A stretch of 64,000 nucleotides of DNA from Candidatus Poribacteria bacterium (GCA_965215015.1 OZ244042.1:5504001-5568000), one strand, 5' to 3'. Shown: positions 1 through 64,000, numbered from the stretch's first letter. Notes: generated by a model from the letters alone, not told the origin. Numbers and translations are program-made.

Positions 1-2
1 TC

Positions 3-362
3 TTTACGGCCGGGTTACCTGGTGAATATCCTCCCGGAACGGTTAGCGAGAAGTTCAAAAAAAATCCGTATGGCGTCTGGATTGTTCGGAAAGAAGACGG
101 CGAATTTTACGCGTTATTGGCAATCTGCACACATCTCGGTTGTACCCCTCGATGGCTAGCATCGGAGAATAAGTTTAAGTGCCCTTGTCACGGGAGTGGG
201 TTTGACCGTGAAGGGATGCACTTTGAGGGTCCTGCACCGAGACCCCTGGAGCGCGTACAAATTACGCTGGCGGAGGATGGGCAACTGCTAATTGATAAGT
301 CCGTAAAATTCCTTGAAGAGCGAGGCGATTGGGGGAAAGCGGGATCTTCTTTAAGGATTTAG
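3..362 (+). CDS. qcrA: Rieske 2Fe-2S subunit of cytochrome bc complex (5' partial, runs off window)
   Basis: CTHLGC and CPCHGS Rieske boxes plus GPAPRPL; frame open from position 3 (FTAGLPGEYPPG...). Confidence 0.93.
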   Translation, partial: FTAGLPGEYPPGTVSEKFKKNPYGVWIVRKEDGEFYALLAICTHLGCTPRWLASENKFKCPCHGSGFDREGMHFEGPAPRPLERVQITLAEDGQLLIDKSVKFLEERGDWGKAGSSLRI

Positions 363-526
363 TGAAGTCAATGGTTCACATAATCTATGTTCCCTTTGAC
401 CCCCGTTATTCCCCACTCGACTAAATTGTACCCCCTTGGTGCGCCCTTAACGATAAAATCAAATTGAGCAAGAAAGGAGTTATACAGCCCTGGTTATGCT
501 AATGCGAGGTAGGCTGAGTCGTTGTT

Positions 527-1300
527 ATGAATGAAAGACGTAATGGATTAAAAGAGAAAATCACAAATAACCAAATTTGGCAGTCGATGTTTCGCCACGG
601 CTACGAGAAAACAGGAAGGCGATATACCCTTCAAGTCCTCCAAAATGTCTGGCTCCATCTACATCCTCCCCGCGTCACCCGCCACGCGATTAACTTCCGA
701 TTTACATGGTGTATGGGCGGGATTACCTTTCTGATGTTTCTTGTCACCGCCGTTACGGGTGTGTTGTTGATGTTCTACTATCGTCCTACCGCTGAGTACG
801 CGTTTCGCGATATACAGTATCTTGAGTTTGACATCCCCTTTGGGATGCTCCTGCGCAATATGCACCGTTGGGCCGCCCACGGTATGGTCATTGCTGTGAT
901 GCTTCACATGTTCCGCGTTTTCCTAACAGGGTCTTATAAAAAGCCTCGCGAATTTAACTGGGGAGTCGGCGTCATCCTACTACTTGTCACCTTTTTCCTC
1001 AGTTTTACCGGCTACCTGTTGCCGTGGGATCAACTCGCATTTTGGGCGGTCACCGTCGGAACGAACATGGCGCGAGCGACACCGGTCCTAGGACATGAAG
1101 GCCCATTTCATCCGCAGGATATTGTCACCCAATCGAATGATGTGCGCTTTGCCCTTCTTGGTGGGACAATTGTTGGGCCCTCAACACTCTTACGGTTTTA
1201 CATCCTACATTGCGTCGCTGTGCCCCTTTTGGCAAGCGTATTGATGGCACTACACTTCTGGCGTGTCCGCAAGGATGGTGGTATTTCTGGGCCCCTATAG
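527..1300 (+). CDS. qcrB: Cytochrome b, N-terminal b6-like part of a split cytochrome b
   Basis: RNMHRWAAH...LHMFRVF, GYLLPWDQ, RFYILH...LHF heme-b His pattern; C-terminal GISGPL typical of cytochrome b6. Confidence 0.95.
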   Translation: MNERRNGLKEKITNNQIWQSMFRHGYEKTGRRYTLQVLQNVWLHLHPPRVTRHAINFRFTWCMGGITFLMFLVTAVTGVLLMFYYRPTAEYAFRDIQYLEFDIPFGMLLRNMHRWAAHGMVIAVMLHMFRVFLTGSYKKPREFNWGVGVILLLVTFFLSFTGYLLPWDQLAFWAVTVGTNMARATPVLGHEGPFHPQDIVTQSNDVRFALLGGTIVGPSTLLRFYILHCVAVPLLASVLMALHFWRVRKDGGISGPL

Positions 1301-1339
1301 GACTGAACTCATTTTAATCCCCATTGATTGAGGTGGTAT

Positions 1340-2206
1340 ATGGAACATGTTCTCGAATTGATTACGAAGCCTGATAACGTTCCGATTGTTGCAATTGTGT
1401 TGCTGTTACCTTTCTTCACGTGGCTCGCATTCAGCCAAGGGCGCAGAAATGACCTAGCAGGTACACCCGCAGAAGCAGCACTTAATGATAAAGTCTACTG
1501 CTGGCCCTACCTTTGCCGCAACGAGTTTCTCTGTGCAATCATTATAATGCTCGTTCTGGGGATATGGTCCATTACCATTGATGCCCCACTCGAAGAGCCG
1601 AGCGATCCGACAAAAACCCCGAACCCGTCTAAAGCCCCATGGTATTTCCTCGCGCTACAGGAGATGTTGGTTTACTTCGATCCGTGGATTGCAGGTGTTG
1701 TTTTGCCGGGGCTGATTATCGTCGGTTTAATTGCCATTCCCTACATAGATATCAATCCCCAAGGAAAAGGGTACTATACCCTAAAAGAGCGTCCATTTGC
1801 ACTGATAACCTTCTGTTTCGGCTTTTTCGTGTTATGGATTGTGCTGATGGTTGTCGGTACTTTCTTGAGGGGCCCCGGTTGGAACTTTTTCGCCCCATGG
1901 AAAGAGTGGGATCCGCACAAGGTTGTGCCGCTAACCAACGTCAACCTCTCTTACCTATTCGGCATCCGAAACGAACAACCCGCTAGCATTTTCGGGATGT
2001 GTGTTGTCGTCGGATATTTTGCTTTAGGTCCTATCTATTACTTTTTGAAAAGAGGAACGAGCAAATTTCTTCAAGAGTTGGGATTGGTACGGTACATCGT
2101 GGTCTCATTCCTGTTCTTAACGATGATGGCTTTGCCAATCAAGATGATTCTGCGATGGACATTGAATATCAAGTACATTTGGGTTTCCCCCTGGTTCAAT
2201 ATCTAG
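1340..2206 (+). CDS. Cytochrome b C-terminal / subunit IV-like membrane protein
   Basis: APLEEPSDPTKTPNPSKAPWYF matches the subunit IV PEWY region; multiple TM helices; ATG at 1340 follows GAGGTGG RBS (ORF track starts at 1328). Confidence 0.85.
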   Translation: MEHVLELITKPDNVPIVAIVLLLPFFTWLAFSQGRRNDLAGTPAEAALNDKVYCWPYLCRNEFLCAIIIMLVLGIWSITIDAPLEEPSDPTKTPNPSKAPWYFLALQEMLVYFDPWIAGVVLPGLIIVGLIAIPYIDINPQGKGYYTLKERPFALITFCFGFFVLWIVLMVVGTFLRGPGWNFFAPWKEWDPHKVVPLTNVNLSYLFGIRNEQPASIFGMCVVVGYFALGPIYYFLKRGTSKFLQELGLVRYIVVSFLFLTMMALPIKMILRWTLNIKYIWVSPWFNI

Positions 2207-2263
2207 GGCGTATTACGCGATATGTAATTCGTTCATTCAAACAGTAAGGAGTCAATAGGAATC

Positions 2264-5200
2264 GTGAGGAACAAAAAAGAAATTCTGATTGAGGAAAAAT
2301 CTTACGCAGCACTGTTTTTTATTCTTTCCGGTTTGTTGGGATTCGTTACGCTGTGGGGTTTCTATAACGAAACAATTACTAGACGTCCATGGAAGGAGAT
2401 TCAGCGGCAATTTTACGAATACGAATATCAAAAAACCAAGATTGAATTGGAAAAAGCAGAACAAGATCTACCTGAGATTGAAGCACCTCAAGAAATTGAC
2501 CCTAGACAAGAGGGGATGCTAAGAGATGCGATTGCGGGGTTGCAGATTAAGCTAGATGAAGCCTTGCAGGATCGTAAATTTGATCAGAGCGAGTCGGATG
2601 CAATCAACTATAAATATCAGTATGCACTGCACCACGGGGAAAAAGAGAAATCGGAAAAATGGAAAAAGAAATTAGACGAGTTTGAAAGTCGAATTGAGGG
2701 AATATTGACGGACGCTGTGCTGGAGGCGGAGCGGAATCTTGCCGCCGCTTATAAAAATCTTGCTGAGCTCTATGATGCCAATGGTCACATTGAGGCAGCC
2801 TTAGGCGAGTATCTCAACGTTCGGAAATATAACGCATCGGACACAACGGTTTCGACGAAGATTAGTGAACTTCAGACGAAAATTGAGGCTGCGAAAGCGG
2901 ATAAAGCGAAATACGCTGAGGTTGACAGACTTGAGGAGAAACTTCATTCTGTCGGTGGTATTAAGCGCACTTTCATCGGCACATTGGCAGAAAGCCCCTT
3001 CACAAAGACACGTACAGTTGTCCAATACTACATTGAAGATTTTGATTACACGGCGGACCGATGCGCGACCTGCCACTTTGCTTCGGACAAAGCCGGATAT
3101 GACGGATTCGCCAAAGAGCAGTTTGAAGAGATTGAAGGGGATGGCGAAAACAACCTCACGCTCCAATTAAAACATCCCTACATTAAAACGGGTAGCGAAA
3201 CGGTGCTCATTGACGAAGAAGACGCCGAAGAGGATAGTTATGAGTTAAGCAAAGACGGCAAGTTGATCTTCACCGATCCAGATATTTATGCTGACCTCGT
3301 CGAAATTGCGTATGATACCGGATATGACCCTGTGCTTCAGACGCATCCCCACCGAGATGTGCTCCTTGCTAAACATCCTGTTGAAAGATTCGGATGCACC
3401 CCCTGCCACGGTGGACAGGGACAAGGCCTGACCCAAAAAGCCGCACACGCCCTAGACCATAAGAAGGAGTATTGGCTGACGCCTGTCTTGGGGTTGGACG
3501 AGCATACAGGTAAAGCCTCAGCAGAATTTCGTGGCTATATGCAGTCCAATTGTCGTCGGTGCCACGATGGTGTGATGATGTTAGATGCTCCCAATCCAGA
3601 GAACGGAGATCTCCAAGATTATTCGCCTGACCTCTCGAAGGGGATGGCACTCTTTGAGGACATCGGATGTCACGGTTGTCATGCTGTTGAGGGGTATTCT
3701 ACGTTAGCGGACCTCGACAAAGTTGGTCCCTCGCTTGCCAAGATCGGCAGTAAAGTCAATAGCGTTGAGTGGCTAGAAGGGTGGATTAAACAACCGACCG
3801 TTTACCTGCCGGAGACCAAGATGCCAGATTTCTTCCCCGTCGAAAAGTTGACCCAAGTGGTTTACCTCAAAAATGGGAATAAGCACTACGGCGTCGTTAC
3901 CAAAACCGACACCGGCATTATCCTCCAAAAGGACGATGGTACGAAATATCCTTATCCTGATACCGCTGTTGAACGGGTAGTCGACGAGGTGAAATCGATT
4001 GCGGCGTACTTGGCGCAGATGAAAGACCCCACGATAGATCAGAGTGATGCCTCCTTCTCGACAGCCCCCCTTGCGATTGACGCCGGTGAACAGGTCGTCA
4101 AATCGGTTGGATGTCTGTCATGTCATACGGTTGGCGGACTCGGAAGTGATTTCGCACCAAAGCTGGATAATGTCGGCAGCAAACTCACACCACAATTCCT
4201 ACGTCAATGGATTAGCGATCCAAAATCTTACGATCCCGACACGGTTATGCCCAGTCTGCGTTTGACCAAAACTGAAGTGGATAATGCGGTCGCTTACCTG
4301 ATGTCGTTGAAAGAGTCAGCTCCCTCTCCTATTGCCGGTAACGAAAATCCTCAAGCAGCGGTTGATCCAATGGAAGGCGAACAGCTAGTTCGGACTTACG
4401 GTTGCTTCGGTTGTCATAATATCCCCGGCTTTGAGAATGAGTCAAAGGTCGGTGCAGACCTCGGCGAATTTGGTGCCAAGACCGTCGAGGAACTTGACTT
4501 CGGAGATACAAAAGAGATTGAACACAGTTGGCACGGCTGGACAATCGGAAAGGTAACCGATCCAAGACGCTATCAAACACGCCGTATTGTCTCCCGAATG
4601 CCAGTTTTTAGCGAACACATCATCGGCGAGGAGGAGGCACGCGCCCTTGCGGTTCTGCTCAAGAGTTTCCAACCTGTAAAATATCCGGTGAGCTACATTC
4701 ACCAACCGATCGAGAAGAAATGGCAGATTGATGCCGGACGCAGGTTAGCGAAAAAATACAACTGCACCGGCTGCCATGAAATTGAAGGAAAAGGCGGTGA
4801 TTTCGCGAATGTGGTCGCCGCAAATAAAGAACTGGACCTGCTAAATGCCAAGCGCTTTGCCCCACCCACCCTGCAAGCGCAAGGTGCTAAGGTTTATCCG
4901 GACTGGTTGTTTGAGTTCCTGAAGGCACCTACTCCTATTCGCTACGGACTTGAAGTTCGGATGCCGACTTTTGGGTTCTCGGACGAGGAAGCAACCGCCC
5001 TTGTCAAATACTTTTCTGCGCTTGACGATGAGGTTTTCCCGTATGAGACCATGACATTACAACCGGCGTCTCGAAGGGAGCTGCGTGTCGGCAAACAGAT
5101 CTTTGACGCGCTCCAGTGTATTTCCTGCCATCCGGAACAAGGCGAAGTTATCCCACCGGGCAGCGACAAAACTGGGCGTCCCGACCTCGCGCTAGCGAAG

Positions 5201-5389
5201 GGACGTCTCAAAGCTGATTGGGTCGTTGAATGGCTCAAAGACCCGCAATCCTTCCAACCGGGAACTGCGATGCCTCAAGCATGGCCAAAGATTGGCGGTG
5301 CCCATCAACCTGTTGATGGCTTTGCAGTCGAAGAGGCCGAAGAGCAGATCCGGTTGGTCAGAGATTATCTCATTTCACTGGACGAGTAA
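2264..5389 (+). CDS. Membrane-anchored octaheme cytochrome c associated with complex III
   Basis: Eight CxxCH motifs (CATCH, CTPCH, CRRCH, CHGCH, CLSCH, CFGCH, CTGCH, CISCH); N-terminal TM helix and coiled coil; several W..P....P...MP distal Met motifs. Confidence 0.92.
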   Translation: MRNKKEILIEEKSYAALFFILSGLLGFVTLWGFYNETITRRPWKEIQRQFYEYEYQKTKIELEKAEQDLPEIEAPQEIDPRQEGMLRDAIAGLQIKLDEALQDRKFDQSESDAINYKYQYALHHGEKEKSEKWKKKLDEFESRIEGILTDAVLEAERNLAAAYKNLAELYDANGHIEAALGEYLNVRKYNASDTTVSTKISELQTKIEAAKADKAKYAEVDRLEEKLHSVGGIKRTFIGTLAESPFTKTRTVVQYYIEDFDYTADRCATCHFASDKAGYDGFAKEQFEEIEGDGENNLTLQLKHPYIKTGSETVLIDEEDAEEDSYELSKDGKLIFTDPDIYADLVEIAYDTGYDPVLQTHPHRDVLLAKHPVERFGCTPCHGGQGQGLTQKAAHALDHKKEYWLTPVLGLDEHTGKASAEFRGYMQSNCRRCHDGVMMLDAPNPENGDLQDYSPDLSKGMALFEDIGCHGCHAVEGYSTLADLDKVGPSLAKIGSKVNSVEWLEGWIKQPTVYLPETKMPDFFPVEKLTQVVYLKNGNKHYGVVTKTDTGIILQKDDGTKYPYPDTAVERVVDEVKSIAAYLAQMKDPTIDQSDASFSTAPLAIDAGEQVVKSVGCLSCHTVGGLGSDFAPKLDNVGSKLTPQFLRQWISDPKSYDPDTVMPSLRLTKTEVDNAVAYLMSLKESAPSPIAGNENPQAAVDPMEGEQLVRTYGCFGCHNIPGFENESKVGADLGEFGAKTVEELDFGDTKEIEHSWHGWTIGKVTDPRRYQTRRIVSRMPVFSEHIIGEEEARALAVLLKSFQPVKYPVSYIHQPIEKKWQIDAGRRLAKKYNCTGCHEIEGKGGDFANVVAANKELDLLNAKRFAPPTLQAQGAKVYPDWLFEFLKAPTPIRYGLEVRMPTFGFSDEEATALVKYFSALDDEVFPYETMTLQPASRRELRVGKQIFDALQCISCHPEQGEVIPPGSDKTGRPDLALAKGRLKADWVVEWLKDPQSFQPGTAMPQAWPKIGGAHQPVDGFAVEEAEEQIRLVRDYLISLDE

Positions 5390-5390
5390 T

Positions 5391-5453
5391 GTAGTAGGCA
5401 TACTCCGTATGCCGTAACCTCTTGGGGTTGGTAGTAGCGTAATTTATTACGCG
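5391..5453 (+). repeat. Two GTAG-type REP-like hairpins
   Basis: GTAGTA-GGCATAC-TCC-GTATGCC-GTAA (27-nt identical copy at 34918-34944) and GTAGTA-GCGTAA-TTTA-TTACGC. Confidence 0.75.
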
Positions 5454-5560
5454 TTTTGACTACAAACTTCATACCAGTTACCCAACTAGCTCATGTAAAG
5501 TGAGAACACGCCAAGAACGCGAGTTTTTTTTACTCGGCTTCTGCTGCACGATTTCTTAGC

Positions 5561-7255
5561 ATGAGCAACCCAGCTCTTCCCATCACGGTATTAAAGAGGT
5601 ATAGACAAGTGCTTCAAATAGATCCCTCTGCATCTTCCGAAGCATCAACGGAAGGCAATGGTAGCCAGCGGATTCTCATCGGCATCGTTATTGCCATCAT
5701 CGTTGGGTTGCTCGTCGGTGGTTGGATACCAGACTTTGCTGCAAAAACAACCCTACTCGGCGACATATTCCTGAATGCACTCAAAATGATTGTTGTCCCG
5801 CTGGTCATGTTTTCAATGATTGTTGGCATTACCGGCTTAGGGGATATTCGCAACCTCGGTCCAATCGGTGGACGCACTGTCCTCTACTATATGGCGACGA
5901 CTGGAATTTCGGTGCTCATTGGTATCATCTTGGTCAACATCACCCAACCGGGGGTAGGGATTTCTCGCGGTGCAAATCATCCAGAATTCACTTATACAAT
6001 CGACAGCGAAAACAATCGCACAGTCACTTTAACGAACGGTACTTGGGGGCAAACACGTTATGACAGCAGATATGCGCTAATTCTACCGGATCAGGGGGTG
6101 CAGGGTGCAATTCAGTCCATCACCGAAAATACCGCCACAGTGAAGTTCTGGGAGCGCAGCCAAGGAGGCGAGGAGGTCTATATTGAGGCAGAAGACGGTA
6201 CACGCCTGCCTTTTTGGCGTGTTGGGGGACAGCTCGTTTCCGATGAGCCACAACTTCAACCCGAAGGAAAAGGCGTAAAGATTGACTTGCCTATCGCCGG
6301 GGCGGTACGCGGAAAAGAAGAGAGAAACATCGGCAGCATACTGTCAGAAGTCCTGATTGGGAATGAAGAAACTGGGAAAGAGGGCTTGATTCCTCGAAAC
6401 CTGTTCAACGCGATGGTGCGAACGGATATTCTTCCGCTAATTTTTTTCTCGTTGCTGATTGGCGGTGCATTTTCCATCTTGGGTGAACGTGGACAGACTG
6501 CCATTGATTTCATTTCGGTGCTGAATGATGGAATCATGCGAATTGTTCACTGGATTATGGTTTTCGCACCGATCGGCATCTTCGGCTTGGTTGCAGGTCG
6601 CATTGGGCACGCCGGTGGGTTCATCAAATTTTTGCCGGAGTTGCTTGCAGTCGGAAAATATTGTTTCACGGTCATATTGGGTCTCGCTGTACATGCTGTT
6701 GTTGTATTACCGATAATCCTTTTTCTAATTGGCAGACGGAATCCGTTGACCTACGCAAAAGGGATGGGAGCAGCATTGTTAAACGCTTTCTCCACCGCAT
6801 CAAGTTCAGCGACACTGCCGTTGACAATGGAAGGCACCGAGGAGAAAAATGGCATATCCAATCGGACTTCAAGTTTTGTCTTACCGCTCGGTGCCACAAT
6901 TAACATGGACGGCACTGCCCTCTACGAAGCTGTCGCTGCGATGTTCATTGCACAGGTCTACGGAATAACCTTAGGTCCTGTGGAGCAAATCGTTATCTTT
7001 CTGACTGCGACAATCGCTGCCATCGGTGCCGCGGGTATCCCTGAAGCAGGTCTTGTGACAATGGTGATTGTCTTAAAAGCCGTTGGGCTGCCAATTGAAG
7101 GTATCGGACTAATCTTGACTATTGATTGGTTTCTTGACCGATGCCGGACAACCGCCAACGTCTGGGGCGATAGTGTCGGCGCAGGTGTTATTGAGACACT
7201 TGAATCTGGGGCTGCTCCAAAACAAACGCTAGATTCCCCTACAGCGTCAAGCTAA
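5561..7255 (+). CDS. Dicarboxylate/amino acid:cation symporter (DAACS, GltP/DctA family) with large loop insertion
   Basis: AFSTASSSATLP, PLGATINMDGTALY, AAIGAAGIP, DRCRTTANVWGD motifs; true start may be downstream of 5561. Confidence 0.92.
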   Translation: MSNPALPITVLKRYRQVLQIDPSASSEASTEGNGSQRILIGIVIAIIVGLLVGGWIPDFAAKTTLLGDIFLNALKMIVVPLVMFSMIVGITGLGDIRNLGPIGGRTVLYYMATTGISVLIGIILVNITQPGVGISRGANHPEFTYTIDSENNRTVTLTNGTWGQTRYDSRYALILPDQGVQGAIQSITENTATVKFWERSQGGEEVYIEAEDGTRLPFWRVGGQLVSDEPQLQPEGKGVKIDLPIAGAVRGKEERNIGSILSEVLIGNEETGKEGLIPRNLFNAMVRTDILPLIFFSLLIGGAFSILGERGQTAIDFISVLNDGIMRIVHWIMVFAPIGIFGLVAGRIGHAGGFIKFLPELLAVGKYCFTVILGLAVHAVVVLPIILFLIGRRNPLTYAKGMGAALLNAFSTASSSATLPLTMEGTEEKNGISNRTSSFVLPLGATINMDGTALYEAVAAMFIAQVYGITLGPVEQIVIFLTATIAAIGAAGIPEAGLVTMVIVLKAVGLPIEGIGLILTIDWFLDRCRTTANVWGDSVGAGVIETLESGAAPKQTLDSPTASS

Positions 7256-7292
7256 ATGGGATCCCGAGAATAACAAAGGTGGTATCATTCAA

Positions 7293-7667
7293 ATGATTCG
7301 ACACCTTCTCATCATCATTGGGGTATTTGCCGCCAGCATGAGTTGGCTGATTTGGCTCTGTCGGGCGGTGGACCCCAGTACGCGATACGGCTCCGAAGTC
7401 GAGTACAATTACGCTAGATATTGTGCCGGCTGTCATGGTGCAAATGGTGAAGGCAACGGACGGATTGGGCGGTTCAAAAAGCTAGAACCCGCAAATCTGA
7501 CAACAACCGATTTTTGGGAGGGGCGTAGCGACGAACAATTTATCCATAGTATTGATGCCGGCAAGAACGACATGCCGGCATTTTTTTACTACCTAACAGA
7601 TGAGGAACAGTGGGAACTGTTCTCATTTATCAAAGAGAATTTTCGACCAACGCCGCTGCCTGATTGA
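7293..7667 (+). CDS. Monoheme cytochrome c
   Basis: N-terminal hydrophobic segment, CAGCHG, PANLT, distal MPAF. Confidence 0.88.
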   Translation: MIRHLLIIIGVFAASMSWLIWLCRAVDPSTRYGSEVEYNYARYCAGCHGANGEGNGRIGRFKKLEPANLTTTDFWEGRSDEQFIHSIDAGKNDMPAFFYYLTDEEQWELFSFIKENFRPTPLPD

Positions 7668-7747
7668 ACCAACTAGTGGTCTCGTTGTGCATCATCAAAA
7701 ACATAAGAGGATTCATATAATAAAGAAAGCGTAAAACGTGAAGAGAC

Positions 7748-7781
7748 CCCGAGTTTTTTTTCTTGAAAACTCGAGCTCTGT
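7748..7781. repeat. CCGAGTTTTT..AAAACTCG hairpin repeat (copy of a 4-member family)
   Basis: Near-identical to 10152-10185; related copies at about 5518-5543 and 17427-17457. Confidence 0.6.
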
Positions 7782-7931
7782 AGCCAATAATAAATGTAAG
7801 ACCAATTCATCGCTGAACCAGCTGTTAGTGGGTTGCGATGAAGTTACAACCATAAGGGGCACAGATGCGAAAATACGCATATCTGTTCTGCCCTGCCTAA
7901 TTTTTTTCTTTCAAAACTAAGGAGATTCAGA

Positions 7932-9098
7932 ATGAACATTAGACAGTTCACCAAATTCGCGTCTGTACTGGCGATTGTCACGCTGATTGTGGGGTTTTCC
8001 GCCTGTGACCAAATCCAGCAACTTCTCCTCCCCGTGCCCCCTCAGATGGACAGACTGAGTGGAGAAGTTATCATCGGCGTCACCATGCCTCTGACCGGCC
8101 CATACGCCGATCCATATGGTTTACCGATGCAACGTGGCTTTGAACTAGCGCGTGAAGAGCTTAACCAGTTCGACGGTCCACAAATCACCTTCATCACCGA
8201 GGATGATCAGGGTACCATTGAGGGGGCGGTTGAAGTCTTCAATAACCTGATTCATCAACATGGCGTTTCTATCATCACCGGTCTCGTTTTCTCAACGCAG
8301 GGCACACAGGTATTTCCAATTGCACAAGGGAATGAGGTTGTATGTTTTAGCTCGGTCTCTTCCGCCTCCGGTCTGAGCGCGATAGGCGATTTTATTTTCC
8401 GTGCAGGGCTCACCACGGATGTGCTGAGTCCAAATGGCGTCAGGATAACTCAGGAGAAGCTCGGCTACCAACGGGCAGCGATGATATATGACGACATTGA
8501 TCTCTATTCCACGAGTAGCAACACTGAGTTGAGTAAAGCCCTTGCTGCTAGCGGAATCGAGATTGTGAGCACGGAGACCTTCCAAACCGGGGATACCGAC
8601 TTTTCCGCGCAATTAGCCCGGATAATGGAGGCAAACCCTGACACTATCTTTATCTCCGCTTTAGCACCAGAGATAACTGAGATTCTGATTCAAGGGCGCG
8701 TAATCGGTATCCCCACCTCTGTTCCATTCATTGTTCCCGAGCTGAGCAGAGACGAAGTAGAAGCCGCCGGCAATGCCGCCGAGGGCGCGATTGCTTTTGC
8801 GGGTTGGTCCAGCACGGCTGATACACCGGGCAATCAGGCCTTCGTCGAAAATTATCGGGCGAAGTATGATATTGAACCTGAGCCTTGGGCCGCGCAGTCA
8901 TATGCAGCCCTCTATATTCTGGCGGAAGCAATTGCGGAGGCGCAATCAACGGATTCAACCGCGGTTCGGGACGCGCTGGCGAATATTAGGGATCTCGACA
9001 CCATCTTAGGCAAGTTCTCTTTTGATGTCAACGGGGACGCGGTTTACGACCCGATTATACTTATCGTCAAGAATGGCAATTTTGAGGTTTTTGAGTAA
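7932..9098 (+). CDS. ABC transporter substrate-binding lipoprotein (LivJ/branched-chain amino acid family), no partner genes adjacent
   Basis: Lipobox-like FSAC; IGVTMPLTG, DFSAQLARI, AAQSYAA, GKFSFDVNGD motifs. Confidence 0.88.
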   Translation: MNIRQFTKFASVLAIVTLIVGFSACDQIQQLLLPVPPQMDRLSGEVIIGVTMPLTGPYADPYGLPMQRGFELAREELNQFDGPQITFITEDDQGTIEGAVEVFNNLIHQHGVSIITGLVFSTQGTQVFPIAQGNEVVCFSSVSSASGLSAIGDFIFRAGLTTDVLSPNGVRITQEKLGYQRAAMIYDDIDLYSTSSNTELSKALAASGIEIVSTETFQTGDTDFSAQLARIMEANPDTIFISALAPEITEILIQGRVIGIPTSVPFIVPELSRDEVEAAGNAAEGAIAFAGWSSTADTPGNQAFVENYRAKYDIEPEPWAAQSYAALYILAEAIAEAQSTDSTAVRDALANIRDLDTILGKFSFDVNGDAVYDPIILIVKNGNFEVFE

Positions 9099-9126
9099 TC
9101 CCCAGCATTGGATGTGCATAACCTGA

Positions 9127-9169
9127 ACCTTGTCATCAGCCGCTCGCTGATGACAAGGTCTTCGGTTTT
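9127..9169 (+). terminator. Putative intrinsic terminator
   Basis: ACCTTGTCATCAGC-CGCTC-GCTGATGACAAGGT 14-bp stem followed by T-rich run, after the stop of 7932-9098. Confidence 0.55.
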
Positions 9170-9355
9170 AATTCACAAAACTTATGCACTTCAGATTGTG
9201 GCTGATGCTTATGCGATCTAATGACATTCACCAACCACGAGAAAACAGAGTTCACGGATATCCGTGACATCTTCTTTTTATCTCTTGATTCTCCTTTTCG
9301 TATGCTGCTATCATAGATACCTGTAGACGCACAATCATTTCAATATCGGACTTCA

Positions 9356-10138
9356 ATGAAGAAAGGATTGGTTCAAATCATGAAAACTGCAATCACCCTG
9401 ACTGCACTCAGTTTTATACTCATCGCAAGCCTGACATACGCCGGAACCATCGCCGGAACCATTATGTATGATGGGGCTGCGCCAGCACGACCAGCGATGC
9501 AAGTGACCAAAGACCAGCACTGTGTCGATTCCCTGAAAAGTGGAAAATCTGAAGCCCTTGTGGTCTCTAAAGGTAAAGGTATTAAAAACGTTGTTGTCTA
9601 CTTACGGGCGCGCGGCGCGAAGCCAACACTTCCCGCCAAAAATCCAGTCATGGATCAGGTCAGTTGTATGTATTCCCCCCATGTCCTCGTTGTGACCGCA
9701 GGCACCACAGTGGATATAACCTCCAGCGACCCGGTCGCACATAACGTCCATTCTCATGCCACGAAGAACGAGGCACCAAATTGGCAAATACCCGGTCCCG
9801 GTAAAATGTTACCTCTGAAATTAGAAAAACGTGAAGCGATTAAGTTCACCTGCGATATCCACAGCTGGATGACGGGATATATCTTTGTTACCGACAATGA
9901 TTATTATGCTGTGACCGGCTACAAAGACAAAGATGGCGAGTGGATCAGTTCCGACGCTTACGAAAGTTCAAGTGATACTGGCACCTACATGATCAAAGAC
10001 ATCCCTGCTGGCAAATACCGGGTTGTGGCATGGCACGAGGAGCTTGGAGAAACCAAAGCCCAGGTTGTCGAGATTGCAGACGGAGAGGTCGAGATTAACT
10101 TTACCAGTGCTGATTTTAGAAAGAAAGGTGCGAAATAA
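9356..10138 (+). CDS. Exported cupredoxin-like / carboxypeptidase-regulatory-like domain protein (paralog 1)
   Basis: Signal peptide; DQVSCMYSPHV, HNVH, CDIHSWM (His...Cys-x2-His-x2-Met); IPAGKYRVVAWHE; start may be ATG 9380. Confidence 0.8.
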   Translation: MKKGLVQIMKTAITLTALSFILIASLTYAGTIAGTIMYDGAAPARPAMQVTKDQHCVDSLKSGKSEALVVSKGKGIKNVVVYLRARGAKPTLPAKNPVMDQVSCMYSPHVLVVTAGTTVDITSSDPVAHNVHSHATKNEAPNWQIPGPGKMLPLKLEKREAIKFTCDIHSWMTGYIFVTDNDYYAVTGYKDKDGEWISSDAYESSSDTGTYMIKDIPAGKYRVVAWHEELGETKAQVVEIADGEVEINFTSADFRKKGAK

Positions 10139-10151
10139 CATCGCTGCACCA

Positions 10152-10185
10152 GAACCCGAGTTTTTTCTTGAAAACTCGGGTTCTG
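10152..10185. repeat. Hairpin repeat / possible terminator
   Basis: GAACCCGAGTTTT-TTCTTG-AAAACTCGGGTTC perfect stem directly after a stop codon. Confidence 0.65.
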
Positions 10186-10203
10186 TGAGCGTTTTACACT
10201 TTT

Positions 10204-10365
10204 TGGGAGTTACGTACTTCAGTAGGCCACACGGATAGTTGTTTCCTACGGATTCCTTATGAAGCCTCTGCTGGAGTTGCCCGATTCATCGGGCGTTCGC
10301 AACGGTGTCCATGGCGATAAATCGCCGAACGACACGGCTTTGAGGGTTCAACTGCGTAAGTCCTA
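10204..10365. mobile_element. MITE, 162 bp, 13-bp imperfect TIRs, 5-bp TSD CTTTT
   Basis: Ends TGGGAGTTACGTA and TGCGTAAGTCCTA; CTTTT at 10199-10203 and 10366-10370; internal GCCCGATTCATCGGGC and GGCGATAAATCGCC palindromes related to those in the 17540 and 46651 copies. Confidence 0.8.
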
Positions 10366-10497
10366 CTTTTTTATATGAACCCCGTAGGTCGGACACCAAT
10401 GAACAAATTGTTTTCACGTTTCATGTTCTTAGCGTTTGGCACGGGCTTTGTTTAGACATGAGTCTTGATATTAAATCTGGAGTAACAGGGAAAAACA

Positions 10498-12324
10498 ATG
10501 TATCTCACCAAGCATTCCAGTATGAACCAGTCCAAAAATAAATTATATCTTCTTCTCGGGCTGCTTGCTATCTATCTGCTGTTGACAGTCGCGACTGTCT
10601 TTGGTCAAGATGCGACCGACACAGAGTACCGCCCCTTCCCGATGATCGGCAGCCGCAACGCCGCTTGGATCGCTGCCCAACTGCATCTATTGTTCGGGTC
10701 CTTCATCTTGGGTGTTCCGATGTTCGCAGTTGTTATTGAGTTTGTTGGGATGAAAACGAAGGACAAACGATATGATAAGATGGCACAGGAGTTCATCAAG
10801 CTGTGCATGGGAGCGTTCTCAACGACTGCCTTGATGGGTGGGGTGCTCGTTTTCATCCTCATCTGGTGCTACCCCAAAGTGATGAACAAAATGACAGGAA
10901 TCTTCGGGCCGACGATGATTTTCTACGTCTTCCTGTTCTTCGGAGAAACCTTTACCCTTTATCTCTATTCTTACGGGTGGGATCGGATGCAGGGCAAGGT
11001 GTCCAAAATGTGGCACCTGTTTCTCGGTGTGCTCCTAAATGTGTTCGGTACAGCGATTATGTTCGTCTCTAATGCTTGGCTGACATACCAAACCAGTCCA
11101 GCGATTATGGGGCCCAAACCCGAACACAAGGCGATTCCGCTTCATAATGAGGAGACCGGCGAATTTATCGGTACAATGTGGCAGGCAGTCAATAACTACA
11201 CATGGATGCCAGTCAACATCCACCGCCTCATTGGGAATATAGCTTTTGGCGGCGCAATCGTCGGTGCTTATGCCGCCTTCCGTTTCCTTGCTGCCAAAAC
11301 GCAGGAAGATAAGGCGCATTACGACTGGATAGGATATACGGGCAATTTTATCGCACTGTGTGGACTGATTCCGTTGCCATTCGCAGGATATTGGTTGGGA
11401 CGAGAAATCTATATGTTCAACCAGACGATGGGCATCAACATGATGGGCAGCCTCTTCTCATGGTTGTTCATCATTCAGGCGGTAATGATTGGAGTGCTGT
11501 TTATTGGTGCGAACTACTACCTCTGGTCTGGTATGACCCGCATCGCAGGCGGGGAGAGATACGCCCGTTTTCGTCCCTACATGATTGCTATCATTGTTCT
11601 ATCTGTCGCAATCTGGATGACGCCTCGCACATTGATTATGTCGCCCAAAGAGATGGCTGCAATAGGTGGACCGAATCATCCGCTTATTGGATTTTTCGGC
11701 TTGATGTCAGCGAAGAATACGGTTGTTAATCTCATTATCTTAACGACTTTCTTGAGTTTTCTGTTTTATCGTCGATCCGGTAAAACGCCGACAGTGAGTT
11801 GGAGTAAAGCAGGCAATATCATCATCGCAGCGATTTTTGGACTGGCTGTCGCAGCAATTGTCATCATCGGGATCGCTGGATTCAAGGTCGTTAGCGATTT
11901 TCGCATCAATGTTCTTACGCCGGTGCAGGTAATAATCGCGTTAGCAGTCATGATCCTGGTAACTGTGATTGATCTGATTATGTATCGGAAAGCGATGCGT
12001 TCAAGTGAAATCAACTGGGGGCAGATGACAGACCGGTCGCAATATGTGCTGATTCTACTCGCTATTACCTTTACTTCGCTGATGGGATTGATGGGTTACG
12101 CCCGGTCGGGACTTCGAGAAGCATGGCATATTTTCGGTGTAATGCCCGACACCTCTCCGGATGCGTATACCTCTCTGCTCGCGGATGCCGTTAACATGAT
12201 TGCTATTATTATAGTGATTTTCTTCGCTTTAGTGGGCTTTATTTTCTGGCTCGGTTTGTGGGGCGATAAGAAAAAAGAGGTACCCCCACCTGTTGAAGCC
12301 GAAGCCCCCGCAGGGGACGATTAA
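10498..12324 (+). CDS. Cytochrome bd-like oxidase subunit I (divergent CydA superfamily, Nitrospira-type)
   Basis: AQLHLLFGSFILGVPMFAVVIE, FFGETFTLYLY, NIHRLIGNIAFGG, MGLMGYARSGLREAWHI; many TM helices; no cydB nearby. Confidence 0.85.
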   Translation: MYLTKHSSMNQSKNKLYLLLGLLAIYLLLTVATVFGQDATDTEYRPFPMIGSRNAAWIAAQLHLLFGSFILGVPMFAVVIEFVGMKTKDKRYDKMAQEFIKLCMGAFSTTALMGGVLVFILIWCYPKVMNKMTGIFGPTMIFYVFLFFGETFTLYLYSYGWDRMQGKVSKMWHLFLGVLLNVFGTAIMFVSNAWLTYQTSPAIMGPKPEHKAIPLHNEETGEFIGTMWQAVNNYTWMPVNIHRLIGNIAFGGAIVGAYAAFRFLAAKTQEDKAHYDWIGYTGNFIALCGLIPLPFAGYWLGREIYMFNQTMGINMMGSLFSWLFIIQAVMIGVLFIGANYYLWSGMTRIAGGERYARFRPYMIAIIVLSVAIWMTPRTLIMSPKEMAAIGGPNHPLIGFFGLMSAKNTVVNLIILTTFLSFLFYRRSGKTPTVSWSKAGNIIIAAIFGLAVAAIVIIGIAGFKVVSDFRINVLTPVQVIIALAVMILVTVIDLIMYRKAMRSSEINWGQMTDRSQYVLILLAITFTSLMGLMGYARSGLREAWHIFGVMPDTSPDAYTSLLADAVNMIAIIIVIFFALVGFIFWLGLWGDKKKEVPPPVEAEAPAGDD

Positions 12325-12351
12325 CAATCAAACGCAATTAGGACGAGAGCG

Positions 12352-13854
12352 ATGCAAAGAAAACTAATTAGAATTATTTGCCTAATTTTAATGAGTGTGA
12401 GTTTTATCGCCTACATCGCGAAAGCCCCGGCTTTCCCGATTGCTTCAGAAAACTTGCTGCCGTGGTCAACGTGGTTTTTTATCTTCGCTTTGGCGAATAT
12501 TATACTCTGGCAGAGTGTGGTAAAACTCCTGTCATTCTCGTTGATGGTCATCTGGTTCTATGCGTTTGCCGCCAGCATTATTCCAGAGACATCGACTGCA
12601 ACAGTTGACCTTGAGAACGTAGAGCGGACACCAGAAGCGTTTATTGAGGCCGGGGAGATAATCTTTAACGGGAAAGGGAAATGCAACACCTGTCACACGC
12701 TCGATACGTCTGCGCCACTGGGCCGTTGTCCCGATTTAACAGATGTCGGCACTCGCGCTGCGACACGCCAACCGGGGGTGACGGCGAAAGAGTATCTAAT
12801 TGAATCCACGTATGAACCACACAAATTCCTTGTCCCCGGCTACGGAAACATTATGCCGCCGGTCTGGAAACCCCCAATCAGTTTATCCGAGTTAGAAATC
12901 GAAACCGTTATCGCTTTCCTGCAAAGTCAGGGCGGCGAAGTGGATCTGACCCCATTTGAGCCCCCTATCGATATCGGAAGCGCGGAAGCGAGTGTGGAAG
13001 AACTGCCTCCCCTTCTCACCGGCGACCTTGAACGTGGTCAACGGGTTTTCGTCGAGGGCGCGAAGTGTATCGCCTGTCACGCTGTCGCTGGTATTGAGCA
13101 ACCTGCTGGTCAAACACTTGATGACGGTGTTGAAGTTGTCGCCGCCCCTGATTTGACGGAAATCGCCGCATTAAACAGTCTCCGTTATATTGAGGAGTCC
13201 ATCCTTGTCCCGAATGCCCAAATTGTGAGTGGATATGGTTCCGTCACGGTGAAAACCAGCGGTGCCACAATTCAGGGAACGCTTGGCACGCAAGATAATG
13301 AGAAGATCGTCGTGCGCGTTAAGGATGGAGCCGGTAATGAAGAAGAGCACACCATTCTATTGAGTGAACTCGATCCGGAACCGATTGAAGAACTAACAGA
13401 TTTAAAGGGAAAAGGATACTTCTGGATTCAAGTAACCCTTGCCGATACGGGAGCCACCGTAAGTGGAGACCTTGTAGAAGAAAACGATGAAAACATTACA
13501 CTTCAGATGGGTGGAGAACCCCAAACAGTTTCCAAGTCGAATGTGAAGGTTCAGGCGACGCTGATTGACTTTGATGAGAATGTTATTGTCGGGGAGTTGG
13601 TCTCGGAAAATGAGGACGAAATCACCTTAAAAGTTGAGGGCGAAGATCAGACTATCGATAAATTCGATATCGACGAGGGACCAACCTATAGCCGCGCTTT
13701 CGGCAAACGCCTTTATGTAACCTCCCCGATGCCGAATAACTTTCCGCTATTGCTATCGGTTTCAGACATGAGCGATCTACTCGCCTTTCTAGCAAGCTTA
13801 ACGGGTGCGACAGACGCAACAGTGGCTGAAGGAACAGAGGCAACCACTGAGTAA
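12352..13854 (+). CDS. Membrane-bound diheme cytochrome c
   Basis: Three N-terminal hydrophobic segments; CNTCH and CIACH; distal IMPP and SPMP; internal tandem beta-rich repeats. Confidence 0.9.
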   Translation: MQRKLIRIICLILMSVSFIAYIAKAPAFPIASENLLPWSTWFFIFALANIILWQSVVKLLSFSLMVIWFYAFAASIIPETSTATVDLENVERTPEAFIEAGEIIFNGKGKCNTCHTLDTSAPLGRCPDLTDVGTRAATRQPGVTAKEYLIESTYEPHKFLVPGYGNIMPPVWKPPISLSELEIETVIAFLQSQGGEVDLTPFEPPIDIGSAEASVEELPPLLTGDLERGQRVFVEGAKCIACHAVAGIEQPAGQTLDDGVEVVAAPDLTEIAALNSLRYIEESILVPNAQIVSGYGSVTVKTSGATIQGTLGTQDNEKIVVRVKDGAGNEEEHTILLSELDPEPIEELTDLKGKGYFWIQVTLADTGATVSGDLVEENDENITLQMGGEPQTVSKSNVKVQATLIDFDENVIVGELVSENEDEITLKVEGEDQTIDKFDIDEGPTYSRAFGKRLYVTSPMPNNFPLLLSVSDMSDLLAFLASLTGATDATVAEGTEATTE

Positions 13855-13870
13855 GGAGCGTTAAACCGCC

Positions 13871-14650
13871 ATGCAAAAATTATCTCTTTTCACAAAATGT
13901 CTAATCATATTTGTCGTGCTTTGGCTCTTCCTACGATTCTTCATCGGTGGTGCGTGGTCTGTGCCGTTGCCTGCCAGCGTAATTTCAATGTATCTGGGGC
14001 TTATTCTATTGGCGATTTTGGTTCACGTATCCGTCGAAGATGACAGGTTTCGAGAATTTCTGCGTCCCGTCAAAGAAACTTTGGCTGATGATAGTAGGAA
14101 GACAAGGCGGACCGTACTGTTCGTTCTTATTCCTTTGGTTATGCTCGGTTTTACCTTTTCTAAGGTATCTACCAAAGCAGATCCACCGGCCGCCTTGCGC
14201 ATTGCCCATCCGGCCCCACCCGATGAACTGACCTACCGCGACAAGGTTATCGGTCCCACTCAAGAGGTGGAAAACCCCTTCCGGCATCTTGAAAAAGATA
14301 ATAAAGAAGCCTTTAAAGCCCACGTGGATAATGGGCGTCGGGTCTATTATCAAAATTGCTTTTACTGCCACGGCGATGACCTTGATGGAGAAGGCCATTT
14401 CGCCCACGGCTTCAACCCGCCGCCTGCAAACTTTCAAGACCCTGGGATTATCCCAAACTTTCAAGAGTCTTTCTTCTTCTGGCGTATCAGTAAGGGGGGA
14501 CCCGGGCTGCCGCCATCTGCGACCCCGTGGGATTCTGCCATGCCGGTCTGGGAAGACTACTTGACAGCGGAGGAGATCTGGGACGTAATTCTCTTTCTAT
14601 CTGAGTACACGGGATATCGACCAAGGACATTTGGTGAAGCGGAGCACTAA
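13871..14650 (+). CDS. Membrane-bound monoheme cytochrome c
   Basis: Three TM helices, CFYCHG, PPANF, SAMPVWE. Confidence 0.9.
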   Translation: MQKLSLFTKCLIIFVVLWLFLRFFIGGAWSVPLPASVISMYLGLILLAILVHVSVEDDRFREFLRPVKETLADDSRKTRRTVLFVLIPLVMLGFTFSKVSTKADPPAALRIAHPAPPDELTYRDKVIGPTQEVENPFRHLEKDNKEAFKAHVDNGRRVYYQNCFYCHGDDLDGEGHFAHGFNPPPANFQDPGIIPNFQESFFFWRISKGGPGLPPSATPWDSAMPVWEDYLTAEEIWDVILFLSEYTGYRPRTFGEAEH

Positions 14651-14718
14651 GAGGTATGAGACAATCCCGAACCCCGAAAATTGATTGAGATACGGAATCT
14701 GGAGCAGAAGAAAAAAGA

Positions 14719-16449
14719 ATGAAAAAGCGATTTTACAAAAACATATTTCTGATTTTAATCACCGGTCCTATTCTACTGTTAGCGGTTTTTCCAATTATAG
14801 TTTTTGCCCAAGGTAAGCAAGCTCCCGCAGCCTCCGAAGCAGGAAAAGCACTGTATGACGATAAGTGTGCACATTGCCACGGTATAGAAGGGGCAGGCGA
14901 CGGGTCTGCAGCAGAAAACCTATTGCCAAGGCCGAGGGATTTCACGCGGGGGCTCTATAAAATCCGTTCAACGGAAAGTGGGCAATTGCCCACCGATCAA
15001 GATCTCTTTGACATCATATCAAACGGCATGCCGGGGTCTTCGATGCCCGCTTGGACAGATCTGACCGAGGCTGAACGCTGGCAGCTTGTTGCCCATATCA
15101 AAACATTCTACGATGGTTTTGAAGAGGCTTCACCACGGTTGATTGATGTGTCGAGGAAAGTACCGTATTCTGAAGAGAGTGTTGCGAAAGGGAAAGAATT
15201 TTACACCAATCTTGGGTGTGCTGATTGCCACGGGGTTATCGGCAGGGGCGATGGCACGTCCGCTCCAGATCTTACGGATGAGTGGGGCTTTCGCGCATGG
15301 CCCGCTAATCTATGGCAGCCATGGAATTTTCGAGGTGGTATGACAACTGAGGATATCTTCAAGCGATTCATTGGCGGCATCGCTGGATCGCCGATGCCCT
15401 CGTTCATCTCAAGTTTCCGGCTCGGTCTGACAGATGATGAATCGGCGCGTATGACTGAGTTAGAAGTCAAGATGGATGACGACGGCCTTTCAGCGGCGGA
15501 AGAGGAAGAATACGTAGGACTTGAAGAAAAGCTGTTTATGTTTGAAGATATCATGCTCAAGGTTGAAGAAGGTGAGAAACTCGGCCCTGACGAACAGACT
15601 AAACTCGATACAGCCTTGAAGCCGATTTTTGAGAAGAGTTGGCACCTCGCAAACTATGTAAAATCCTTAGGACCCGAGGATCGACCACAAGCGGCAGTTG
15701 GTGACAAAGTGCTACGTTCACAATATCGCGCCGGTGCATTGCCGGGCATGAACGATGAAGCGTGGAATGAAATTCAAAACGCTAGTTATTTTCCGCTGGT
15801 CGGTCAAATTGTTATTGACCCTCGACAATTCAATCCCTCAATCGATTCTGTAACGGCGAAGTCGTTCTATAATGATAGCGAAATCGCTTTTCTCTTTACA
15901 TGGGATGATCGGACGAAAACCCTTCCCCAGGTAGATGATGAAACCGGAGAAACGGTTGAAGATGCCTTAGCAATACAGTTTCCGGTGAAAATTTCTGAAG
16001 GTCCAACGGATCCGAAACCCTACTTTATTTGGGGCGATCGTCGTCCCGTCTATCTCTGGAGTTGGAGGGTTGCCGAACCGTCAACAGTTATAGAGATGAA
16101 TGCAAAGGGGATTGATAAAGCGACGGTCCAATCTACCCAAGGGCCAATACAGGCTGAAGGAGTTTACAGAGATGGACAATATCAACTATGGGTCAAAAGA
16201 TCGCTCACAACCGAGGATAGAAATGACGTTCAGTTTACACCGAGCGTATTCATACCCATCGCCTTTTCCGCATGGGATGGCGCAAATGGCGATATAAAAA
16301 CGAAGCGAGCGATTTCAACATGGTACACGTTCGTCCTCGATCCCGTTCCATCGAACAAGCGATTCGTCTATCCGCCACTGATTGCCCTAATCTCTGTCGG
16401 TCTCCTTTTCGGTTTGAGAAGTAGCGTCCAGAGACGACAAAATACATAA
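14719..16449 (+). CDS. Diheme cytochrome c fused to an ethylbenzene-dehydrogenase-gamma (EbdC/NxrC-like) domain with C-terminal TM anchor
   Basis: CAHCH, CADCH, PRPRDFT; FLFTWDD, DALAIQFP, IPIAFSAWDG...KRAISTW; C-terminal hydrophobic helix. Confidence 0.88.
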   Translation: MKKRFYKNIFLILITGPILLLAVFPIIVFAQGKQAPAASEAGKALYDDKCAHCHGIEGAGDGSAAENLLPRPRDFTRGLYKIRSTESGQLPTDQDLFDIISNGMPGSSMPAWTDLTEAERWQLVAHIKTFYDGFEEASPRLIDVSRKVPYSEESVAKGKEFYTNLGCADCHGVIGRGDGTSAPDLTDEWGFRAWPANLWQPWNFRGGMTTEDIFKRFIGGIAGSPMPSFISSFRLGLTDDESARMTELEVKMDDDGLSAAEEEEYVGLEEKLFMFEDIMLKVEEGEKLGPDEQTKLDTALKPIFEKSWHLANYVKSLGPEDRPQAAVGDKVLRSQYRAGALPGMNDEAWNEIQNASYFPLVGQIVIDPRQFNPSIDSVTAKSFYNDSEIAFLFTWDDRTKTLPQVDDETGETVEDALAIQFPVKISEGPTDPKPYFIWGDRRPVYLWSWRVAEPSTVIEMNAKGIDKATVQSTQGPIQAEGVYRDGQYQLWVKRSLTTEDRNDVQFTPSVFIPIAFSAWDGANGDIKTKRAISTWYTFVLDPVPSNKRFVYPPLIALISVGLLFGLRSSVQRRQNT

Positions 16450-16611
16450 GAATACCGTTTAGCTGCAACGAATGAGAGGTAAACCATAAACCAAAGAAAA
16501 TTTCTTTGATAGCAAAAAGGTTCAAATGTCCTGACTGTATTTGAAGCAGTCAAACATAGGTTCCTCTCACTTATAACCTGTTTCAACAATAATTTCAAAA
16601 GGAGTTCAATC

Positions 16612-17400
16612 ATGAAAACCAAAGTTGCTACAATCCTAACCCTGCTGATTACATCTGTTTATGCCACTATTGCCGCCGCTGCCGGTGGAGATGAAGCGGT
16701 CGAGTCGCTGGTTTTTCCGGCTTCCTATAAAGCGATGGCTGTTTCCAATGGGGGAACTATCAGTGGGATGGTAAAATTTGAGGGCACCGCCCCTGAGATG
16801 AAAAAACTGGAGATTACCAAAGACGCGCAAGTTTGTGATAAAACCCCCAAGTTCGATGAATCAGTTGTGCTTGGCGAAGGAAATGGTTTGCAAAACACCA
16901 TTATTTATCTGATGGACATCTCATCAGGGGCAGATTTTCCAAGCGATCCAAAGATTAAATATGAGATTGATCAGAAAGGCTGCCACTTTAAGCCGCATGT
17001 GCGCCTCCTTCCGGTTGGGAAACGACTGACCATGATCAATCCCGACAGAATTAACCATAACGTTCATATTTTTAGTTCCGTGAATCCTGCATTTAATAAA
17101 TCGCAGCCGGGAACGAGGCGAAAGATGAATGTTAAGGCGGTAAAGAAAGCCGAAGGGCCCGTGCCAGTTAAATGTGACGTGCACGGTTGGATGAAGAGTT
17201 GGATTGCGTATATCCCCCATCCGTATTTTGCGGTCAGCGACGAAAACGGGAAATACACGATTGAGAATGTTCCGCCGGGAACCTACAAGTTGGGGTATTG
17301 GCAAGAAGCCTGTGGCACAAATAAAGCCCAACCGGCCTCGGTTACTGTTGAGGCTGGAGGAACGGTTACCCAGGACTTTACACTCACACTCAACGAGTAA
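16612..17400 (+). CDS. Exported cupredoxin-like / carboxypeptidase-regulatory-like domain protein (paralog 2)
   Basis: Signal peptide; DQKGCHFKPHV, HNVH, CDVHGWM, VPPGTYKLGYWQE. Confidence 0.8.
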   Translation: MKTKVATILTLLITSVYATIAAAAGGDEAVESLVFPASYKAMAVSNGGTISGMVKFEGTAPEMKKLEITKDAQVCDKTPKFDESVVLGEGNGLQNTIIYLMDISSGADFPSDPKIKYEIDQKGCHFKPHVRLLPVGKRLTMINPDRINHNVHIFSSVNPAFNKSQPGTRRKMNVKAVKKAEGPVPVKCDVHGWMKSWIAYIPHPYFAVSDENGKYTIENVPPGTYKLGYWQEACGTNKAQPASVTVEAGGTVTQDFTLTLNE

Positions 17401-17539
17401 ATGCTGGAAATCCCTACGCTGAGAGCCACCGAGTTTTTCGGAAAAACTTCGGTGTCTTAGCGTTTACGGTATAAACCTCCGAAGTGTGCAGTTGATCATT
17501 TCTATGATGCCTTTGCAGTATCCAATTATTCATAAGACT

Positions 17540-17675
17540 TAGGAGTTACGCACTTGAGTTTGTCGTAACACAATTCAACCCGCGTCACCATAGCCGATTT
17601 GGGATGAACTGTCGCCGCCCGATGCATCGGGGGTTGAGAGGCAGATTCACCGGCGATAAATCGACGAACTACGAG
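17540..17675. mobile_element. MITE copy lacking its right end
   Basis: Starts TAGGAGTTACGCACTTGAGTTTGTC, colinear with the reverse complement of 46651-46900 up to CGAACTACGAG. Confidence 0.75.
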
Positions 17676-17884
17676 ATGCCTTTGAAGAAGCAGTTGAGGA
17701 TTACCTTCAAACCTGTGAAAAACTGAATTGCCCGCCTCAAAAGCCTTATTCTGGTAGTCTTATGTTACATATTCCACCAGAAGTTCATGCAGCGATTGCC
17801 ATGGCAGCGGAAGTCAGTGGAAAAAGTATTAATCAATGGGCGGCGGCTACATTCGTTGATGCGCTACAGACGAACCCACAATAA
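17663..17884 (+). pseudogene. hicB: HicB-family antitoxin, 3' remnant
   Basis: Translates DELRDAFEEAVEDYLQTCEKLNCPPQKPYSGSLMLHIPPEVHAAIAMAAEVSGKSINQW; in-frame TAA at 17657-17659 and no start for the N-terminal part. Confidence 0.8.
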
Positions 17885-17954
17885 CCAGCAATCGGAATAA
17901 AAGACGCCGAGAATTAGGGCTGTACGAGGAGGGTTTACAATCAAATCCTCTCCA

Positions 17955-18869
17955 ATGAAAATGCTTCTGGTTGAAGTGGAGAACCTTTCTTACGCTTACG
18001 CAGCTCGACGTGCACTTGCAGGTGTAACCTTTAGTATCTCGCAAGGGGAAGTCTTTGGATTTCTCGGCCCAAATGGCAGCGGTAAAACCACACTCTTTAA
18101 GATACTCTCTACCCTGATTCCGATTGATCAGGCTGCGGTCAATATTCTTGATTATGAGCTTGGCAGTGAATCACGGAGTATTAGACGATATCTGGGTGTG
18201 GTTTTTCAGCATCCAAGTTTGGATCAAAAACTCACAGTTACCGAAAATCTTCGACACCACGCCCATCTTTACGGCCTGTGGGGTAAAACGCTGAAGCAGC
18301 GAATCCAAGAAGTGCTCAACCAATTTGAACTGACAGATCGCACGCATGAGCAGGTGGAAACGCTCTCTGGAGGGCTACAAAGACGTGCGGAACTTGCAAA
18401 GGCGACCCTCCATCAGCCGAAACTTCTGTTATTGGACGAGCCGAGCACCGGACTCGATCCCGGAGCGCGCCGTAATTTCAGGGCATATTTGGCGGGCTTG
18501 CAAGAAACCACGGTTGTCTTGACAACCCACATTTTGGACGACGCAGAAGCGTGTGATCGTGTAGGGATTCTCAATGCGGGGGAGTTGGTTGCTATTGGAA
18601 CACCGGACGAATTGAAAGGTCGCGTTAGTGGAGATATTGTTATCGTTGATTCTCCCGCACCTGAACAACTCGCACCGAAAATAAACCAAAAGTTCGGGTA
18701 TACGGCCGCTTCGGTTGAGGGACGGTTACGCATCGAATGCCACAACGGGCATGAATTTGTTCGAGATGTAGTCGCTGCTTTCCCAACTGAGATTCGATCC
18801 GTGCGTGTCGGAAAGCCAACGTTGGAAGATGTTTTCATCAAACTCACGGGACGGCATTTTGTGGATTGA
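17955..18869 (+). CDS. ABC transporter ATP-binding protein (DrrA/NodI-like exporter)
   Basis: GPNGSGKTT, LSGGLQRR, LLLLDEP, TTH, PTLEDVF. Confidence 0.93.
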   Translation: MKMLLVEVENLSYAYAARRALAGVTFSISQGEVFGFLGPNGSGKTTLFKILSTLIPIDQAAVNILDYELGSESRSIRRYLGVVFQHPSLDQKLTVTENLRHHAHLYGLWGKTLKQRIQEVLNQFELTDRTHEQVETLSGGLQRRAELAKATLHQPKLLLLDEPSTGLDPGARRNFRAYLAGLQETTVVLTTHILDDAEACDRVGILNAGELVAIGTPDELKGRVSGDIVIVDSPAPEQLAPKINQKFGYTAASVEGRLRIECHNGHEFVRDVVAAFPTEIRSVRVGKPTLEDVFIKLTGRHFVD

Positions 18870-18904
18870 GATAAGAAGGGGCGGAGAATCGCGTAACTTC
18901 CTAC

Positions 18905-19831
18905 ATGAAAACGTTGAACAACATTTCGATTCCACATCCTTTTCCATATCAGGGAAGTAAGCGGGGAATTGCTCAATATATTCTTCTGCGTTTCCCCAGT
19001 TCTGTGCGTTGTCTGATAGAACCGTTCTGTGGCTCTGGTGCGGTTTCCATTGCCGCTGCTGCACATCGACTCGCAAAACAGTTTTGGCTTAATGACTTAA
19101 ATCAACCCTTGATGGAGCTGTGGACAGAAATATTGGAGAGCCCCAACGAGTTGGACAGAGGGTATGAAAAGCTTTGGCATGAACAACATCCCAATAAAAA
19201 AGAATTCTTCTTCCAAATACGTGACGAATTCAACACAACGCATCAACCACATCACCTGCTTTATCTTCTGGCACGAATCGTAAAAGGTTCTGTAAGATAC
19301 AGTGCTGAAGGCAAATTTAATCAGAGTGCTGATAATCGGCGTTGGGGTATGCAGCCCACAACCATGCGACAACAAATTCTTGGTGTCTCTACTCTGCTCG
19401 CTGGAAAGACAATGCTTTCGGCGGTTGATTTTCGCACGGTTGTGGTAAAAGCCAACAAAGACGATTTAGTTTATATGGATCCGCCTTACCAAGGCATATC
19501 CTTTACGAGAGACCATAGGTACTACAATGGGCTTTCCTACGATGAATTTGTGGATACCCTTCAAATAATGAATGAGAAAGATGTTTCATATATTATTAGC
19601 TATGACGGACAAACCGGCGAGAAAACTCATGGGAAGTTACTTCCTCATAAACTCTCTCTAAAACACCTGAACATACATACCGGTAGATCCAGTCAAGCTA
19701 CTCTCTTAGGCTACAACCATGAAACTGTTGAATCTCTATATCTGTCTCCTACGTTGGTAGAACGTTTGAACAGCGAAGAACGTGAGCTCGAAAAAGAACC
19801 ACAAATTCAGCTAGAATTTGCCCGTGTATGA
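18905..19831 (+). CDS. DNA adenine methyltransferase (Dam/D12 class)
   Basis: PFPYQGSKR, IEPFCGSGAV, LVYMDPPY. Confidence 0.92.
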   Translation: MKTLNNISIPHPFPYQGSKRGIAQYILLRFPSSVRCLIEPFCGSGAVSIAAAAHRLAKQFWLNDLNQPLMELWTEILESPNELDRGYEKLWHEQHPNKKEFFFQIRDEFNTTHQPHHLLYLLARIVKGSVRYSAEGKFNQSADNRRWGMQPTTMRQQILGVSTLLAGKTMLSAVDFRTVVVKANKDDLVYMDPPYQGISFTRDHRYYNGLSYDEFVDTLQIMNEKDVSYIISYDGQTGEKTHGKLLPHKLSLKHLNIHTGRSSQATLLGYNHETVESLYLSPTLVERLNSEERELEKEPQIQLEFARV

Positions 19832-19911
19832 CTAGCCAAAAATTTCCACCAGAATTTATAGAGTTGCTAAAGAGGGTTAAAGCGAAAGGACTCCGATATG
19901 GAAGCTTATAA
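19828..19911 (+). pseudogene. Truncated N-terminus of the putative cognate endonuclease
   Basis: ATGA overlap with the MTase stop; MTSQKFPPEFIELLKRVKAK resembles the start of nucleases recalled as partners of this Dam subtype; ends after 27 codons. Confidence 0.5.
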
Positions 19912-20125
19912 AAATCTTAGCGGAGGTTCGGGAATCAAGGCTTATGAAATTGGGACAAATTTCATAAGAGTCCAGTTTTCTAGTGGCTCAGTTTACCTGT
20001 ACACGTATGAAAGTGCAGGTGCTCACGACATTGATCAGATGAAGGAATTAGCTAGCAAAGGCAAGGGACTAAACTCATTCATCAATACAACTGTTTACCA
20101 CGACTACGCTCGGAAAGAACGTTAG
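19898..20125 (+). CDS. Small conserved hypothetical protein (KTSC-like)
   Basis: YKNLSGGSGIKAYEIG...VQF...YLYTY.SAG...MK.LA..GKGLNSFIN pattern; AAGGA RBS. Confidence 0.7.
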   Translation: MEAYKNLSGGSGIKAYEIGTNFIRVQFSSGSVYLYTYESAGAHDIDQMKELASKGKGLNSFINTTVYHDYARKER

Positions 20126-20220
20126 TATGTTATTGTAACAACTGAACTCCCATGAAAACGTTTTAAGCATAAAGGCAGCCAACAATTTGCTTCATCATCT
20201 ACAACGTATTTAACTAAACT

Positions 20221-21012
20221 TTGGCAATAGCAAGATTTTTACTCCCTGTGGCGACGATTTGGTGGCGTGAAATCATCCGGTTTCTGCGTCAACGGAGTCG
20301 TCTGGTAAGCGCGATTGTTCAACCGCTAATCTTTTGGCTACTTTTGGGGGGTGGGTTAAATGCCTCATTTAAGCCACCCGGCGTTCCTGAAGGAACGAGC
20401 TACATTGAATATTTTTACCCCGGTATCATCACGCTCGCGCTGCTGTTTACAGCAATTTTCGCAACAATCTCGATTGTCCAAGACCGTCGAGAAGGTTTTC
20501 TTCAAGGTGTGCTTGTTGCGCCGGTTTCAAGATGGGTTATCGTGCTAGGACAAGCACTTGGCGGTACAACGTTAGCACTCTTTCAGGGTGCCCTTTTTCT
20601 ATTTCTCGCACCGATGGTTGGGGGGACGTTGAGTCTCTTTTCCGTGTTTTCAACACTCGGTGTGATGTTGACCGTATCCTTTGGCTTGACAAACTTGGGG
20701 TTAATGATCGCGTGGCGTATGGATTCGACGCAAGGTTTTCATGCGATTATGAATCTTATTCTCATCCCAATTTGGCTGCTCTCCGGTGCCTTCTTTCCTG
20801 TATCCGGTGTGCCGGTATTGCTGGAATGGGCGATGAGGTTGAATCCGCTAACCTACGGTGTTGCAGCCTTGCGTCGTTGTCTATACTTCAACGCATCCAT
20901 AGTTGTTGAGGAGATTCCTCAACTCACGTTATCGCTGCTTGTTACCGGTTTGTTCTGTGTTGTAACATATTTTGGTGCTGCTCGAACGGCTCGTCGTCCG
21001 AATGTGGCGTAA
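20221..21012 (+). CDS. ABC-2 type transporter permease
   Basis: WWREIIRFLRQRSR, YFYPGI, DRREGFLQGVLVAPV, LLSGAFFP, NPLTYGV; TTG start. Confidence 0.92.
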   Translation: MAIARFLLPVATIWWREIIRFLRQRSRLVSAIVQPLIFWLLLGGGLNASFKPPGVPEGTSYIEYFYPGIITLALLFTAIFATISIVQDRREGFLQGVLVAPVSRWVIVLGQALGGTTLALFQGALFLFLAPMVGGTLSLFSVFSTLGVMLTVSFGLTNLGLMIAWRMDSTQGFHAIMNLILIPIWLLSGAFFPVSGVPVLLEWAMRLNPLTYGVAALRRCLYFNASIVVEEIPQLTLSLLVTGLFCVVTYFGAARTARRPNVA

Positions 21013-21056
21013 AAGAAATTGACTTACAAATTCAGCAGTCTAGAAAGGAGCCCTTA

Positions 21057-21746
21057 ATGAATTGGCTGAATTGGCTGAATTTTCCTGCATGGCTTCCAGA
21101 GAATATCTCAACTTTTGGACGAGGGGTTGATAAACTCTTTATCCTAATCTACTGGATTACCTCAATTGTATTTTTGGCTGTTATGGCGGTGCTCATCGTC
21201 TTCATCATTAAGTACCGTTTTCAAGAAGGCCGCAAAGCGGAGTACATTGAAGGTAGCACAACCCTTGAAATTATATGGACCGTTGCTACCACCATCATTG
21301 TGTTTGGACTCGCTATTTTGAGCCTGCCACAATGGAATAAAATTAAATACCCTTCCCAGTTTCCCGGTAATCCCGGTGCTGTCGTTCAAGTGAACGGGAA
21401 ACAATTTAACTGGGATATGACTTACCCAGGGCCTGACGGTGAATGGGGCACTGACGACGACCTGCAACTTGAAAATCAGCTGCATGTCCCTGTTGACGAG
21501 GTGGTGCATATCAGACTTACGTCCGATGATGTGATTCATAGCTTCTTTGTCCCTCAGCTCCGGCTGAAGCAGGATGCTCTTCCCGGCAGGTTTATAAACA
21601 TGTGGTTTGAGGCAACGAAACCCGGTCAATACGAAATCCCCTGCGCTGAACTCTGCGGTTTTGGACACTCCGGGATGCTCGGATACCTTACCGTCCATAC
21701 GGAGGAAGATTACGCAGCGTGGATAAATGAACGGTGGGGAGAATAA
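21057..21746 (+). CDS. coxB: Cytochrome c oxidase subunit II (CuA, no fused cytochrome c)
   Basis: LEIIWT, DVIHSFF, CAELCGFGHSGM. Confidence 0.96.
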   Translation: MNWLNWLNFPAWLPENISTFGRGVDKLFILIYWITSIVFLAVMAVLIVFIIKYRFQEGRKAEYIEGSTTLEIIWTVATTIIVFGLAILSLPQWNKIKYPSQFPGNPGAVVQVNGKQFNWDMTYPGPDGEWGTDDDLQLENQLHVPVDEVVHIRLTSDDVIHSFFVPQLRLKQDALPGRFINMWFEATKPGQYEIPCAELCGFGHSGMLGYLTVHTEEDYAAWINERWGE

Positions 21747-21770
21747 GGAACAGAAAGGAGTCAATGTAAA

Positions 21771-23618
21771 ATGAATGATCACGCACATGAATCTCATGAT
21801 CACCATCATGAAGAGAGTTTTATTCGTAAATATATCTTTTCACTCGATCATAAAATGATTGCCAAGCAATTCCTAATCTTTGGTCTCATTATGTTCATGG
21901 TCGGGGGTGGGCTTGCACTGCTTTTCCGTTGGCAGCTCGCTTGGCCCGACAGACCGCTTCCTATCATTGGGGTTTCCAAAACATATCAGGAGACCGGCGA
22001 AGTCGCAACCGCTGCGGACCGAAAGTGGGAGGAACGGTTCGATGATGATAAAGAAACATGGTTAGAGACCAACATGCCCAGCGGCGTGATAGACCCAGCG
22101 TTTTATAATTCGCTGTTTACAATGCACGCTACCCTTATGATTTTCTTCGTGGTTGTGCCGCTACTTGTTGGGGCGTTTGGTAATTTCCTTATCCCACTGA
22201 TGATCGGGACCAGGGATATGGCTTTTCCGGTCCTGAATATGCTCTCCTTCTGGTCGAATATGTTGGGAGGTATTCTCATGATGGCAGGGTTCTTTGTCCC
22301 CGGTGGGCACGCTGGTGCGGGTTGGACTGGATACGCACCCCTCTCTTCAGTCGTTGAGTATAGTGGCGTAAATTGGGGTCAGAATCTGTGGTGCATCAGT
22401 CTTATCGTCATGGGCATCTCCTCGTTGATGGGGTCTATTAACTATATTACCACGATTATCAACATGCGAGCCCCGGGGATGACCTACTTCCGTCTCCCGC
22501 TTGCGATTTGGTCTCTCTTTGTCGTGGCAATTCTTCTGCTGCTTGCCTTCCCTGTCGTTGCTTCTGCGCTCGCCCTAATCCTCTTTGACCGGATGGCGGG
22601 AACGTCCTTCTTTACTGCGGCAGGCGGTGGTGAACCGTTGCTATGGCAACACCTCTTCTGGTTCTTTGCACATCCAGAGGTTTATATCCTCATTCTGCCG
22701 GGCATGGGTCTGGCGTCGGAAATGCTCCCTGTCTTTGCCAGAAAGCCCATCTTCGGTTATAAGTCCATGGTTTTCGCCATGATAGCGATTGCATTTCTCA
22801 GTTGGATTGTGTGGGGGCACCACATGTTCCAGAGCGGGATGAACCCTGCATTGGGAGCGAGTTTCATGACTACCACTATGTTAATCGCTGTCCCTTCGGC
22901 AATCAAAACCTTTAACTGGCTCGGCACCCTTCACCGTGCATCAATCCGATTTACAGTGCCGATGTTAAACACACTGGCTTTTGTTTCGATGTTTGTGATC
23001 GGTGGTCTCAGCGGTATCTATATGGCAAACTCGCCGGTAGATATCTACATCCACGATACATACTACATCGTAGCACATATCCATTATGTTGTCTTCGGTG
23101 GAAGTATCTTCGCTATCTTTGGCGGTATCTTTTACTGGTTCCCCAAGATGTTTGGGCGACATATGGACGCGACCCTCGGCAAGATTCATTTCTGGATCAC
23201 CTTCCTCGCCTTTAACGGTGTCTTTTTCCCGATGCACATCATCGGTATTGGGGGACACATGCGACGCATCGCCAACCCGATGCAGTATGAATACTTACAA
23301 CCGCTGCAACCGATAAATGTGTTTATTACAATCTGTGCATTTATTTTGGGAGCGGCTCAGATTCTGTTGCTAATCAACGTGTTCTGGAGTATATTCCGCG
23401 GAAAGGTGGCTGAACAGAATCCGTGGCAAGCAAACACTTTGGAATGGCATGCACCAACGCCTGTTCCTCATGGCAACTTTGAAGCGATTCCTCACGTATA
23501 TCACGGCCCCTATGAGTACAGCGTTCCCGGTGCTGAAACAGACTGGACTCCACAAACGCAGCCGAACGGTGAACCGTCGCATGGTGAACCAATACCTGCC
23601 GGAGCCAGTGCAGACTAA
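21771..23618 (+). CDS. coxA: Cytochrome c oxidase subunit I (A family, A1-type)
   Basis: DHKMI, TMHA, DMAFPVLN, WFFAHPEVYI, WGHHMF, VAHIHYV, MRRI. Confidence 0.97.
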   Translation: MNDHAHESHDHHHEESFIRKYIFSLDHKMIAKQFLIFGLIMFMVGGGLALLFRWQLAWPDRPLPIIGVSKTYQETGEVATAADRKWEERFDDDKETWLETNMPSGVIDPAFYNSLFTMHATLMIFFVVVPLLVGAFGNFLIPLMIGTRDMAFPVLNMLSFWSNMLGGILMMAGFFVPGGHAGAGWTGYAPLSSVVEYSGVNWGQNLWCISLIVMGISSLMGSINYITTIINMRAPGMTYFRLPLAIWSLFVVAILLLLAFPVVASALALILFDRMAGTSFFTAAGGGEPLLWQHLFWFFAHPEVYILILPGMGLASEMLPVFARKPIFGYKSMVFAMIAIAFLSWIVWGHHMFQSGMNPALGASFMTTTMLIAVPSAIKTFNWLGTLHRASIRFTVPMLNTLAFVSMFVIGGLSGIYMANSPVDIYIHDTYYIVAHIHYVVFGGSIFAIFGGIFYWFPKMFGRHMDATLGKIHFWITFLAFNGVFFPMHIIGIGGHMRRIANPMQYEYLQPLQPINVFITICAFILGAAQILLLINVFWSIFRGKVAEQNPWQANTLEWHAPTPVPHGNFEAIPHVYHGPYEYSVPGAETDWTPQTQPNGEPSHGEPIPAGASAD

Positions 23619-24016
23619 GAAACCTTGGTGCAAGTTAGTGAGGATATCGAGTTCAAGGGGTTATCAGCAGCCCAGAGGTGCATTAATGTACGAGTGAACC
23701 AATGCACCCATGAACCAACTATTTTCACGTTTCACTTGAGTACTCCCAAGCGGATTTAACCTCGCGTAGGAGGTGTGTATGTTTATCAGAGCAACTCTGA
23801 CTGCTTCCACATAAACCGGAATGAGTCATTATGGGCTAAAATTTAACGCGGAGGACGCAGAGAATAATCGTTTTTTTCTACGTCCTCTGCGGTTGATTAA
23901 GTACTTATTGCGATTGATACGGTTATCGCGATCTAAGTGACGGCGAAATCGCAGAGGGAAAACTGTCTCTAAAGGCCCAGGGACCGCTAAACCGTGGGGA
24001 GGATAAAATTCACTCA

Positions 24017-25159
24017 ATGTATCGTCCATGGCTGCATAGACTTGCTGTACTCACAACTGTAACGACTTTCATCCTGATTTGCATGGGCGGGCTTGTGACC
24101 AGCACGGATTCGGGGATGGCTGTTCCCGATTGGCCTACCACCTTCGGATACAATATGTTTCTCTATCCGCTCTCGAAAACGGTCAGCGGATTCCTGCTCA
24201 GCATTGATCCGAATCTCCAAGCCGATCTGGATAAAGGTAACCTATCCGTAGGGCTACGGAAGGCACTTGAAAAAAACGGGATTTCGGTGTCAGAAAATGT
24301 TATAATTTCAACTGAAGAACAAAGCAGCAGGTGGAAACTCGCAGATAAAGCGAATGAACGCACCTATACGCTGATTAAATCGGGCGAGCGGCTTGATGTA
24401 TACGTTCATGGCGTGCTATACGAACATAGCCATCGACTGATCGGATCGATTGTTGGTTTTCTGACGATTGTGTTGATGGTATCAATTTGGGCGAAAGATG
24501 TTCGGAAATGGCTGAAATGGCTAGGTGTTATTGCCCTCGTCGCAGTTATCGCTCAAGGGGTGATGGGTGGTCTCCGGGTTACGAACCTCAGCAGAGTGCT
24601 CGCCCTCATACACGCCTGTTTTGCCCAAGCGTTTTTTGCGTTGACCGCGAGCCTTGCGTTATTTACTTCGCGCAGCTGGTTGCAAACATCGGTGAAAATT
24701 GAGACGACAGAGGCTTCGCGTCTGAGACGTTTGAATCTCATCACGTTGGGGCTTATCTATATCCAATTCATCTTTGGTGCTATATTGAGGCATACAGGTA
24801 CCCGATTGGATGCCCACCTGCTTTTCGCAGGTCTAGTAACAATTCACATATTTTTGCTCTTGAGACGAATTTTGAGAGATTATCTAGAAAATCAGTCCCT
24901 TGTTCGTCTTATTTTATTATTAAGTGGTCTGCTTGCCGTACAATTGACCTTGGGCTTCGGCGCATACCTCGCTGAATTCACCGCTTTTGGGAAAGGTGTC
25001 GCTCCTGTTGCCGGTGTAATAATCACAACTGCCCATGTTGCGATTGGTGCTTTAATGCTAGTCGTTTCCGTTGTACTAACCTTGAACACTTTTCGTTTCA
25101 CAAGTAGATCAGGACCCGTTACAAGTCGAGGGCTCGTTTCCGATGAGGTGTCTGCATGA
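24017..25159 (+). CDS. ctaA: Heme A synthase (COX15/CtaA) with inserted soluble domain
   Basis: GGLVTSTDSGMAVPDWP, YEHSHR, QGVMGGLRV, IHACFAQ, TTAHVAIG. Confidence 0.9.
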   Translation: MYRPWLHRLAVLTTVTTFILICMGGLVTSTDSGMAVPDWPTTFGYNMFLYPLSKTVSGFLLSIDPNLQADLDKGNLSVGLRKALEKNGISVSENVIISTEEQSSRWKLADKANERTYTLIKSGERLDVYVHGVLYEHSHRLIGSIVGFLTIVLMVSIWAKDVRKWLKWLGVIALVAVIAQGVMGGLRVTNLSRVLALIHACFAQAFFALTASLALFTSRSWLQTSVKIETTEASRLRRLNLITLGLIYIQFIFGAILRHTGTRLDAHLLFAGLVTIHIFLLLRRILRDYLENQSLVRLILLLSGLLAVQLTLGFGAYLAEFTAFGKGVAPVAGVIITTAHVAIGALMLVVSVVLTLNTFRFTSRSGPVTSRGLVSDEVSA

Positions 25160-26058
25160 TATCAACAACAGAGACGCTAGGCAATGACCTATCCCAAATG
25201 AGCCGCCGAATGTCGGCTTTTGTCGAGTTGACAAAACCACGGCTCGTTTCGATGATACTCATTACAACCTCAGCCGGCTTTTATATTGCGGCTCTACAAC
25301 CGCTTAATTGGCTGCAACTCGTTCACACCCTCATCGGCACCGGGTTATCAGCTGCGGGGGTGTTAGCCCTGAATCAGTACCTCGAACGCGATCTGGATGC
25401 TCAAATGGTCCGGACCTGCCACCGCCCGCTGCCGGATCGGCGTCTTCAACCGACGACAGCCCTGTTTTTTGGAGTCTTACTGACTGTTAGTGGCTTGGTC
25501 TATATGACATTTTCCGTAAATGCCTTAGGCGCATTGGTCATCTCAGCTATCGTTGTGACGTATCTGTTCGTCTATACTCCATTAAAGCAGAAGACCTCAC
25601 TCTGTACCATAGCGGGAGCGGTTCCGGGGGCATTGCCACCTATTATCGGTTGGGTTGCAGCGCGAGGTACACTCAATATTGAGGCGTGGGTGCTTTTTGC
25701 AATTCTGTTTCTTTGGCAGCTGCCACACTCACTGTCAATCGCATTTATCTATCGCGATGAATACGCCCAGGCTGGTTTCTGCTTGCTGCCGGTTATTCAT
25801 CCTGATGGCAAGAGCACGAACAGACAGATTGTCATCAACTGCCTTGGACTTCTCGTTGTAGCACTGCTGCCTACGCTAATAGGCATTGCTGGTATTGTTT
25901 ATTTTTTCGCCGCGCTTGCGTTGAGCATCGCCTTTCTTGGGTTTGGCATCAACCTATCTATTTCTCGATCGACCGTAGCAGCAAAACGGTTGCTGTATGC
26001 CTCATTGGTATACTTGCCGCTCGTGTTTTTGGTGATGGTACTCGACAAGTTGACTTAA
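25156..26058 (+). CDS. ctaB: Protoheme IX farnesyltransferase (heme O synthase)
   Basis: ELTKPR, NQYLERDLDAQMVRT.HRPLP, YTPLK, GAVPGALPP, WQLPH. Confidence 0.96.
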   Translation: MISTTETLGNDLSQMSRRMSAFVELTKPRLVSMILITTSAGFYIAALQPLNWLQLVHTLIGTGLSAAGVLALNQYLERDLDAQMVRTCHRPLPDRRLQPTTALFFGVLLTVSGLVYMTFSVNALGALVISAIVVTYLFVYTPLKQKTSLCTIAGAVPGALPPIIGWVAARGTLNIEAWVLFAILFLWQLPHSLSIAFIYRDEYAQAGFCLLPVIHPDGKSTNRQIVINCLGLLVVALLPTLIGIAGIVYFFAALALSIAFLGFGINLSISRSTVAAKRLLYASLVYLPLVFLVMVLDKLT

Positions 26059-26081
26059 TGGAATGGGGGCCTCAAATTTAA

Positions 26082-26192
26082 ATGAACGCTCACGAAAAAC
26101 GGAGTCAAAACCGACGTATCGGATGGTTTTTATTCGCGGTCTTTATCGTCCTGTTTATTTTTGCAACGATTCTCGCACTCGTCAAAAATTAA
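26082..26192 (+). CDS. 36-aa single-TM protein, possible oxidase small subunit or assembly peptide
   Basis: MNAHEKRSQNRRIGWFLFAVFIVLFIFATILALVKN: basic N-terminus plus one TM helix, inside the cox operon; below the ORF-track cutoff. Confidence 0.6.
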   Translation: MNAHEKRSQNRRIGWFLFAVFIVLFIFATILALVKN

Positions 26193-26281
26193 CGCCTTAT
26201 GCCCTGTAGGAAAGGGTTCTTAGCCTCGATTGTTTCGCAATTGGGCTTTCCTCCTTTCTCACACTTTATCTTCTATTTCCA

Positions 26282-26887
26282 ATGAATGAACGAGAACATA
26301 CATCATACGAACATGCCAAGGGAGAGAGCCGACCAATCAGCAATGCGCGTCTAGCCGTGCTAGTACTCTTGGGTGCCGAAATCATGTTTTTCGCGGGGTT
26401 GATTGGAACATTCCTTGTGTTCCGTTTGGGCAGTGTCACCTGGCCCCCGCCCTCGCAGGCTGATGTTCGTTTGCCCATTGGTGTGACTGGACTAAACACA
26501 ATCGTCCTGCTCTTGAGCGGCTATACGATGTTTCAGGGGCTGCGAGCCATTCGGCAGGACCGTCAGAAAGAGCTCAGAAACTGGCTTTTCGCAACGGGGC
26601 TCCTTGGCATCATTTTCCTTGTTGTGCAAGGTTCGGAATGGGTCCGCTTGGTACATCATGGGTTTACGCTTTCGTCGGGGGTGTACGGCTCCATCTTCTA
26701 TGTTCTCATCGGTTGCCATGCGTTGCACGTTCTGGTGGCAGTCTTTTGGCTGTTGGTTGTTTTCGCGAGGGCGATAGTCGGTCAGTTTTCAATGCATCAC
26801 CATGTTGGTGCTGAGGTTTGTGCAATTTACTGGGCGTTTGTTGTCGTGTTATGGCCCCTTCTTTATGTCCTTGTGTACTTAATCTAA
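26282..26887 (+). CDS. coxC: Cytochrome c oxidase subunit III (first copy)
   Basis: LGAEIMFFAGL, NTIVLLLSG, LIGCHALHV, YWAFV. Confidence 0.9.
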   Translation: MNEREHTSYEHAKGESRPISNARLAVLVLLGAEIMFFAGLIGTFLVFRLGSVTWPPPSQADVRLPIGVTGLNTIVLLLSGYTMFQGLRAIRQDRQKELRNWLFATGLLGIIFLVVQGSEWVRLVHHGFTLSSGVYGSIFYVLIGCHALHVLVAVFWLLVVFARAIVGQFSMHHHVGAEVCAIYWAFVVVLWPLLYVLVYLI

Positions 26888-26937
26888 AATGGGGTTTAAC
26901 GGTGAACAGAGCCTTCTAGCTTCTTGGAGATTCGGAA

Positions 26938-27112
26938 ATGACAGCTATGCCGGAAAAAAGTTCTTGATTCAATACATAAAGAAACAGTTGTGCAATGTCA
27001 GTCCCCAAAATCGAGTTGGAAAGTTGTTGTTAATATTGGGGCACAGATTCCCTTGGCAACGTGGGAGAAAGTGCCTGATGATACCTTAATCAATTTTAGG
27101 CATTATCCTTGA
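26938..27112 (+). pseudogene. Degenerate small antitoxin-like gene remnant
   Basis: GGAG RBS and ATG at 26938, frameshift in an A run, then SWKVVVNIGAQIPLATWEKVPDDTLINFRHYP*G, resembling small W..VP.D...HYLYG proteins that usually precede PIN toxins. Confidence 0.4.
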
Positions 27113-27202
27113 GGTCAGCGTGTATTGTCAAAACTGATTTAACAGTATGCAAATTCGCACAAGTTGTTATCTTCATTTCGCGAATGAATAAGGAGATTTC
27201 TT

Positions 27203-27457
27203 ATGATTCGTCGACATTTTTTATTATTGGTAGGGATTCTGGTTTTTGCAATGCTGATACCAACAGTCGTGGAAGCCTGTCCCTCATGTAAAACGATTGA
27301 TGACCCGATTGTTCAGGGCTTCAAGTGGAGCATTCTATTCCTTATGGCGATGCCCTACATTGTTTCCGGTCTAATTGGCGGGGGCGTATTTTACGTATAT
27401 TACCACACACATCGGACCGATAATCGTAAACCACCTTCAAATGTGAAAGGAGTGTGA
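27203..27457 (+). CDS. Small membrane protein with CxxC (ACPSCK) in the cox operon
   Basis: AAGGAG RBS; signal/TM, ACPSCK, second TM (SILFLMAMPY). Confidence 0.75.
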   Translation: MIRRHFLLLVGILVFAMLIPTVVEACPSCKTIDDPIVQGFKWSILFLMAMPYIVSGLIGGGVFYVYYHTHRTDNRKPPSNVKGV

Positions 27458-27460
27458 AAA

Positions 27461-28087
27461 TTGGAAGAAACTACAACACTCGATCATTCCGCAGATGTCT
27501 ATGAACCATCCCTCACGCCTGATAGCCTTGGAAAGTTGGGGATGTGGCTCTTTCTTATTAGCGATGCGATGTCCTTTGGTGCGTTGCTCGCTGCCTATGG
27601 TGCCGTACGCGCCGGCGCAGCGGAGTGGGCACCTCCATCTGAAGTGCTCGGCATTAGCCTCACAGCAGGGATGACCTTTCTGTTAATCTGTAGTAGTGTC
27701 ACGATGGTCAAAGCACTTGAAGCCATTCAGAACGGTAACCAATCGAGAATGTGTACCTACCTCGGCTTGACCATTCTGGGTGGATTAATCTTCTTGGGAC
27801 TGCAAGCATATGAATGGACTCACCTGATTACGCACGGCCTGACCTTCACTACGCTTCCGCATGGGATGTCCGGTTCCACGCTTTTTGGTCCCACCTTCTA
27901 TACCATTACAGGTTTCCACGGGGCCCACGTCACCGGCGGGGTCATTTACCTTATCGTTATCCTGATTCAGGGGCTGCGGGGTACTTATACAGCAGCGTAT
28001 AACCACAAAGTCGAGATTTTGGGGCTATATTGGCACTTCGTTGACCTAATCTGGATCATGGTCTTTACTTTTATCTATTTACTGTAA
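27461..28087 (+). CDS. coxC: Cytochrome c oxidase subunit III (second copy)
   Basis: KLGMWLFLISDAMSF, ICSSVTM, QAYEW, TGFHGAHV, GLYWHFVDLIW. Confidence 0.94.
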   Translation: MEETTTLDHSADVYEPSLTPDSLGKLGMWLFLISDAMSFGALLAAYGAVRAGAAEWAPPSEVLGISLTAGMTFLLICSSVTMVKALEAIQNGNQSRMCTYLGLTILGGLIFLGLQAYEWTHLITHGLTFTTLPHGMSGSTLFGPTFYTITGFHGAHVTGGVIYLIVILIQGLRGTYTAAYNHKVEILGLYWHFVDLIWIMVFTFIYLL

Positions 28088-28107
28088 TCATTGAATGGAG
28101 AATCAAG

Positions 28108-28437
28108 ATGGAACACGCTCATAAAGAACATCCGAAATATATGAGAATATTTTGGATCCTTTCTGGACTCACAGTTGCTGAAGTCGGCGTTGTCTACCTA
28201 CCGTTTCCAACGATTGTGACCGCACTTCTACTGATTGGTATGGCATGTTCTAAAGCAGCTTATGTCGCGCTCTATTTCATGCACCTGAAATTTGAACAGA
28301 GAACCTTAACGATTATTGCACTGACACCCTTTATCATCTGTGTTTTTCTCGTGTTTATGCTGCTTCCTGATCTGATGGCAGGTGCTCGCCATGAGGGAGC
28401 TAAAGCGGAATCTCAGGTTGTTGATACATCTCACTAA
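28108..28437 (+). CDS. coxD: Cytochrome c oxidase subunit IV
   Basis: LTVAEV, KAAYVALYFMHLKFE. Confidence 0.9.
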   Translation: MEHAHKEHPKYMRIFWILSGLTVAEVGVVYLPFPTIVTALLLIGMACSKAAYVALYFMHLKFEQRTLTIIALTPFIICVFLVFMLLPDLMAGARHEGAKAESQVVDTSH

Positions 28438-28458
28438 GTAAAACGTGAGGCGTGAAAT

Positions 28459-29163
28459 GTGAGAAAATTTTACGTGCACGCCCTTTTACACCTCATGTCT
28501 ATGGAAACCAAAGTCAAATCTCTAGAACAGGGCACCAGACCCAACCAGCGTATACTGCGCGGCCTTCTCTGGGGTGTGTTAGCCCTCGTGATTGTTGTTA
28601 TCTTGGGTGCCAATTTCTGGACCCTCGTTCATCAAAAGTCCGGCACACCCCCTGAGTCGGCAACTTCATTGTCAGGACTCGCGGTTCATCAACAACTGCC
28701 GGACTTTTCCCTGACCGATCAGCGTGGTGCACCCTTTGCATTATCCGACCTCCACGACAAAGTCTGGATCGCAGATTTCATCTTTACCAGTTGTGCGACG
28801 ATCTGTCCACCAATGACAATTCAAATGGCAAATCTTCAAGACGAGTTTGCGGCGGAGGACATCCATTTTGTCTCCTTTTCCGTAGATCCGGAACGCGATA
28901 CGCCAGAAGTTCTTATTCGCTATGCAGATCACTATGGGGTAGATAACAGTCGTTGGTCCTTCTTGACAGGACAGAGAGAAGCTATCTATCAACTGGCGAA
29001 CGAAGGTTTCAACCTGGCAGCCGGTCATCGTGGAAGTGAAATTCTCCACAGCACACGGTTTGTTCTCGTTGATAGGGCAGGACAAGTCCGGGGCTACTAC
29101 GATAGTCGGAGTAAGGCCCGTCTCCAACAACTGCGCCAGGATATACAGACCCTTCTCAAGTAA
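28459..29163 (+). CDS. SCO/SenC copper chaperone
   Basis: FIFTSCATICP, SVDPERDTPE, ILHSTRFVLVD; true start probably ATG 28495 or 28501. Confidence 0.93.
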   Translation: MRKFYVHALLHLMSMETKVKSLEQGTRPNQRILRGLLWGVLALVIVVILGANFWTLVHQKSGTPPESATSLSGLAVHQQLPDFSLTDQRGAPFALSDLHDKVWIADFIFTSCATICPPMTIQMANLQDEFAAEDIHFVSFSVDPERDTPEVLIRYADHYGVDNSRWSFLTGQREAIYQLANEGFNLAAGHRGSEILHSTRFVLVDRAGQVRGYYDSRSKARLQQLRQDIQTLLK

Positions 29164-29270
29164 AATCTATTACAGTTTCCAGCCTGTCACACACCGGCTG
29201 TGCCTCTAGGCACCCCTTAATGCTGACTCGCAATGCGTTCCGACAGAAAGAAAGGATACAGGAAAGATTT

Positions 29271-30974
29271 ATGATTGAATACGATGTGCTCGTTATTGGC
29301 GGCGGTTTGGCGGGGATGAGTGCCGCCCTGCATGCGGGAGAGGCCGGGGCGAGCGTGGCAATGATGTCAAAGGTTTACCCAACGCGCTCCCACTCGGCAG
29401 CCGCGCAAGGCGGTATCAACGCAGCACTAGGTATTGAAGACTCGTGGGAAGTTCACGCTTATGAGACTGTCAAAGGCAGTGACTTCTTAGGCGACCAGGA
29501 TGCCATCGAAATCCTGTGCCATGAAGGCATTCAGGACGTCTTCTCTCTTGAACATTGGGGCGTCATCTTTGACCGCAATGAAGAGGGAAACATCCACATG
29601 CGCGGCTTCGGCGGAACGGACAAGAGCCGCACGTGCCATGTCGGCGATATGACTGGGCAGACCATTTTGCACGTCATGTACGAGCGACTGCTCAAGATGA
29701 ACGTCAAATCCTACGATGAATGGTTCGTGACAACACTGCTCATGGAGGAAGGCGCATGCTGTGGTGCCGTGGCGATGGAGATAACGAGCGGCAAATTGGA
29801 AGTCTTTAAGGCGAAAGCGGTCATTATCTGCACCGGTGGTTGTGGACGGGTCTACGAGCCAAGCACCAATGGGCTTATCGTGACGGGCGATGGGCTTTCT
29901 TTAGCCTATCGTGTTGGGGCCCTGCTCATGGACATGGAGATGGTACAATATCATCCGACGACACTCCCCGCCAACGGCTTTCTCATCACAGAAGGAGCGC
30001 GCGGCGAAGGCGCGTATCTGCTGAATTCCGAGGGCGAGCGGTTTATGCAGGAGGAACGCTATGGCGCAACAACATTGGAGGAAAAAGCCTCGCGCGATGT
30101 TGTCTCTCGCGCCGAAACAATCGAAATCCAGGAAGGGCGTGGGATTGATGGCTGTGTACTGCTTGATTGTCGCCACATCAAAGACCGTATTTTAGAGGCT
30201 TTCCATCAAATTTCCGAGCTCGCAATTGATTATGCTGGTGTGGATATTACGCAGCAGCCCCTACCGATTCGACCAGGGATGCATTATATGATGGGGGGCA
30301 TTAAGACGGATATAGACGGACGCTGCTATCGACATAACGGGGATGGTTCAGAACCGCTGCCCGGCTTGTACTCGGCAGGTGAGGCTGCCTGTGTTTCAGC
30401 ACATGGGGCGAATCGCCTCGGGGGCAACAGCCTACTGGACTGTGTTACATTTGGCCGGAGAGCGGGCGCACATGCGGTGGAATATGCTAGAAGCATTAAC
30501 TCTGCTAATATCTCCGAGGCAGTCATAGGAGTGGAGGAGCAGAAGATTGGAGACCTTTTTGCTCGCTCGACGAACGAGCGGGCCCCCGCCCTGCGACTGG
30601 AAATGGGCGAGATTATGCACACTTTCACTGGTGTGTTTCGCGAGGAGGCCGGTTTGATTGAGGCACAACGCAGAATCCACGCTGTCCGTGAACGTTATCC
30701 AGACGTCTCTGTTCACGATAAGGGTAGAGTATTCAATACCGATTTGCTAGCTGTCTTAGAGTTGGACTTCATGTTCGATTGTGCTGAAACGATTATCGCT
30801 AGTGCCCTTGCACGCAAGGAAAGCCGTGGTGCCCACACCCGCACCGACTATCCTGAACGGGACGACGAGAACTGGCTCAAGCATGTGGCTGTCTACCATA
30901 CCCCTGACGGACCCGCAGTTACCTATCTGCCGGTGACGATTACGAAATGGCAACCGGAGGCGCGGAAGTACTGA
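29271..30974 (+). CDS. sdhA: Succinate dehydrogenase/fumarate reductase flavoprotein
   Basis: GGGLAG, RSHSAAAQGG (covalent FAD His), QYHPT, TEGARGEG, HGANRLGGNSL, ESRGAH; ATG 29271 preferred over 29220. Confidence 0.95.
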   Translation: MIEYDVLVIGGGLAGMSAALHAGEAGASVAMMSKVYPTRSHSAAAQGGINAALGIEDSWEVHAYETVKGSDFLGDQDAIEILCHEGIQDVFSLEHWGVIFDRNEEGNIHMRGFGGTDKSRTCHVGDMTGQTILHVMYERLLKMNVKSYDEWFVTTLLMEEGACCGAVAMEITSGKLEVFKAKAVIICTGGCGRVYEPSTNGLIVTGDGLSLAYRVGALLMDMEMVQYHPTTLPANGFLITEGARGEGAYLLNSEGERFMQEERYGATTLEEKASRDVVSRAETIEIQEGRGIDGCVLLDCRHIKDRILEAFHQISELAIDYAGVDITQQPLPIRPGMHYMMGGIKTDIDGRCYRHNGDGSEPLPGLYSAGEAACVSAHGANRLGGNSLLDCVTFGRRAGAHAVEYARSINSANISEAVIGVEEQKIGDLFARSTNERAPALRLEMGEIMHTFTGVFREEAGLIEAQRRIHAVRERYPDVSVHDKGRVFNTDLLAVLELDFMFDCAETIIASALARKESRGAHTRTDYPERDDENWLKHVAVYHTPDGPAVTYLPVTITKWQPEARKY

Positions 30975-31304
30975 GATGTAATATGCAGAGACTAGGAAAC
31001 CAATGGCACTAGTTTGCAACTGTTGAGACCGAGAATGAAACGTGAAGGCCGGAAAACGGGATAGGGAGAAAACAGGAGGATCGAGAAAGCGTGGAATCGA
31101 GTTAGAACACTTACTCCCTTACTCCCTCACACACCCCCTCCCGCGTCTGCTCGTTTCCTTGTTGTCTCGTTATGGCGCAATAACCCAATGAACCAATCAA
31201 CTCTCGAGCTGTTGAACGATGTGGAAACGACGGCCTCACCGACTCGTACCAAAGGTTAGAAAATGGGAACTTAACGCATTACTCATCACGCATAGGAGAT
31301 AAGA

Positions 31305-32267
31305 ATGATACAAGCTAATTTGAAGGTGTACCGTTACGACCCGCAGACAGCTCAGGAACCGCATTATGACACCTATGAAGTAAAGGAGTTGCCTGATTTT
31401 GCAACCGTGCTGGATGCGCTTATCAAAGTCCGCGAAGATATCGACGGTACCCTCGCGATGCGCTGTTCATGTCGCAGCGCGGTTTGCGGCTCATGTGCCT
31501 TCCGGGTCAATGGACACGCGAAGTTAGGGTGCAAGACCAAGGTCTCAACGCTTGCCCCTGACGGTGAGGAGATTCGTGTTGAGCCGATGGGCAACATGAA
31601 GGTAATTAAAGACCTTGTGACTGAAATGGAGATGTTCTGGGATAAATTAAAGCAAGTGAAGCCGTGGATTGAGACGGAGGGAGAGCCCCCAGAACGTGAG
31701 TATCAAGTCCCGCACGCTAAGATGGTCGAACTGCAACAACCAATGAACTGCATCATGTGCGGCGCATGTGTGAGCGATTGCACGGTGCTAGAGGAGGATT
31801 CAAACTTCTTAGCTCCTGCGGCACTGGCGAAAGCGTACCGCGTGGTCGGGGATCCGCGCCACGACAAAACCAAAGAGTGGCTAACAGAGCTGAGTGAAGA
31901 GGGCGGTATCTGGGATTGCACAAGGTGTCTGGAATGTGTGGAGGTCTGCCCGAAGGATGTCGCGCCAATGGACCAAATTATCAAGTTGCGTGAACAAGCA
32001 ATTGAAGAAGGGTTGACCGACAACATAGGCGCGAAACATGTGCTTCACTTTACCGAAAGCGTAGCGCATACCGGCGTGCTCGATGAGCGTACACTACCGA
32101 TAAAAGCGGCAGGTTGGAGTTGGGCTGTTAAGAACGCAGGCATCGCAATCAAGGCAACCCTGAAAGGGAAAATCAAACCCCTGTTGCCCGGCTCACACCC
32201 TTCGGTGACCGAGGTCCGGGATGTCCGGCGCATTCATAAGCAGTTGGAAGAGGGAAAAAGGAAGTAG
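31305..32267 (+). CDS. sdhB: Succinate dehydrogenase iron-sulfur subunit with C-terminal extension
   Basis: CRSAVCGSC...C, CIMCGACVSDC, CTRCLECVEVCP. Confidence 0.95.
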   Translation: MIQANLKVYRYDPQTAQEPHYDTYEVKELPDFATVLDALIKVREDIDGTLAMRCSCRSAVCGSCAFRVNGHAKLGCKTKVSTLAPDGEEIRVEPMGNMKVIKDLVTEMEMFWDKLKQVKPWIETEGEPPEREYQVPHAKMVELQQPMNCIMCGACVSDCTVLEEDSNFLAPAALAKAYRVVGDPRHDKTKEWLTELSEEGGIWDCTRCLECVEVCPKDVAPMDQIIKLREQAIEEGLTDNIGAKHVLHFTESVAHTGVLDERTLPIKAAGWSWAVKNAGIAIKATLKGKIKPLLPGSHPSVTEVRDVRRIHKQLEEGKRK

Positions 32268-32572
32268 GGGGCTCGAGGAAGTTTACGATTCGGTTCACAC
32301 GATGAGAAAGTGATGCTCAAATTTTGCTGAGCATACCTTTTGAGAATTGGAAACCACCTATCCGATTTACTGCTTTTCAGCACATCTGAAATTGCTGTCC
32401 CATCAGACTGGAACGATTGCAGGTGCAAGCTTGGCGTCAGTTGGAAATCATTAAGACGAACGTATTGCTTAAGCTGTAAGGGGAAGCAAGGAAGAATTCG
32501 CTGTCTGTTTTACGCATCACATATCACATATTAGGTTTCACGTTCTAATCACAATTGATACGGGAGGATGTA

Positions 32573-33448
32573 ATGAGAATTGCCTACTTCCCTGGCTGTG
32601 TTGCCAAGGGAAATTGTCCAGAACTGAACCAATCCACTAAAAAGATTGCACCCTTACTCGGTATTGAGTTGGTCGAATTGACAGGTGCACCTTGCACCGG
32701 CGCGGGCGTGCTTCAAGCGCAGAATCCGGTGCTTGCCGATACATACAACGCCAAGACCCTTGCGCTCGCGGAGGAACTGGACCTGCCGCTGATGACAATC
32801 TGTTCGACCTGCATCGGCTGCCTACGTAAGAGCAATAAGAAACTGTCCGAGGACGAGGACTACCGGGCAGAGGTCAACGCAGTGCTCAAATCCGGTGGAC
32901 ACGAGTACCATGGTGGTGTAGATGTCACTCACATTCTCTATGTCGTTATCAAGGAACTCGGTCTGGACAATCTACGCGGCATGGTCAAAAAGCCGCTGAC
33001 TGACTTGCGGATCGCACCGTTTTACGGCTGCTACATCTTGCGTCCTGCCAGCATCATGGGGATTGATGACCCTGACAATCCGACTTCGCTGGAACGCGTG
33101 ATTGAGGCGTTGGGTGGCACCCCAGTAGACTACTACGGCAAAACACGCTGTTGCGGTTTCCCCATCGGGCTTGAGAACGAAGAAGCGTCATTCAAAATGG
33201 CTGGAAAGCATATTGGCGAGGCAAAGGACAAAGGAGCAGATTGCATGGTAACGCCTTGCCCACTCTGCCACATGAACCTTGACCTCCAGCAGCCCGGCGT
33301 TAGTCGAGTGGTCGGACGCCCCCTGGATATGCCGGTGCTTCACCTGCCGCAGATGATCGGTTTGGCACTTGGCTTGCCCCCAAAAGAGTTGGGCCTCGGC
33401 AAACATATAATATCAGCCCAAAACGTGCTAGCAAAGTTAGGGACATAA
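32573..33448 (+). CDS. CCG-domain (HdrB-like) SdhE-type subunit
   Basis: YFPGC, CSTC, FYGC, RCCG, TPCPLCHMNLD; follows sdhAB; GGAGG RBS before ATG 32573. Confidence 0.88.
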   Translation: MRIAYFPGCVAKGNCPELNQSTKKIAPLLGIELVELTGAPCTGAGVLQAQNPVLADTYNAKTLALAEELDLPLMTICSTCIGCLRKSNKKLSEDEDYRAEVNAVLKSGGHEYHGGVDVTHILYVVIKELGLDNLRGMVKKPLTDLRIAPFYGCYILRPASIMGIDDPDNPTSLERVIEALGGTPVDYYGKTRCCGFPIGLENEEASFKMAGKHIGEAKDKGADCMVTPCPLCHMNLDLQQPGVSRVVGRPLDMPVLHLPQMIGLALGLPPKELGLGKHIISAQNVLAKLGT

Positions 33449-33520
33449 GCGGGTATTGTAAGGGCCTTCGCAAGATTATCAAACCGATTTGCAGCGAAAT
33501 TGGGCTTGAAGGAGAGGTAA

Positions 33521-34909
<1,389 letters not shown>

Positions 34910-34917
34910 CATTGCTA

Positions 34918-35177
34918 GTAGTAGGCATACTCCGTATGCCGTAAAGCGGCAAGGGTTGCCCCTACAGGGAATAAACCCAACGCAGGGGCAGGTTTTGTGC
35001 CTAACCAACCCACGGTCGGTGGAACGGAAAATACGGCAACCGTGTCCAACAAGGCTGTCATTGTAGGTGCCTGATGGTATATCGTGTGGCAACGAATCAC
35101 CGAGCTACCCCTTGCCCCCCTTATCTGTCTCCCCTTGACAGGGGGTTGGCCTTGAGCGTTCAACTGCGGAAGTCCTA
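34918..35177. repeat. Mosaic of REP-like hairpins and a MITE right end
   Basis: 27-nt REP identical to 5391; inverted GTAGGGGCAACCC fragment; GTTCAACTGCGGAAGTCCTA matches the MITE end at 10346-10365. Confidence 0.65.
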
Positions 35178-35222
35178 AAAGACATAATTCATCAATGGAA
35201 AATTCACATCGGAGGCAAAAGG

Positions 35223-37139
35223 ATGTTTAAAAAAATCTATGTACCTGTTGATAACTCGGACCATTCCGATGCGAGCGTCAATTTCGCTGTGGAGTTCGCT
35301 AAAAAATTTCAGTCACAACTCGTTGGTTCTCACGTTTATGCAGCGAAGATGCACGATGTTCGTTTCAAGCAGATGGAGTACACACTTCCCGAAGAATATC
35401 AAGATGAAGCTGAACTGGAGAAGCAGCGCCGCATTCATGACACCTTGATTACAATGGGGCTTCAGTTAATCTCCGATTCATACTTGGAGGTCATGAAGAA
35501 GAAATGCGCTGAAAATGACATTCCCTTTGAAGCCAAAATGCCTGAGGGCAAACACTTTATCAAGTTGGTAGAGGACATTCAGGCGAGCGATTACGACCTT
35601 GTAATTATGGGTGCCCTCGGTATGGGGGCGGTTAAGGATAGCCTGCTCGGTGGCGTCGTTGAGCGGGTTGTACGACGCATTCAGGCCGATACCCTTGTGG
35701 TCCGGAATATAGAGGAAATGCACGGACAGAAGGGGCATATTCTCGTCGGAATTGATGGGAGCCCCGAATCCTTCGGTGGACTGAAGACGGCAATACGGAT
35801 CGGCAAGGAGTTTGATAGACAGGTGGAAGCGGTTGGTGTCTATGACCCGTATCTTCACTACGTGGTGTTCAATTCGGTTGTCAGTGTCCTAACCGAGCGA
35901 GCCTCTAAAACTTTCCGATTCAAAGAGCAGGAGCAGTTGCACGAGGAGGTTATCGACACCGGGCTTGCCAAAATCTATCAATCCCATCTGGAGATTGCCC
36001 GAACCATCGCCAAGGAAGACCACAACTACGACCTCAAAATCACCTTGTTGGATGGCAAAGCGTTTGAGAAAATCCTGCAATACGCTCGAAAGACCGAACC
36101 GTGGATGCTAGTGTTGGGCAGAATCGGCGTCCACAGTGATCCCGATATGGACATCGGCAGCAACACCGAAAACTTATTGCGCCTAGCCCCGTGTAATGTG
36201 TTCTTGTCAAGCCAGCGGTATGTTCCAAAAGTTGATGTCAGAGCAGAGGAGACGGTGGTTTGGACACAGGAAGCCTTAGATCGGATGACAAAAGCACCGC
36301 CGCAGGTGCAAGGCATCGCACGCACCGCTGTCCACCGTTTTGCCATTGAACGCGGGCACTCTGTAATTACCGAGAGTGTTATTGAGCAAGCAATGGAGAC
36401 CTTTATGCCGGGACGTTCAGCGGAGCGGATGACCAAAGTTGCGAAAGAGATTGCAACGCAAACAGTGCTGGATTCCAACGCAATCAAGACCTACATCTGT
36501 GGCGATTGTGGCTATGCCGCCCGCGACCAACAACCCGTGAAATGTCCGGTCTGCGGTGTGGCTGGCGACCGATTTCAGATGGTTGATAAAGATTCTCTCC
36601 AGAGGGTTGCAGATCAGGAGGGCGGTGCCAGCGAGGAACAGACCTTCGACGGTGTCCGTCTCCAATGGTCAGATCGGGCGAAAAAAGCGTTGCGGAATGT
36701 TCCAAGGGGGTATATGCGGCGCAACGTCAAAGCGCGAATCGAAAAGTCAGCGCGTGTCCAGAAGATTGGTACAATCACCAACGAGTTTGCGATGCAGATT
36801 ATCAATGAGAGCATGGATCAGGCTTCCGCTGTCCGTGAAGACGCCCCTGAACTGAGAGCTGTCGCGCGGTCCCGCGAGTCCGCTGAGACCTCCCAAGGGG
36901 AAACGTTTGAAAGTTCGCTTGAATGGACGCCAGATGCCCGTGAACGGTTGAACCTCGTGCCCGCTGGATTCATGCGAAACATTACACAATCCCGTGTCGA
37001 GCAACGAGCAAAGGAAGCCAACCTCACGACAATCAGCCTAGATTTCGCAGCGCAGGTGATTGAGGAAGGACGGAGTTTAGACAATGAGGTGCTTGGGACA
37101 TATTACCAGCAGGACGGAGAGGTAGATGAGGGAAAATGA
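35223..37139 (+). CDS. Fusion protein: 2x universal stress protein domain + PCP_red + rubredoxin-like + 2x PCP_red
   Basis: KIYVPVDNS, LVIMGALG, ILVGIDGS, IGSNTENLLR; CGDCG...CPVCG; three W(T/S)xxA...P helical motifs. Confidence 0.88.
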   Translation: MFKKIYVPVDNSDHSDASVNFAVEFAKKFQSQLVGSHVYAAKMHDVRFKQMEYTLPEEYQDEAELEKQRRIHDTLITMGLQLISDSYLEVMKKKCAENDIPFEAKMPEGKHFIKLVEDIQASDYDLVIMGALGMGAVKDSLLGGVVERVVRRIQADTLVVRNIEEMHGQKGHILVGIDGSPESFGGLKTAIRIGKEFDRQVEAVGVYDPYLHYVVFNSVVSVLTERASKTFRFKEQEQLHEEVIDTGLAKIYQSHLEIARTIAKEDHNYDLKITLLDGKAFEKILQYARKTEPWMLVLGRIGVHSDPDMDIGSNTENLLRLAPCNVFLSSQRYVPKVDVRAEETVVWTQEALDRMTKAPPQVQGIARTAVHRFAIERGHSVITESVIEQAMETFMPGRSAERMTKVAKEIATQTVLDSNAIKTYICGDCGYAARDQQPVKCPVCGVAGDRFQMVDKDSLQRVADQEGGASEEQTFDGVRLQWSDRAKKALRNVPRGYMRRNVKARIEKSARVQKIGTITNEFAMQIINESMDQASAVREDAPELRAVARSRESAETSQGETFESSLEWTPDARERLNLVPAGFMRNITQSRVEQRAKEANLTTISLDFAAQVIEEGRSLDNEVLGTYYQQDGEVDEGK

Positions 37140-37340
37140 TGTGCAGACTGAGGAATAGGGGTTAGGACGGAATCTGCCTACGATTATTAATTATATGTTG
37201 AGTGATGGAGTTGAAACGGGAGAAGAGTAACGGCACCTACAGTAGCCCGAACCAAGGAGGCTAAAGTTAAGTTTAAGTCTTTTATTGTGATTGATAAACT
37301 CAACCTGCTAGCTATATGATAAATCAGGAGGCGGGAAATA

Positions 37341-38147
37341 ATGCTTGAACTGAACACGCTTTACTGTGGAGATGCTTTCGAGTTACTCAAAAAAGTCAAG
37401 GATGAATCGGTCGATTTGATTGTATGTGATGGACCGTATGGCACAACACAGAATGAATGGGATAAGATATCTTCAATCCAAGAATTTAATCTTAAATTAA
37501 TCAAATGTTTCACACCTAAGTTGAAAGATGGAGGGGCTTTGTATCTGTTTGGCAAGCCTAACTGCATTGACTTTATAGATTACCGCCCATTTTTGAACCT
37601 ACGCTCAAAAATTGTCTGGTATCAACCGAGTCGCCTTGCCCAAGGACGAATCAAATACACCAACAACTATGACATAATATGCTATTTCATTAAGGGCAAA
37701 CGCCCACGATGTTATAATCTAGATGCAATCAGAGTAGCACAGCTTGTTGAGTTGGAGCATCGGCGCCGTTGTGAACGAGTGCCTTCCGTGTTAAATGGCA
37801 AATTTGGAAAGACAAAGTTTAACAAAGAGGGTAAAAATCCGGGAGATGTTTGGGGCGATATAAAACAGCTTACTTATAAATCAAAAGAGTTAGTTCATAG
37901 AAAAGCTCTCAATACTATTCAGAAACCTGAAAAGTTAATGGAAAGGATTGTTTTAGCCAGTTCATCTCCAGGAGATTTAGTCTTAGATCCTTTTGCAGGG
38001 GTCAGCACGTGCCCAGTTGTGTGCAAGAGAAACAGTCGCAATTTTATCGCTTTTGAGATTGAACCAACTTTTGTTCACGCAGGTACAAAGAGACTTCACG
38101 AGCTTGATAACGATCAACAGGGGGTTTTGTTTGCTGATGGCGAGTGA
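37341..38147 (+). CDS. Beta-class amino (N4-C/N6-A) DNA methyltransferase
   Basis: VDLIVCDGPY (DPPY variant), NPGDVW, QKPEKLMERIV, VLDPFAG. Confidence 0.92.
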   Translation: MLELNTLYCGDAFELLKKVKDESVDLIVCDGPYGTTQNEWDKISSIQEFNLKLIKCFTPKLKDGGALYLFGKPNCIDFIDYRPFLNLRSKIVWYQPSRLAQGRIKYTNNYDIICYFIKGKRPRCYNLDAIRVAQLVELEHRRRCERVPSVLNGKFGKTKFNKEGKNPGDVWGDIKQLTYKSKELVHRKALNTIQKPEKLMERIVLASSSPGDLVLDPFAGVSTCPVVCKRNSRNFIAFEIEPTFVHAGTKRLHELDNDQQGVLFADGE

Positions 38148-38637
38148 AATATATCGCAAAATCATTGAACTTGTGTTGAAGGCTGCAGAATTAGCAAGGA
38201 CTGTAGGAATTCATAATATTTTACAACCAGGACTCGTCAAGGAGATGATTATTGCTGAGATCCTTAGCCATGAACTGATCACCTCAAAGCAAGACGCGGA
38301 TGCCCGTTCTCCAGATAACCCTACAATTCTGTATGAATACCTATCATGCAAGGAAGGTGGTTCCGGCCAGTTTGATAGAATGTTTAAGCATCCGCCGGAA
38401 AAGCGCCAAGAATCTTTGAATAGAATTTGGAGAAACAATAAAGTCTACTTTGCTGTGTTCTATGCAGCCAATCAAACGAAAGTGAAAGTGATTTTTGAGC
38501 TTGAACCAGAAAGTGTTGTCACAGAAACGGAACGACAACTTGACCGTAGCCGAAATGAAATTTCTCACGTTGGGTTTCGAGAGCGATGGGCACGAGAAAA
38601 TGGGAAAATTGTTTACGAAGATACGGAGCAGCCTTAA
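38137..38637 (+). CDS. PvuII-like type II restriction endonuclease
   Basis: 166 aa overlapping the MTase stop; LARTVGIHNILQ, DA...YEYLS, YFAVF...IFELEP, ENGKIVY parallel PvuII LALKHGINDIFQ, DA...YELKS, IFAIY...IYRLEP, EHGTKIY (from memory). Confidence 0.65.
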   Translation: MASEIYRKIIELVLKAAELARTVGIHNILQPGLVKEMIIAEILSHELITSKQDADARSPDNPTILYEYLSCKEGGSGQFDRMFKHPPEKRQESLNRIWRNNKVYFAVFYAANQTKVKVIFELEPESVVTETERQLDRSRNEISHVGFRERWARENGKIVYEDTEQP

Positions 38638-38887
38638 ATGTGTTGGGAGAAGTCAATGCGAGGCATTGACATAACGAACACGGTAACCGTATAGAACTAA
38701 TAGCCGAAATTCCAGAGCAGTGCGTCAATCTGGTATAAGATAAAATACACAGCAACCGATCTTACGCTGAATTTTGCTTCTATCTGCTCATCACCTTGGT
38801 GTTTATCGGGTATAGTATCTCCAATTACCCTTTGTATTTAAACAGGTACTTAAGAAAAATGAATTATCCAGCGTATATCCAAGCCGG

Positions 38888-39769
38888 GTGTGTGTCAATT
38901 TAGATCGGAGTTTGTCAATGTCCCCCAGAAATCCTTTACATTTTGCAGAAATCCTTGTGTGTCTAGATGACTCAAGCTATTCTCAGGCAGCGGTCGAATA
39001 TGCCACGCAAATCGCTCTTGAACATAAAGCCTCACTAACAGGCATCGGAGTAATTGATCTGCCGGGTATCCAACGTGCAAGTGGGCCCGCGCCAATTGGA
39101 GCGATGCACTACGATCGACTTGCTGACCAGCAACACTTTCAAGAGACGCGGGAGGTAGTCAATGGGGTCCTTAAAGACTTTGGGAACACCTGTCAGGAGA
39201 AAGGGATCCACCACTCCATCCATTCAGAGATGGGCAGCCCATTTCGGGAAATTATTGAAGAATCAAGATTCCACGATTTTATTATAATTGGGCAGAAGAC
39301 CTTTTTTCGGTACAACGTCAAACGTGAACCGGGTAACACCTTGGATCGAATTCTTCATAACGGGTTGACTGCGGTCCTTGCAGTCCCCGATTCTGTCAGA
39401 CCGATTAAAAAAGTGCTCGTCGCTTATGATAACAGCGTCCAAGTTACCAAAGCAATTCATATGTTTCTCCTGCTTCACATCTGGAATCAGTGCCATATCA
39501 CCCTCCTGAATGTGAACAATAATGCAAGTCGTGGCATACAGTTGCTCGGTAGGCTCAGCGATTACTTCAATAGATATGGGGTGCAGCCAGAAAAGGTCCA
39601 ATTGAGAGGCAAGGTAGATGAAGCGATTCTGTCCTACATCCGAGAACATGAAATCGATCTGCTCGTCATGGGAGCGTATGGGAAACGAAGCGTGTCGGAG
39701 TTCGTCTTCGGCAGTGTAACCAAATCCTTGGTGGCGCAGGCGGGCATTCCGTTGTTTATCTATCATTAA
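38888..39769 (+). CDS. Tandem universal stress protein
   Basis: ILVCLDDS, VLVAYDNS, DLLVMGAYG...FGSVT; start probably ATG 38918. Confidence 0.92.
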   Translation: MCVNLDRSLSMSPRNPLHFAEILVCLDDSSYSQAAVEYATQIALEHKASLTGIGVIDLPGIQRASGPAPIGAMHYDRLADQQHFQETREVVNGVLKDFGNTCQEKGIHHSIHSEMGSPFREIIEESRFHDFIIIGQKTFFRYNVKREPGNTLDRILHNGLTAVLAVPDSVRPIKKVLVAYDNSVQVTKAIHMFLLLHIWNQCHITLLNVNNNASRGIQLLGRLSDYFNRYGVQPEKVQLRGKVDEAILSYIREHEIDLLVMGAYGKRSVSEFVFGSVTKSLVAQAGIPLFIYH

Positions 39770-39778
39770 TCAAAACTT

Positions 39779-40672
39779 ATGAAAACTTACAAAGACCTCC
39801 CCGCCGATGGCGGTTCTAACATCGTTGGACAAGTGACCCAGCAAGTCAATCGCTTACAAAAACGACTTGCGTCTGTCCGCCACACTCTTGCCATCATGAG
39901 CGGAAAGGGTGGGGTGGGTAAAAGTGCGATTACGGCAAACCTCGCTTCGGCTCTTGGATTGCGCGGACACAATGTTGGCGTAGTTGACGCTGACATCAAT
40001 GGCCCCTCAATTGCCAAAATGATGGGGGTGAGAGGATGCCAAATTGATTATGGTGCCGATGGCGTTAAGCCTGCCCTCAGTCCACTTGGGGTCAAGGTAA
40101 TGTCGATGGATTTGTTCCTCAAGGATGACGAAACCCCTGTTCTGTGGGAAGCCCAAACGCAGAAGGATGCCTTTACCTGGCGGGGGACGATGGAGATGAC
40201 CGCCCTCCGCGAATTCCTCTCTGATACTGAATGGGGAACGCTTGATTATTTGCTGGTCGATCTCCCGCCCGGCACAGACCGTTTGCCGAACCTCGTCGGC
40301 CTCCTGCCGGATCTTGGCGGCACGGTTGTTGTCACAATCCCTTCTGGGGTTTCGCAGCTTATCGTCAAAAAATCGTTGACGATGGCAAAGAAATTACTCA
40401 ACGCACCGGTAATCGGCATCGTCGAAAATATGGCAGCTTACGTCTGCGCCGATTGTGGCAAAACTGAAGATCTGTTCCCATCGGGGCACACGGAGGAGAT
40501 GGCGCGTCAATTTGACATTTCTCTACTCGGCAAAATCCCTTTCGATCCGCGAATTTCTATCGCTGCGGATGAGGGTAGTGCGTTTGTTGATCGATACCGA
40601 GATACTCCCACAGGACAAGCATTTTTCGGCATCACAGATGAAATTCGGATGTTCTTTGAACGGAAAATGTAA
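39779..40672 (+). CDS. Mrp/NBP35 (ApbC) ATPase, Fe-S carrier family
   Basis: MSGKGGVGKS, DADINGPS, WRG, DLPPGT, ENMAAYVCADC. Confidence 0.93.
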   Translation: MKTYKDLPADGGSNIVGQVTQQVNRLQKRLASVRHTLAIMSGKGGVGKSAITANLASALGLRGHNVGVVDADINGPSIAKMMGVRGCQIDYGADGVKPALSPLGVKVMSMDLFLKDDETPVLWEAQTQKDAFTWRGTMEMTALREFLSDTEWGTLDYLLVDLPPGTDRLPNLVGLLPDLGGTVVVTIPSGVSQLIVKKSLTMAKKLLNAPVIGIVENMAAYVCADCGKTEDLFPSGHTEEMARQFDISLLGKIPFDPRISIAADEGSAFVDRYRDTPTGQAFFGITDEIRMFFERKM

Positions 40673-40692
40673 CATATAAACGGAGTGAATCA

Positions 40693-41193
40693 ATGAAATT
40701 CTTATGCCTTGAATGTAACACAGCGATGGAGTTTAGGGAAACAGCGACGCCGGATCAAGGCTCGTTGACGGCTATCTTCGAGTGCCCAGATTGTTTTGCT
40801 GAATTCGCAATGCACATGAACCCGTGGGAAACTCAGATGCTAAAATCCCTTGATGTGCAACTCGGTGGTAAAAGCGAAGCGGCGCAGCCGATGCGGATGG
40901 TACGTTCCTTCTTAACTCAAAAGAACCCAGACAATCTGATCTCCGAAGCACCGCCGGTATCCGCCGAAGGCGGCGGGAAATGCCCGTTCACATTGGTTGT
41001 AGCGGAAGCATTTCAAGAGCCGGAGGCGACCGGGCCGGTATGGACACCAGAAGCGTTAGCGCGTTTGGAGCGCGTGCCTAGTTTCGTCCGTTCGATGGCG
41101 CAGAACAGCATCGAAGAATTCGCCCGTGAGAATGGACACACCGAAATCACTACCGAGGTGATGGAGGCCGCACGGGGTAATTTTGGGATGTAG
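40693..41193 (+). CDS. CxxC...CxxC metal-binding protein with C-terminal PCP_red domain
   Basis: CLEC, CPDC, NPWETQM, GKCPF, WTPEALARLERVPSFVRSMA...ITTEVM. Confidence 0.85.
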   Translation: MKFLCLECNTAMEFRETATPDQGSLTAIFECPDCFAEFAMHMNPWETQMLKSLDVQLGGKSEAAQPMRMVRSFLTQKNPDNLISEAPPVSAEGGGKCPFTLVVAEAFQEPEATGPVWTPEALARLERVPSFVRSMAQNSIEEFARENGHTEITTEVMEAARGNFGM

Positions 41194-41205
41194 GGGTCCA
41201 TTACA

Positions 41206-42657
41206 GTGAAAACGGAAGATATTCATCGCACACAAACATCAATAGATTTATCATCGTACCCTATTTCACTATCAGCTATATCGACGAAGATTGCCAAAAA
41301 AAATGGGGGGCGGAAGCGACCTAAACGTGAGGCACATCAACCCGACCTATTCGTCCATCAATTGATGGACAATGTTCGGAAAATTGTGAATCCGTTTGGG
41401 GAGGAGGTTGTGCGGATTGATGGGGATATTCCTGTGGAATTACCTGTTAATGATGGCGATCAATTTCTGTTTATTAGCTACGATCAGACTCATCTCACTC
41501 ACGGATTGCACAAGTATCCTGCTAAATTTTTTCCCGAATTACCGCGTTGGTTAATCAAACGGTATTCTCAAGAAAACGATATGATACTCGATCCGTTTTC
41601 GGGGAGCGGGACGACAAATGTTGAGGCACTCTTACTGAACCGAAACTCTGTCGGTATTGATGTCGATCCATTTTCTCGCTTTATCTCAACTGTCAAGGTA
41701 ACACCCTTAGCTGAAAAGGAACTCATCGAAGCTCAAGAATCTCTGTTTAATGCCGTAGAAGGCTACCAACCCACTCTGGTATCAGAATTGGATATACCGT
41801 CCTTCCCTTACAGGGATAATTGGTTCAACAGAGAAATAATTTTAGAATTGGCTTACTTAAAAAAGATTATTGAGTCCCTTGATAAGAGTAAGCATGTTAA
41901 AGACTTCTTCAGAGTCTGTTTCTCCTCGATTATCCGTTCAGTATCCAACGCCGATGATAATTGCACGAGAACTGTAATTCGGAAGGTGCTGAACAAACAG
42001 GTCAATCCCTCCGATGCCCTGAAGAAATTTGTGGAAACGGTGCTAGTCAAAGTTCCCAAAATGATAGAATTTTCTCAAAACGTACCACAAGATATAACCG
42101 TAAATTTTCCAGAAAACATGGACGCACGGAATATTAAGTACGATGCGGGGACTTTTGACTTGGTTCTTACTTCGCCGCCGTATGTGAATGCAGTCGATTA
42201 TCCGAGAACCCATCAATTAGAGCTCTATTGGTTAGGGTTTGCCGATGGACCTTTAACGCCCTTAAAGAAAAAGCATGTCGGTACTGAAAGTGTTTCATCA
42301 CAGGATTATCGGACCTGCCATCAGATTGATGTGGCAGCGGCGGATAGTGTCATCGAGAAGATTTTTGAAAAGGACCCAAGACGCGCGTATATCGCTTTCA
42401 AATACTTAGACGATATGCAGAGAAATCTGTCTGAAGTTTATTCGGTATTACGCGATGGAGGACGATACATTATTGTCGTAGGCAATAACCGAATCCGTGG
42501 TCAGCTATTTGAAAGCTGGAAGTATCTGATGACCCTGGCAGAAAATATCGGATTTGATATTGAAAGCTATTTTGGATCAGAGATTATCAAACATTTCATT
42601 AAAGTACCCAGAGAGGAACAAATCAACACAGACTGGATTCTGGTACTCAGAAAATGA
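41206..42657 (+). CDS. Alpha-class N4-cytosine-type DNA methyltransferase, no nuclease adjacent
   Basis: HKYPAKFFPELP, LDPFSGSGTT, VLTSPPY; start uncertain. Confidence 0.9.
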   Translation: MKTEDIHRTQTSIDLSSYPISLSAISTKIAKKNGGRKRPKREAHQPDLFVHQLMDNVRKIVNPFGEEVVRIDGDIPVELPVNDGDQFLFISYDQTHLTHGLHKYPAKFFPELPRWLIKRYSQENDMILDPFSGSGTTNVEALLLNRNSVGIDVDPFSRFISTVKVTPLAEKELIEAQESLFNAVEGYQPTLVSELDIPSFPYRDNWFNREIILELAYLKKIIESLDKSKHVKDFFRVCFSSIIRSVSNADDNCTRTVIRKVLNKQVNPSDALKKFVETVLVKVPKMIEFSQNVPQDITVNFPENMDARNIKYDAGTFDLVLTSPPYVNAVDYPRTHQLELYWLGFADGPLTPLKKKHVGTESVSSQDYRTCHQIDVAAADSVIEKIFEKDPRRAYIAFKYLDDMQRNLSEVYSVLRDGGRYIIVVGNNRIRGQLFESWKYLMTLAENIGFDIESYFGSEIIKHFIKVPREEQINTDWILVLRK

Positions 42658-42702
42658 AGCAGAGGCATGTAGATTTCCTTACGTTTTACGTTCTACCTAT
42701 TC

Positions 42703-43194
42703 ATGCGCCCAGTTGTTGAACTTTTCATCCGTTGGATACACCTCATCGCTGCAATCGTTTGGGTTGGCGGAATCTTTTTTTCTGTTAGCGTTGCGACACC
42801 GATTCTGAGGCAGCATTTTCATCTCCTTGAAAGTGTCCAACACGCTTCTGTTATTCGGAATCGCCTGCGGCATATTATCCGTTTCACAATCCACATTCTC
42901 CTGATCACCGGTGCGATGAACCTGTTCATCGTCGGACTGAACACACAGATGCACTTTTCGCGAGGCTATGTCGTTGCGTTTATCGTAAAACTTGCCTGTG
43001 TCGGGCTGATGACTCTATTCCATAGCCTTCATATCGCCGTGTTCAATCGGAGGTTGGAATCCGCGGTGGCAAGCCCGAATTTTGACGATTTAGAGGTTTC
43101 TAAGTTGCAAAGAAGAGTAGACCTATTCGGAATTTTTACGATACTTGCTGGCCTTGTTGTGTTTGTGTTAGCTTTGAGTTTGAGGGTCGCTTGA
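42703..43194 (+). CDS. CopD/DUF4149-like four-TM membrane protein
   Basis: RWIHLIAAIVWVGG, LLITG, KL...H pattern. Confidence 0.75.
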   Translation: MRPVVELFIRWIHLIAAIVWVGGIFFSVSVATPILRQHFHLLESVQHASVIRNRLRHIIRFTIHILLITGAMNLFIVGLNTQMHFSRGYVVAFIVKLACVGLMTLFHSLHIAVFNRRLESAVASPNFDDLEVSKLQRRVDLFGIFTILAGLVVFVLALSLRVA

Positions 43195-43229
43195 TAAACG
43201 GAGAAAAGCATTATTAGGAAAGTAGACAG

Positions 43230-44531
43230 ATGGAAACGAAAGTCCAAGCCGTCTCATGGAATATCACACGGCTATGCAATCTCAAATGTATACACTGCTA
43301 TCTCCCCGCTGGATTTGTGGATACCAACGAATTTCCGAGCGGGTATTATCGCGATTCGGAGTTGACCCAATCCCAGTGTTTCCGCGTGATTGATGAGATT
43401 GCTGAAATCAATCCCAACATCCTTTTGATTCTCACAGGTGGCGAACCGTTGCTGCGTCCTGACATTTTGAAAATCTCAGATTACGCAGCTCGAACCGGGT
43501 TCTTAGTGGTGATGGGCACAAACGGCGTCCTGCTGAACGATGAAACGGTCCAGAGGATGAGCGATCACGGTGTTGCTGGTGCAGGCATCAGTTTGGATGC
43601 TGTGGATCCAGTCAATCACGACCAGTTTCGAGGAATGGAAGGGGCTTGGGAAGGCACGATGAACGGTGTCGAAGCTCTCAGGCGGGCAAACCTTGATTTC
43701 CTCGTCCAGACCTCTGTGACGCGTTGGAATTACGATGAGATTCCACAAATCGTTGATTTTGCCTATGAGCTCGGTGCGAAGGTGTTCAACCTCTATTTTC
43801 TCGTAAGAACCGGTAGAGGGAAAACAGTGATGGACATCACCCCTGCTCAATATGAGCGTATGCTCTCGACACTTTTTGAGTTGCAGGCGAAATATCGTGG
43901 CAAAATGCTCGTCGCAGCGAAGTGTGCACCACACTACAAGCGGGTCATCTATGAACAACAATCGGATTCGCCCTTTCTACAAGCCTATCCGAGCGGTACG
44001 TGTCCCTGTGGTATCTATTATTGCCGCATCACGCCTGAAGGTGATTTAACACCTTGCCCGTATATGCAGGTGAGCGTCGGCAATCTGAAGACAGAAAGTT
44101 TTGCGACCCTCTGGAATCAATCTAAAGTTTTTCAAGAGCTACGAGATCGGAAATTGTTGGAGGGTAAGTGTGGCACCTGCGAATTTCGAGACGTTTGCGG
44201 TGGTTGTCGCGCCCGCGCCTACGCGCTCACCGATAACTATCTCGCCGAAGATCCGTCCTGCGAATACCAACCGGGGCAGGCCGGAGGTCAAAACGTTCGG
44301 TTCGAGCAAACGACTCCCTTTGCGGCTGAAACTGACTACGAGCTACAATGGACAGATGCTGCACAACAAAGATTGCAGCGTGTTCCCTCCTTCGCACGAG
44401 GGATGGTCACTAAAAGCGTCGAAAAATACGCCCGTGAACACGGTTACAGTGAAATTACGCCGGAAATCATGAAAGCGGTCAAGAATCGGTTTGATAAAAC
44501 GGGAATCCCGTCTTTCACGCCTCGGCGGTAA
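43230..44531 (+). CDS. Radical SAM/SPASM enzyme of NirJ/AhbC-D type with C-terminal PCP_red domain
   Basis: WNITRLCNLKCIHC, TGGEPLLRPD, KCAPHY, CPCG...GDLTPCPY, CGTCEFRDVCGGCRARA, EDPSC; WTDAAQQRLQRVPSFARGM. Confidence 0.92.
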   Translation: METKVQAVSWNITRLCNLKCIHCYLPAGFVDTNEFPSGYYRDSELTQSQCFRVIDEIAEINPNILLILTGGEPLLRPDILKISDYAARTGFLVVMGTNGVLLNDETVQRMSDHGVAGAGISLDAVDPVNHDQFRGMEGAWEGTMNGVEALRRANLDFLVQTSVTRWNYDEIPQIVDFAYELGAKVFNLYFLVRTGRGKTVMDITPAQYERMLSTLFELQAKYRGKMLVAAKCAPHYKRVIYEQQSDSPFLQAYPSGTCPCGIYYCRITPEGDLTPCPYMQVSVGNLKTESFATLWNQSKVFQELRDRKLLEGKCGTCEFRDVCGGCRARAYALTDNYLAEDPSCEYQPGQAGGQNVRFEQTTPFAAETDYELQWTDAAQQRLQRVPSFARGMVTKSVEKYAREHGYSEITPEIMKAVKNRFDKTGIPSFTPRR

Positions 44532-44648
44532 AATATGGCTGATATATTTTCAGTACTTTTGCGTAAATCCTTATCTGTTCAGGGGTTCAAGAGTTGATCC
44601 ACGTTACACATCACGCATAATATCCGCACATTTGAGGAGAAAAAAATA

Positions 44649-45062
44649 ATGAACAGTGAAAACAAAGTAGAAGAACGATTATCCGCGGTTGAGGACCGGT
44701 TGAATCGTTTGGAAGATTTACTAATCGGTATTAGTCAGAAATTAGATCAGAAACCCCAACCGACCGCAGTTGACGAGGAAAAAGGGGAAGCACTCAAAGG
44801 TTGGGTGACTGATTACGTTTCAATGCGCTTGCAGCAGCTTGTGCCGGAAACGTGCGAACATCCCCATGCAGCTAAGGCGCAAGAAGGTCCATTCTTGGGT
44901 AACACCTCAATCCGTTGCACGGAGGAAGTCGTCCACCGCGTCAAACGCATCCCCATCCCATTTGTTCGGGAAATGGTTGTTCAGCGGGTCGCTGACAACG
45001 CCCAGCGTGCGAATGTGGAGGTAGTCGAGATTGACTTTTTTGAGAAAGCAGCAACTTTTTGA
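44649..45062 (+). CDS. Small coiled-coil protein with C-terminal PCP_red-like domain
   Basis: GAGGAG RBS; N-terminal heptad repeat; CTEEVVHRVKRIPIPFVREMV. Confidence 0.75.
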   Translation: MNSENKVEERLSAVEDRLNRLEDLLIGISQKLDQKPQPTAVDEEKGEALKGWVTDYVSMRLQQLVPETCEHPHAAKAQEGPFLGNTSIRCTEEVVHRVKRIPIPFVREMVVQRVADNAQRANVEVVEIDFFEKAATF

Positions 45063-45149
45063 CAATGCAAAGCAACGGAGGAGTTTCCTCTGCCACACTT
45101 CCACTGGGAGGATTTTTTAACATCTCCTCTCTGAGATGATTCCAATCCC

Positions 45150-45644
45150 ATGCCAACATACCCACTCCATAAAAATCAACAGAAAGCCTATCAAGTCTTG
45201 GCTACTCGCATTGATTCTAGGTCTGAGCACGGGACAATTTGCCTTGTCGGAGATTTTCAGTCCGGCAAAACGAACTTAGTCAAACATCTACTCAACGAGA
45301 AATTTGGCAACTCCACAGATTATTACGTAAACTTGAATCTGTATCTGCTTGATGAATTAAACAAACAGCGTGCATCAATCGCTTATGCTGGCGCAAAAGC
45401 AAAAATACACCTCCTGATACAAATCGCTATTGAAGACTTGCTAGAAAGACATTTCCAAACGCGCAATCTTCTCGTCCTTGATGCAATTGAAATAATATAT
45501 TCCTACGAGCTCAATCTTGTTGCGATTGCCGATCGCTTCACCCACAATGGTAAGTGCTGCATCATCTGCGTCCCTCAAAGCAAAAAGCAAAATTACTACT
45601 TTGACTTTAGCTGGGAACTTGCAGAGGCAATCCGAATTGACTGA
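45150..45644 (+). CDS. Small P-loop protein resembling BREX-3 BrxF, isolated
   Basis: LVGDFQSGKT Walker A, YVNLNL, LLVLDAIEII Walker B, 164 aa. Confidence 0.55.
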   Translation: MPTYPLHKNQQKAYQVLATRIDSRSEHGTICLVGDFQSGKTNLVKHLLNEKFGNSTDYYVNLNLYLLDELNKQRASIAYAGAKAKIHLLIQIAIEDLLERHFQTRNLLVLDAIEIIYSYELNLVAIADRFTHNGKCCIICVPQSKKQNYYFDFSWELAEAIRID

Positions 45645-45955
45645 AAATGGAATTGAGAGTGTTTGTGCGGCTGCCGTCAAGGCCCGATAGAGTCCCTTCT
45701 ATCTAATCTCCCGAGTCTCTTTACCTATTTGCACATTTCTTTCTGACTTTGGTGTTGACTGAAATTGCGGCATGTGATATAGTTGTTTAGTGATGTTATA
45801 ATTGATAACCTTCCTTGATATTGAGGGGGCTTGGCAGCGCGAATACAATCCAAGTAAGCTCCAAAGATTGGAGATAAACTGCAAATGATTGTATGCTCGC
45901 GAGTGCTAACACCAAGCTCACACAACCTACCTATACCACCAGATTGGAAAGATTC

Positions 45956-46468
45956 ATGAGTAAGCGAGCTGAAATCGCTAACGACCGAGCCATTAAATAT
46001 TGGGAACAGAATCGCTTTGACGAGGCTATTGCTCAATGGGAACAAATCGTTCGTAAAGATCCGAATCTTGCGGAGATACACTATAACCTTGGAAATGCTT
46101 ACATGTACCAAGACAACATTGAAAGGGCAATCGAAGCATTTAAGCGGGCACTGTCTATCGATCCTGCCCTGCCTGAAGCGTACAACAAGTTGGGGATCAT
46201 CTGTTACAAGCAAGGTAATGTAGAACTAGCGTGCGCCTGTTGGAAGCAGGCATTAAAGATTAATCCGGACTTTGAAGAAGTGCACCACAATATGGGATTA
46301 ATCCAAAATACCCCTCAGTTTGACGTGGATGACGAAATACCTGCACACCAGCATGCAACAGAGGATGATGCAAAAGATGATAAAAACGCAAGTATTGAGG
46401 ATGACAACGAGCTACCCACATGGAGAAACCGAATTCGCCAAGGTTGGGGAGCGTTCCGAAGAAAATAA
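45956..46468 (+). CDS. Tetratricopeptide repeat protein
   Basis: HYNLGNAY...A...FKRAL..DP and AYNKLG...A...WKQAL..NP repeats; ORF track start 45893 also possible. Confidence 0.88.
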   Translation: MSKRAEIANDRAIKYWEQNRFDEAIAQWEQIVRKDPNLAEIHYNLGNAYMYQDNIERAIEAFKRALSIDPALPEAYNKLGIICYKQGNVELACACWKQALKINPDFEEVHHNMGLIQNTPQFDVDDEIPAHQHATEDDAKDDKNASIEDDNELPTWRNRIRQGWGAFRRK

Positions 46469-46650
46469 AGCCGTTTCCATGATAGGGAAATGATTAAAAC
46501 AAGATCTACCGATCTGGATCGATTTTCTGAATGAGGCGGCGTAATTTTTTATCTAGTTCTGTTATCTGAAACTGTACAGGCAAGCTTCTAAATCTCGTTG
46601 ATGAAATCATGAGTCAATTGTTGGTATATAAAAATAAAACCCTTCATTGA

Positions 46651-46900
46651 TAGGACTTACGCAGTTCGTTCAAACCCTCGTAGTTCGATGATGAATCACC
46701 GGCAATACAACTCACGCTGCCCGATGAATCGGGCGGTGACTGTGAATCCCAAAGTAGTAGGCACGCTCCGCGCGCCCTCCCCCTGCTTGTGGGGGGTGAG
46801 GGTTCTTAGCAAGGGAAGGGGGTACGGCATACAGCATATGCCGACTCCCTTAAAGACGCGTAATGAACGCGTTAGGACAAACTCAAGTGCATAACTCCTA
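46651..46900. mobile_element. MITE, 250 bp, 13-bp TIRs, 5-bp TSD ATTGA, containing an inverted REP pair
   Basis: TAGGACTTACGCA ... TGCATAACTCCTA; ATTGA at 46646-46650 and 46901-46905; REP-like copies at 46754-46776 and 46823-46848. Confidence 0.85.
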
Positions 46901-46921
46901 ATTGAATTTGTTCAGCCCAAT

Positions 46922-46953
46922 AAAAAAAGCTCCCAATCGCTTGGGAGCTTTTT
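46922..46953 (-). terminator. Intrinsic terminator downstream of the cold-shock gene (probably bidirectional)
   Basis: AAAAAAAGCTCCCAA-TCGC-TTGGGAGCTTTTT. Confidence 0.85.
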
Positions 46954-46996
46954 CCCCGGTTTCATTTTCTATATAGTATTGTCAGCTTTATCAATC

Positions 46997-47197
46997 TCAA
47001 AGCCTTCTGACTTCTTCGGCCTGAAGCCCTTTTTGTCCTTCCACGACGTTGAATTCAACCTCTTGCCCTTCATCAAGGGTTTTGAAGCCAGTTCCTTCGA
47101 TGTTGGAATAGTGGACGAAGACATCTTGCCCTTCATCGGTTACGATAAACCCGTAACCTTTCTGATCGCTGAACCATTTCACTCGACCTGTTGCCAT
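46997..47197 (-). CDS. cspA: Cold-shock protein
   Basis: [30 protein letters not shown]; AGGAGG RBS. Confidence 0.96.
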
Positions 47198-47357
47198 CGG
47201 TGTGTACCTCCTTTCCTGAAGATTCAAAACTGCAAATGAAAATCAAGTCTTAGCGCTAAGAGGTACAAAATACAGCATACAGCCGGGGAAATGCTTCCAT
47301 TTGAACCTAACATCACTTTTTGAACTTTCTTTAATCCATTGTACAGTTGCGAATACA

Positions 47358-47386
47358 ATTATACTTGATTCAAAACAGGAATGCAA
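47358..47386 (-). promoter_or_regulatory. Sigma70-type promoter for the csp gene
   Basis: TTGCAT-17 nt-TATAAT on the minus strand, giving a 5' UTR of about 150 nt as is typical of csp genes. Confidence 0.7.
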
Positions 47387-47515
47387 GGAAGAATTCTGAT
47401 GGCGATGAAAGTATTCGACAGTAGATCCAATCTTGAATTTGCACGGCGCGATAAACTTTTCGGTTCCATATCCCTCATTTTTTTGCTAGGAAGTCTTTAT
47501 CCGCTCTAGTTGTAC

Positions 47516-48277
47516 CTAATGTTGTAGCGTTTGGGAAATGAAAAGCCGAGTACGTTCATTCTGAGGGGTATCGAAGAAAGCCTCCGGTGCTGCCTCCTCG
47601 ACAATTGCTCCTTCATCGATGAAGATAATCCGATCCGCCACCTCACGGGCAAACCCCATCTCATGTGTAACAACCAGCATCGTCATGCCAGACGCGGCTA
47701 ACTCACGCATCACATCCAAAACTTCGTTAATCATCTCAGGGTCAAGGGCACTTGTCGGCTCGTCGAACAGCATAATTTTGGGCTGCATTGCCAAAGCTCT
47801 TGCAATTGCGACACGCTGTTGTTGTCCTCCCGAAATCTGGGCGGGAAATTTGTGAGCATGTTCTTTAATGCCGACCCGCTCTAATAACCCTAAAGCCTCC
47901 GATTCTGCCTCACTTTTTGTCATCTTCTTCACCCAGATAGGACTTAACGTGACATTTTGCAGGACAGTTAGGTGGGGAAACAGGTTGAACTGCTGGAACA
48001 CCATGCCGACCTCTTGGCGGATACGTTCTATATTACGGAGATCATCACTGAGTTCGATACCATCAACGATGATGCGCCCCCTTTGGTGCACCTCCAGACG
48101 GTTTATCGTACGGATGAGTGTGGACTTGCCCGACCCCGAAGGGCCGCATATCACAACCTTTTCTCCTTTTTTGAATGTGGTAGTAATTCCTTTAAGTACA
48201 TGGAAATCATCGAACCATTTATGGACATCCTCACAGATAATAATTGAATCCTCCAGACTATTTTCAAGGTTAGCCAC
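47516..48277 (-). CDS. aapP: Polar amino acid ABC transporter ATP-binding protein
   Basis: [39 protein letters not shown]. Confidence 0.92.
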
Positions 48278-48321
48278 TGCTTTATCTCTCCCTTCCTAGT
48301 ATACGCGAGGCAATCTCGTTC

Positions 48322-49512
48322 CTACCCGACTCCCAGTGCTCCTTCAATCTTCTGACTCATATATGACATTGAGTAACTAAAAACAAAATAGACCATTGCA
48401 GCGAATAGGTATACCTCAGCTTGTAGTCCCAACCAGTCAGGATTTGCAATAACCGTTTTGGCTATACCCAATAGATCAAGCAGCCCGATGACAGCGACTA
48501 ACGATGTATCCTTAAAGAGACTGATGAACTGCCCGACAATTGCCGGGATAACAGAGCGAAGTGCCTGCGGTAGAATGATCAGTAACATGGTAAGTGGATA
48601 GTTGAGGCCCAGCGCATGGGCAGCCTCATACTGTCCTTTTGGAAGTGATTGAAGTCCTCCACGGACATTTTCTGCCATGTAAGCCGCTGAAAAAAGGGTA
48701 ATACCGAGCATCGCCCGTAAGATTTTGTCAATGCGAAAATCGGGCAGAAAAATCGGGACCATGATCTGTGCCATGAACAGAATTGTTACCAAAGGCACCC
48801 CCCGTACTGTCTCGATATACGCTGTCGAAACCCATTTAATCGTAGGGAGATTGCTCCGCCGGCCGAGGGCTAAAAGAACTCCGAGTGGAAAAGAGACAAC
48901 GATACCCACAGCTGCTAGGATAAGTGTCAGGAGAAGCCCCCCCCAGTTACTTGTAAAAACAGTAGGCAGACCACCGAACCCGTGCAGCCATATCATCGTC
49001 CAAGGAAATGATAACAACCAACCGCCCAGAACCCAAAAGCGTAGCCCTCTTCTGCCGCGTCCCAGAAAAAGGGAGGCGGCCAGCAACACTACCCCCCCCA
49101 AAAGACCAAATCTACTCGACAAAGGTGCAGGGCAAAAGGCTAGGATAATTCCAATTCCCCCTCCAACCCCCCCGATAACAAGGGCAAGTCGGAGGGCTAA
49201 CCCTCCCCAGATTCCGGCACTCAATCCCGTCAGGACACCCAAAGTATAAATTACAACCCATACACGCCATATCTCCGCTCTCGGATAAGCACCAACTAGA
49301 AAAATTTGCAGGTTGGCGGGTATAACGTTCCAGTTTGCCTCCGTGAATCCCCAAGTCAAAATACCCTTAAAAACAATGTACAAAAATCCAACAGCTAAAA
49401 CGGTGAGAAGCGTGTTATACCAAGTGTTAAAAAGGTGCTCCTTCAACCACCGTAATATACCCTTTGATTCAATTGGCGGTTTAATCGCTTGATTAGGTTC
49501 TTGTGCTTTCAC
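48322..49512 (-). CDS. aapM: Amino acid ABC transporter permease
   Basis: NWGGLLLTL, RGVPLVTILF, AENVRGGLQ, FKDTSL. Confidence 0.9.
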   Translation of the reverse strand: MKAQEPNQAIKPPIESKGILRWLKEHLFNTWYNTLLTVLAVGFLYIVFKGILTWGFTEANWNVIPANLQIFLVGAYPRAEIWRVWVVIYTLGVLTGLSAGIWGGLALRLALVIGGVGGGIGIILAFCPAPLSSRFGLLGGVVLLAASLFLGRGRRGLRFWVLGGWLLSFPWTMIWLHGFGGLPTVFTSNWGGLLLTLILAAVGIVVSFPLGVLLALGRRSNLPTIKWVSTAYIETVRGVPLVTILFMAQIMVPIFLPDFRIDKILRAMLGITLFSAAYMAENVRGGLQSLPKGQYEAAHALGLNYPLTMLLIILPQALRSVIPAIVGQFISLFKDTSLVAVIGLLDLLGIAKTVIANPDWLGLQAEVYLFAAMVYFVFSYSMSYMSQKIEGALGVG

Positions 49513-49527
49513 GTGCTTCTTTTCCTC

Positions 49528-50712
49528 TCATCGTCCGATCCGATTAATCCGGCGATTGTACCAATTCATATACGCCGATGTTGTCAAGCTGATGCACAGG
49601 TAGCTCATCATGATCATTGCAAAAATAGGGATGGATTGTCCGGTTTGATTCATCATTGTGTTGCCGACGTTAAACAGATCTGGGAAGCCGATTGCGACAG
49701 CTAAACTGGAGTTTTTGGTGAGATTCAGGTACTGACTGGTGAGGGGCGGCGCGATCACGCGCAAAGCTTGGGGTAGAATAACCAACCTCAGCGTTTGAAA
49801 TTCACTCAGACCTATTGCCTTAGCTGCTTCCTGTTGTCCCTTCGCCACGGACTGTATACCACTTCTCACTACTTCGGCGATGAAAGCCCCGGTATAAATT
49901 ACAAGCCCAATTAAAAGGGCAGCAAATTCCGGAGACAGATATATGCCTCCGACGAAGTTAAATCCCTTCAAAGCCGGCAACTCCCAAGTAAACGGCTTCC
50001 CTGGTGTCAGAAACCAGCCCAAAATAGCTGCCAACAGAAACGCCGGCAGTGCCCACTTTGCAGCGAACCCGGGCTGTTCCATCTGTCGAAGCGTCCTCAG
50101 TCGTACGAGATAGAGAGCCAGTGCAAAAATGAATCCTACAGCGAGGTAGCCGAGCCAAATCTTCACACCCGATGTGGGTTGCGGTGAGGGAAGATATACC
50201 CCTCGTTGATTAATGAATACACTTCCGAAGAATGTGAAACTCTTCCGTACCGAGGGAAGCTGAAGAATTACCGCAGTATACCAAAACAAAATCTGTAGTA
50301 GGAGCGGGATATTGCGGAAACATTCGACGTAAATAGCTGCTATATTTCTGACCAGCCAATTGCTTGATAGCCGAGCGATGCCAACAACAAGTCCCAAGAT
50401 TGTGGCGCATACAATCCCTATGATGCTAACCCTTATGGTGTTTACCACGCCCACCCAAAACGCCCTTAGATAGGTATTTGAAGGCTCATAAGCGATCCCT
50501 TCAGCTATCCCAAACCCGGCTTCATCCTTAAGAAAACTGAGATTTAAAGTCAAGCCAAGACCGCGCAATCCTTTCAACATATTTGTGTAGAAAATGCCAG
50601 CCAATAGGATGACTCCAATAAGGAAGATGACCTGGAACAGCACACGCAGGACACGAATATCCCGCCAGAAAGGTATTTTATCTGAAGCACTTTTGGGTGA
50701 GTTGTTTTTCAT
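49528..50712 (-). CDS. aapQ: Amino acid ABC transporter permease
   Basis: GIARLSSNWL, FRNIPLLLQ, AEVVRSGI, KNSSLAVAIG. Confidence 0.9.
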   Translation of the reverse strand: MKNNSPKSASDKIPFWRDIRVLRVLFQVIFLIGVILLAGIFYTNMLKGLRGLGLTLNLSFLKDEAGFGIAEGIAYEPSNTYLRAFWVGVVNTIRVSIIGIVCATILGLVVGIARLSSNWLVRNIAAIYVECFRNIPLLLQILFWYTAVILQLPSVRKSFTFFGSVFINQRGVYLPSPQPTSGVKIWLGYLAVGFIFALALYLVRLRTLRQMEQPGFAAKWALPAFLLAAILGWFLTPGKPFTWELPALKGFNFVGGIYLSPEFAALLIGLVIYTGAFIAEVVRSGIQSVAKGQQEAAKAIGLSEFQTLRLVILPQALRVIAPPLTSQYLNLTKNSSLAVAIGFPDLFNVGNTMMNQTGQSIPIFAMIMMSYLCISLTTSAYMNWYNRRINRIGR

Positions 50713-50890
50713 AGTGTTGTACGGCTTTAACGATTACGCTTTTGTATTGTGTGTTGTTAATCATTGATTTTGCGTATTCGCAGGTTAATTACCTAAATAT
50801 TCGTCCAAAATTATATCTCCATTGAAGGGCAAAACTCATTCCAACCTGTCCAAAGAAATGGAGGTAATCGCGCTGCATTCGTGAAATTGG

Positions 50891-51907
50891 TTAACGAAAC
50901 GGCATTGCGTACAGCAAGCCCCCTTGAGTCCAAGGCTTATTTATACCGCGCGGCAGACCAATGGGGGTAAGGTTACGTTCAAAAATTTCACCATAGTTGC
51001 CGACGGTAGCGATAACCTGACGCGCCCAATCTTTCGACAGACCGAGTTTCCCGCCCATATCGCCGGTTTCGCCCAAGAAGCGTCCAATCTCTGGGTTTTT
51101 GGATTTATAAGTACTAACATTCGATTGAGCAATTCCGTGCTCCTCGGCGAAGAACGTGGCATAAACAACCCAGCTAACGACATCGTTCCATTTGTTATCT
51201 CCATGGATAGTGACGGGTCCCAACGGTTCCTTTGAAATAGTCACATCAAGAATAACATGTGCCTCTGGATTCTTTAAGACGTTGCGACGGGCAGCCAGCT
51301 GCGATTTATCACTTGTAACGACATCACAACGCTCCTGCTCGTAACTGTTGTAAAGGGTATCAATCTCCTCAAAAACAACCGGGTTAAAATCTACCCCTAA
51401 AGCTCGCATTGTATCCGCTAGGTTTAGCTCAGTCGTGCTGCCTGCGGTGACACAGATACTCGCGCCTGCCAACTCCTCTAAGGAAGTGATGCCGTGCGCT
51501 TTACGTAGCATGAATCCTTGGCCATCGTAAAAGGTAGGCGGGGCGAAGTCAGCACCCACCTGGGTGTCTCGAGTAAGCGTCCAGGTAGTGTTTCTTATTA
51601 AGACATCTATCTCACCTGTCTGAAGGGCGGGAAAACGTTCCGGTGCCTTCAACGGCACGAATTCAACCTTATCTGGATCGCCGAAAATAGCGGCAGCAAT
51701 TGCCCGACAATAATCCACGTCGAAACCACTCCATGTGCCATCTTGGCTGAGGAAGCTGAAGCCGGGCAAACCGCCGTATACCCCACAAACTAGCCTCCCC
51801 CTATTTTTTACTTTATCCAACACACTGTCCTGACTCCTTGTCAGTGATGGTACTATCAGTGTAACAGCTAGAACAAATACTAAAGTGCTAATCCAAAACC
51901 TACGCAT
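50891..51907 (-). CDS. aapJ: General L-amino acid ABC transporter substrate-binding protein
   Basis: RGRLVCGV, GFDVDYCRAIAAA, RNTTWTLTRD, ISKEPLGP, GNYGEIFERN, GGLLYAMPFR. Confidence 0.92.
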   Translation of the reverse strand: MRRFWISTLVFVLAVTLIVPSLTRSQDSVLDKVKNRGRLVCGVYGGLPGFSFLSQDGTWSGFDVDYCRAIAAAIFGDPDKVEFVPLKAPERFPALQTGEIDVLIRNTTWTLTRDTQVGADFAPPTFYDGQGFMLRKAHGITSLEELAGASICVTAGSTTELNLADTMRALGVDFNPVVFEEIDTLYNSYEQERCDVVTSDKSQLAARRNVLKNPEAHVILDVTISKEPLGPVTIHGDNKWNDVVSWVVYATFFAEEHGIAQSNVSTYKSKNPEIGRFLGETGDMGGKLGLSKDWARQVIATVGNYGEIFERNLTPIGLPRGINKPWTQGGLLYAMPFR

Positions 51908-52005
51908 TAAAATCCTCCTTTTTAGTGCTTTTTAGTGTAGGCACGAACCATACGCCCCTACCATCAGAAACTCGGAAAGCCTGAAATAGCTTAAATTCGA
52001 CGAAA

Positions 52006-52034
52006 ATTCTAACACAATTGTAGGGAGCTGTCAA
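52006..52034 (-). promoter_or_regulatory. Sigma70-type promoter for the aap operon
   Basis: TTGACA-17 nt-TAGAAT on the minus strand. Confidence 0.7.
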
Positions 52035-52236
52035 TCAATCCGCTACCAAAGGAGAGAGTGAGAGGCTCCTACAAGTCAAGCTATCAACGCCGAGGCACCA
52101 CAGGTCAGTTTTTCGTGCCGTTCTCTGTGGAATTATGGTATAATGAGCAATTATTCCACCGAGCAAAACGCTGAGAAACGTGCTGCTGCTGAAGGTACAA
52201 AAATTCACTATACATCGCTTCCACGGGGTCTACCTC

Positions 52237-53985
52237 ATGTCATTTGATAGCCTAGCTTTACATCTTGTAACGGATGAACTCCGTCATACAATTCTAAATG
52301 GTACCATTCGGCATATTGAACAGTTGAACTCTCACAGCATTGTACTGAAAATCTCTCAGTCAACCACAACTCACTTTTTGCTGATCTCGACTCATTCTGT
52401 TCATGCCCGTGCACACCTGATAGAACGCCCGCCGAAAGGACAAGCCAGATCCCATTTTGCAGACTTCCTGATGAAGCACGTTATACGGGGACAACTCACA
52501 GCAGTCGAGCAGGTTGGCTTGGATCGAGTTCTAAAGCTCACCATCGCACCCACTTCCGATGTCCTCGAAACGTCCCCCAAATCGATTATCGCAGAAGTTA
52601 TGGGCAAGCACAGCAATATCATCCTCGTAGATGAAGCGAGCGGCAATATCCTCGAAAGTATCAAGCATATCGACGAAACGATGAGCCGCTATCGTGAGGT
52701 ATTGCCCGGTCTAGCTTATACCCCACCGCCGCAACAAGATAAATGGCATCCACTCAAGCTAGACCAAGAAACCTTTATTTCGCTTGTTGAAGATCGGGAG
52801 ATTGGTTGGCGATTTCTGTTTAACCAAATCGATGGCTTGAGCCCAACCCTTGCCAAAGAGATTATCGCTCGTGTCGATAATCAATCTACCCTAGCGGACC
52901 TGTGGGAGGCATATCAGCAGGTTGTAGGGTGCTTCCAGTCCTCCCACAGCCGCCCCCAAGTACTTATTGAAGCAAACGATCGGGGTAAACAGTCCCAATC
53001 GGAAAGCAACAACTTGGAGGAGGGAGATAAAGTTGTCGCTGTCGCTGCGCTCAAACTTGCACAATTTCCACACACTGAGAGTCGGTTTTTTGAAACGATG
53101 AGCAAAGCACTCGCCGCCTACTACGATGCAGTTATTCACGATGAGACGATGCAATCTGATCGGAATGGATTGCGTCAAGTTTTGGACAAGATGAGCGGGG
53201 CATTGGTTCGGAAACAGGTGTCGCTACGACAGGATTTGGCGAATGCGGAGCAGGCTGAAGATTATCGGATCAAAGGTGAACTCCTCACTGCGAATTTACA
53301 CCATACCAAACGAGGACAAGCAGTTATCGAGGTACAAAACTACTACAGTCCAGATTTAAGTGTCTTGCCAATTAAACTTGATCCGCAACTCAGTCCGTCA
53401 GAAAACGCCCAACAATACTTCAAGAGATACACCAAAGCAAAACGCGGAATTTCGGTCATCCATCAGTTGATTGCTGATAATGAGGCAGAGCAAGAGGTAT
53501 TACAGGCTTATACCTCAGAAGTAGAGGCGGCAAAGGGGTTGAAGGAACTTCGAGCGATTCAGTCTGAGTTTGTAAAAAAAGGTTGGATAAAAGAAACCAA
53601 ACGTCAGTCCAAGCAGACCGAATCCGCTGGCGCATTTCGGAAATATACCTCGCCTGATGGTTTTCAGATTTACGTTGGGCGCAACAGCAAGGAAAATGAC
53701 CTACTCCTCCGCCGAATTGCTTCAAGTCGAGATATGTGGTTACATGCAAAGCAGATTCACGGTTCACATGTTATCATTCGCAATCCCGAAAACAAGCCGG
53801 GTATCCCAATGCCAACGTTGCTAAAGGCGGCCCAGATTGCAGCGTTCTTTAGTAAAGCGCAACACTCCAGCTATGTCCCGGTTGATTATACATGGTTTCG
53901 GTATGTCGTCAAACCGAAGGGCACCGCCGCAGGCTTCGTGACTTACACCCACGAAAAGACATTGTATATTGAACCAAGCGTGTAA
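52237..53985 (+). CDS. rqcH: NFACT/FbpA family protein (ribosome quality control RqcH/Rqc2)
   Basis: MSFDSL, DRVL, EVMGKHSNIILVD, ENAQQYFKRY, VGRNSKENDLL, WLHAKQIHGSHV, VDYT; extended -10 TGGTATAAT at 52136-52144. Confidence 0.9.
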   Translation: MSFDSLALHLVTDELRHTILNGTIRHIEQLNSHSIVLKISQSTTTHFLLISTHSVHARAHLIERPPKGQARSHFADFLMKHVIRGQLTAVEQVGLDRVLKLTIAPTSDVLETSPKSIIAEVMGKHSNIILVDEASGNILESIKHIDETMSRYREVLPGLAYTPPPQQDKWHPLKLDQETFISLVEDREIGWRFLFNQIDGLSPTLAKEIIARVDNQSTLADLWEAYQQVVGCFQSSHSRPQVLIEANDRGKQSQSESNNLEEGDKVVAVAALKLAQFPHTESRFFETMSKALAAYYDAVIHDETMQSDRNGLRQVLDKMSGALVRKQVSLRQDLANAEQAEDYRIKGELLTANLHHTKRGQAVIEVQNYYSPDLSVLPIKLDPQLSPSENAQQYFKRYTKAKRGISVIHQLIADNEAEQEVLQAYTSEVEAAKGLKELRAIQSEFVKKGWIKETKRQSKQTESAGAFRKYTSPDGFQIYVGRNSKENDLLLRRIASSRDMWLHAKQIHGSHVIIRNPENKPGIPMPTLLKAAQIAAFFSKAQHSSYVPVDYTWFRYVVKPKGTAAGFVTYTHEKTLYIEPSV

Positions 53986-54043
53986 GGCAAAGCAACCTGC
54001 CCGCTTGGTGCGTTTGACTCATTACATTTAATGGATACGCGCA

Positions 54044-55855
54044 TCAAATCTTGAAAATCTCACCCAAACGTCCCCCCAGTATACGCCCCGCAGTAACTAG
54101 ACACGCTATCAGGATAAACATCCCCACAACCCCCAATGCACAGGCAATATACGCCCCACCAACCGGGCGTTGTGAGAGATTCCAAATGGCTTTGGTAATT
54201 GGGTTATACTGGTCCCGCATAGCCAGAATTAAGCTGTCGGACACTTCCAACATAGAGAATGAGAATACGAGGATTGAGCCGGCGATGATATTGGCGATCA
54301 CAAGGGGCAGCGTAATCTTATACAGCGTCCGTGCTGAGCTTGCGCCGAGATTCTGTGATGCCTCTTCCAATGTAACACTCGTCTGCTGAAGCCCTGCATA
54401 AATTGATCGGAGCATATACGGCAAACGCCGCACCGCATAACTAATAATTAGCAGAACAATGGGGTTTTGTCGGGGATCTAAGATGGATACCATGGACTGG
54501 GGTAAGTGCCGGAGTAAAAGCGTTGTATCCGCGAAACTACCCACATAGCCAAACGCGAGCGCGACACCGGGAAGGGCTAAGGGTAACATGGCGATGGCAT
54601 CGAGGACGTTCTTGAAGGGAATCCGCTTGCGGGTTAGAAGGTATGCGAGGCTGATACCGAGGAGGAGCGCAAGCAGTGTGCTAAATACGCTGTAGAATAA
54701 ACTATTCTTGATACTTAGTAACGTATCTTCCAGCTTACTTTCATGGCTAAAAACCTCTGAATAATGGTTCAGCGTATAGCTCTGAGGCAGCACACTCAGC
54801 CGCCACTGACTCGCATCAGGAGTTAGTGAGGTCAGGACAATACTGATATGCGGCAACAACGCCATGAATATAATAGCTCCTACAAAAAGATAGATGATGA
54901 TACACATCCAACGATTTGCTTGAATCTCACGTGAACCAACATGCCCACGTCCAAGCATTTCGTAACGTCCGGTGCCCGTCCAACGCTTAGAGATATAGAA
55001 TGCAAGGGCTGTCAGCACTACAATCAAGACGACGAGTGCGTACCCCATTGGATTGACGTTGGCATCGGTAACTTGGCGAAAAATCCGTACAGCGATAACT
55101 TCGTTGTAGTTGAAGATTAACGGTGTACCTAGATCGGTGAATGCCCAAATGAACACTAGGATGGCACCTGCGAAATATCCGGGGAGCATCAGCGGGAGTG
55201 TCACTGTCCGGAAAAGCGTCAAGCGCGATGCCCCCATGTTTTCCGCTGCCTCTTCCAGGCTTGGGTCTACATTTGCCAGCACCGCAACGACGTTGAGATA
55301 CATAATCGGATAGAGGTGCAGGGTTGACAGTAGTATCACTCCCCAAAAGCCGCTCCCAAACCAATCAATCGGTTCTGCCAAATCGATAAGCCCAATCTTG
55401 TTCAGGAAGATGTTTACGCTACCGTACAGACCGAAAAGCTGCTTCATGCCGATTGCCCCAACGAAAGGCGGCATAATAATCGGAATCAGGATAATCCCTT
55501 GTAAGATATTACGTCCGGGGAAGCGATAGCGGGTGAGGAAATAGGCAAGGGGCAAGGTTATAAGCGTTGTTGTTAGTGTCACTACAACGCCCATATTGAA
55601 GCTATTAACGACCAGTTCACGGATGCTTTCATCCGTAACCATTAGCTTGAAATACGCAAAACTCAGATGGCCGTTAATCCAGAAAGATTCTTTGAAAATG
55701 TACAGGAGTGGATATATCAGAAAGATAAGGAAAAAGAAAATAATCGGTAGGAGGAGCAGCAAGACAGAGGGCGTTAAATCGTATTTCCTTAGCATAGCCA
55801 TTTGAGGGGGCGTGTGGCGAGACTTCCTACCTACCATAAGCCCCCCCACCTGCAC
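54044..55855 (-). CDS. Iron/thiamine-type ABC transporter permease (FbpB-like, two TM domains)
   Basis: Two EAA motifs (LEEAAENMGAS, LEEASQNLGAS), MPPFVGAIG, DLGTPL; true start probably near 55799. Confidence 0.9.
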   Translation of the reverse strand: MQVGGLMVGRKSRHTPPQMAMLRKYDLTPSVLLLLLPIIFFFLIFLIYPLLYIFKESFWINGHLSFAYFKLMVTDESIRELVVNSFNMGVVVTLTTTLITLPLAYFLTRYRFPGRNILQGIILIPIIMPPFVGAIGMKQLFGLYGSVNIFLNKIGLIDLAEPIDWFGSGFWGVILLSTLHLYPIMYLNVVAVLANVDPSLEEAAENMGASRLTLFRTVTLPLMLPGYFAGAILVFIWAFTDLGTPLIFNYNEVIAVRIFRQVTDANVNPMGYALVVLIVVLTALAFYISKRWTGTGRYEMLGRGHVGSREIQANRWMCIIIYLFVGAIIFMALLPHISIVLTSLTPDASQWRLSVLPQSYTLNHYSEVFSHESKLEDTLLSIKNSLFYSVFSTLLALLLGISLAYLLTRKRIPFKNVLDAIAMLPLALPGVALAFGYVGSFADTTLLLRHLPQSMVSILDPRQNPIVLLIISYAVRRLPYMLRSIYAGLQQTSVTLEEASQNLGASSARTLYKITLPLVIANIIAGSILVFSFSMLEVSDSLILAMRDQYNPITKAIWNLSQRPVGGAYIACALGVVGMFILIACLVTAGRILGGRLGEIFKI

Positions 55856-57345
55856 TAATCACCAATCTTTTTCGCCATGGCGAGATTAGGAGGAAACCCA
55901 CACATGAGTTCTCGAGGTTTGAAATTTGGCGAGAAATCGTACAGCCCGTAGTGAAGCAGCCCATCATTTTTAACAACCTTATCTTCAACAGAGTCGAAAA
56001 CGAGGCCTTGCAGATATTCATTCTTGTTCCCAATCCGTTGCGCGTGCATGTTGCGCCGTTTTATAGTATTCACAGCTTTCTGAAGTTCGGGTGGAATCGG
56101 CTGCTGATTTTGGCGCATCTCCAGATATGTCCGCATCACATGCCAACGCTTGGGACCCCCGTTATAAAAAGTATAATACGCCCAGTGATATGGCTGCAAG
56201 TCTTGTTTAAGATTGAGCTCGGTTTTGAGAGCTTTGGCATTTTTCCTGTAAAAATCCAGACATTCGTCGAAACGATAGGTCTTATCACGCTTTATGTGGT
56301 AGGCTGCCAAGAAAGCACCAATGTGAGGGGCTTTCAGCAGATTCGTGTAATATTTCCCAGTCGGATTTTTTTGCCGATCGTAGGTGCCCGCTAGCTCTTC
56401 TTCTAATCGAGGTAGATAATCATTCCAGGTGAGCTGCTCCGTCGTTTCCCATCTCTTTCCAAGGCTGAGAAACTCAAAAAAGGGAGAATATGCTGGCATA
56501 CTTGGATCTAAAATGTGACGAATCAAGTTGGGTAAGACCACCAGATTATTCTGAGCAATGCCAATATCATCTTTCCCAGTTTCAGTCTGACTGGGACCAA
56601 CTACGATTTCATTGAAGTGGGTCTCAATTTCAAAAATCTTCAATAGCAGCAATGGATCTATGTCGGCAACCCGACCAGCAATCAGCGCGAATGGGAAATA
56701 GCGCCGCGCCTCAAATAATACGTGTTCTAATGCCTTTGGACTATATCCCGGCACACTTAATCCTTTTTGGTATACCAGTTCATTTGCGGTGATTCCATAT
56801 ACTTCCTGCTCAGTTTTCCGATTGAAGTTACTATAAATTCGATAGGCTTGTTTGATCGCCGGCAGAATCAATTGGTCAAAAATCCTCCGGTGATCATCCT
56901 GCAGCACTACGTCGTAAATGATGGGAAGTTGTTGCGGATCGTCTTGATCATATCCATCGAGTTGGAGTTGAATCAGTTTCTCCTCCATCGTTTTACCGGA
57001 GGTTGTAAGTGTTTCCAAAACACCATATGTTACGGCGTCCTGGACTTTCTTCCCCTGTATCAAGGTCAAGACAATAGTATGATTTTTTGTCAGGTAGTAC
57101 CAGAACGTATCTTTCTGCTTCACCCCAAGATGAACTAGAAATCCACAAAGTGTTAAAAAAGACAGGAGACAAATCACCAGAGTGGCTCGCATAACAATCC
57201 GAAACAGAAACTTCCCTAGCGCGGTGAGTGGAGTTTCCGAAATGTACGGTGGGAGAATTTTATTCAATCGTTCATTTATTTCGTGCTGTTCAGAGAAATG
57301 GGGCTTAACGGGGTAGGATTCCAATTTCTTCGGTAATAAGTCCAT
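55855..57345 (-). CDS. Membrane-anchored protein with putative lytic transglycosylase (SLT-like) domain
   Basis: One TM helix; IDPLLLLKIFEIETHFN, DIGIAQ and FYNGGP correspond to SLT motifs I-III. Confidence 0.55.
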   Translation of the reverse strand: MDLLPKKLESYPVKPHFSEQHEINERLNKILPPYISETPLTALGKFLFRIVMRATLVICLLSFLTLCGFLVHLGVKQKDTFWYYLTKNHTIVLTLIQGKKVQDAVTYGVLETLTTSGKTMEEKLIQLQLDGYDQDDPQQLPIIYDVVLQDDHRRIFDQLILPAIKQAYRIYSNFNRKTEQEVYGITANELVYQKGLSVPGYSPKALEHVLFEARRYFPFALIAGRVADIDPLLLLKIFEIETHFNEIVVGPSQTETGKDDIGIAQNNLVVLPNLIRHILDPSMPAYSPFFEFLSLGKRWETTEQLTWNDYLPRLEEELAGTYDRQKNPTGKYYTNLLKAPHIGAFLAAYHIKRDKTYRFDECLDFYRKNAKALKTELNLKQDLQPYHWAYYTFYNGGPKRWHVMRTYLEMRQNQQPIPPELQKAVNTIKRRNMHAQRIGNKNEYLQGLVFDSVEDKVVKNDGLLHYGLYDFSPNFKPRELMCGFPPNLAMAKKIGD

Positions 57346-57495
57346 GGTTCTCCAGATTATAAAGTAAAGGTGAGGGGTTCAAAACCGGCTAGTATTCCAT
57401 CATCAACTCCTTGAAAGCTCGGTAGTATGCCTTCAGCCTTACATGAAACGTGAAAACAGGGCTTACGTTTCACATTTTTGGTTTCTTAGGGGAGG

Positions 57496-59637
57496 TTAAG
57501 CCGTACTACTGAAGAAATATTCTAACTGCTCAAGTGGGGTATCTAACTGCATGGGCATCAATTCGTTAATAAGTGAACGAAGTTGATTTTCACGTCCGGG
57601 GACGCTCTGAAGTTGCAGGTTTTGCGTGTTTAAGTATTTCTTCAGTTGTTCGATGAGGAAGGTCTGCAATCCTTTTCCAGATTCGTGCAATTGTGCTGGC
57701 AGCAATGCGGGAACGTTAATTCCGCTAATAAAGATTTCAATCAATTCCAGTTGGTAGTCAATTTGTTCGGTGATTTGCTCATATTTCTCAAGTGCAGACT
57801 CGCGCACCTTATCATTGAACCCTGCGACATCACGATGGACAAATTCCGTATAAGCAGTATTCCAACTGTTTTCATTGAATTGCTCGTTATCGGTACAAAA
57901 TTTTTCCAACCTATTCATTATCTTCATTAGCCGGTCCGATAGAGAAATCTTGATCTCACCATGAAGGGTAGTGGCAAGTTGAGCAAGTGCTCTAATAAAT
58001 GCAAGTTCAAATTCCTTATAATTTTCATCCGATTCCCGTTGCATCAGTTCAATTAGTTGGTTAGAAATAGGGCGTAAGTTGGAAAACTCCTTCAAATGAA
58101 GCTGTACTAAAATGTAAGCGGATTTTGCTAGACTAAAAGCAACATCAAGAGCGGAGTCTCTCGCTTGCTTTTGAATATCATGGACAATTTTCTGAATCCC
58201 CAAGAGCCGCTCGTAAAAGCTGATTTGTTTTTCTGTTTTGTCAAGGGTGTAGGTGCGGGGATTCGGAACTTCAAACGCTTTCTGCGTCAAAATCTCACGT
58301 CTGTCATTGATTTTACGGCGGCGTTGTTTATCTTCGGCATCCTCCAGGGCTTGTGAAAGCGATTGGACGGATTCTTGAAGCGAATCGATCTGGGTATGGA
58401 TGGGTGGATAGTGGTTGTAGCGGAAATCTGTTGTAATGTCCCGAATGTCTTCTAGCAACTCGACGAGGATCTCTCCATACGCCTGATCTTCGAGAGGCGA
58501 GTATACCTTTTCTTCTTGCTCTGCCTCTGCTTCTTCATCTAATAGCCTTTGCACAAATTGATAGAGATATTCAAGTTGATGCTCTTGTAGCAAGGTTGTC
58601 TCTGTATAGGACCAGAGTTTATCCATCAAAATTGCACAACCATCAATAACTGCTCCCCGATCTAGACTCAGTGCTGCAAGACTGATGTGCATCAAGTCCT
58701 CCTCAATTTCTGAGAAATGTGCTTCAAAAACAAAGGCTAGCATTTCATACATCTCATCCGGTATGGGTTCAGGGCGACTTTTATCGACAGTTAAACGCTG
58801 ACCAGAGTGCCCTCTACGCGTACGTTGACGTGTCTTTGTGATAATTAAGGGCTGCATTTCATCTTCGTGCAAGCCGGCAGACCGGCGTCTAGAAGTTCTT
58901 TGGTTATATAGATTGAGGGCATCCTGATAGTGGTAGAGCAGCTCTTCACTCCCTAGTTCAATCAGTAACGATTCGATTGTGCTTTTCGGATCAACGGCAA
59001 TACCTTCTTGGGCGAGTAATCGATTTGACAAGGCGGCAAACCCGTCGGCTCCTAAATTCCGAAAGGGGCGCAGCAAATATGCCCGTTGATCATCAATACA
59101 AATTTTATGTCGTCCAAGCAAAAAAAACTGATTTGTCTGCTTCTGATCACTATCAAACCAAATCTCTAGCGGATAGGTTTTATTATAAACTTGGAAATTG
59201 ATAGATTTGGTGTTGAGCTGATCAAACAACTCTTGGCTGACGTGAGCCAAATCATTGGCATCAATAAGGATGGCAGAAGCATCGTTGTTCGTATAAAAAT
59301 TGACTTCAACGATCCGGTCTTCCGGAAGGAGATGCCGTCGTTCGATGATATGTGTTCCCGTTGCATTTTCATTCGTAATTGCAATCCGCGGAATGTCATA
59401 CGCATCGTAGTAGTAATAAGATTTCCAACTGAAGGTGCGTCGTCTCATTTTCTCAAATAACTGATACGACAAGCGGCCTTTAACCTGCTGTTTGCGTCGT
59501 GTTTCTTTGCCCTCATAGATGGCCATTTTCTCAGTAGTTTCGTGCGGCTGCAGACTGAGTTGTGGAAGCGTTGAAGTCTTTCTCTTGCCGGACAGGCGGT
59601 CTAGTGTATCCGCAATATATTCACTCCAAGTTGCCAT
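57496..59637 (-). CDS. Hypothetical protein, 713 aa, helical C-terminal half
   Basis: Long ORF with AAGGAG RBS; no family recognised. Confidence 0.8.
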   Translation of the reverse strand: MATWSEYIADTLDRLSGKRKTSTLPQLSLQPHETTEKMAIYEGKETRRKQQVKGRLSYQLFEKMRRRTFSWKSYYYYDAYDIPRIAITNENATGTHIIERRHLLPEDRIVEVNFYTNNDASAILIDANDLAHVSQELFDQLNTKSINFQVYNKTYPLEIWFDSDQKQTNQFFLLGRHKICIDDQRAYLLRPFRNLGADGFAALSNRLLAQEGIAVDPKSTIESLLIELGSEELLYHYQDALNLYNQRTSRRRSAGLHEDEMQPLIITKTRQRTRRGHSGQRLTVDKSRPEPIPDEMYEMLAFVFEAHFSEIEEDLMHISLAALSLDRGAVIDGCAILMDKLWSYTETTLLQEHQLEYLYQFVQRLLDEEAEAEQEEKVYSPLEDQAYGEILVELLEDIRDITTDFRYNHYPPIHTQIDSLQESVQSLSQALEDAEDKQRRRKINDRREILTQKAFEVPNPRTYTLDKTEKQISFYERLLGIQKIVHDIQKQARDSALDVAFSLAKSAYILVQLHLKEFSNLRPISNQLIELMQRESDENYKEFELAFIRALAQLATTLHGEIKISLSDRLMKIMNRLEKFCTDNEQFNENSWNTAYTEFVHRDVAGFNDKVRESALEKYEQITEQIDYQLELIEIFISGINVPALLPAQLHESGKGLQTFLIEQLKKYLNTQNLQLQSVPGRENQLRSLINELMPMQLDTPLEQLEYFFSSTA

Positions 59638-59888
59638 GTTATCTCCTTAAAATTCTAGCGTATGATGACAGATTATCTTGAGATAAGATTAGCTGATAGC
59701 CAACGTACCTTCATTGGTCTAATTGCAGTCAATAGTCCACTATATCAAACACTTTTACTGAAATAGTTGTTTCATTTTCAATCGATATAGTGTATAATTT
59801 CTACCGAGGTTTTCAATTCATAACCACAAATTTATTTGAGCATCTTACCTCTTATTAAAGTAAATAATTTATTATAGCACAACTTGGT

Positions 59889-60866
59889 ATGAAAGAAAAG
59901 AAGAATTTAGCGACAATGGATAATCCCCAGCAAATAACTCCTAAGTCTATAGCAGAAACAGCTCAACTGACCTTAGAATCTCTTAAAAAGGTGTTGTCAG
60001 AGTTGAACCTGTTGGGAGAAGACTTTGAGAAATCTGACGGTTTTGTGGATCAGATTGAACATTTGGTTGCAGCCCCTCTAGGGTTTGATATATTCCAGAG
60101 AAAGATCGTGCGCCTCATTGACAATCTCAAAGTAATCACCGAGCGCGCAGTCGAAAATCATCGGTATCTCGCTGGCACTATCGAAGATACGTACGGACAG
60201 ACGACACAACTCCAAAATATAATTGGTGAAACCCATGCTAGTATTGACGCGCGCTTCAAATTCTGGCTGCACTCCTTTCAGACAGGGAATCAACGTGAAG
60301 AACAGAAATCTCGCGAGCTTACAAACTTTTCGGAGTTTCTCAGCTTACTCGCTGAAAAGCAGGTTCGCTATGCTTACTTTTTAGCATCGTTCAAATCAAA
60401 GCCGCTTCTCATTTGCCGGCATCCCCCCCTGGATGCTAATTCACAAAACAATGTAACTTATTCCCTTTCCTCTTATGTCGCGCCGCCAACCGGATCATTT
60501 CGTATCCTAAAAAGGGCGTGGAATAAACTCTTCAAATCCCCTAATAAAAGTGTATTACATCTGTTTCACGATTCGCGCCCCAAGTCATTACTCGGTACAT
60601 TCAAAGGGCGTTCGCCGGTATTGATTAGACCGTACTCCCCCCATCAACATAGTGAACTAAATCAACTCCCCAAAATTATCTATGATTTCATCAACCTCTA
60701 CGGTATATCCGGCTGCATTCACGTTCACTTGTTGAAGCGGGAGGATCAGTGTGCTATTTTCACAACGCAGCGACATGTTGAGTTTGAGGGGAGTTCCGTT
60801 CAGTTAGCTGGCACAGACTACCCTGGCGAATCACTGAAAGATTGTCACCAGCTAATCATTGAATAA
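59889..60866 (+). CDS. Hypothetical protein, 325 aa
   Basis: Long ORF divergent from 57496-59637 after an AT-rich spacer; no family recognised. Confidence 0.7.
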   Translation: MKEKKNLATMDNPQQITPKSIAETAQLTLESLKKVLSELNLLGEDFEKSDGFVDQIEHLVAAPLGFDIFQRKIVRLIDNLKVITERAVENHRYLAGTIEDTYGQTTQLQNIIGETHASIDARFKFWLHSFQTGNQREEQKSRELTNFSEFLSLLAEKQVRYAYFLASFKSKPLLICRHPPLDANSQNNVTYSLSSYVAPPTGSFRILKRAWNKLFKSPNKSVLHLFHDSRPKSLLGTFKGRSPVLIRPYSPHQHSELNQLPKIIYDFINLYGISGCIHVHLLKREDQCAIFTTQRHVEFEGSSVQLAGTDYPGESLKDCHQLIIE

Positions 60867-61108
60867 CCTAAGTTGCTAGGTTCTGTGAACATTTGAAAGA
60901 TTGAACGAATTTTGACACAGTTAGGACAATTTTGGGCTTCTGTCGGTCGATTTGCCAAAATCGAAAATCCCTAGAACATTGCGCTATAGTCTAGACTCAT
61001 TACGCCCGGATTATCGTGCGACAGGCCGGGTATTTTGTCGAGATACGAATCTCGACCGACAGATTGAGCAATAGCACAATCCCGATTTATTGAGGCTGGG
61101 GTCAATCT

Positions 61109-61177
61109 ATAGGTCAGGTAAGGTGCCTGACCTTATGTCAATCCGCTATCGGTTGGACGAGGAAGTCCAACCTACGA
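61109..61177. repeat. Inverted pair of REP-like hairpins
   Basis: ATAGGTCAGG-TAAGGTG-CCTGACC and, on the minus strand, GTAGGTTGGAC-TTCCTC-GTCCAACC. Confidence 0.6.
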
Positions 61178-61287
61178 ATTGTCGCCATTTTACAGCTTGC
61201 TAATTAGGGGTAGCAAAATGTCAACACACCCTAGCAATTTAGGTCTAAATAATATAAACAGTACAAACCTATGCAAGTATTTAAGCG

Positions 61288-61316
61288 TTGACAACCCTGA
61301 TCAGATTTGATATGCT
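61288..61316 (+). promoter_or_regulatory. Sigma70-type promoter for the molybdoenzyme operon
   Basis: TTGACA-17 nt-TATGCT, 80 nt upstream of the TTG start. Confidence 0.7.
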
Positions 61317-61395
61317 TTAACCACGTCAAACTACATTCAGGGTCAACTATTGACGAGGCGCGGGATGCCCCGTACCTTACAGGGAGGTCATAACA

Positions 61396-62274
61396 TTGAG
61401 GAATTTCGAGTTTTTTGAACCTACAACAATTGAGGAAGCGTCATCGCTGCTGACACAGCACAACGGCAAAGCGGAGCTTTTAGCCGGCGGAACAGATCTC
61501 ATTATAGAAATGAAAGCACGGACGGCGATGCCTGAGTACGTTATCGGCTTAGAAAAAATTCCCGGATTAGCCTGTATTGACTATGATGAAGAGAGGGGGC
61601 TGCGAATCGGTGCGCTGACGAAGATGCGTACGCTGGAAAAAGATCCAATAATCTGTGAACGCTATACTGCCCTTGCTGAAGGAGCCGGTGAGGTTGGAGG
61701 TATTCAAATTCGCCACCTCGCAACAATAGGAGGTAACATTAGTCATGGTTCCCCCGCTGCGGATACGGCAGCACCCCTGTTAGCACTTGGCGCACAGGTT
61801 AAAATCGCGAGTGCTGATGGCGAGCGTACGGTGCCCATTGAGACGTTCTATTTAGGTCCGGGGCAAACCGTATTAAAAACCGGCGAGATTGTCACAGCAT
61901 TTGAATGCCCACCCCGCGGGGCGGATGAAGGCTCGCAGTACATCAAGCAAAAAATTAGAGAAGTGATGGATCTTGCCTTTGTCGGTGTGGCGTCCTCTGC
62001 AAAATCCGATAACGGCACCGTATCAGATGTCAAGATTGGACTTGCCGCTGTCGCGCCTACACCTCTTCGAGCTACCGAGGCCGAAGCCATTATCAATGGA
62101 AATGCTCTGACAGCGGAGTTGTTAGAACAAGCGGCTACGGCTGCTTCAGCGCAATCAAGCCCTATTTCAGATTTGCGGTGTTCGGCCGAATATCGTCGAG
62201 AAATGGTTAGTGTTTTAACCCGGCGGACACTGCAAGCTGCAGCCGCTCGTGCACAGAGCCAACCGGCAGGTTAA
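61396..62274 (+). CDS. Xanthine dehydrogenase/CoxM family FAD-binding subunit
   Basis: LAGGTDL, QIRHLATIGGN..HGSPAAD, PISDLRCSAEYR; GGAGG RBS, TTG start. Confidence 0.93.
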   Translation: MRNFEFFEPTTIEEASSLLTQHNGKAELLAGGTDLIIEMKARTAMPEYVIGLEKIPGLACIDYDEERGLRIGALTKMRTLEKDPIICERYTALAEGAGEVGGIQIRHLATIGGNISHGSPAADTAAPLLALGAQVKIASADGERTVPIETFYLGPGQTVLKTGEIVTAFECPPRGADEGSQYIKQKIREVMDLAFVGVASSAKSDNGTVSDVKIGLAAVAPTPLRATEAEAIINGNALTAELLEQAATAASAQSSPISDLRCSAEYRREMVSVLTRRTLQAAAARAQSQPAG

Positions 62275-62377
62275 GTTCAGCGAAATCCTGATTTATCGGA
62301 CGCACAGAAATTTAGAACGTCATATTCATTTTAGAATCATTCCCGAGCTCCATTTGAAGAACAGAAAGGATAATTCA

Positions 62378-62854
62378 ATGAAGAAACATCCAGTGAGTTT
62401 AACGGTCAACACTGATACATACGATTTGTTGATTGAACCGAGAAAGACATTGTTGGCGACCCTTCGCGATACGATCGGTTTAACGGGTACAAAAGAAGGC
62501 TGCAGTACCGGCGATTGTGGCGCGTGCACAGTCATTGTAGACGGAAAAGCGGTGACCTCTTGTATGATGCTTGGTGTCAGTGCCAATGGCAAGGAAATCA
62601 CAACTGTAGAAGGACTCGCCAGCCGAGATCAACTGCACCCCATCCAGCAAGCGTTCATGGACAAAGGGGGATACCAATGTGGCTTCTGCACGCCGGGATT
62701 CATTGTGGCGTCCAAAGCATACCTTGATGAAAACCCAAATGCAACAGAAACAGAGATAAGGCATGCACTTGGCAATAACATCTGTCGATGCACAGGGTAC
62801 ACGAAAATCATTGAAGCCGTGATGAGTGCAGCAGAAGCCATGCGTAAGGCGTGA
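62378..62854 (+). CDS. Xanthine dehydrogenase/CoxS family 2Fe-2S subunit
   Basis: GTKEGCSTGDCGACTV, QCGFCTPG, CRCTGY; ATG 62378 after AAGGA. Confidence 0.95.
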   Translation: MKKHPVSLTVNTDTYDLLIEPRKTLLATLRDTIGLTGTKEGCSTGDCGACTVIVDGKAVTSCMMLGVSANGKEITTVEGLASRDQLHPIQQAFMDKGGYQCGFCTPGFIVASKAYLDENPNATETEIRHALGNNICRCTGYTKIIEAVMSAAEAMRKA

Positions 62855-62939
62855 TGGCCACTGCGTGTTGAGGTCAAGACTTTAACCTTTATGTTTTACG
62901 CATCACGTCTCACGTTCCATTCCAAAAAGGAGATTTTTC

Positions 62940-64000
62940 ATGTCAGAATATGCAGTTTTGGGCAAAAGAGTACCGCGAGTTGATGCCCTCGAAAAAGTCA
63001 CGGGTGCGGCACAGTATGGAGGGGATGTTCACCTACCCGGTATGGTTCATGGGAAATTTATTCGCAGCAAACACCCGCACGCAAAGATCCTGAATATTGA
63101 TACAAGCGAAGCTGAAAAGCTGCCCGGTGTGCGGGCTATCATCACCCAAGAGGATGTCGAGAGTGGACGACGGGTGTTTGCTTCTGACAAAGTCCTATAT
63201 CTCGGTGAACCGATTGCAGCCGTTGCGGCAACAGATCCGGATATCGCAGAAGAAGCTGCGGATCTGATCCAGATCGATTACGAAGTGCTCCCCGCTGTTC
63301 AGGATGTGATGGAAGCTATTCAACCTAACGCGCCACGTCTGCACAGCGATGATACAAAAGACGGCCCCGCCCGTCGAGCGATTAAAGCCGACTTAAGAAA
63401 GCTTGAACGGGACAAATCGCAAGACCACAGTGCAGAGATTGCCGAGTTAAACGCACAGTTGGCAGGGATTGAAGAGGATATCTATTACAATATCTCCGCT
63501 GAAACGCATTCTGCGAGCGGTGATGTAGAACAAGGCTTCGCCGAATCGGATCTGGTTGTGGAAGATACATATGTCATCCCACGGGTACATCAGACCTACA
63601 TGGAGCCACACGTTTCCGTCGCTGATGTCGATTCCACTGGAAAGGTGACAGTGTGGGCAAGCACCCAGGGACCCTTCGCTATCCGATCCGGCATAGCGGG
63701 CACACTTGGCATTCCGCTCAATCAGATTAACGTCATCCCGACGACGATGGGCGGTGGATTTGGTGGACGTTTCGGCGTTGTGCTCACGCATGTGCCCGCT
63801 GTTCTCCTCTCTCAGAAGACAGGCCGTCCGGTAAAGATTCAAATGACCCGCGAGGAGGAGTTTACCGATGGACGGCCGGCACCGGGCTGTGTGATTAAGT
63901 TAAAGACCGGCGTGAAGAACGATGGCACCATCCTCGCCCGCGAAGGGCTGGCTTTTTGGGATTCCGGCTCCGTATCGGGTGCCTCAATCGGCAGTACCAT
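62940..64000 (+). CDS. Xanthine dehydrogenase family molybdopterin-binding subunit (3' partial)
   Basis: AGGAG RBS; MSEYAVLGKRVPRVDALEKVTGAAQY, RSKHPHAKI, QTYMEPH, STQGPF, MGGGFGG; absent from the ORF track because it runs off the window. Confidence 0.93.
   Translation, partial: MSEYAVLGKRVPRVDALEKVTGAAQYGGDVHLPGMVHGKFIRSKHPHAKILNIDTSEAEKLPGVRAIITQEDVESGRRVFASDKVLYLGEPIAAVAATDPDIAEEAADLIQIDYEVLPAVQDVMEAIQPNAPRLHSDDTKDGPARRAIKADLRKLERDKSQDHSAEIAELNAQLAGIEEDIYYNISAETHSASGDVEQGFAESDLVVEDTYVIPRVHQTYMEPHVSVADVDSTGKVTVWASTQGPFAIRSGIAGTLGIPLNQINVIPTTMGGGFGGRFGVVLTHVPAVLLSQKTGRPVKIQMTREEEFTDGRPAPGCVIKLKTGVKNDGTILAREGLAFWDSGSVSGASIGST

Follow-up and report, generated by a model that had tools for sequence, protein, structure and literature searches.

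Examination of the window, a stretch of 64,000 nucleotides from a Candidatus Poribacteria genome, revealed a run of genes on the + strand at 35223-45062 in which four proteins carry copies of the PCP_red domain. The open reading frames were confirmed at the coordinates given by an earlier sequence-only reading, which had recognised a recurrent motif in these proteins and attributed it to PCP_red. A Pfam search with PF08369 (gathering score 32.5) bears out this attribution for five copies: three stretches in the protein encoded at 35223-37139 (94.5 bits), one in the CxxC protein encoded at 40693-41193 (69.1 bits) and one in the radical SAM protein encoded at 43230-44531 (61.2 bits). The coiled-coil protein encoded at 44649-45062 on the + strand, for which a more divergent copy had been claimed, reached 17.4 bits (E 0.0048), below the gathering score. 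Comparison of its family with 223 PCP_red domains by hhalign gave a probability of 97.1% and an E-value of 7.3e-11, and an HMM made from the five stronger copies matched 14 of 15 homologs of this sixth, weak copy, which appears from these profile comparisons to be a genuine PCP_red homolog, though under Pfam's own threshold.

A six-frame search of the whole genome (5,943,281 bases, 5.94 Mb) returned these six PCP_red matches and no seventh. In window coordinates and all on the + strand, copies 1 to 3 lie at 36261-36392, 36666-36788 and 36924-37046 in the first protein, copy 4 at 41041-41175 at the C-terminus of the CxxC protein, copy 5 at 44349-44483 at the C-terminus of the radical SAM enzyme, and copy 6 at 44922-45050 in the coiled-coil protein, with Cys in place of Trp. 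Since every match in the genome falls inside the run, the clustering is not due to chance; by the same six-frame search the genome is without BchB/ChlB, the subunit of dark-operative protochlorophyllide reductase (DPOR) whose C-terminal domain belongs to the same sequence family. The model for DPOR subunit B (TIGR01278, cut-off 490 bits) was matched over its last ~55 positions alone, at 46-49 bits. Among solved structures, the family matched 2xdq, 3aek, 2ynm, 8vqh and the NMR entries 2l09 and 2kru, with E-values from 7.9e-7 to 3.5e-3.

The first gene of the run (35223-37139, +) encodes a 638-amino acid fusion of two USP domains (Usp, PF00582, 123.5 bits over two domains, cut-off 24), a rubredoxin-like segment and the three PCP_red domains; we know of no other USP with a rubredoxin and three PCP_red domains. 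The rubrerythrin-type rubredoxin family (PF21349), marked by four Cys in two CxxC knuckles, was matched at 26.3 bits against a cut-off of 26.5, and a four-Cys rubredoxin-like knuckle is encoded at about 36492-36575. Its four cysteines are kept in the window protein and in 18 of the 22 rows of the USP-fusion alignment, where the nucleotide-binding glycine motifs, kept in both USP domains, are invariant. The nearest solved relatives are the tandem USP Rv2623/TB31.7 for the USP half (PDB 2jax, E 3.1e-5) and a rubrerythrin rubredoxin domain for the knuckle (PDB 3mps, E about 5e-5); the similarity is weak in both cases and sets the fusion apart from these known proteins. A second tandem USP protein of 293 amino acids is encoded at 38888-39769 (+; Usp 96.2 bits, cut-off 24). 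Full-length homologs of it were seen in Poribacteria loci L001 and L005 only, and it appears to be a lineage-specific accessory.

The Mrp/NBP35-type P-loop ATPase encoded at 39779-40672 (+) matches PF10609 at 253.6 bits (cut-off 27.1), and its C-terminal CxxC motif (C223, C226), of the type expected to hold a bridging cluster, is nearly invariant in 27 aligned sequences. The MrpORP model (NF041136) scored 258.1 bits against an equivalog cut-off of 450, and another Mrp paralog, with 37% identity, is found elsewhere in the genome. The following gene (40693-41193, +) codes for a zinc-ribbon/rubredoxin-like protein which, according to Pfam and alignment, has the form CxxC...CxxC with a C-terminal PCP_red. 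Modelling of PCP_red proteins with their possible partners had been proposed in the sequence-only reading; for Mrp, the predicted complex of an Mrp dimer with the CxxC-PCP_red protein scored 0.54 against 0.01 for the best control, a weak pass; the predictor's calibration indicates that most passes of this kind are false, save for pairs that were already likely partners.

The gene at 43230-44531 (+), which anchors the module, encodes an AhbD/NirJ2-like radical SAM/SPASM enzyme (Pfam Radical_SAM 81.9 bits, SPASM 40.1 bits) with a C-terminal PCP_red. The three cysteines of its CX3CX2C motif (C16, C20, C23) and nine more are invariant in the enzyme alignment, and it shares with AhbD both this motif and a SPASM domain in which the cysteines of the auxiliary clusters are conserved. 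Its best NCBIfam matches are AhbD (TIGR04545, 326.8 bits against an equivalog cut-off of 500) and NirJ2 (305.5 bits). Identity to AhbD-like proteins without PCP_red is 38-45%, and in a quick IQ-TREE analysis all 68 PCP_red-bearing rows fell on one side of a branch with a support of 99. As far as can be read from its sequence, the enzyme is AhbD-like but belongs to a separate clade.

A 163-amino acid membrane protein of the CopD/HemJ superfamily, with an invariant His13 in TM1, is encoded at 42703-43194 (+). It scored 28.3 bits with CopD (PF05425, cut-off 32.1) and 25.6 bits with UPF0093/HemJ (PF03653, cut-off 34.2); CopD was matched by 11 and HemJ by 8 of the 12 family members at E <= 0.01, and the protein can probably be placed at superfamily level only. 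Of the three neighbours named in the sequence-only reading, Mrp and the second USP were thus recognised above their cut-offs, and the CopD-like one stayed under it.

Further upstream, at 10498-16449 on the + strand, Pfam identifies a bd-like membrane protein and three cytochrome c proteins, the last of which carries an EB_dh domain. The bd-like protein (10498-12324) matches Cyt_bd_oxida_I at 65.7 bits, with model positions 3-238 (out of 418) aligned, and its match to PDB 5doq covers residues 6-147, corresponding to CydA helices 1-4 only. OR-N bd-like proteins have been proposed to act as terminal oxidases in the nitrite oxidisers Nitrospira and Nitrospina, and are also found in anammox bacteria and many uncultured phyla. 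The family is marked by a CydA-like set of four initial helices that keeps the heme-site residues, and by the lack of a quinol-binding loop. According to the available part of the preprint describing it, the OR-N family matches CydA over the first four helices only (Murali, Gennis and Hemp, bioRxiv 10.1101/2021.01.16.426971), a likeness shared by the window protein, which we term putatively OR-N-type. A CarboxypepD_reg-like protein (16612-17400, +; Pfam) travels with this bd-like module, its family being kept in 21 loci of 8 taxon labels. An aa3-type oxidase with CtaA, CtaB and SCO1 is found in the same supercluster.

Conservation of the gene set was followed in a sample of 67 loci holding a radical SAM-PCP_red gene, neighbours being counted within 10 kb. 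The loci come from Poribacteria, Acidobacteriota, Gemmatimonadota, Rhodothermales, Binatia, Anaerolineales, Methylomirabilota and other groups. The USP fusion was present in 40 of them, Mrp in 40 and the CxxC-PCP_red gene in 38; in the 37 loci flanked by 8 kb or more of sequence on each side, they numbered 27, 28 and 27, respectively. Mrp lies directly 5' of the CxxC-PCP_red gene in 31 of 38 loci, and does so in Nitrospina too, but there away from the radical SAM enzyme. In all seven Nitrospinaceae loci, in the single Nitrospiraceae locus and in three of four Brocadiales loci, the radical SAM-PCP_red gene has no companion gene of the system within 10 kb. The CopD-like gene occurs in 16/67 loci (Poribacteria and Rhodothermales L052), as does the coiled-coil PCP_red gene (15 loci with Poribacteria or Poribacteria-like labels and the unclassified L032, E 7e-10). 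The conserved co-located set anticipated by the sequence-only reading is therefore real, with the amendment that three proteins which it had counted as members, the second USP, the CopD-like one and the coiled-coil one with PCP_red, are nearly confined to Poribacteria and do not belong to the core.

The same reading had tied the run to the oxidase and cytochromes upstream and called for profiling of the two gene sets. In 22/67 loci a bd-like gene lies no more than 10 kb from the radical SAM-PCP_red gene, and the three cytochrome c genes do so in 21, 23 and 23; such loci occur in Acidobacteriota, Gemmatimonadota, Rhodothermales and Binatia, among others, and in several of them the genes abut, separated by 0-40 nt. 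At the genome level, 403 genomes of three phyla comprised 39 with both radical SAM-PCP_red and bd-like genes, 2 with only the former, 3 with only the latter and 359 with neither, counts raised by common descent and, in many lineages, also by the genes being physically linked. By group, and in the same order, the counts were 22, 2, 1 and 76 in Rhodothermales (101 genomes), 8, 0, 0 and 143 in Acidobacteriota (151) and 9, 0, 2 and 140 in Planctomycetota (151). On three closed Planctomycetota contigs the two genes are 0.5-1.3 Mb apart. Further genomes with a radical SAM-PCP_red gene had a bd-like ortholog in 10 of 10 cases, and none of 9 Acidobacteriota genomes whose AhbD-like gene is without PCP_red had one. 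In Brocadia, the last gene of the bd-like operon itself codes for a USP-PCP_red protein. Both lines of evidence, proximity and co-occurrence, speak for the proposed link.

These genes can be read as a conserved two-part system, in which the run at 35223-45062 would be the accessory half and the bd-like protein with its three cytochromes c (10498-16449) the structural half. We put at about even the chances that the run is a dedicated module for the maturation or assembly of a heme cofactor of the putative OR-N-type bd-like complex, and that PCP_red is the adaptor its proteins have in common. The core of the set has four parts: the radical SAM-PCP_red enzyme, the USP/rubredoxin protein with three PCP_red domains, the dedicated Mrp/NBP35 paralog and the four-Cys CxxC-PCP_red protein. 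The enzyme would perform oxygen-independent chemistry on the propionate side chains of an iron tetrapyrrole, candidate substrates being coproheme, heme b or a derivative, and its product would be the heme cofactor made or supplied for the bd-like complex. The presence of a heme-type radical SAM enzyme in the helper set indeed predicts that the complex needs a specially made or delivered heme. The Mrp paralog and the CxxC-PCP_red protein may load or repair the [4Fe-4S] clusters of the enzyme, or feed it electrons, and the USP-rubredoxin protein could act as an electron carrier or scaffold that is gated by nucleotides and probably linked to low oxygen. PCP_red itself would be a helical adaptor of ~45 residues bringing proteins to a common partner or tetrapyrrole, and could play the same part in BchB, in ChdC and in a NIR_SIR protein beside AhbAB. 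ChdC is fused to PCP_red in Nitrospina, and in Brocadia so is a NIR_SIR/Fer4 protein whose gene is directly upstream of AhbAB; these fusions support a link between PCP_red and tetrapyrroles. The maturation machine imagined in the sequence-only reading thus gains from the tie of the conserved set to the bd-like module and from these fusions; for docking through PCP_red, the Mrp/CxxC-PCP_red prediction gives a weak indication.

The alternative that survives best, though we judge it unlikely, is that the radical SAM-PCP_red protein is a plain oxygen-independent coproheme decarboxylase (AhbD) acquired by users of ChdC and making ordinary heme b at low oxygen, the oxidase link reflecting a shared low-oxygen regulon. 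AhbD and NirJ2 are after all its best family matches, and the window's genome has a ferrochelatase and a ChdC-like gene (partial Chlor_dismutase match), with no match to AhbA/B (PF17805), a family present in one of five other genomes holding the enzyme. AhbD is known in coproporphyrin-pathway prokaryotes without other AHB enzymes, according to the part of a 2026 review available to us (PMC13564367), and USP proteins are up at low oxygen in Nitrospira marina, as stated in the accessible part of a preprint (bioRxiv 10.1101/2020.07.02.185504). The PCP_red on the ChdC of Nitrospina would likewise make the tag common to both types of coproheme decarboxylase. Against this, the enzyme forms its own clade well below the AhbD cut-off and is found across genomes that use three distinct heme pathways. 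In Brocadia G005, AhbA/B are accompanied by a distinct AhbD that nearly reaches the cut-off (498 bits) and would leave the paralog redundant; in Rhodothermales G001, HemF is present and ChdC and AhbAB were looked for and not found, so that coproheme is not expected as an intermediate; and ChdC is present in the Gemmatimonadota, Acidobacteriota and Nitrospina genomes (G002-G004). For these reasons the enzyme does not appear to be the housekeeping heme synthase. It also tracks the bd-like oxidase rather than AHB genes, 22 of the 24 Rhodothermales genomes with the gene (among 101) also having a bd-like gene.

In our view it is very improbable that the module mainly senses and regulates, with ATP-binding tandem USP domains and a redox-active rubredoxin signalling the energy or oxygen state and controlling the activity or assembly of respiratory complexes, PCP_red providing contacts between proteins and the radical SAM enzyme carried along as a passenger. 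Such a role would suit the invariant glycine motifs of both USP domains, the tandem USP TB31.7 as closest solved relative, and Brocadia, where the bd-like operon ends in a USP-PCP_red gene with no radical SAM-PCP_red gene nearby. The supposed passenger, however, is retained more widely than any other member and accompanies the bd-like gene even when its 10-kb surroundings hold no USP fusion (as in Nitrospinaceae), the Fe-S-rich enzyme and the Mrp paralog dedicated to the module suggest catalysis over signalling, and a Pfam scan of the run found no DNA-binding or kinase domain. As the aa3-type oxidase shares the supercluster, the client could also be that enzyme, or both; that it is the aa3-type heme-copper oxidase (heme A or copper centre assembly) instead of the bd-like complex seems least probable of all, for although COX1, COX2, COX3, COX4 and CtaB families recur (COX3 in 24 loci, COX1 in 17), COX/CtaB genes are directly upstream of the USP fusion in Methylomirabilota loci and Poribacteria L008/L012, and the window holds CtaA, CtaB, SCO1 and the CopD-superfamily protein, no COX-family gene was recognised in the ORF list of the Brocadia bd-like operon with its terminal USP-PCP_red gene, and the Rhodothermales module (24/101 genomes) tracks the bd-like gene, the one profile with which it was compared.

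Returning to the heme-maturation module, two known systems invite comparison. DPOR acts on a tetrapyrrole together with an Fe-S P-loop ATPase that falls, broadly, into one class with Mrp. To our knowledge, structural genomics has yielded two structures of PCP_red, which every BchB/ChlB contains and to which no role has been assigned. The window differs in that no nitrogenase-like BchN/BchB/BchL was found in its genome and that PCP_red is multiplied and set on non-homologous proteins. The available parts of a 2025 DPOR cryo-EM paper do not discuss the domain (PMC12022308). A bolder version, which we regard as improbable, would make PCP_red a general adaptor recruiting NifH/Mrp-class Fe-S P-loop ATPases (BchL in DPOR, the dedicated Mrp paralog here) to tetrapyrrole enzymes, with the four core proteins, the USP-rubredoxin one as scaffold, forming an ATP-gated low-oxygen machine that would produce a novel modified heme for the OR-N active site. 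If true, it would serve the OR-N 'oxidases' of nitrite oxidisers, anammox bacteria, Poribacteria and others, and would also explain the tail of BchB. The second system is heme d1 synthesis, where nirDLGHJ and other genes beside nirS form a tetrapyrrole-tailoring operon next to its client. Here too the gene for a radical SAM enzyme of the NirJ/AhbD type accompanies that of the respiratory enzyme for which its product would be destined, but the accessory proteins are USP-rubredoxin, Mrp and CxxC proteins, and no siroheme decarboxylase of the NirD/L/G/H type was found in the window's genome.

We found no published description of a PCP_red helper-gene system with a bd-like oxidase, and the terms 'radical SAM' and 'universal stress' are absent from the main text of the OR-N preprint (bioRxiv 10.1101/2021.01.16.426971) as available to us. 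The conserved helper set offers concrete genes for the study of bd-like (OR-N) complexes and would give PCP_red a first functional context, as a mark of at least four unrelated proteins that probably handle tetrapyrroles.

Three further genes inside the run were absent from the sequence-only reading: an N6_N4 DNA methylase gene at 37341-38147, an ORF with no family assigned at 37993-38637 and a second N6_N4 DNA methylase gene at 41206-42657, all on the + strand, the methylases being recognised by Pfam. They are insertions and do not belong to the module. The segment 37112-38893, which holds the first two, is missing from the closest relative (L001); the methylase at 41206-42657 is also present in L001 and is not at that position in most other loci.

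All open reading frames named in the sequence-only reading are present as described, and a search against the Pfam model of PCP_red (PF08369, gathering score 32.5 bits) gave matches in the four proteins to which that reading had assigned the domain, the fourth being weak. These proteins are all encoded on the + strand: a 638-aa fusion of two Usp domains, a rubredoxin and three PCP_red copies (35223-37139; PCP_red 94.5 bits), a 166-aa four-Cys protein with a C-terminal PCP_red (40693-41193; 69.1 bits; CxxC-PCP_red), a Radical_SAM and SPASM protein with a C-terminal PCP_red (43230-44531; 61.2 bits; hereafter the enzyme) and a 137-aa coiled-coil protein (44649-45062; 17.4 bits, E 0.0048). The rubrerythrin-type rubredoxin knuckle of the fusion scored 26.3 bits in Pfam against a cut-off of 26.5. 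In the coiled-coil protein the conserved Trp of PCP_red is replaced by Cys. Its family nevertheless aligned by hhalign with 223 PCP_red domains of other proteins (97.1% probability, E 7.3e-11), and an HMM made from the other five copies of the window matches 14 of 15 of its homologs; on these profile comparisons the weak sixth copy appears to be a real homolog, divergent but true. Scanned in all six frames, the complete genome of 5,943,281 bases gave six PCP_red matches, all in this run and none elsewhere; the genome therefore carries no BchB/ChlB, the PCP_red-ending subunit of dark-operative protochlorophyllide reductase (DPOR), and the clustering is not by chance. As nitrogenase-like domains are also absent, a BchB remnant or relic of photosynthesis is ruled out. 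Among named sequences, the closest homologs come from Candidatus Poribacteria.

The accessory run opens with the USP-rubredoxin fusion, followed by an N6_N4-class DNA methyltransferase gene (37341-38147, +), an ORF and a second tandem USP gene. Next on the same strand come an Mrp/NBP35 ATPase (PF10609, 253.6 bits; CxxC at C223/C226), CxxC-PCP_red and a second N6_N4-class methyltransferase (41206-42657, +), and the run closes with a CopD/HemJ-superfamily membrane protein (CopD 28.3 and UPF0093 25.6 bits, both below cut-off), the enzyme and the coiled-coil protein. The CopD-like protein has an invariant His13 in its first helix; HemJ is described in a review as a b-type hemoprotein of the membrane (PMC13564367). 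Intergenic spacers measure 10-46 nt from the second USP gene through the radical SAM gene, and scans of 34800-46600 gave 10 promoter sites (15.5 expected by chance) and 9 terminator sites (11.3 expected). Four sequencing entries containing the region, all of one study, were listed, none of them recorded as RNA. The closest relative, locus L001 (88% nucleotide identity), is without the methylase segment 37112-38893 and shares the second methylase with the window; both N6_N4 methylases of the run are insertions, outside the system. Together with a D12/Dam-class gene (18905-19831), which lies between the genes of an ABC ATPase and its ABC-2 permease, three DNA methyltransferase genes interrupt otherwise tight respiratory and accessory operons.

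The upstream part of the window encodes the bd-like protein, the three cytochromes c and the CarboxypepD_reg-like protein (10498-17400), the ABC-2 transporter interrupted by the Dam-type methylase, and an aa3-type oxidase accompanied by CtaA, CtaB, SCO1 and two copies of COX3. The match of the bd-like protein to CydA extends over the first four helices only, which agrees with the OR-N family described by Murali et al. Succinate dehydrogenase/fumarate reductase-type genes, for a flavoprotein, an Fe-S subunit and a CCG-domain subunit, and a fumarase gene (29220-34909) stand between the aa3 genes and the fusion. The bd-like and accessory halves are about 19 kb apart in this genome. In two other Poribacteria loci (L008, L012) COX3/COX4 genes, and not the succinate dehydrogenase/fumarate reductase-type and fumarase genes, are directly upstream of the USP fusion.

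The best family models for the enzyme are AhbD (326.8 bits) and NirJ2 (305.5 bits), each with a cut-off of 500, and its homologs share an invariant CX3CX2C motif and nine further invariant cysteines. A sequence search of the PDB returned no AhbD or NirJ structure, the nearest solved relative being PqqE (E 3e-21). In an 84-row FastTree phylogeny, a branch with support 99 sets all 68 PCP_red-bearing rows apart, and a quick IQ-TREE analysis of 76 rows recovered the same clade (SH-aLRT 99). The enzyme clade is thus shown to be separate from other AhbD-like proteins, as a subfamily distinct from those without the tail, and a single origin of the fusion is therefore possible.

A one-genome-per-species scan with an alignment of radical SAM-PCP_red homologs gave 80 loci, 67 of which hold the PCP_red-bearing form; the remaining 13 hold tail-less AhbD-like genes from archaea or deltaproteobacteria. 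Neighbours were counted within 10 kb of the enzyme gene in these 67 loci and in a subset of 37 flanked by 8 kb or more on each side. The USP fusion was found in 40 (27 of the 37), Mrp in 40 (28 of the 37) and CxxC-PCP_red in 38 (27 of the 37), which, together with the enzyme, shows a conserved core of four genes. The CopD-like and coiled-coil proteins, each in 16 of the 67 loci, are nearly all from Poribacteria, with one Rhodothermales locus added for the former and the unclassified L032 for the latter. Homologs of the bd-like gene occurred in 22 loci and those of the three cytochrome c genes in 21, 23 and 23. Such genes lie near the enzyme or the USP fusion, at gaps of 0-40 nt in several loci, in Acidobacteriota, Gemmatimonadota, Rhodothermales/Bacteroidota, Binatia, two 'Deltaproteobacteria' bins and one Anammoxibacter. 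Clustering of ORFs over the loci added COX1, COX2, COX3, COX4, CtaB and the CarboxypepD_reg-like protein as recurrent neighbours, and a GNAT, small ferredoxins and an ABC-2 transporter in some lineages; the window in its entire layout thus represents a conserved supercluster. Taxonomic names follow the records, and since the genomes are mostly metagenome bins, missing genes may be assembly gaps. The bd-like/cytochrome c module, the ABC-2 transporter and the aa3 oxidase with CtaA/CtaB/SCO1 (10498-28087 in the window) also recur together across phyla (L027, L034, L043-L063). In L059, a Binatia bin, the full cluster is present twice, mirrored about position 11,500, probably by an inverted duplication that is an assembly artefact.

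The sequence-only reading had proposed that the accessory genes probably serve the upstream oxidase and cytochromes; an association with the bd-like module is observed both in this synteny and in co-occurrence. Among 403 sampled genomes of three phyla, 39 carry both the enzyme and the bd-like gene and five only one of them (enzyme 2, bd-like 3), with neither in 359. Of 101 Rhodothermales genomes, 24 have the enzyme, 23 the bd-like ortholog, 22 both and 76 neither; the exceptions (two with the enzyme only, one with the bd-like gene only) are all on short contigs. The enzyme with its PCP_red region occurs in 8 of 151 Acidobacteriota genomes (one of them, G154, unpublished), and the bd-like ortholog in exactly these 8; nine others have an AhbD-like gene that stops before the tail, and none of the nine has the bd-like gene. 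In Planctomycetota (151 genomes) the enzyme was found in 9, one truncated, and the bd-like ortholog in 11, including all 9. Additionally, ten of ten further enzyme-carrying genomes reached through the loci, among them Nitrospina, Nitrospiraceae, Brocadia, Methylomirabilota and Anaerolineales, have the bd-like ortholog. These counts are not independent events, because relatives have genes in common and the genes are linked in many carriers. Three closed Planctomycetota contigs have 0.5-1.3 Mb between the two genes, which shows that the association outlasts loss of linkage. One Acidobacteriota genome holds a second radical SAM-PCP_red copy with two in-frame stops, one TGA and one TAG (G234:C1:208808-210061), probably a pseudogene beside the intact copy on another contig.

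The strongest rival explanation is that the enzyme is an ordinary O2-independent coproheme decarboxylase within a low-oxygen regulon. According to the same review, AhbD removes two coproheme propionates by O2-independent decarboxylation, using SAM and several [4Fe-4S] clusters, and is reported in coproporphyrin-pathway bacteria (PMC13564367), which favours this rival. The window's genome has a ferrochelatase and a partial Chlor_dismutase (ChdC-family) match; AhbA/B were not found in it, and the only other AhbD-like match is weak (53 bits). The heme-pathway backgrounds of Brocadia and Rhodothermales speak against the rival. Besides its radical SAM-PCP_red paralog, Brocadia (G005) carries AhbA/B together with another, separate AhbD (498 bits); in a Rhodothermales genome (G001) HemF was found (401.8 bits) and searches for ChdC and AhbA/B found neither. 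ChdC is present in Gemmatimonadota, Acidobacteriota and Nitrospina genomes. The enzyme is not a housekeeping heme synthase, because it is found with three different heme-pathway backgrounds. Its close tracking of the bd-like gene is a further argument against the rival, and housekeeping AhbD was set aside as the main reading on these grounds, together with the score below the AhbD cut-off and the separate clade.

PCP_red is also carried by other proteins, one of which favours the decarboxylase rival: in Nitrospina (G004) an N-terminal PCP_red (42.4 bits) is fused to ChdC (Chlor_dismutase 194 bits; L082:9081-10046, +), on a contig that also carries the radical SAM-PCP_red gene, about 22 kb away. 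A 295-aa Brocadia protein (L083:7985-8872, -) combines a PCP_red at its head with NIR_SIR and two Fer4 motifs, directly upstream of AhbA and AhbB (7521-7988 and 6965-7435, -). At least four unrelated tetrapyrrole-metabolism proteins, BchB/ChlB included, thus bear PCP_red. In Brocadia, moreover, a USP protein with PCP_red ends the bd-like operon, and among the 120 matches listed by a profile search for longer PCP_red proteins, all 120 have PF08369 and 118 also Usp. A PF08369 scan of five carrier genomes gave 4-6 matches per genome; in the Rhodothermales, Gemmatimonadota and Vicinamibacterales genomes all of them lie within about 6 kb of each other on the module-bearing contig. A 278-aa Nitrospina protein (L085:5986-6822, -) apparently consists of three PCP_red domains and linkers only, and resembles the extra C-terminal tail of the 629-aa radical SAM enzymes of Brocadiales. 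Literature searches, covering the text of the OR-N and N. marina preprints, found no paper on PCP_red outside DPOR and none tying a radical SAM enzyme to bd-like oxidases.

In 31 of 38 loci the gene immediately 5' of CxxC-PCP_red is Mrp, and the two often overlap by 4 nt. A second Mrp paralog (37% identity) lies elsewhere in the window's genome, so the cluster copy is dedicated. Apparent Mrp-CxxC fusions in L033 and L054 are ORF-calling or frameshift artefacts, overlapping frames each holding part of Mrp. The pair is also together in the Nitrospina genome, far from the enzyme gene: a short dedicated Mrp paralog (L086:3315-4196, -) is followed by the CxxC-PCP_red gene. About 1.3 kb away, on the opposite strand, is a longer 364-aa Mrp homolog with an additional N-terminal segment (L086:965-2059, +), which seems to be the housekeeping copy. 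Given the almost constant adjacency of the Mrp and CxxC-PCP_red genes, a complex of an Mrp dimer with CxxC-PCP_red was predicted; the median score was 0.54 (runs 0.45, 0.55 and 0.54), against 0.01 for the best of three controls. The runs share at least 54% of contacts, with partner pLDDT of at least 61. The calibration set comprised 80 solved complexes, of which 58 reached the mark, and 110 mismatched pairs, of which 2 did; 7 of the 80 and both mismatches reached it at scores of 0.60 or below. The prediction is weak support for the pairing of the two whole proteins and makes a physical pair slightly more likely; the docking role first suggested for PCP_red is putative.

We propose that the bd-like complex receives an iron tetrapyrrole that the enzyme either modifies or provides. 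Mrp and its CxxC partner may serve the clusters of the enzyme or pass electrons to it, the USP-rubredoxin fusion would be a nucleotide-gated redox partner or scaffold, and PCP_red an adaptor common to the module proteins. It is also possible that the aa3 oxidase is the client of the module, and the bd-like/cytochrome c unit could feed this oxidase instead of itself reducing oxygen. A sensing role is likewise possible for the USP fusion. Both Usp domains of the fusion (35223-36230, residues 1-335) contain inserted helical segments with invariant His, Asp and Glu residues (H37, H44, D45, H72, D73, H212, E235, H240 and D245 in the homolog alignment A4), which might form a putative metal site beside the rubrerythrin-like rubredoxin.
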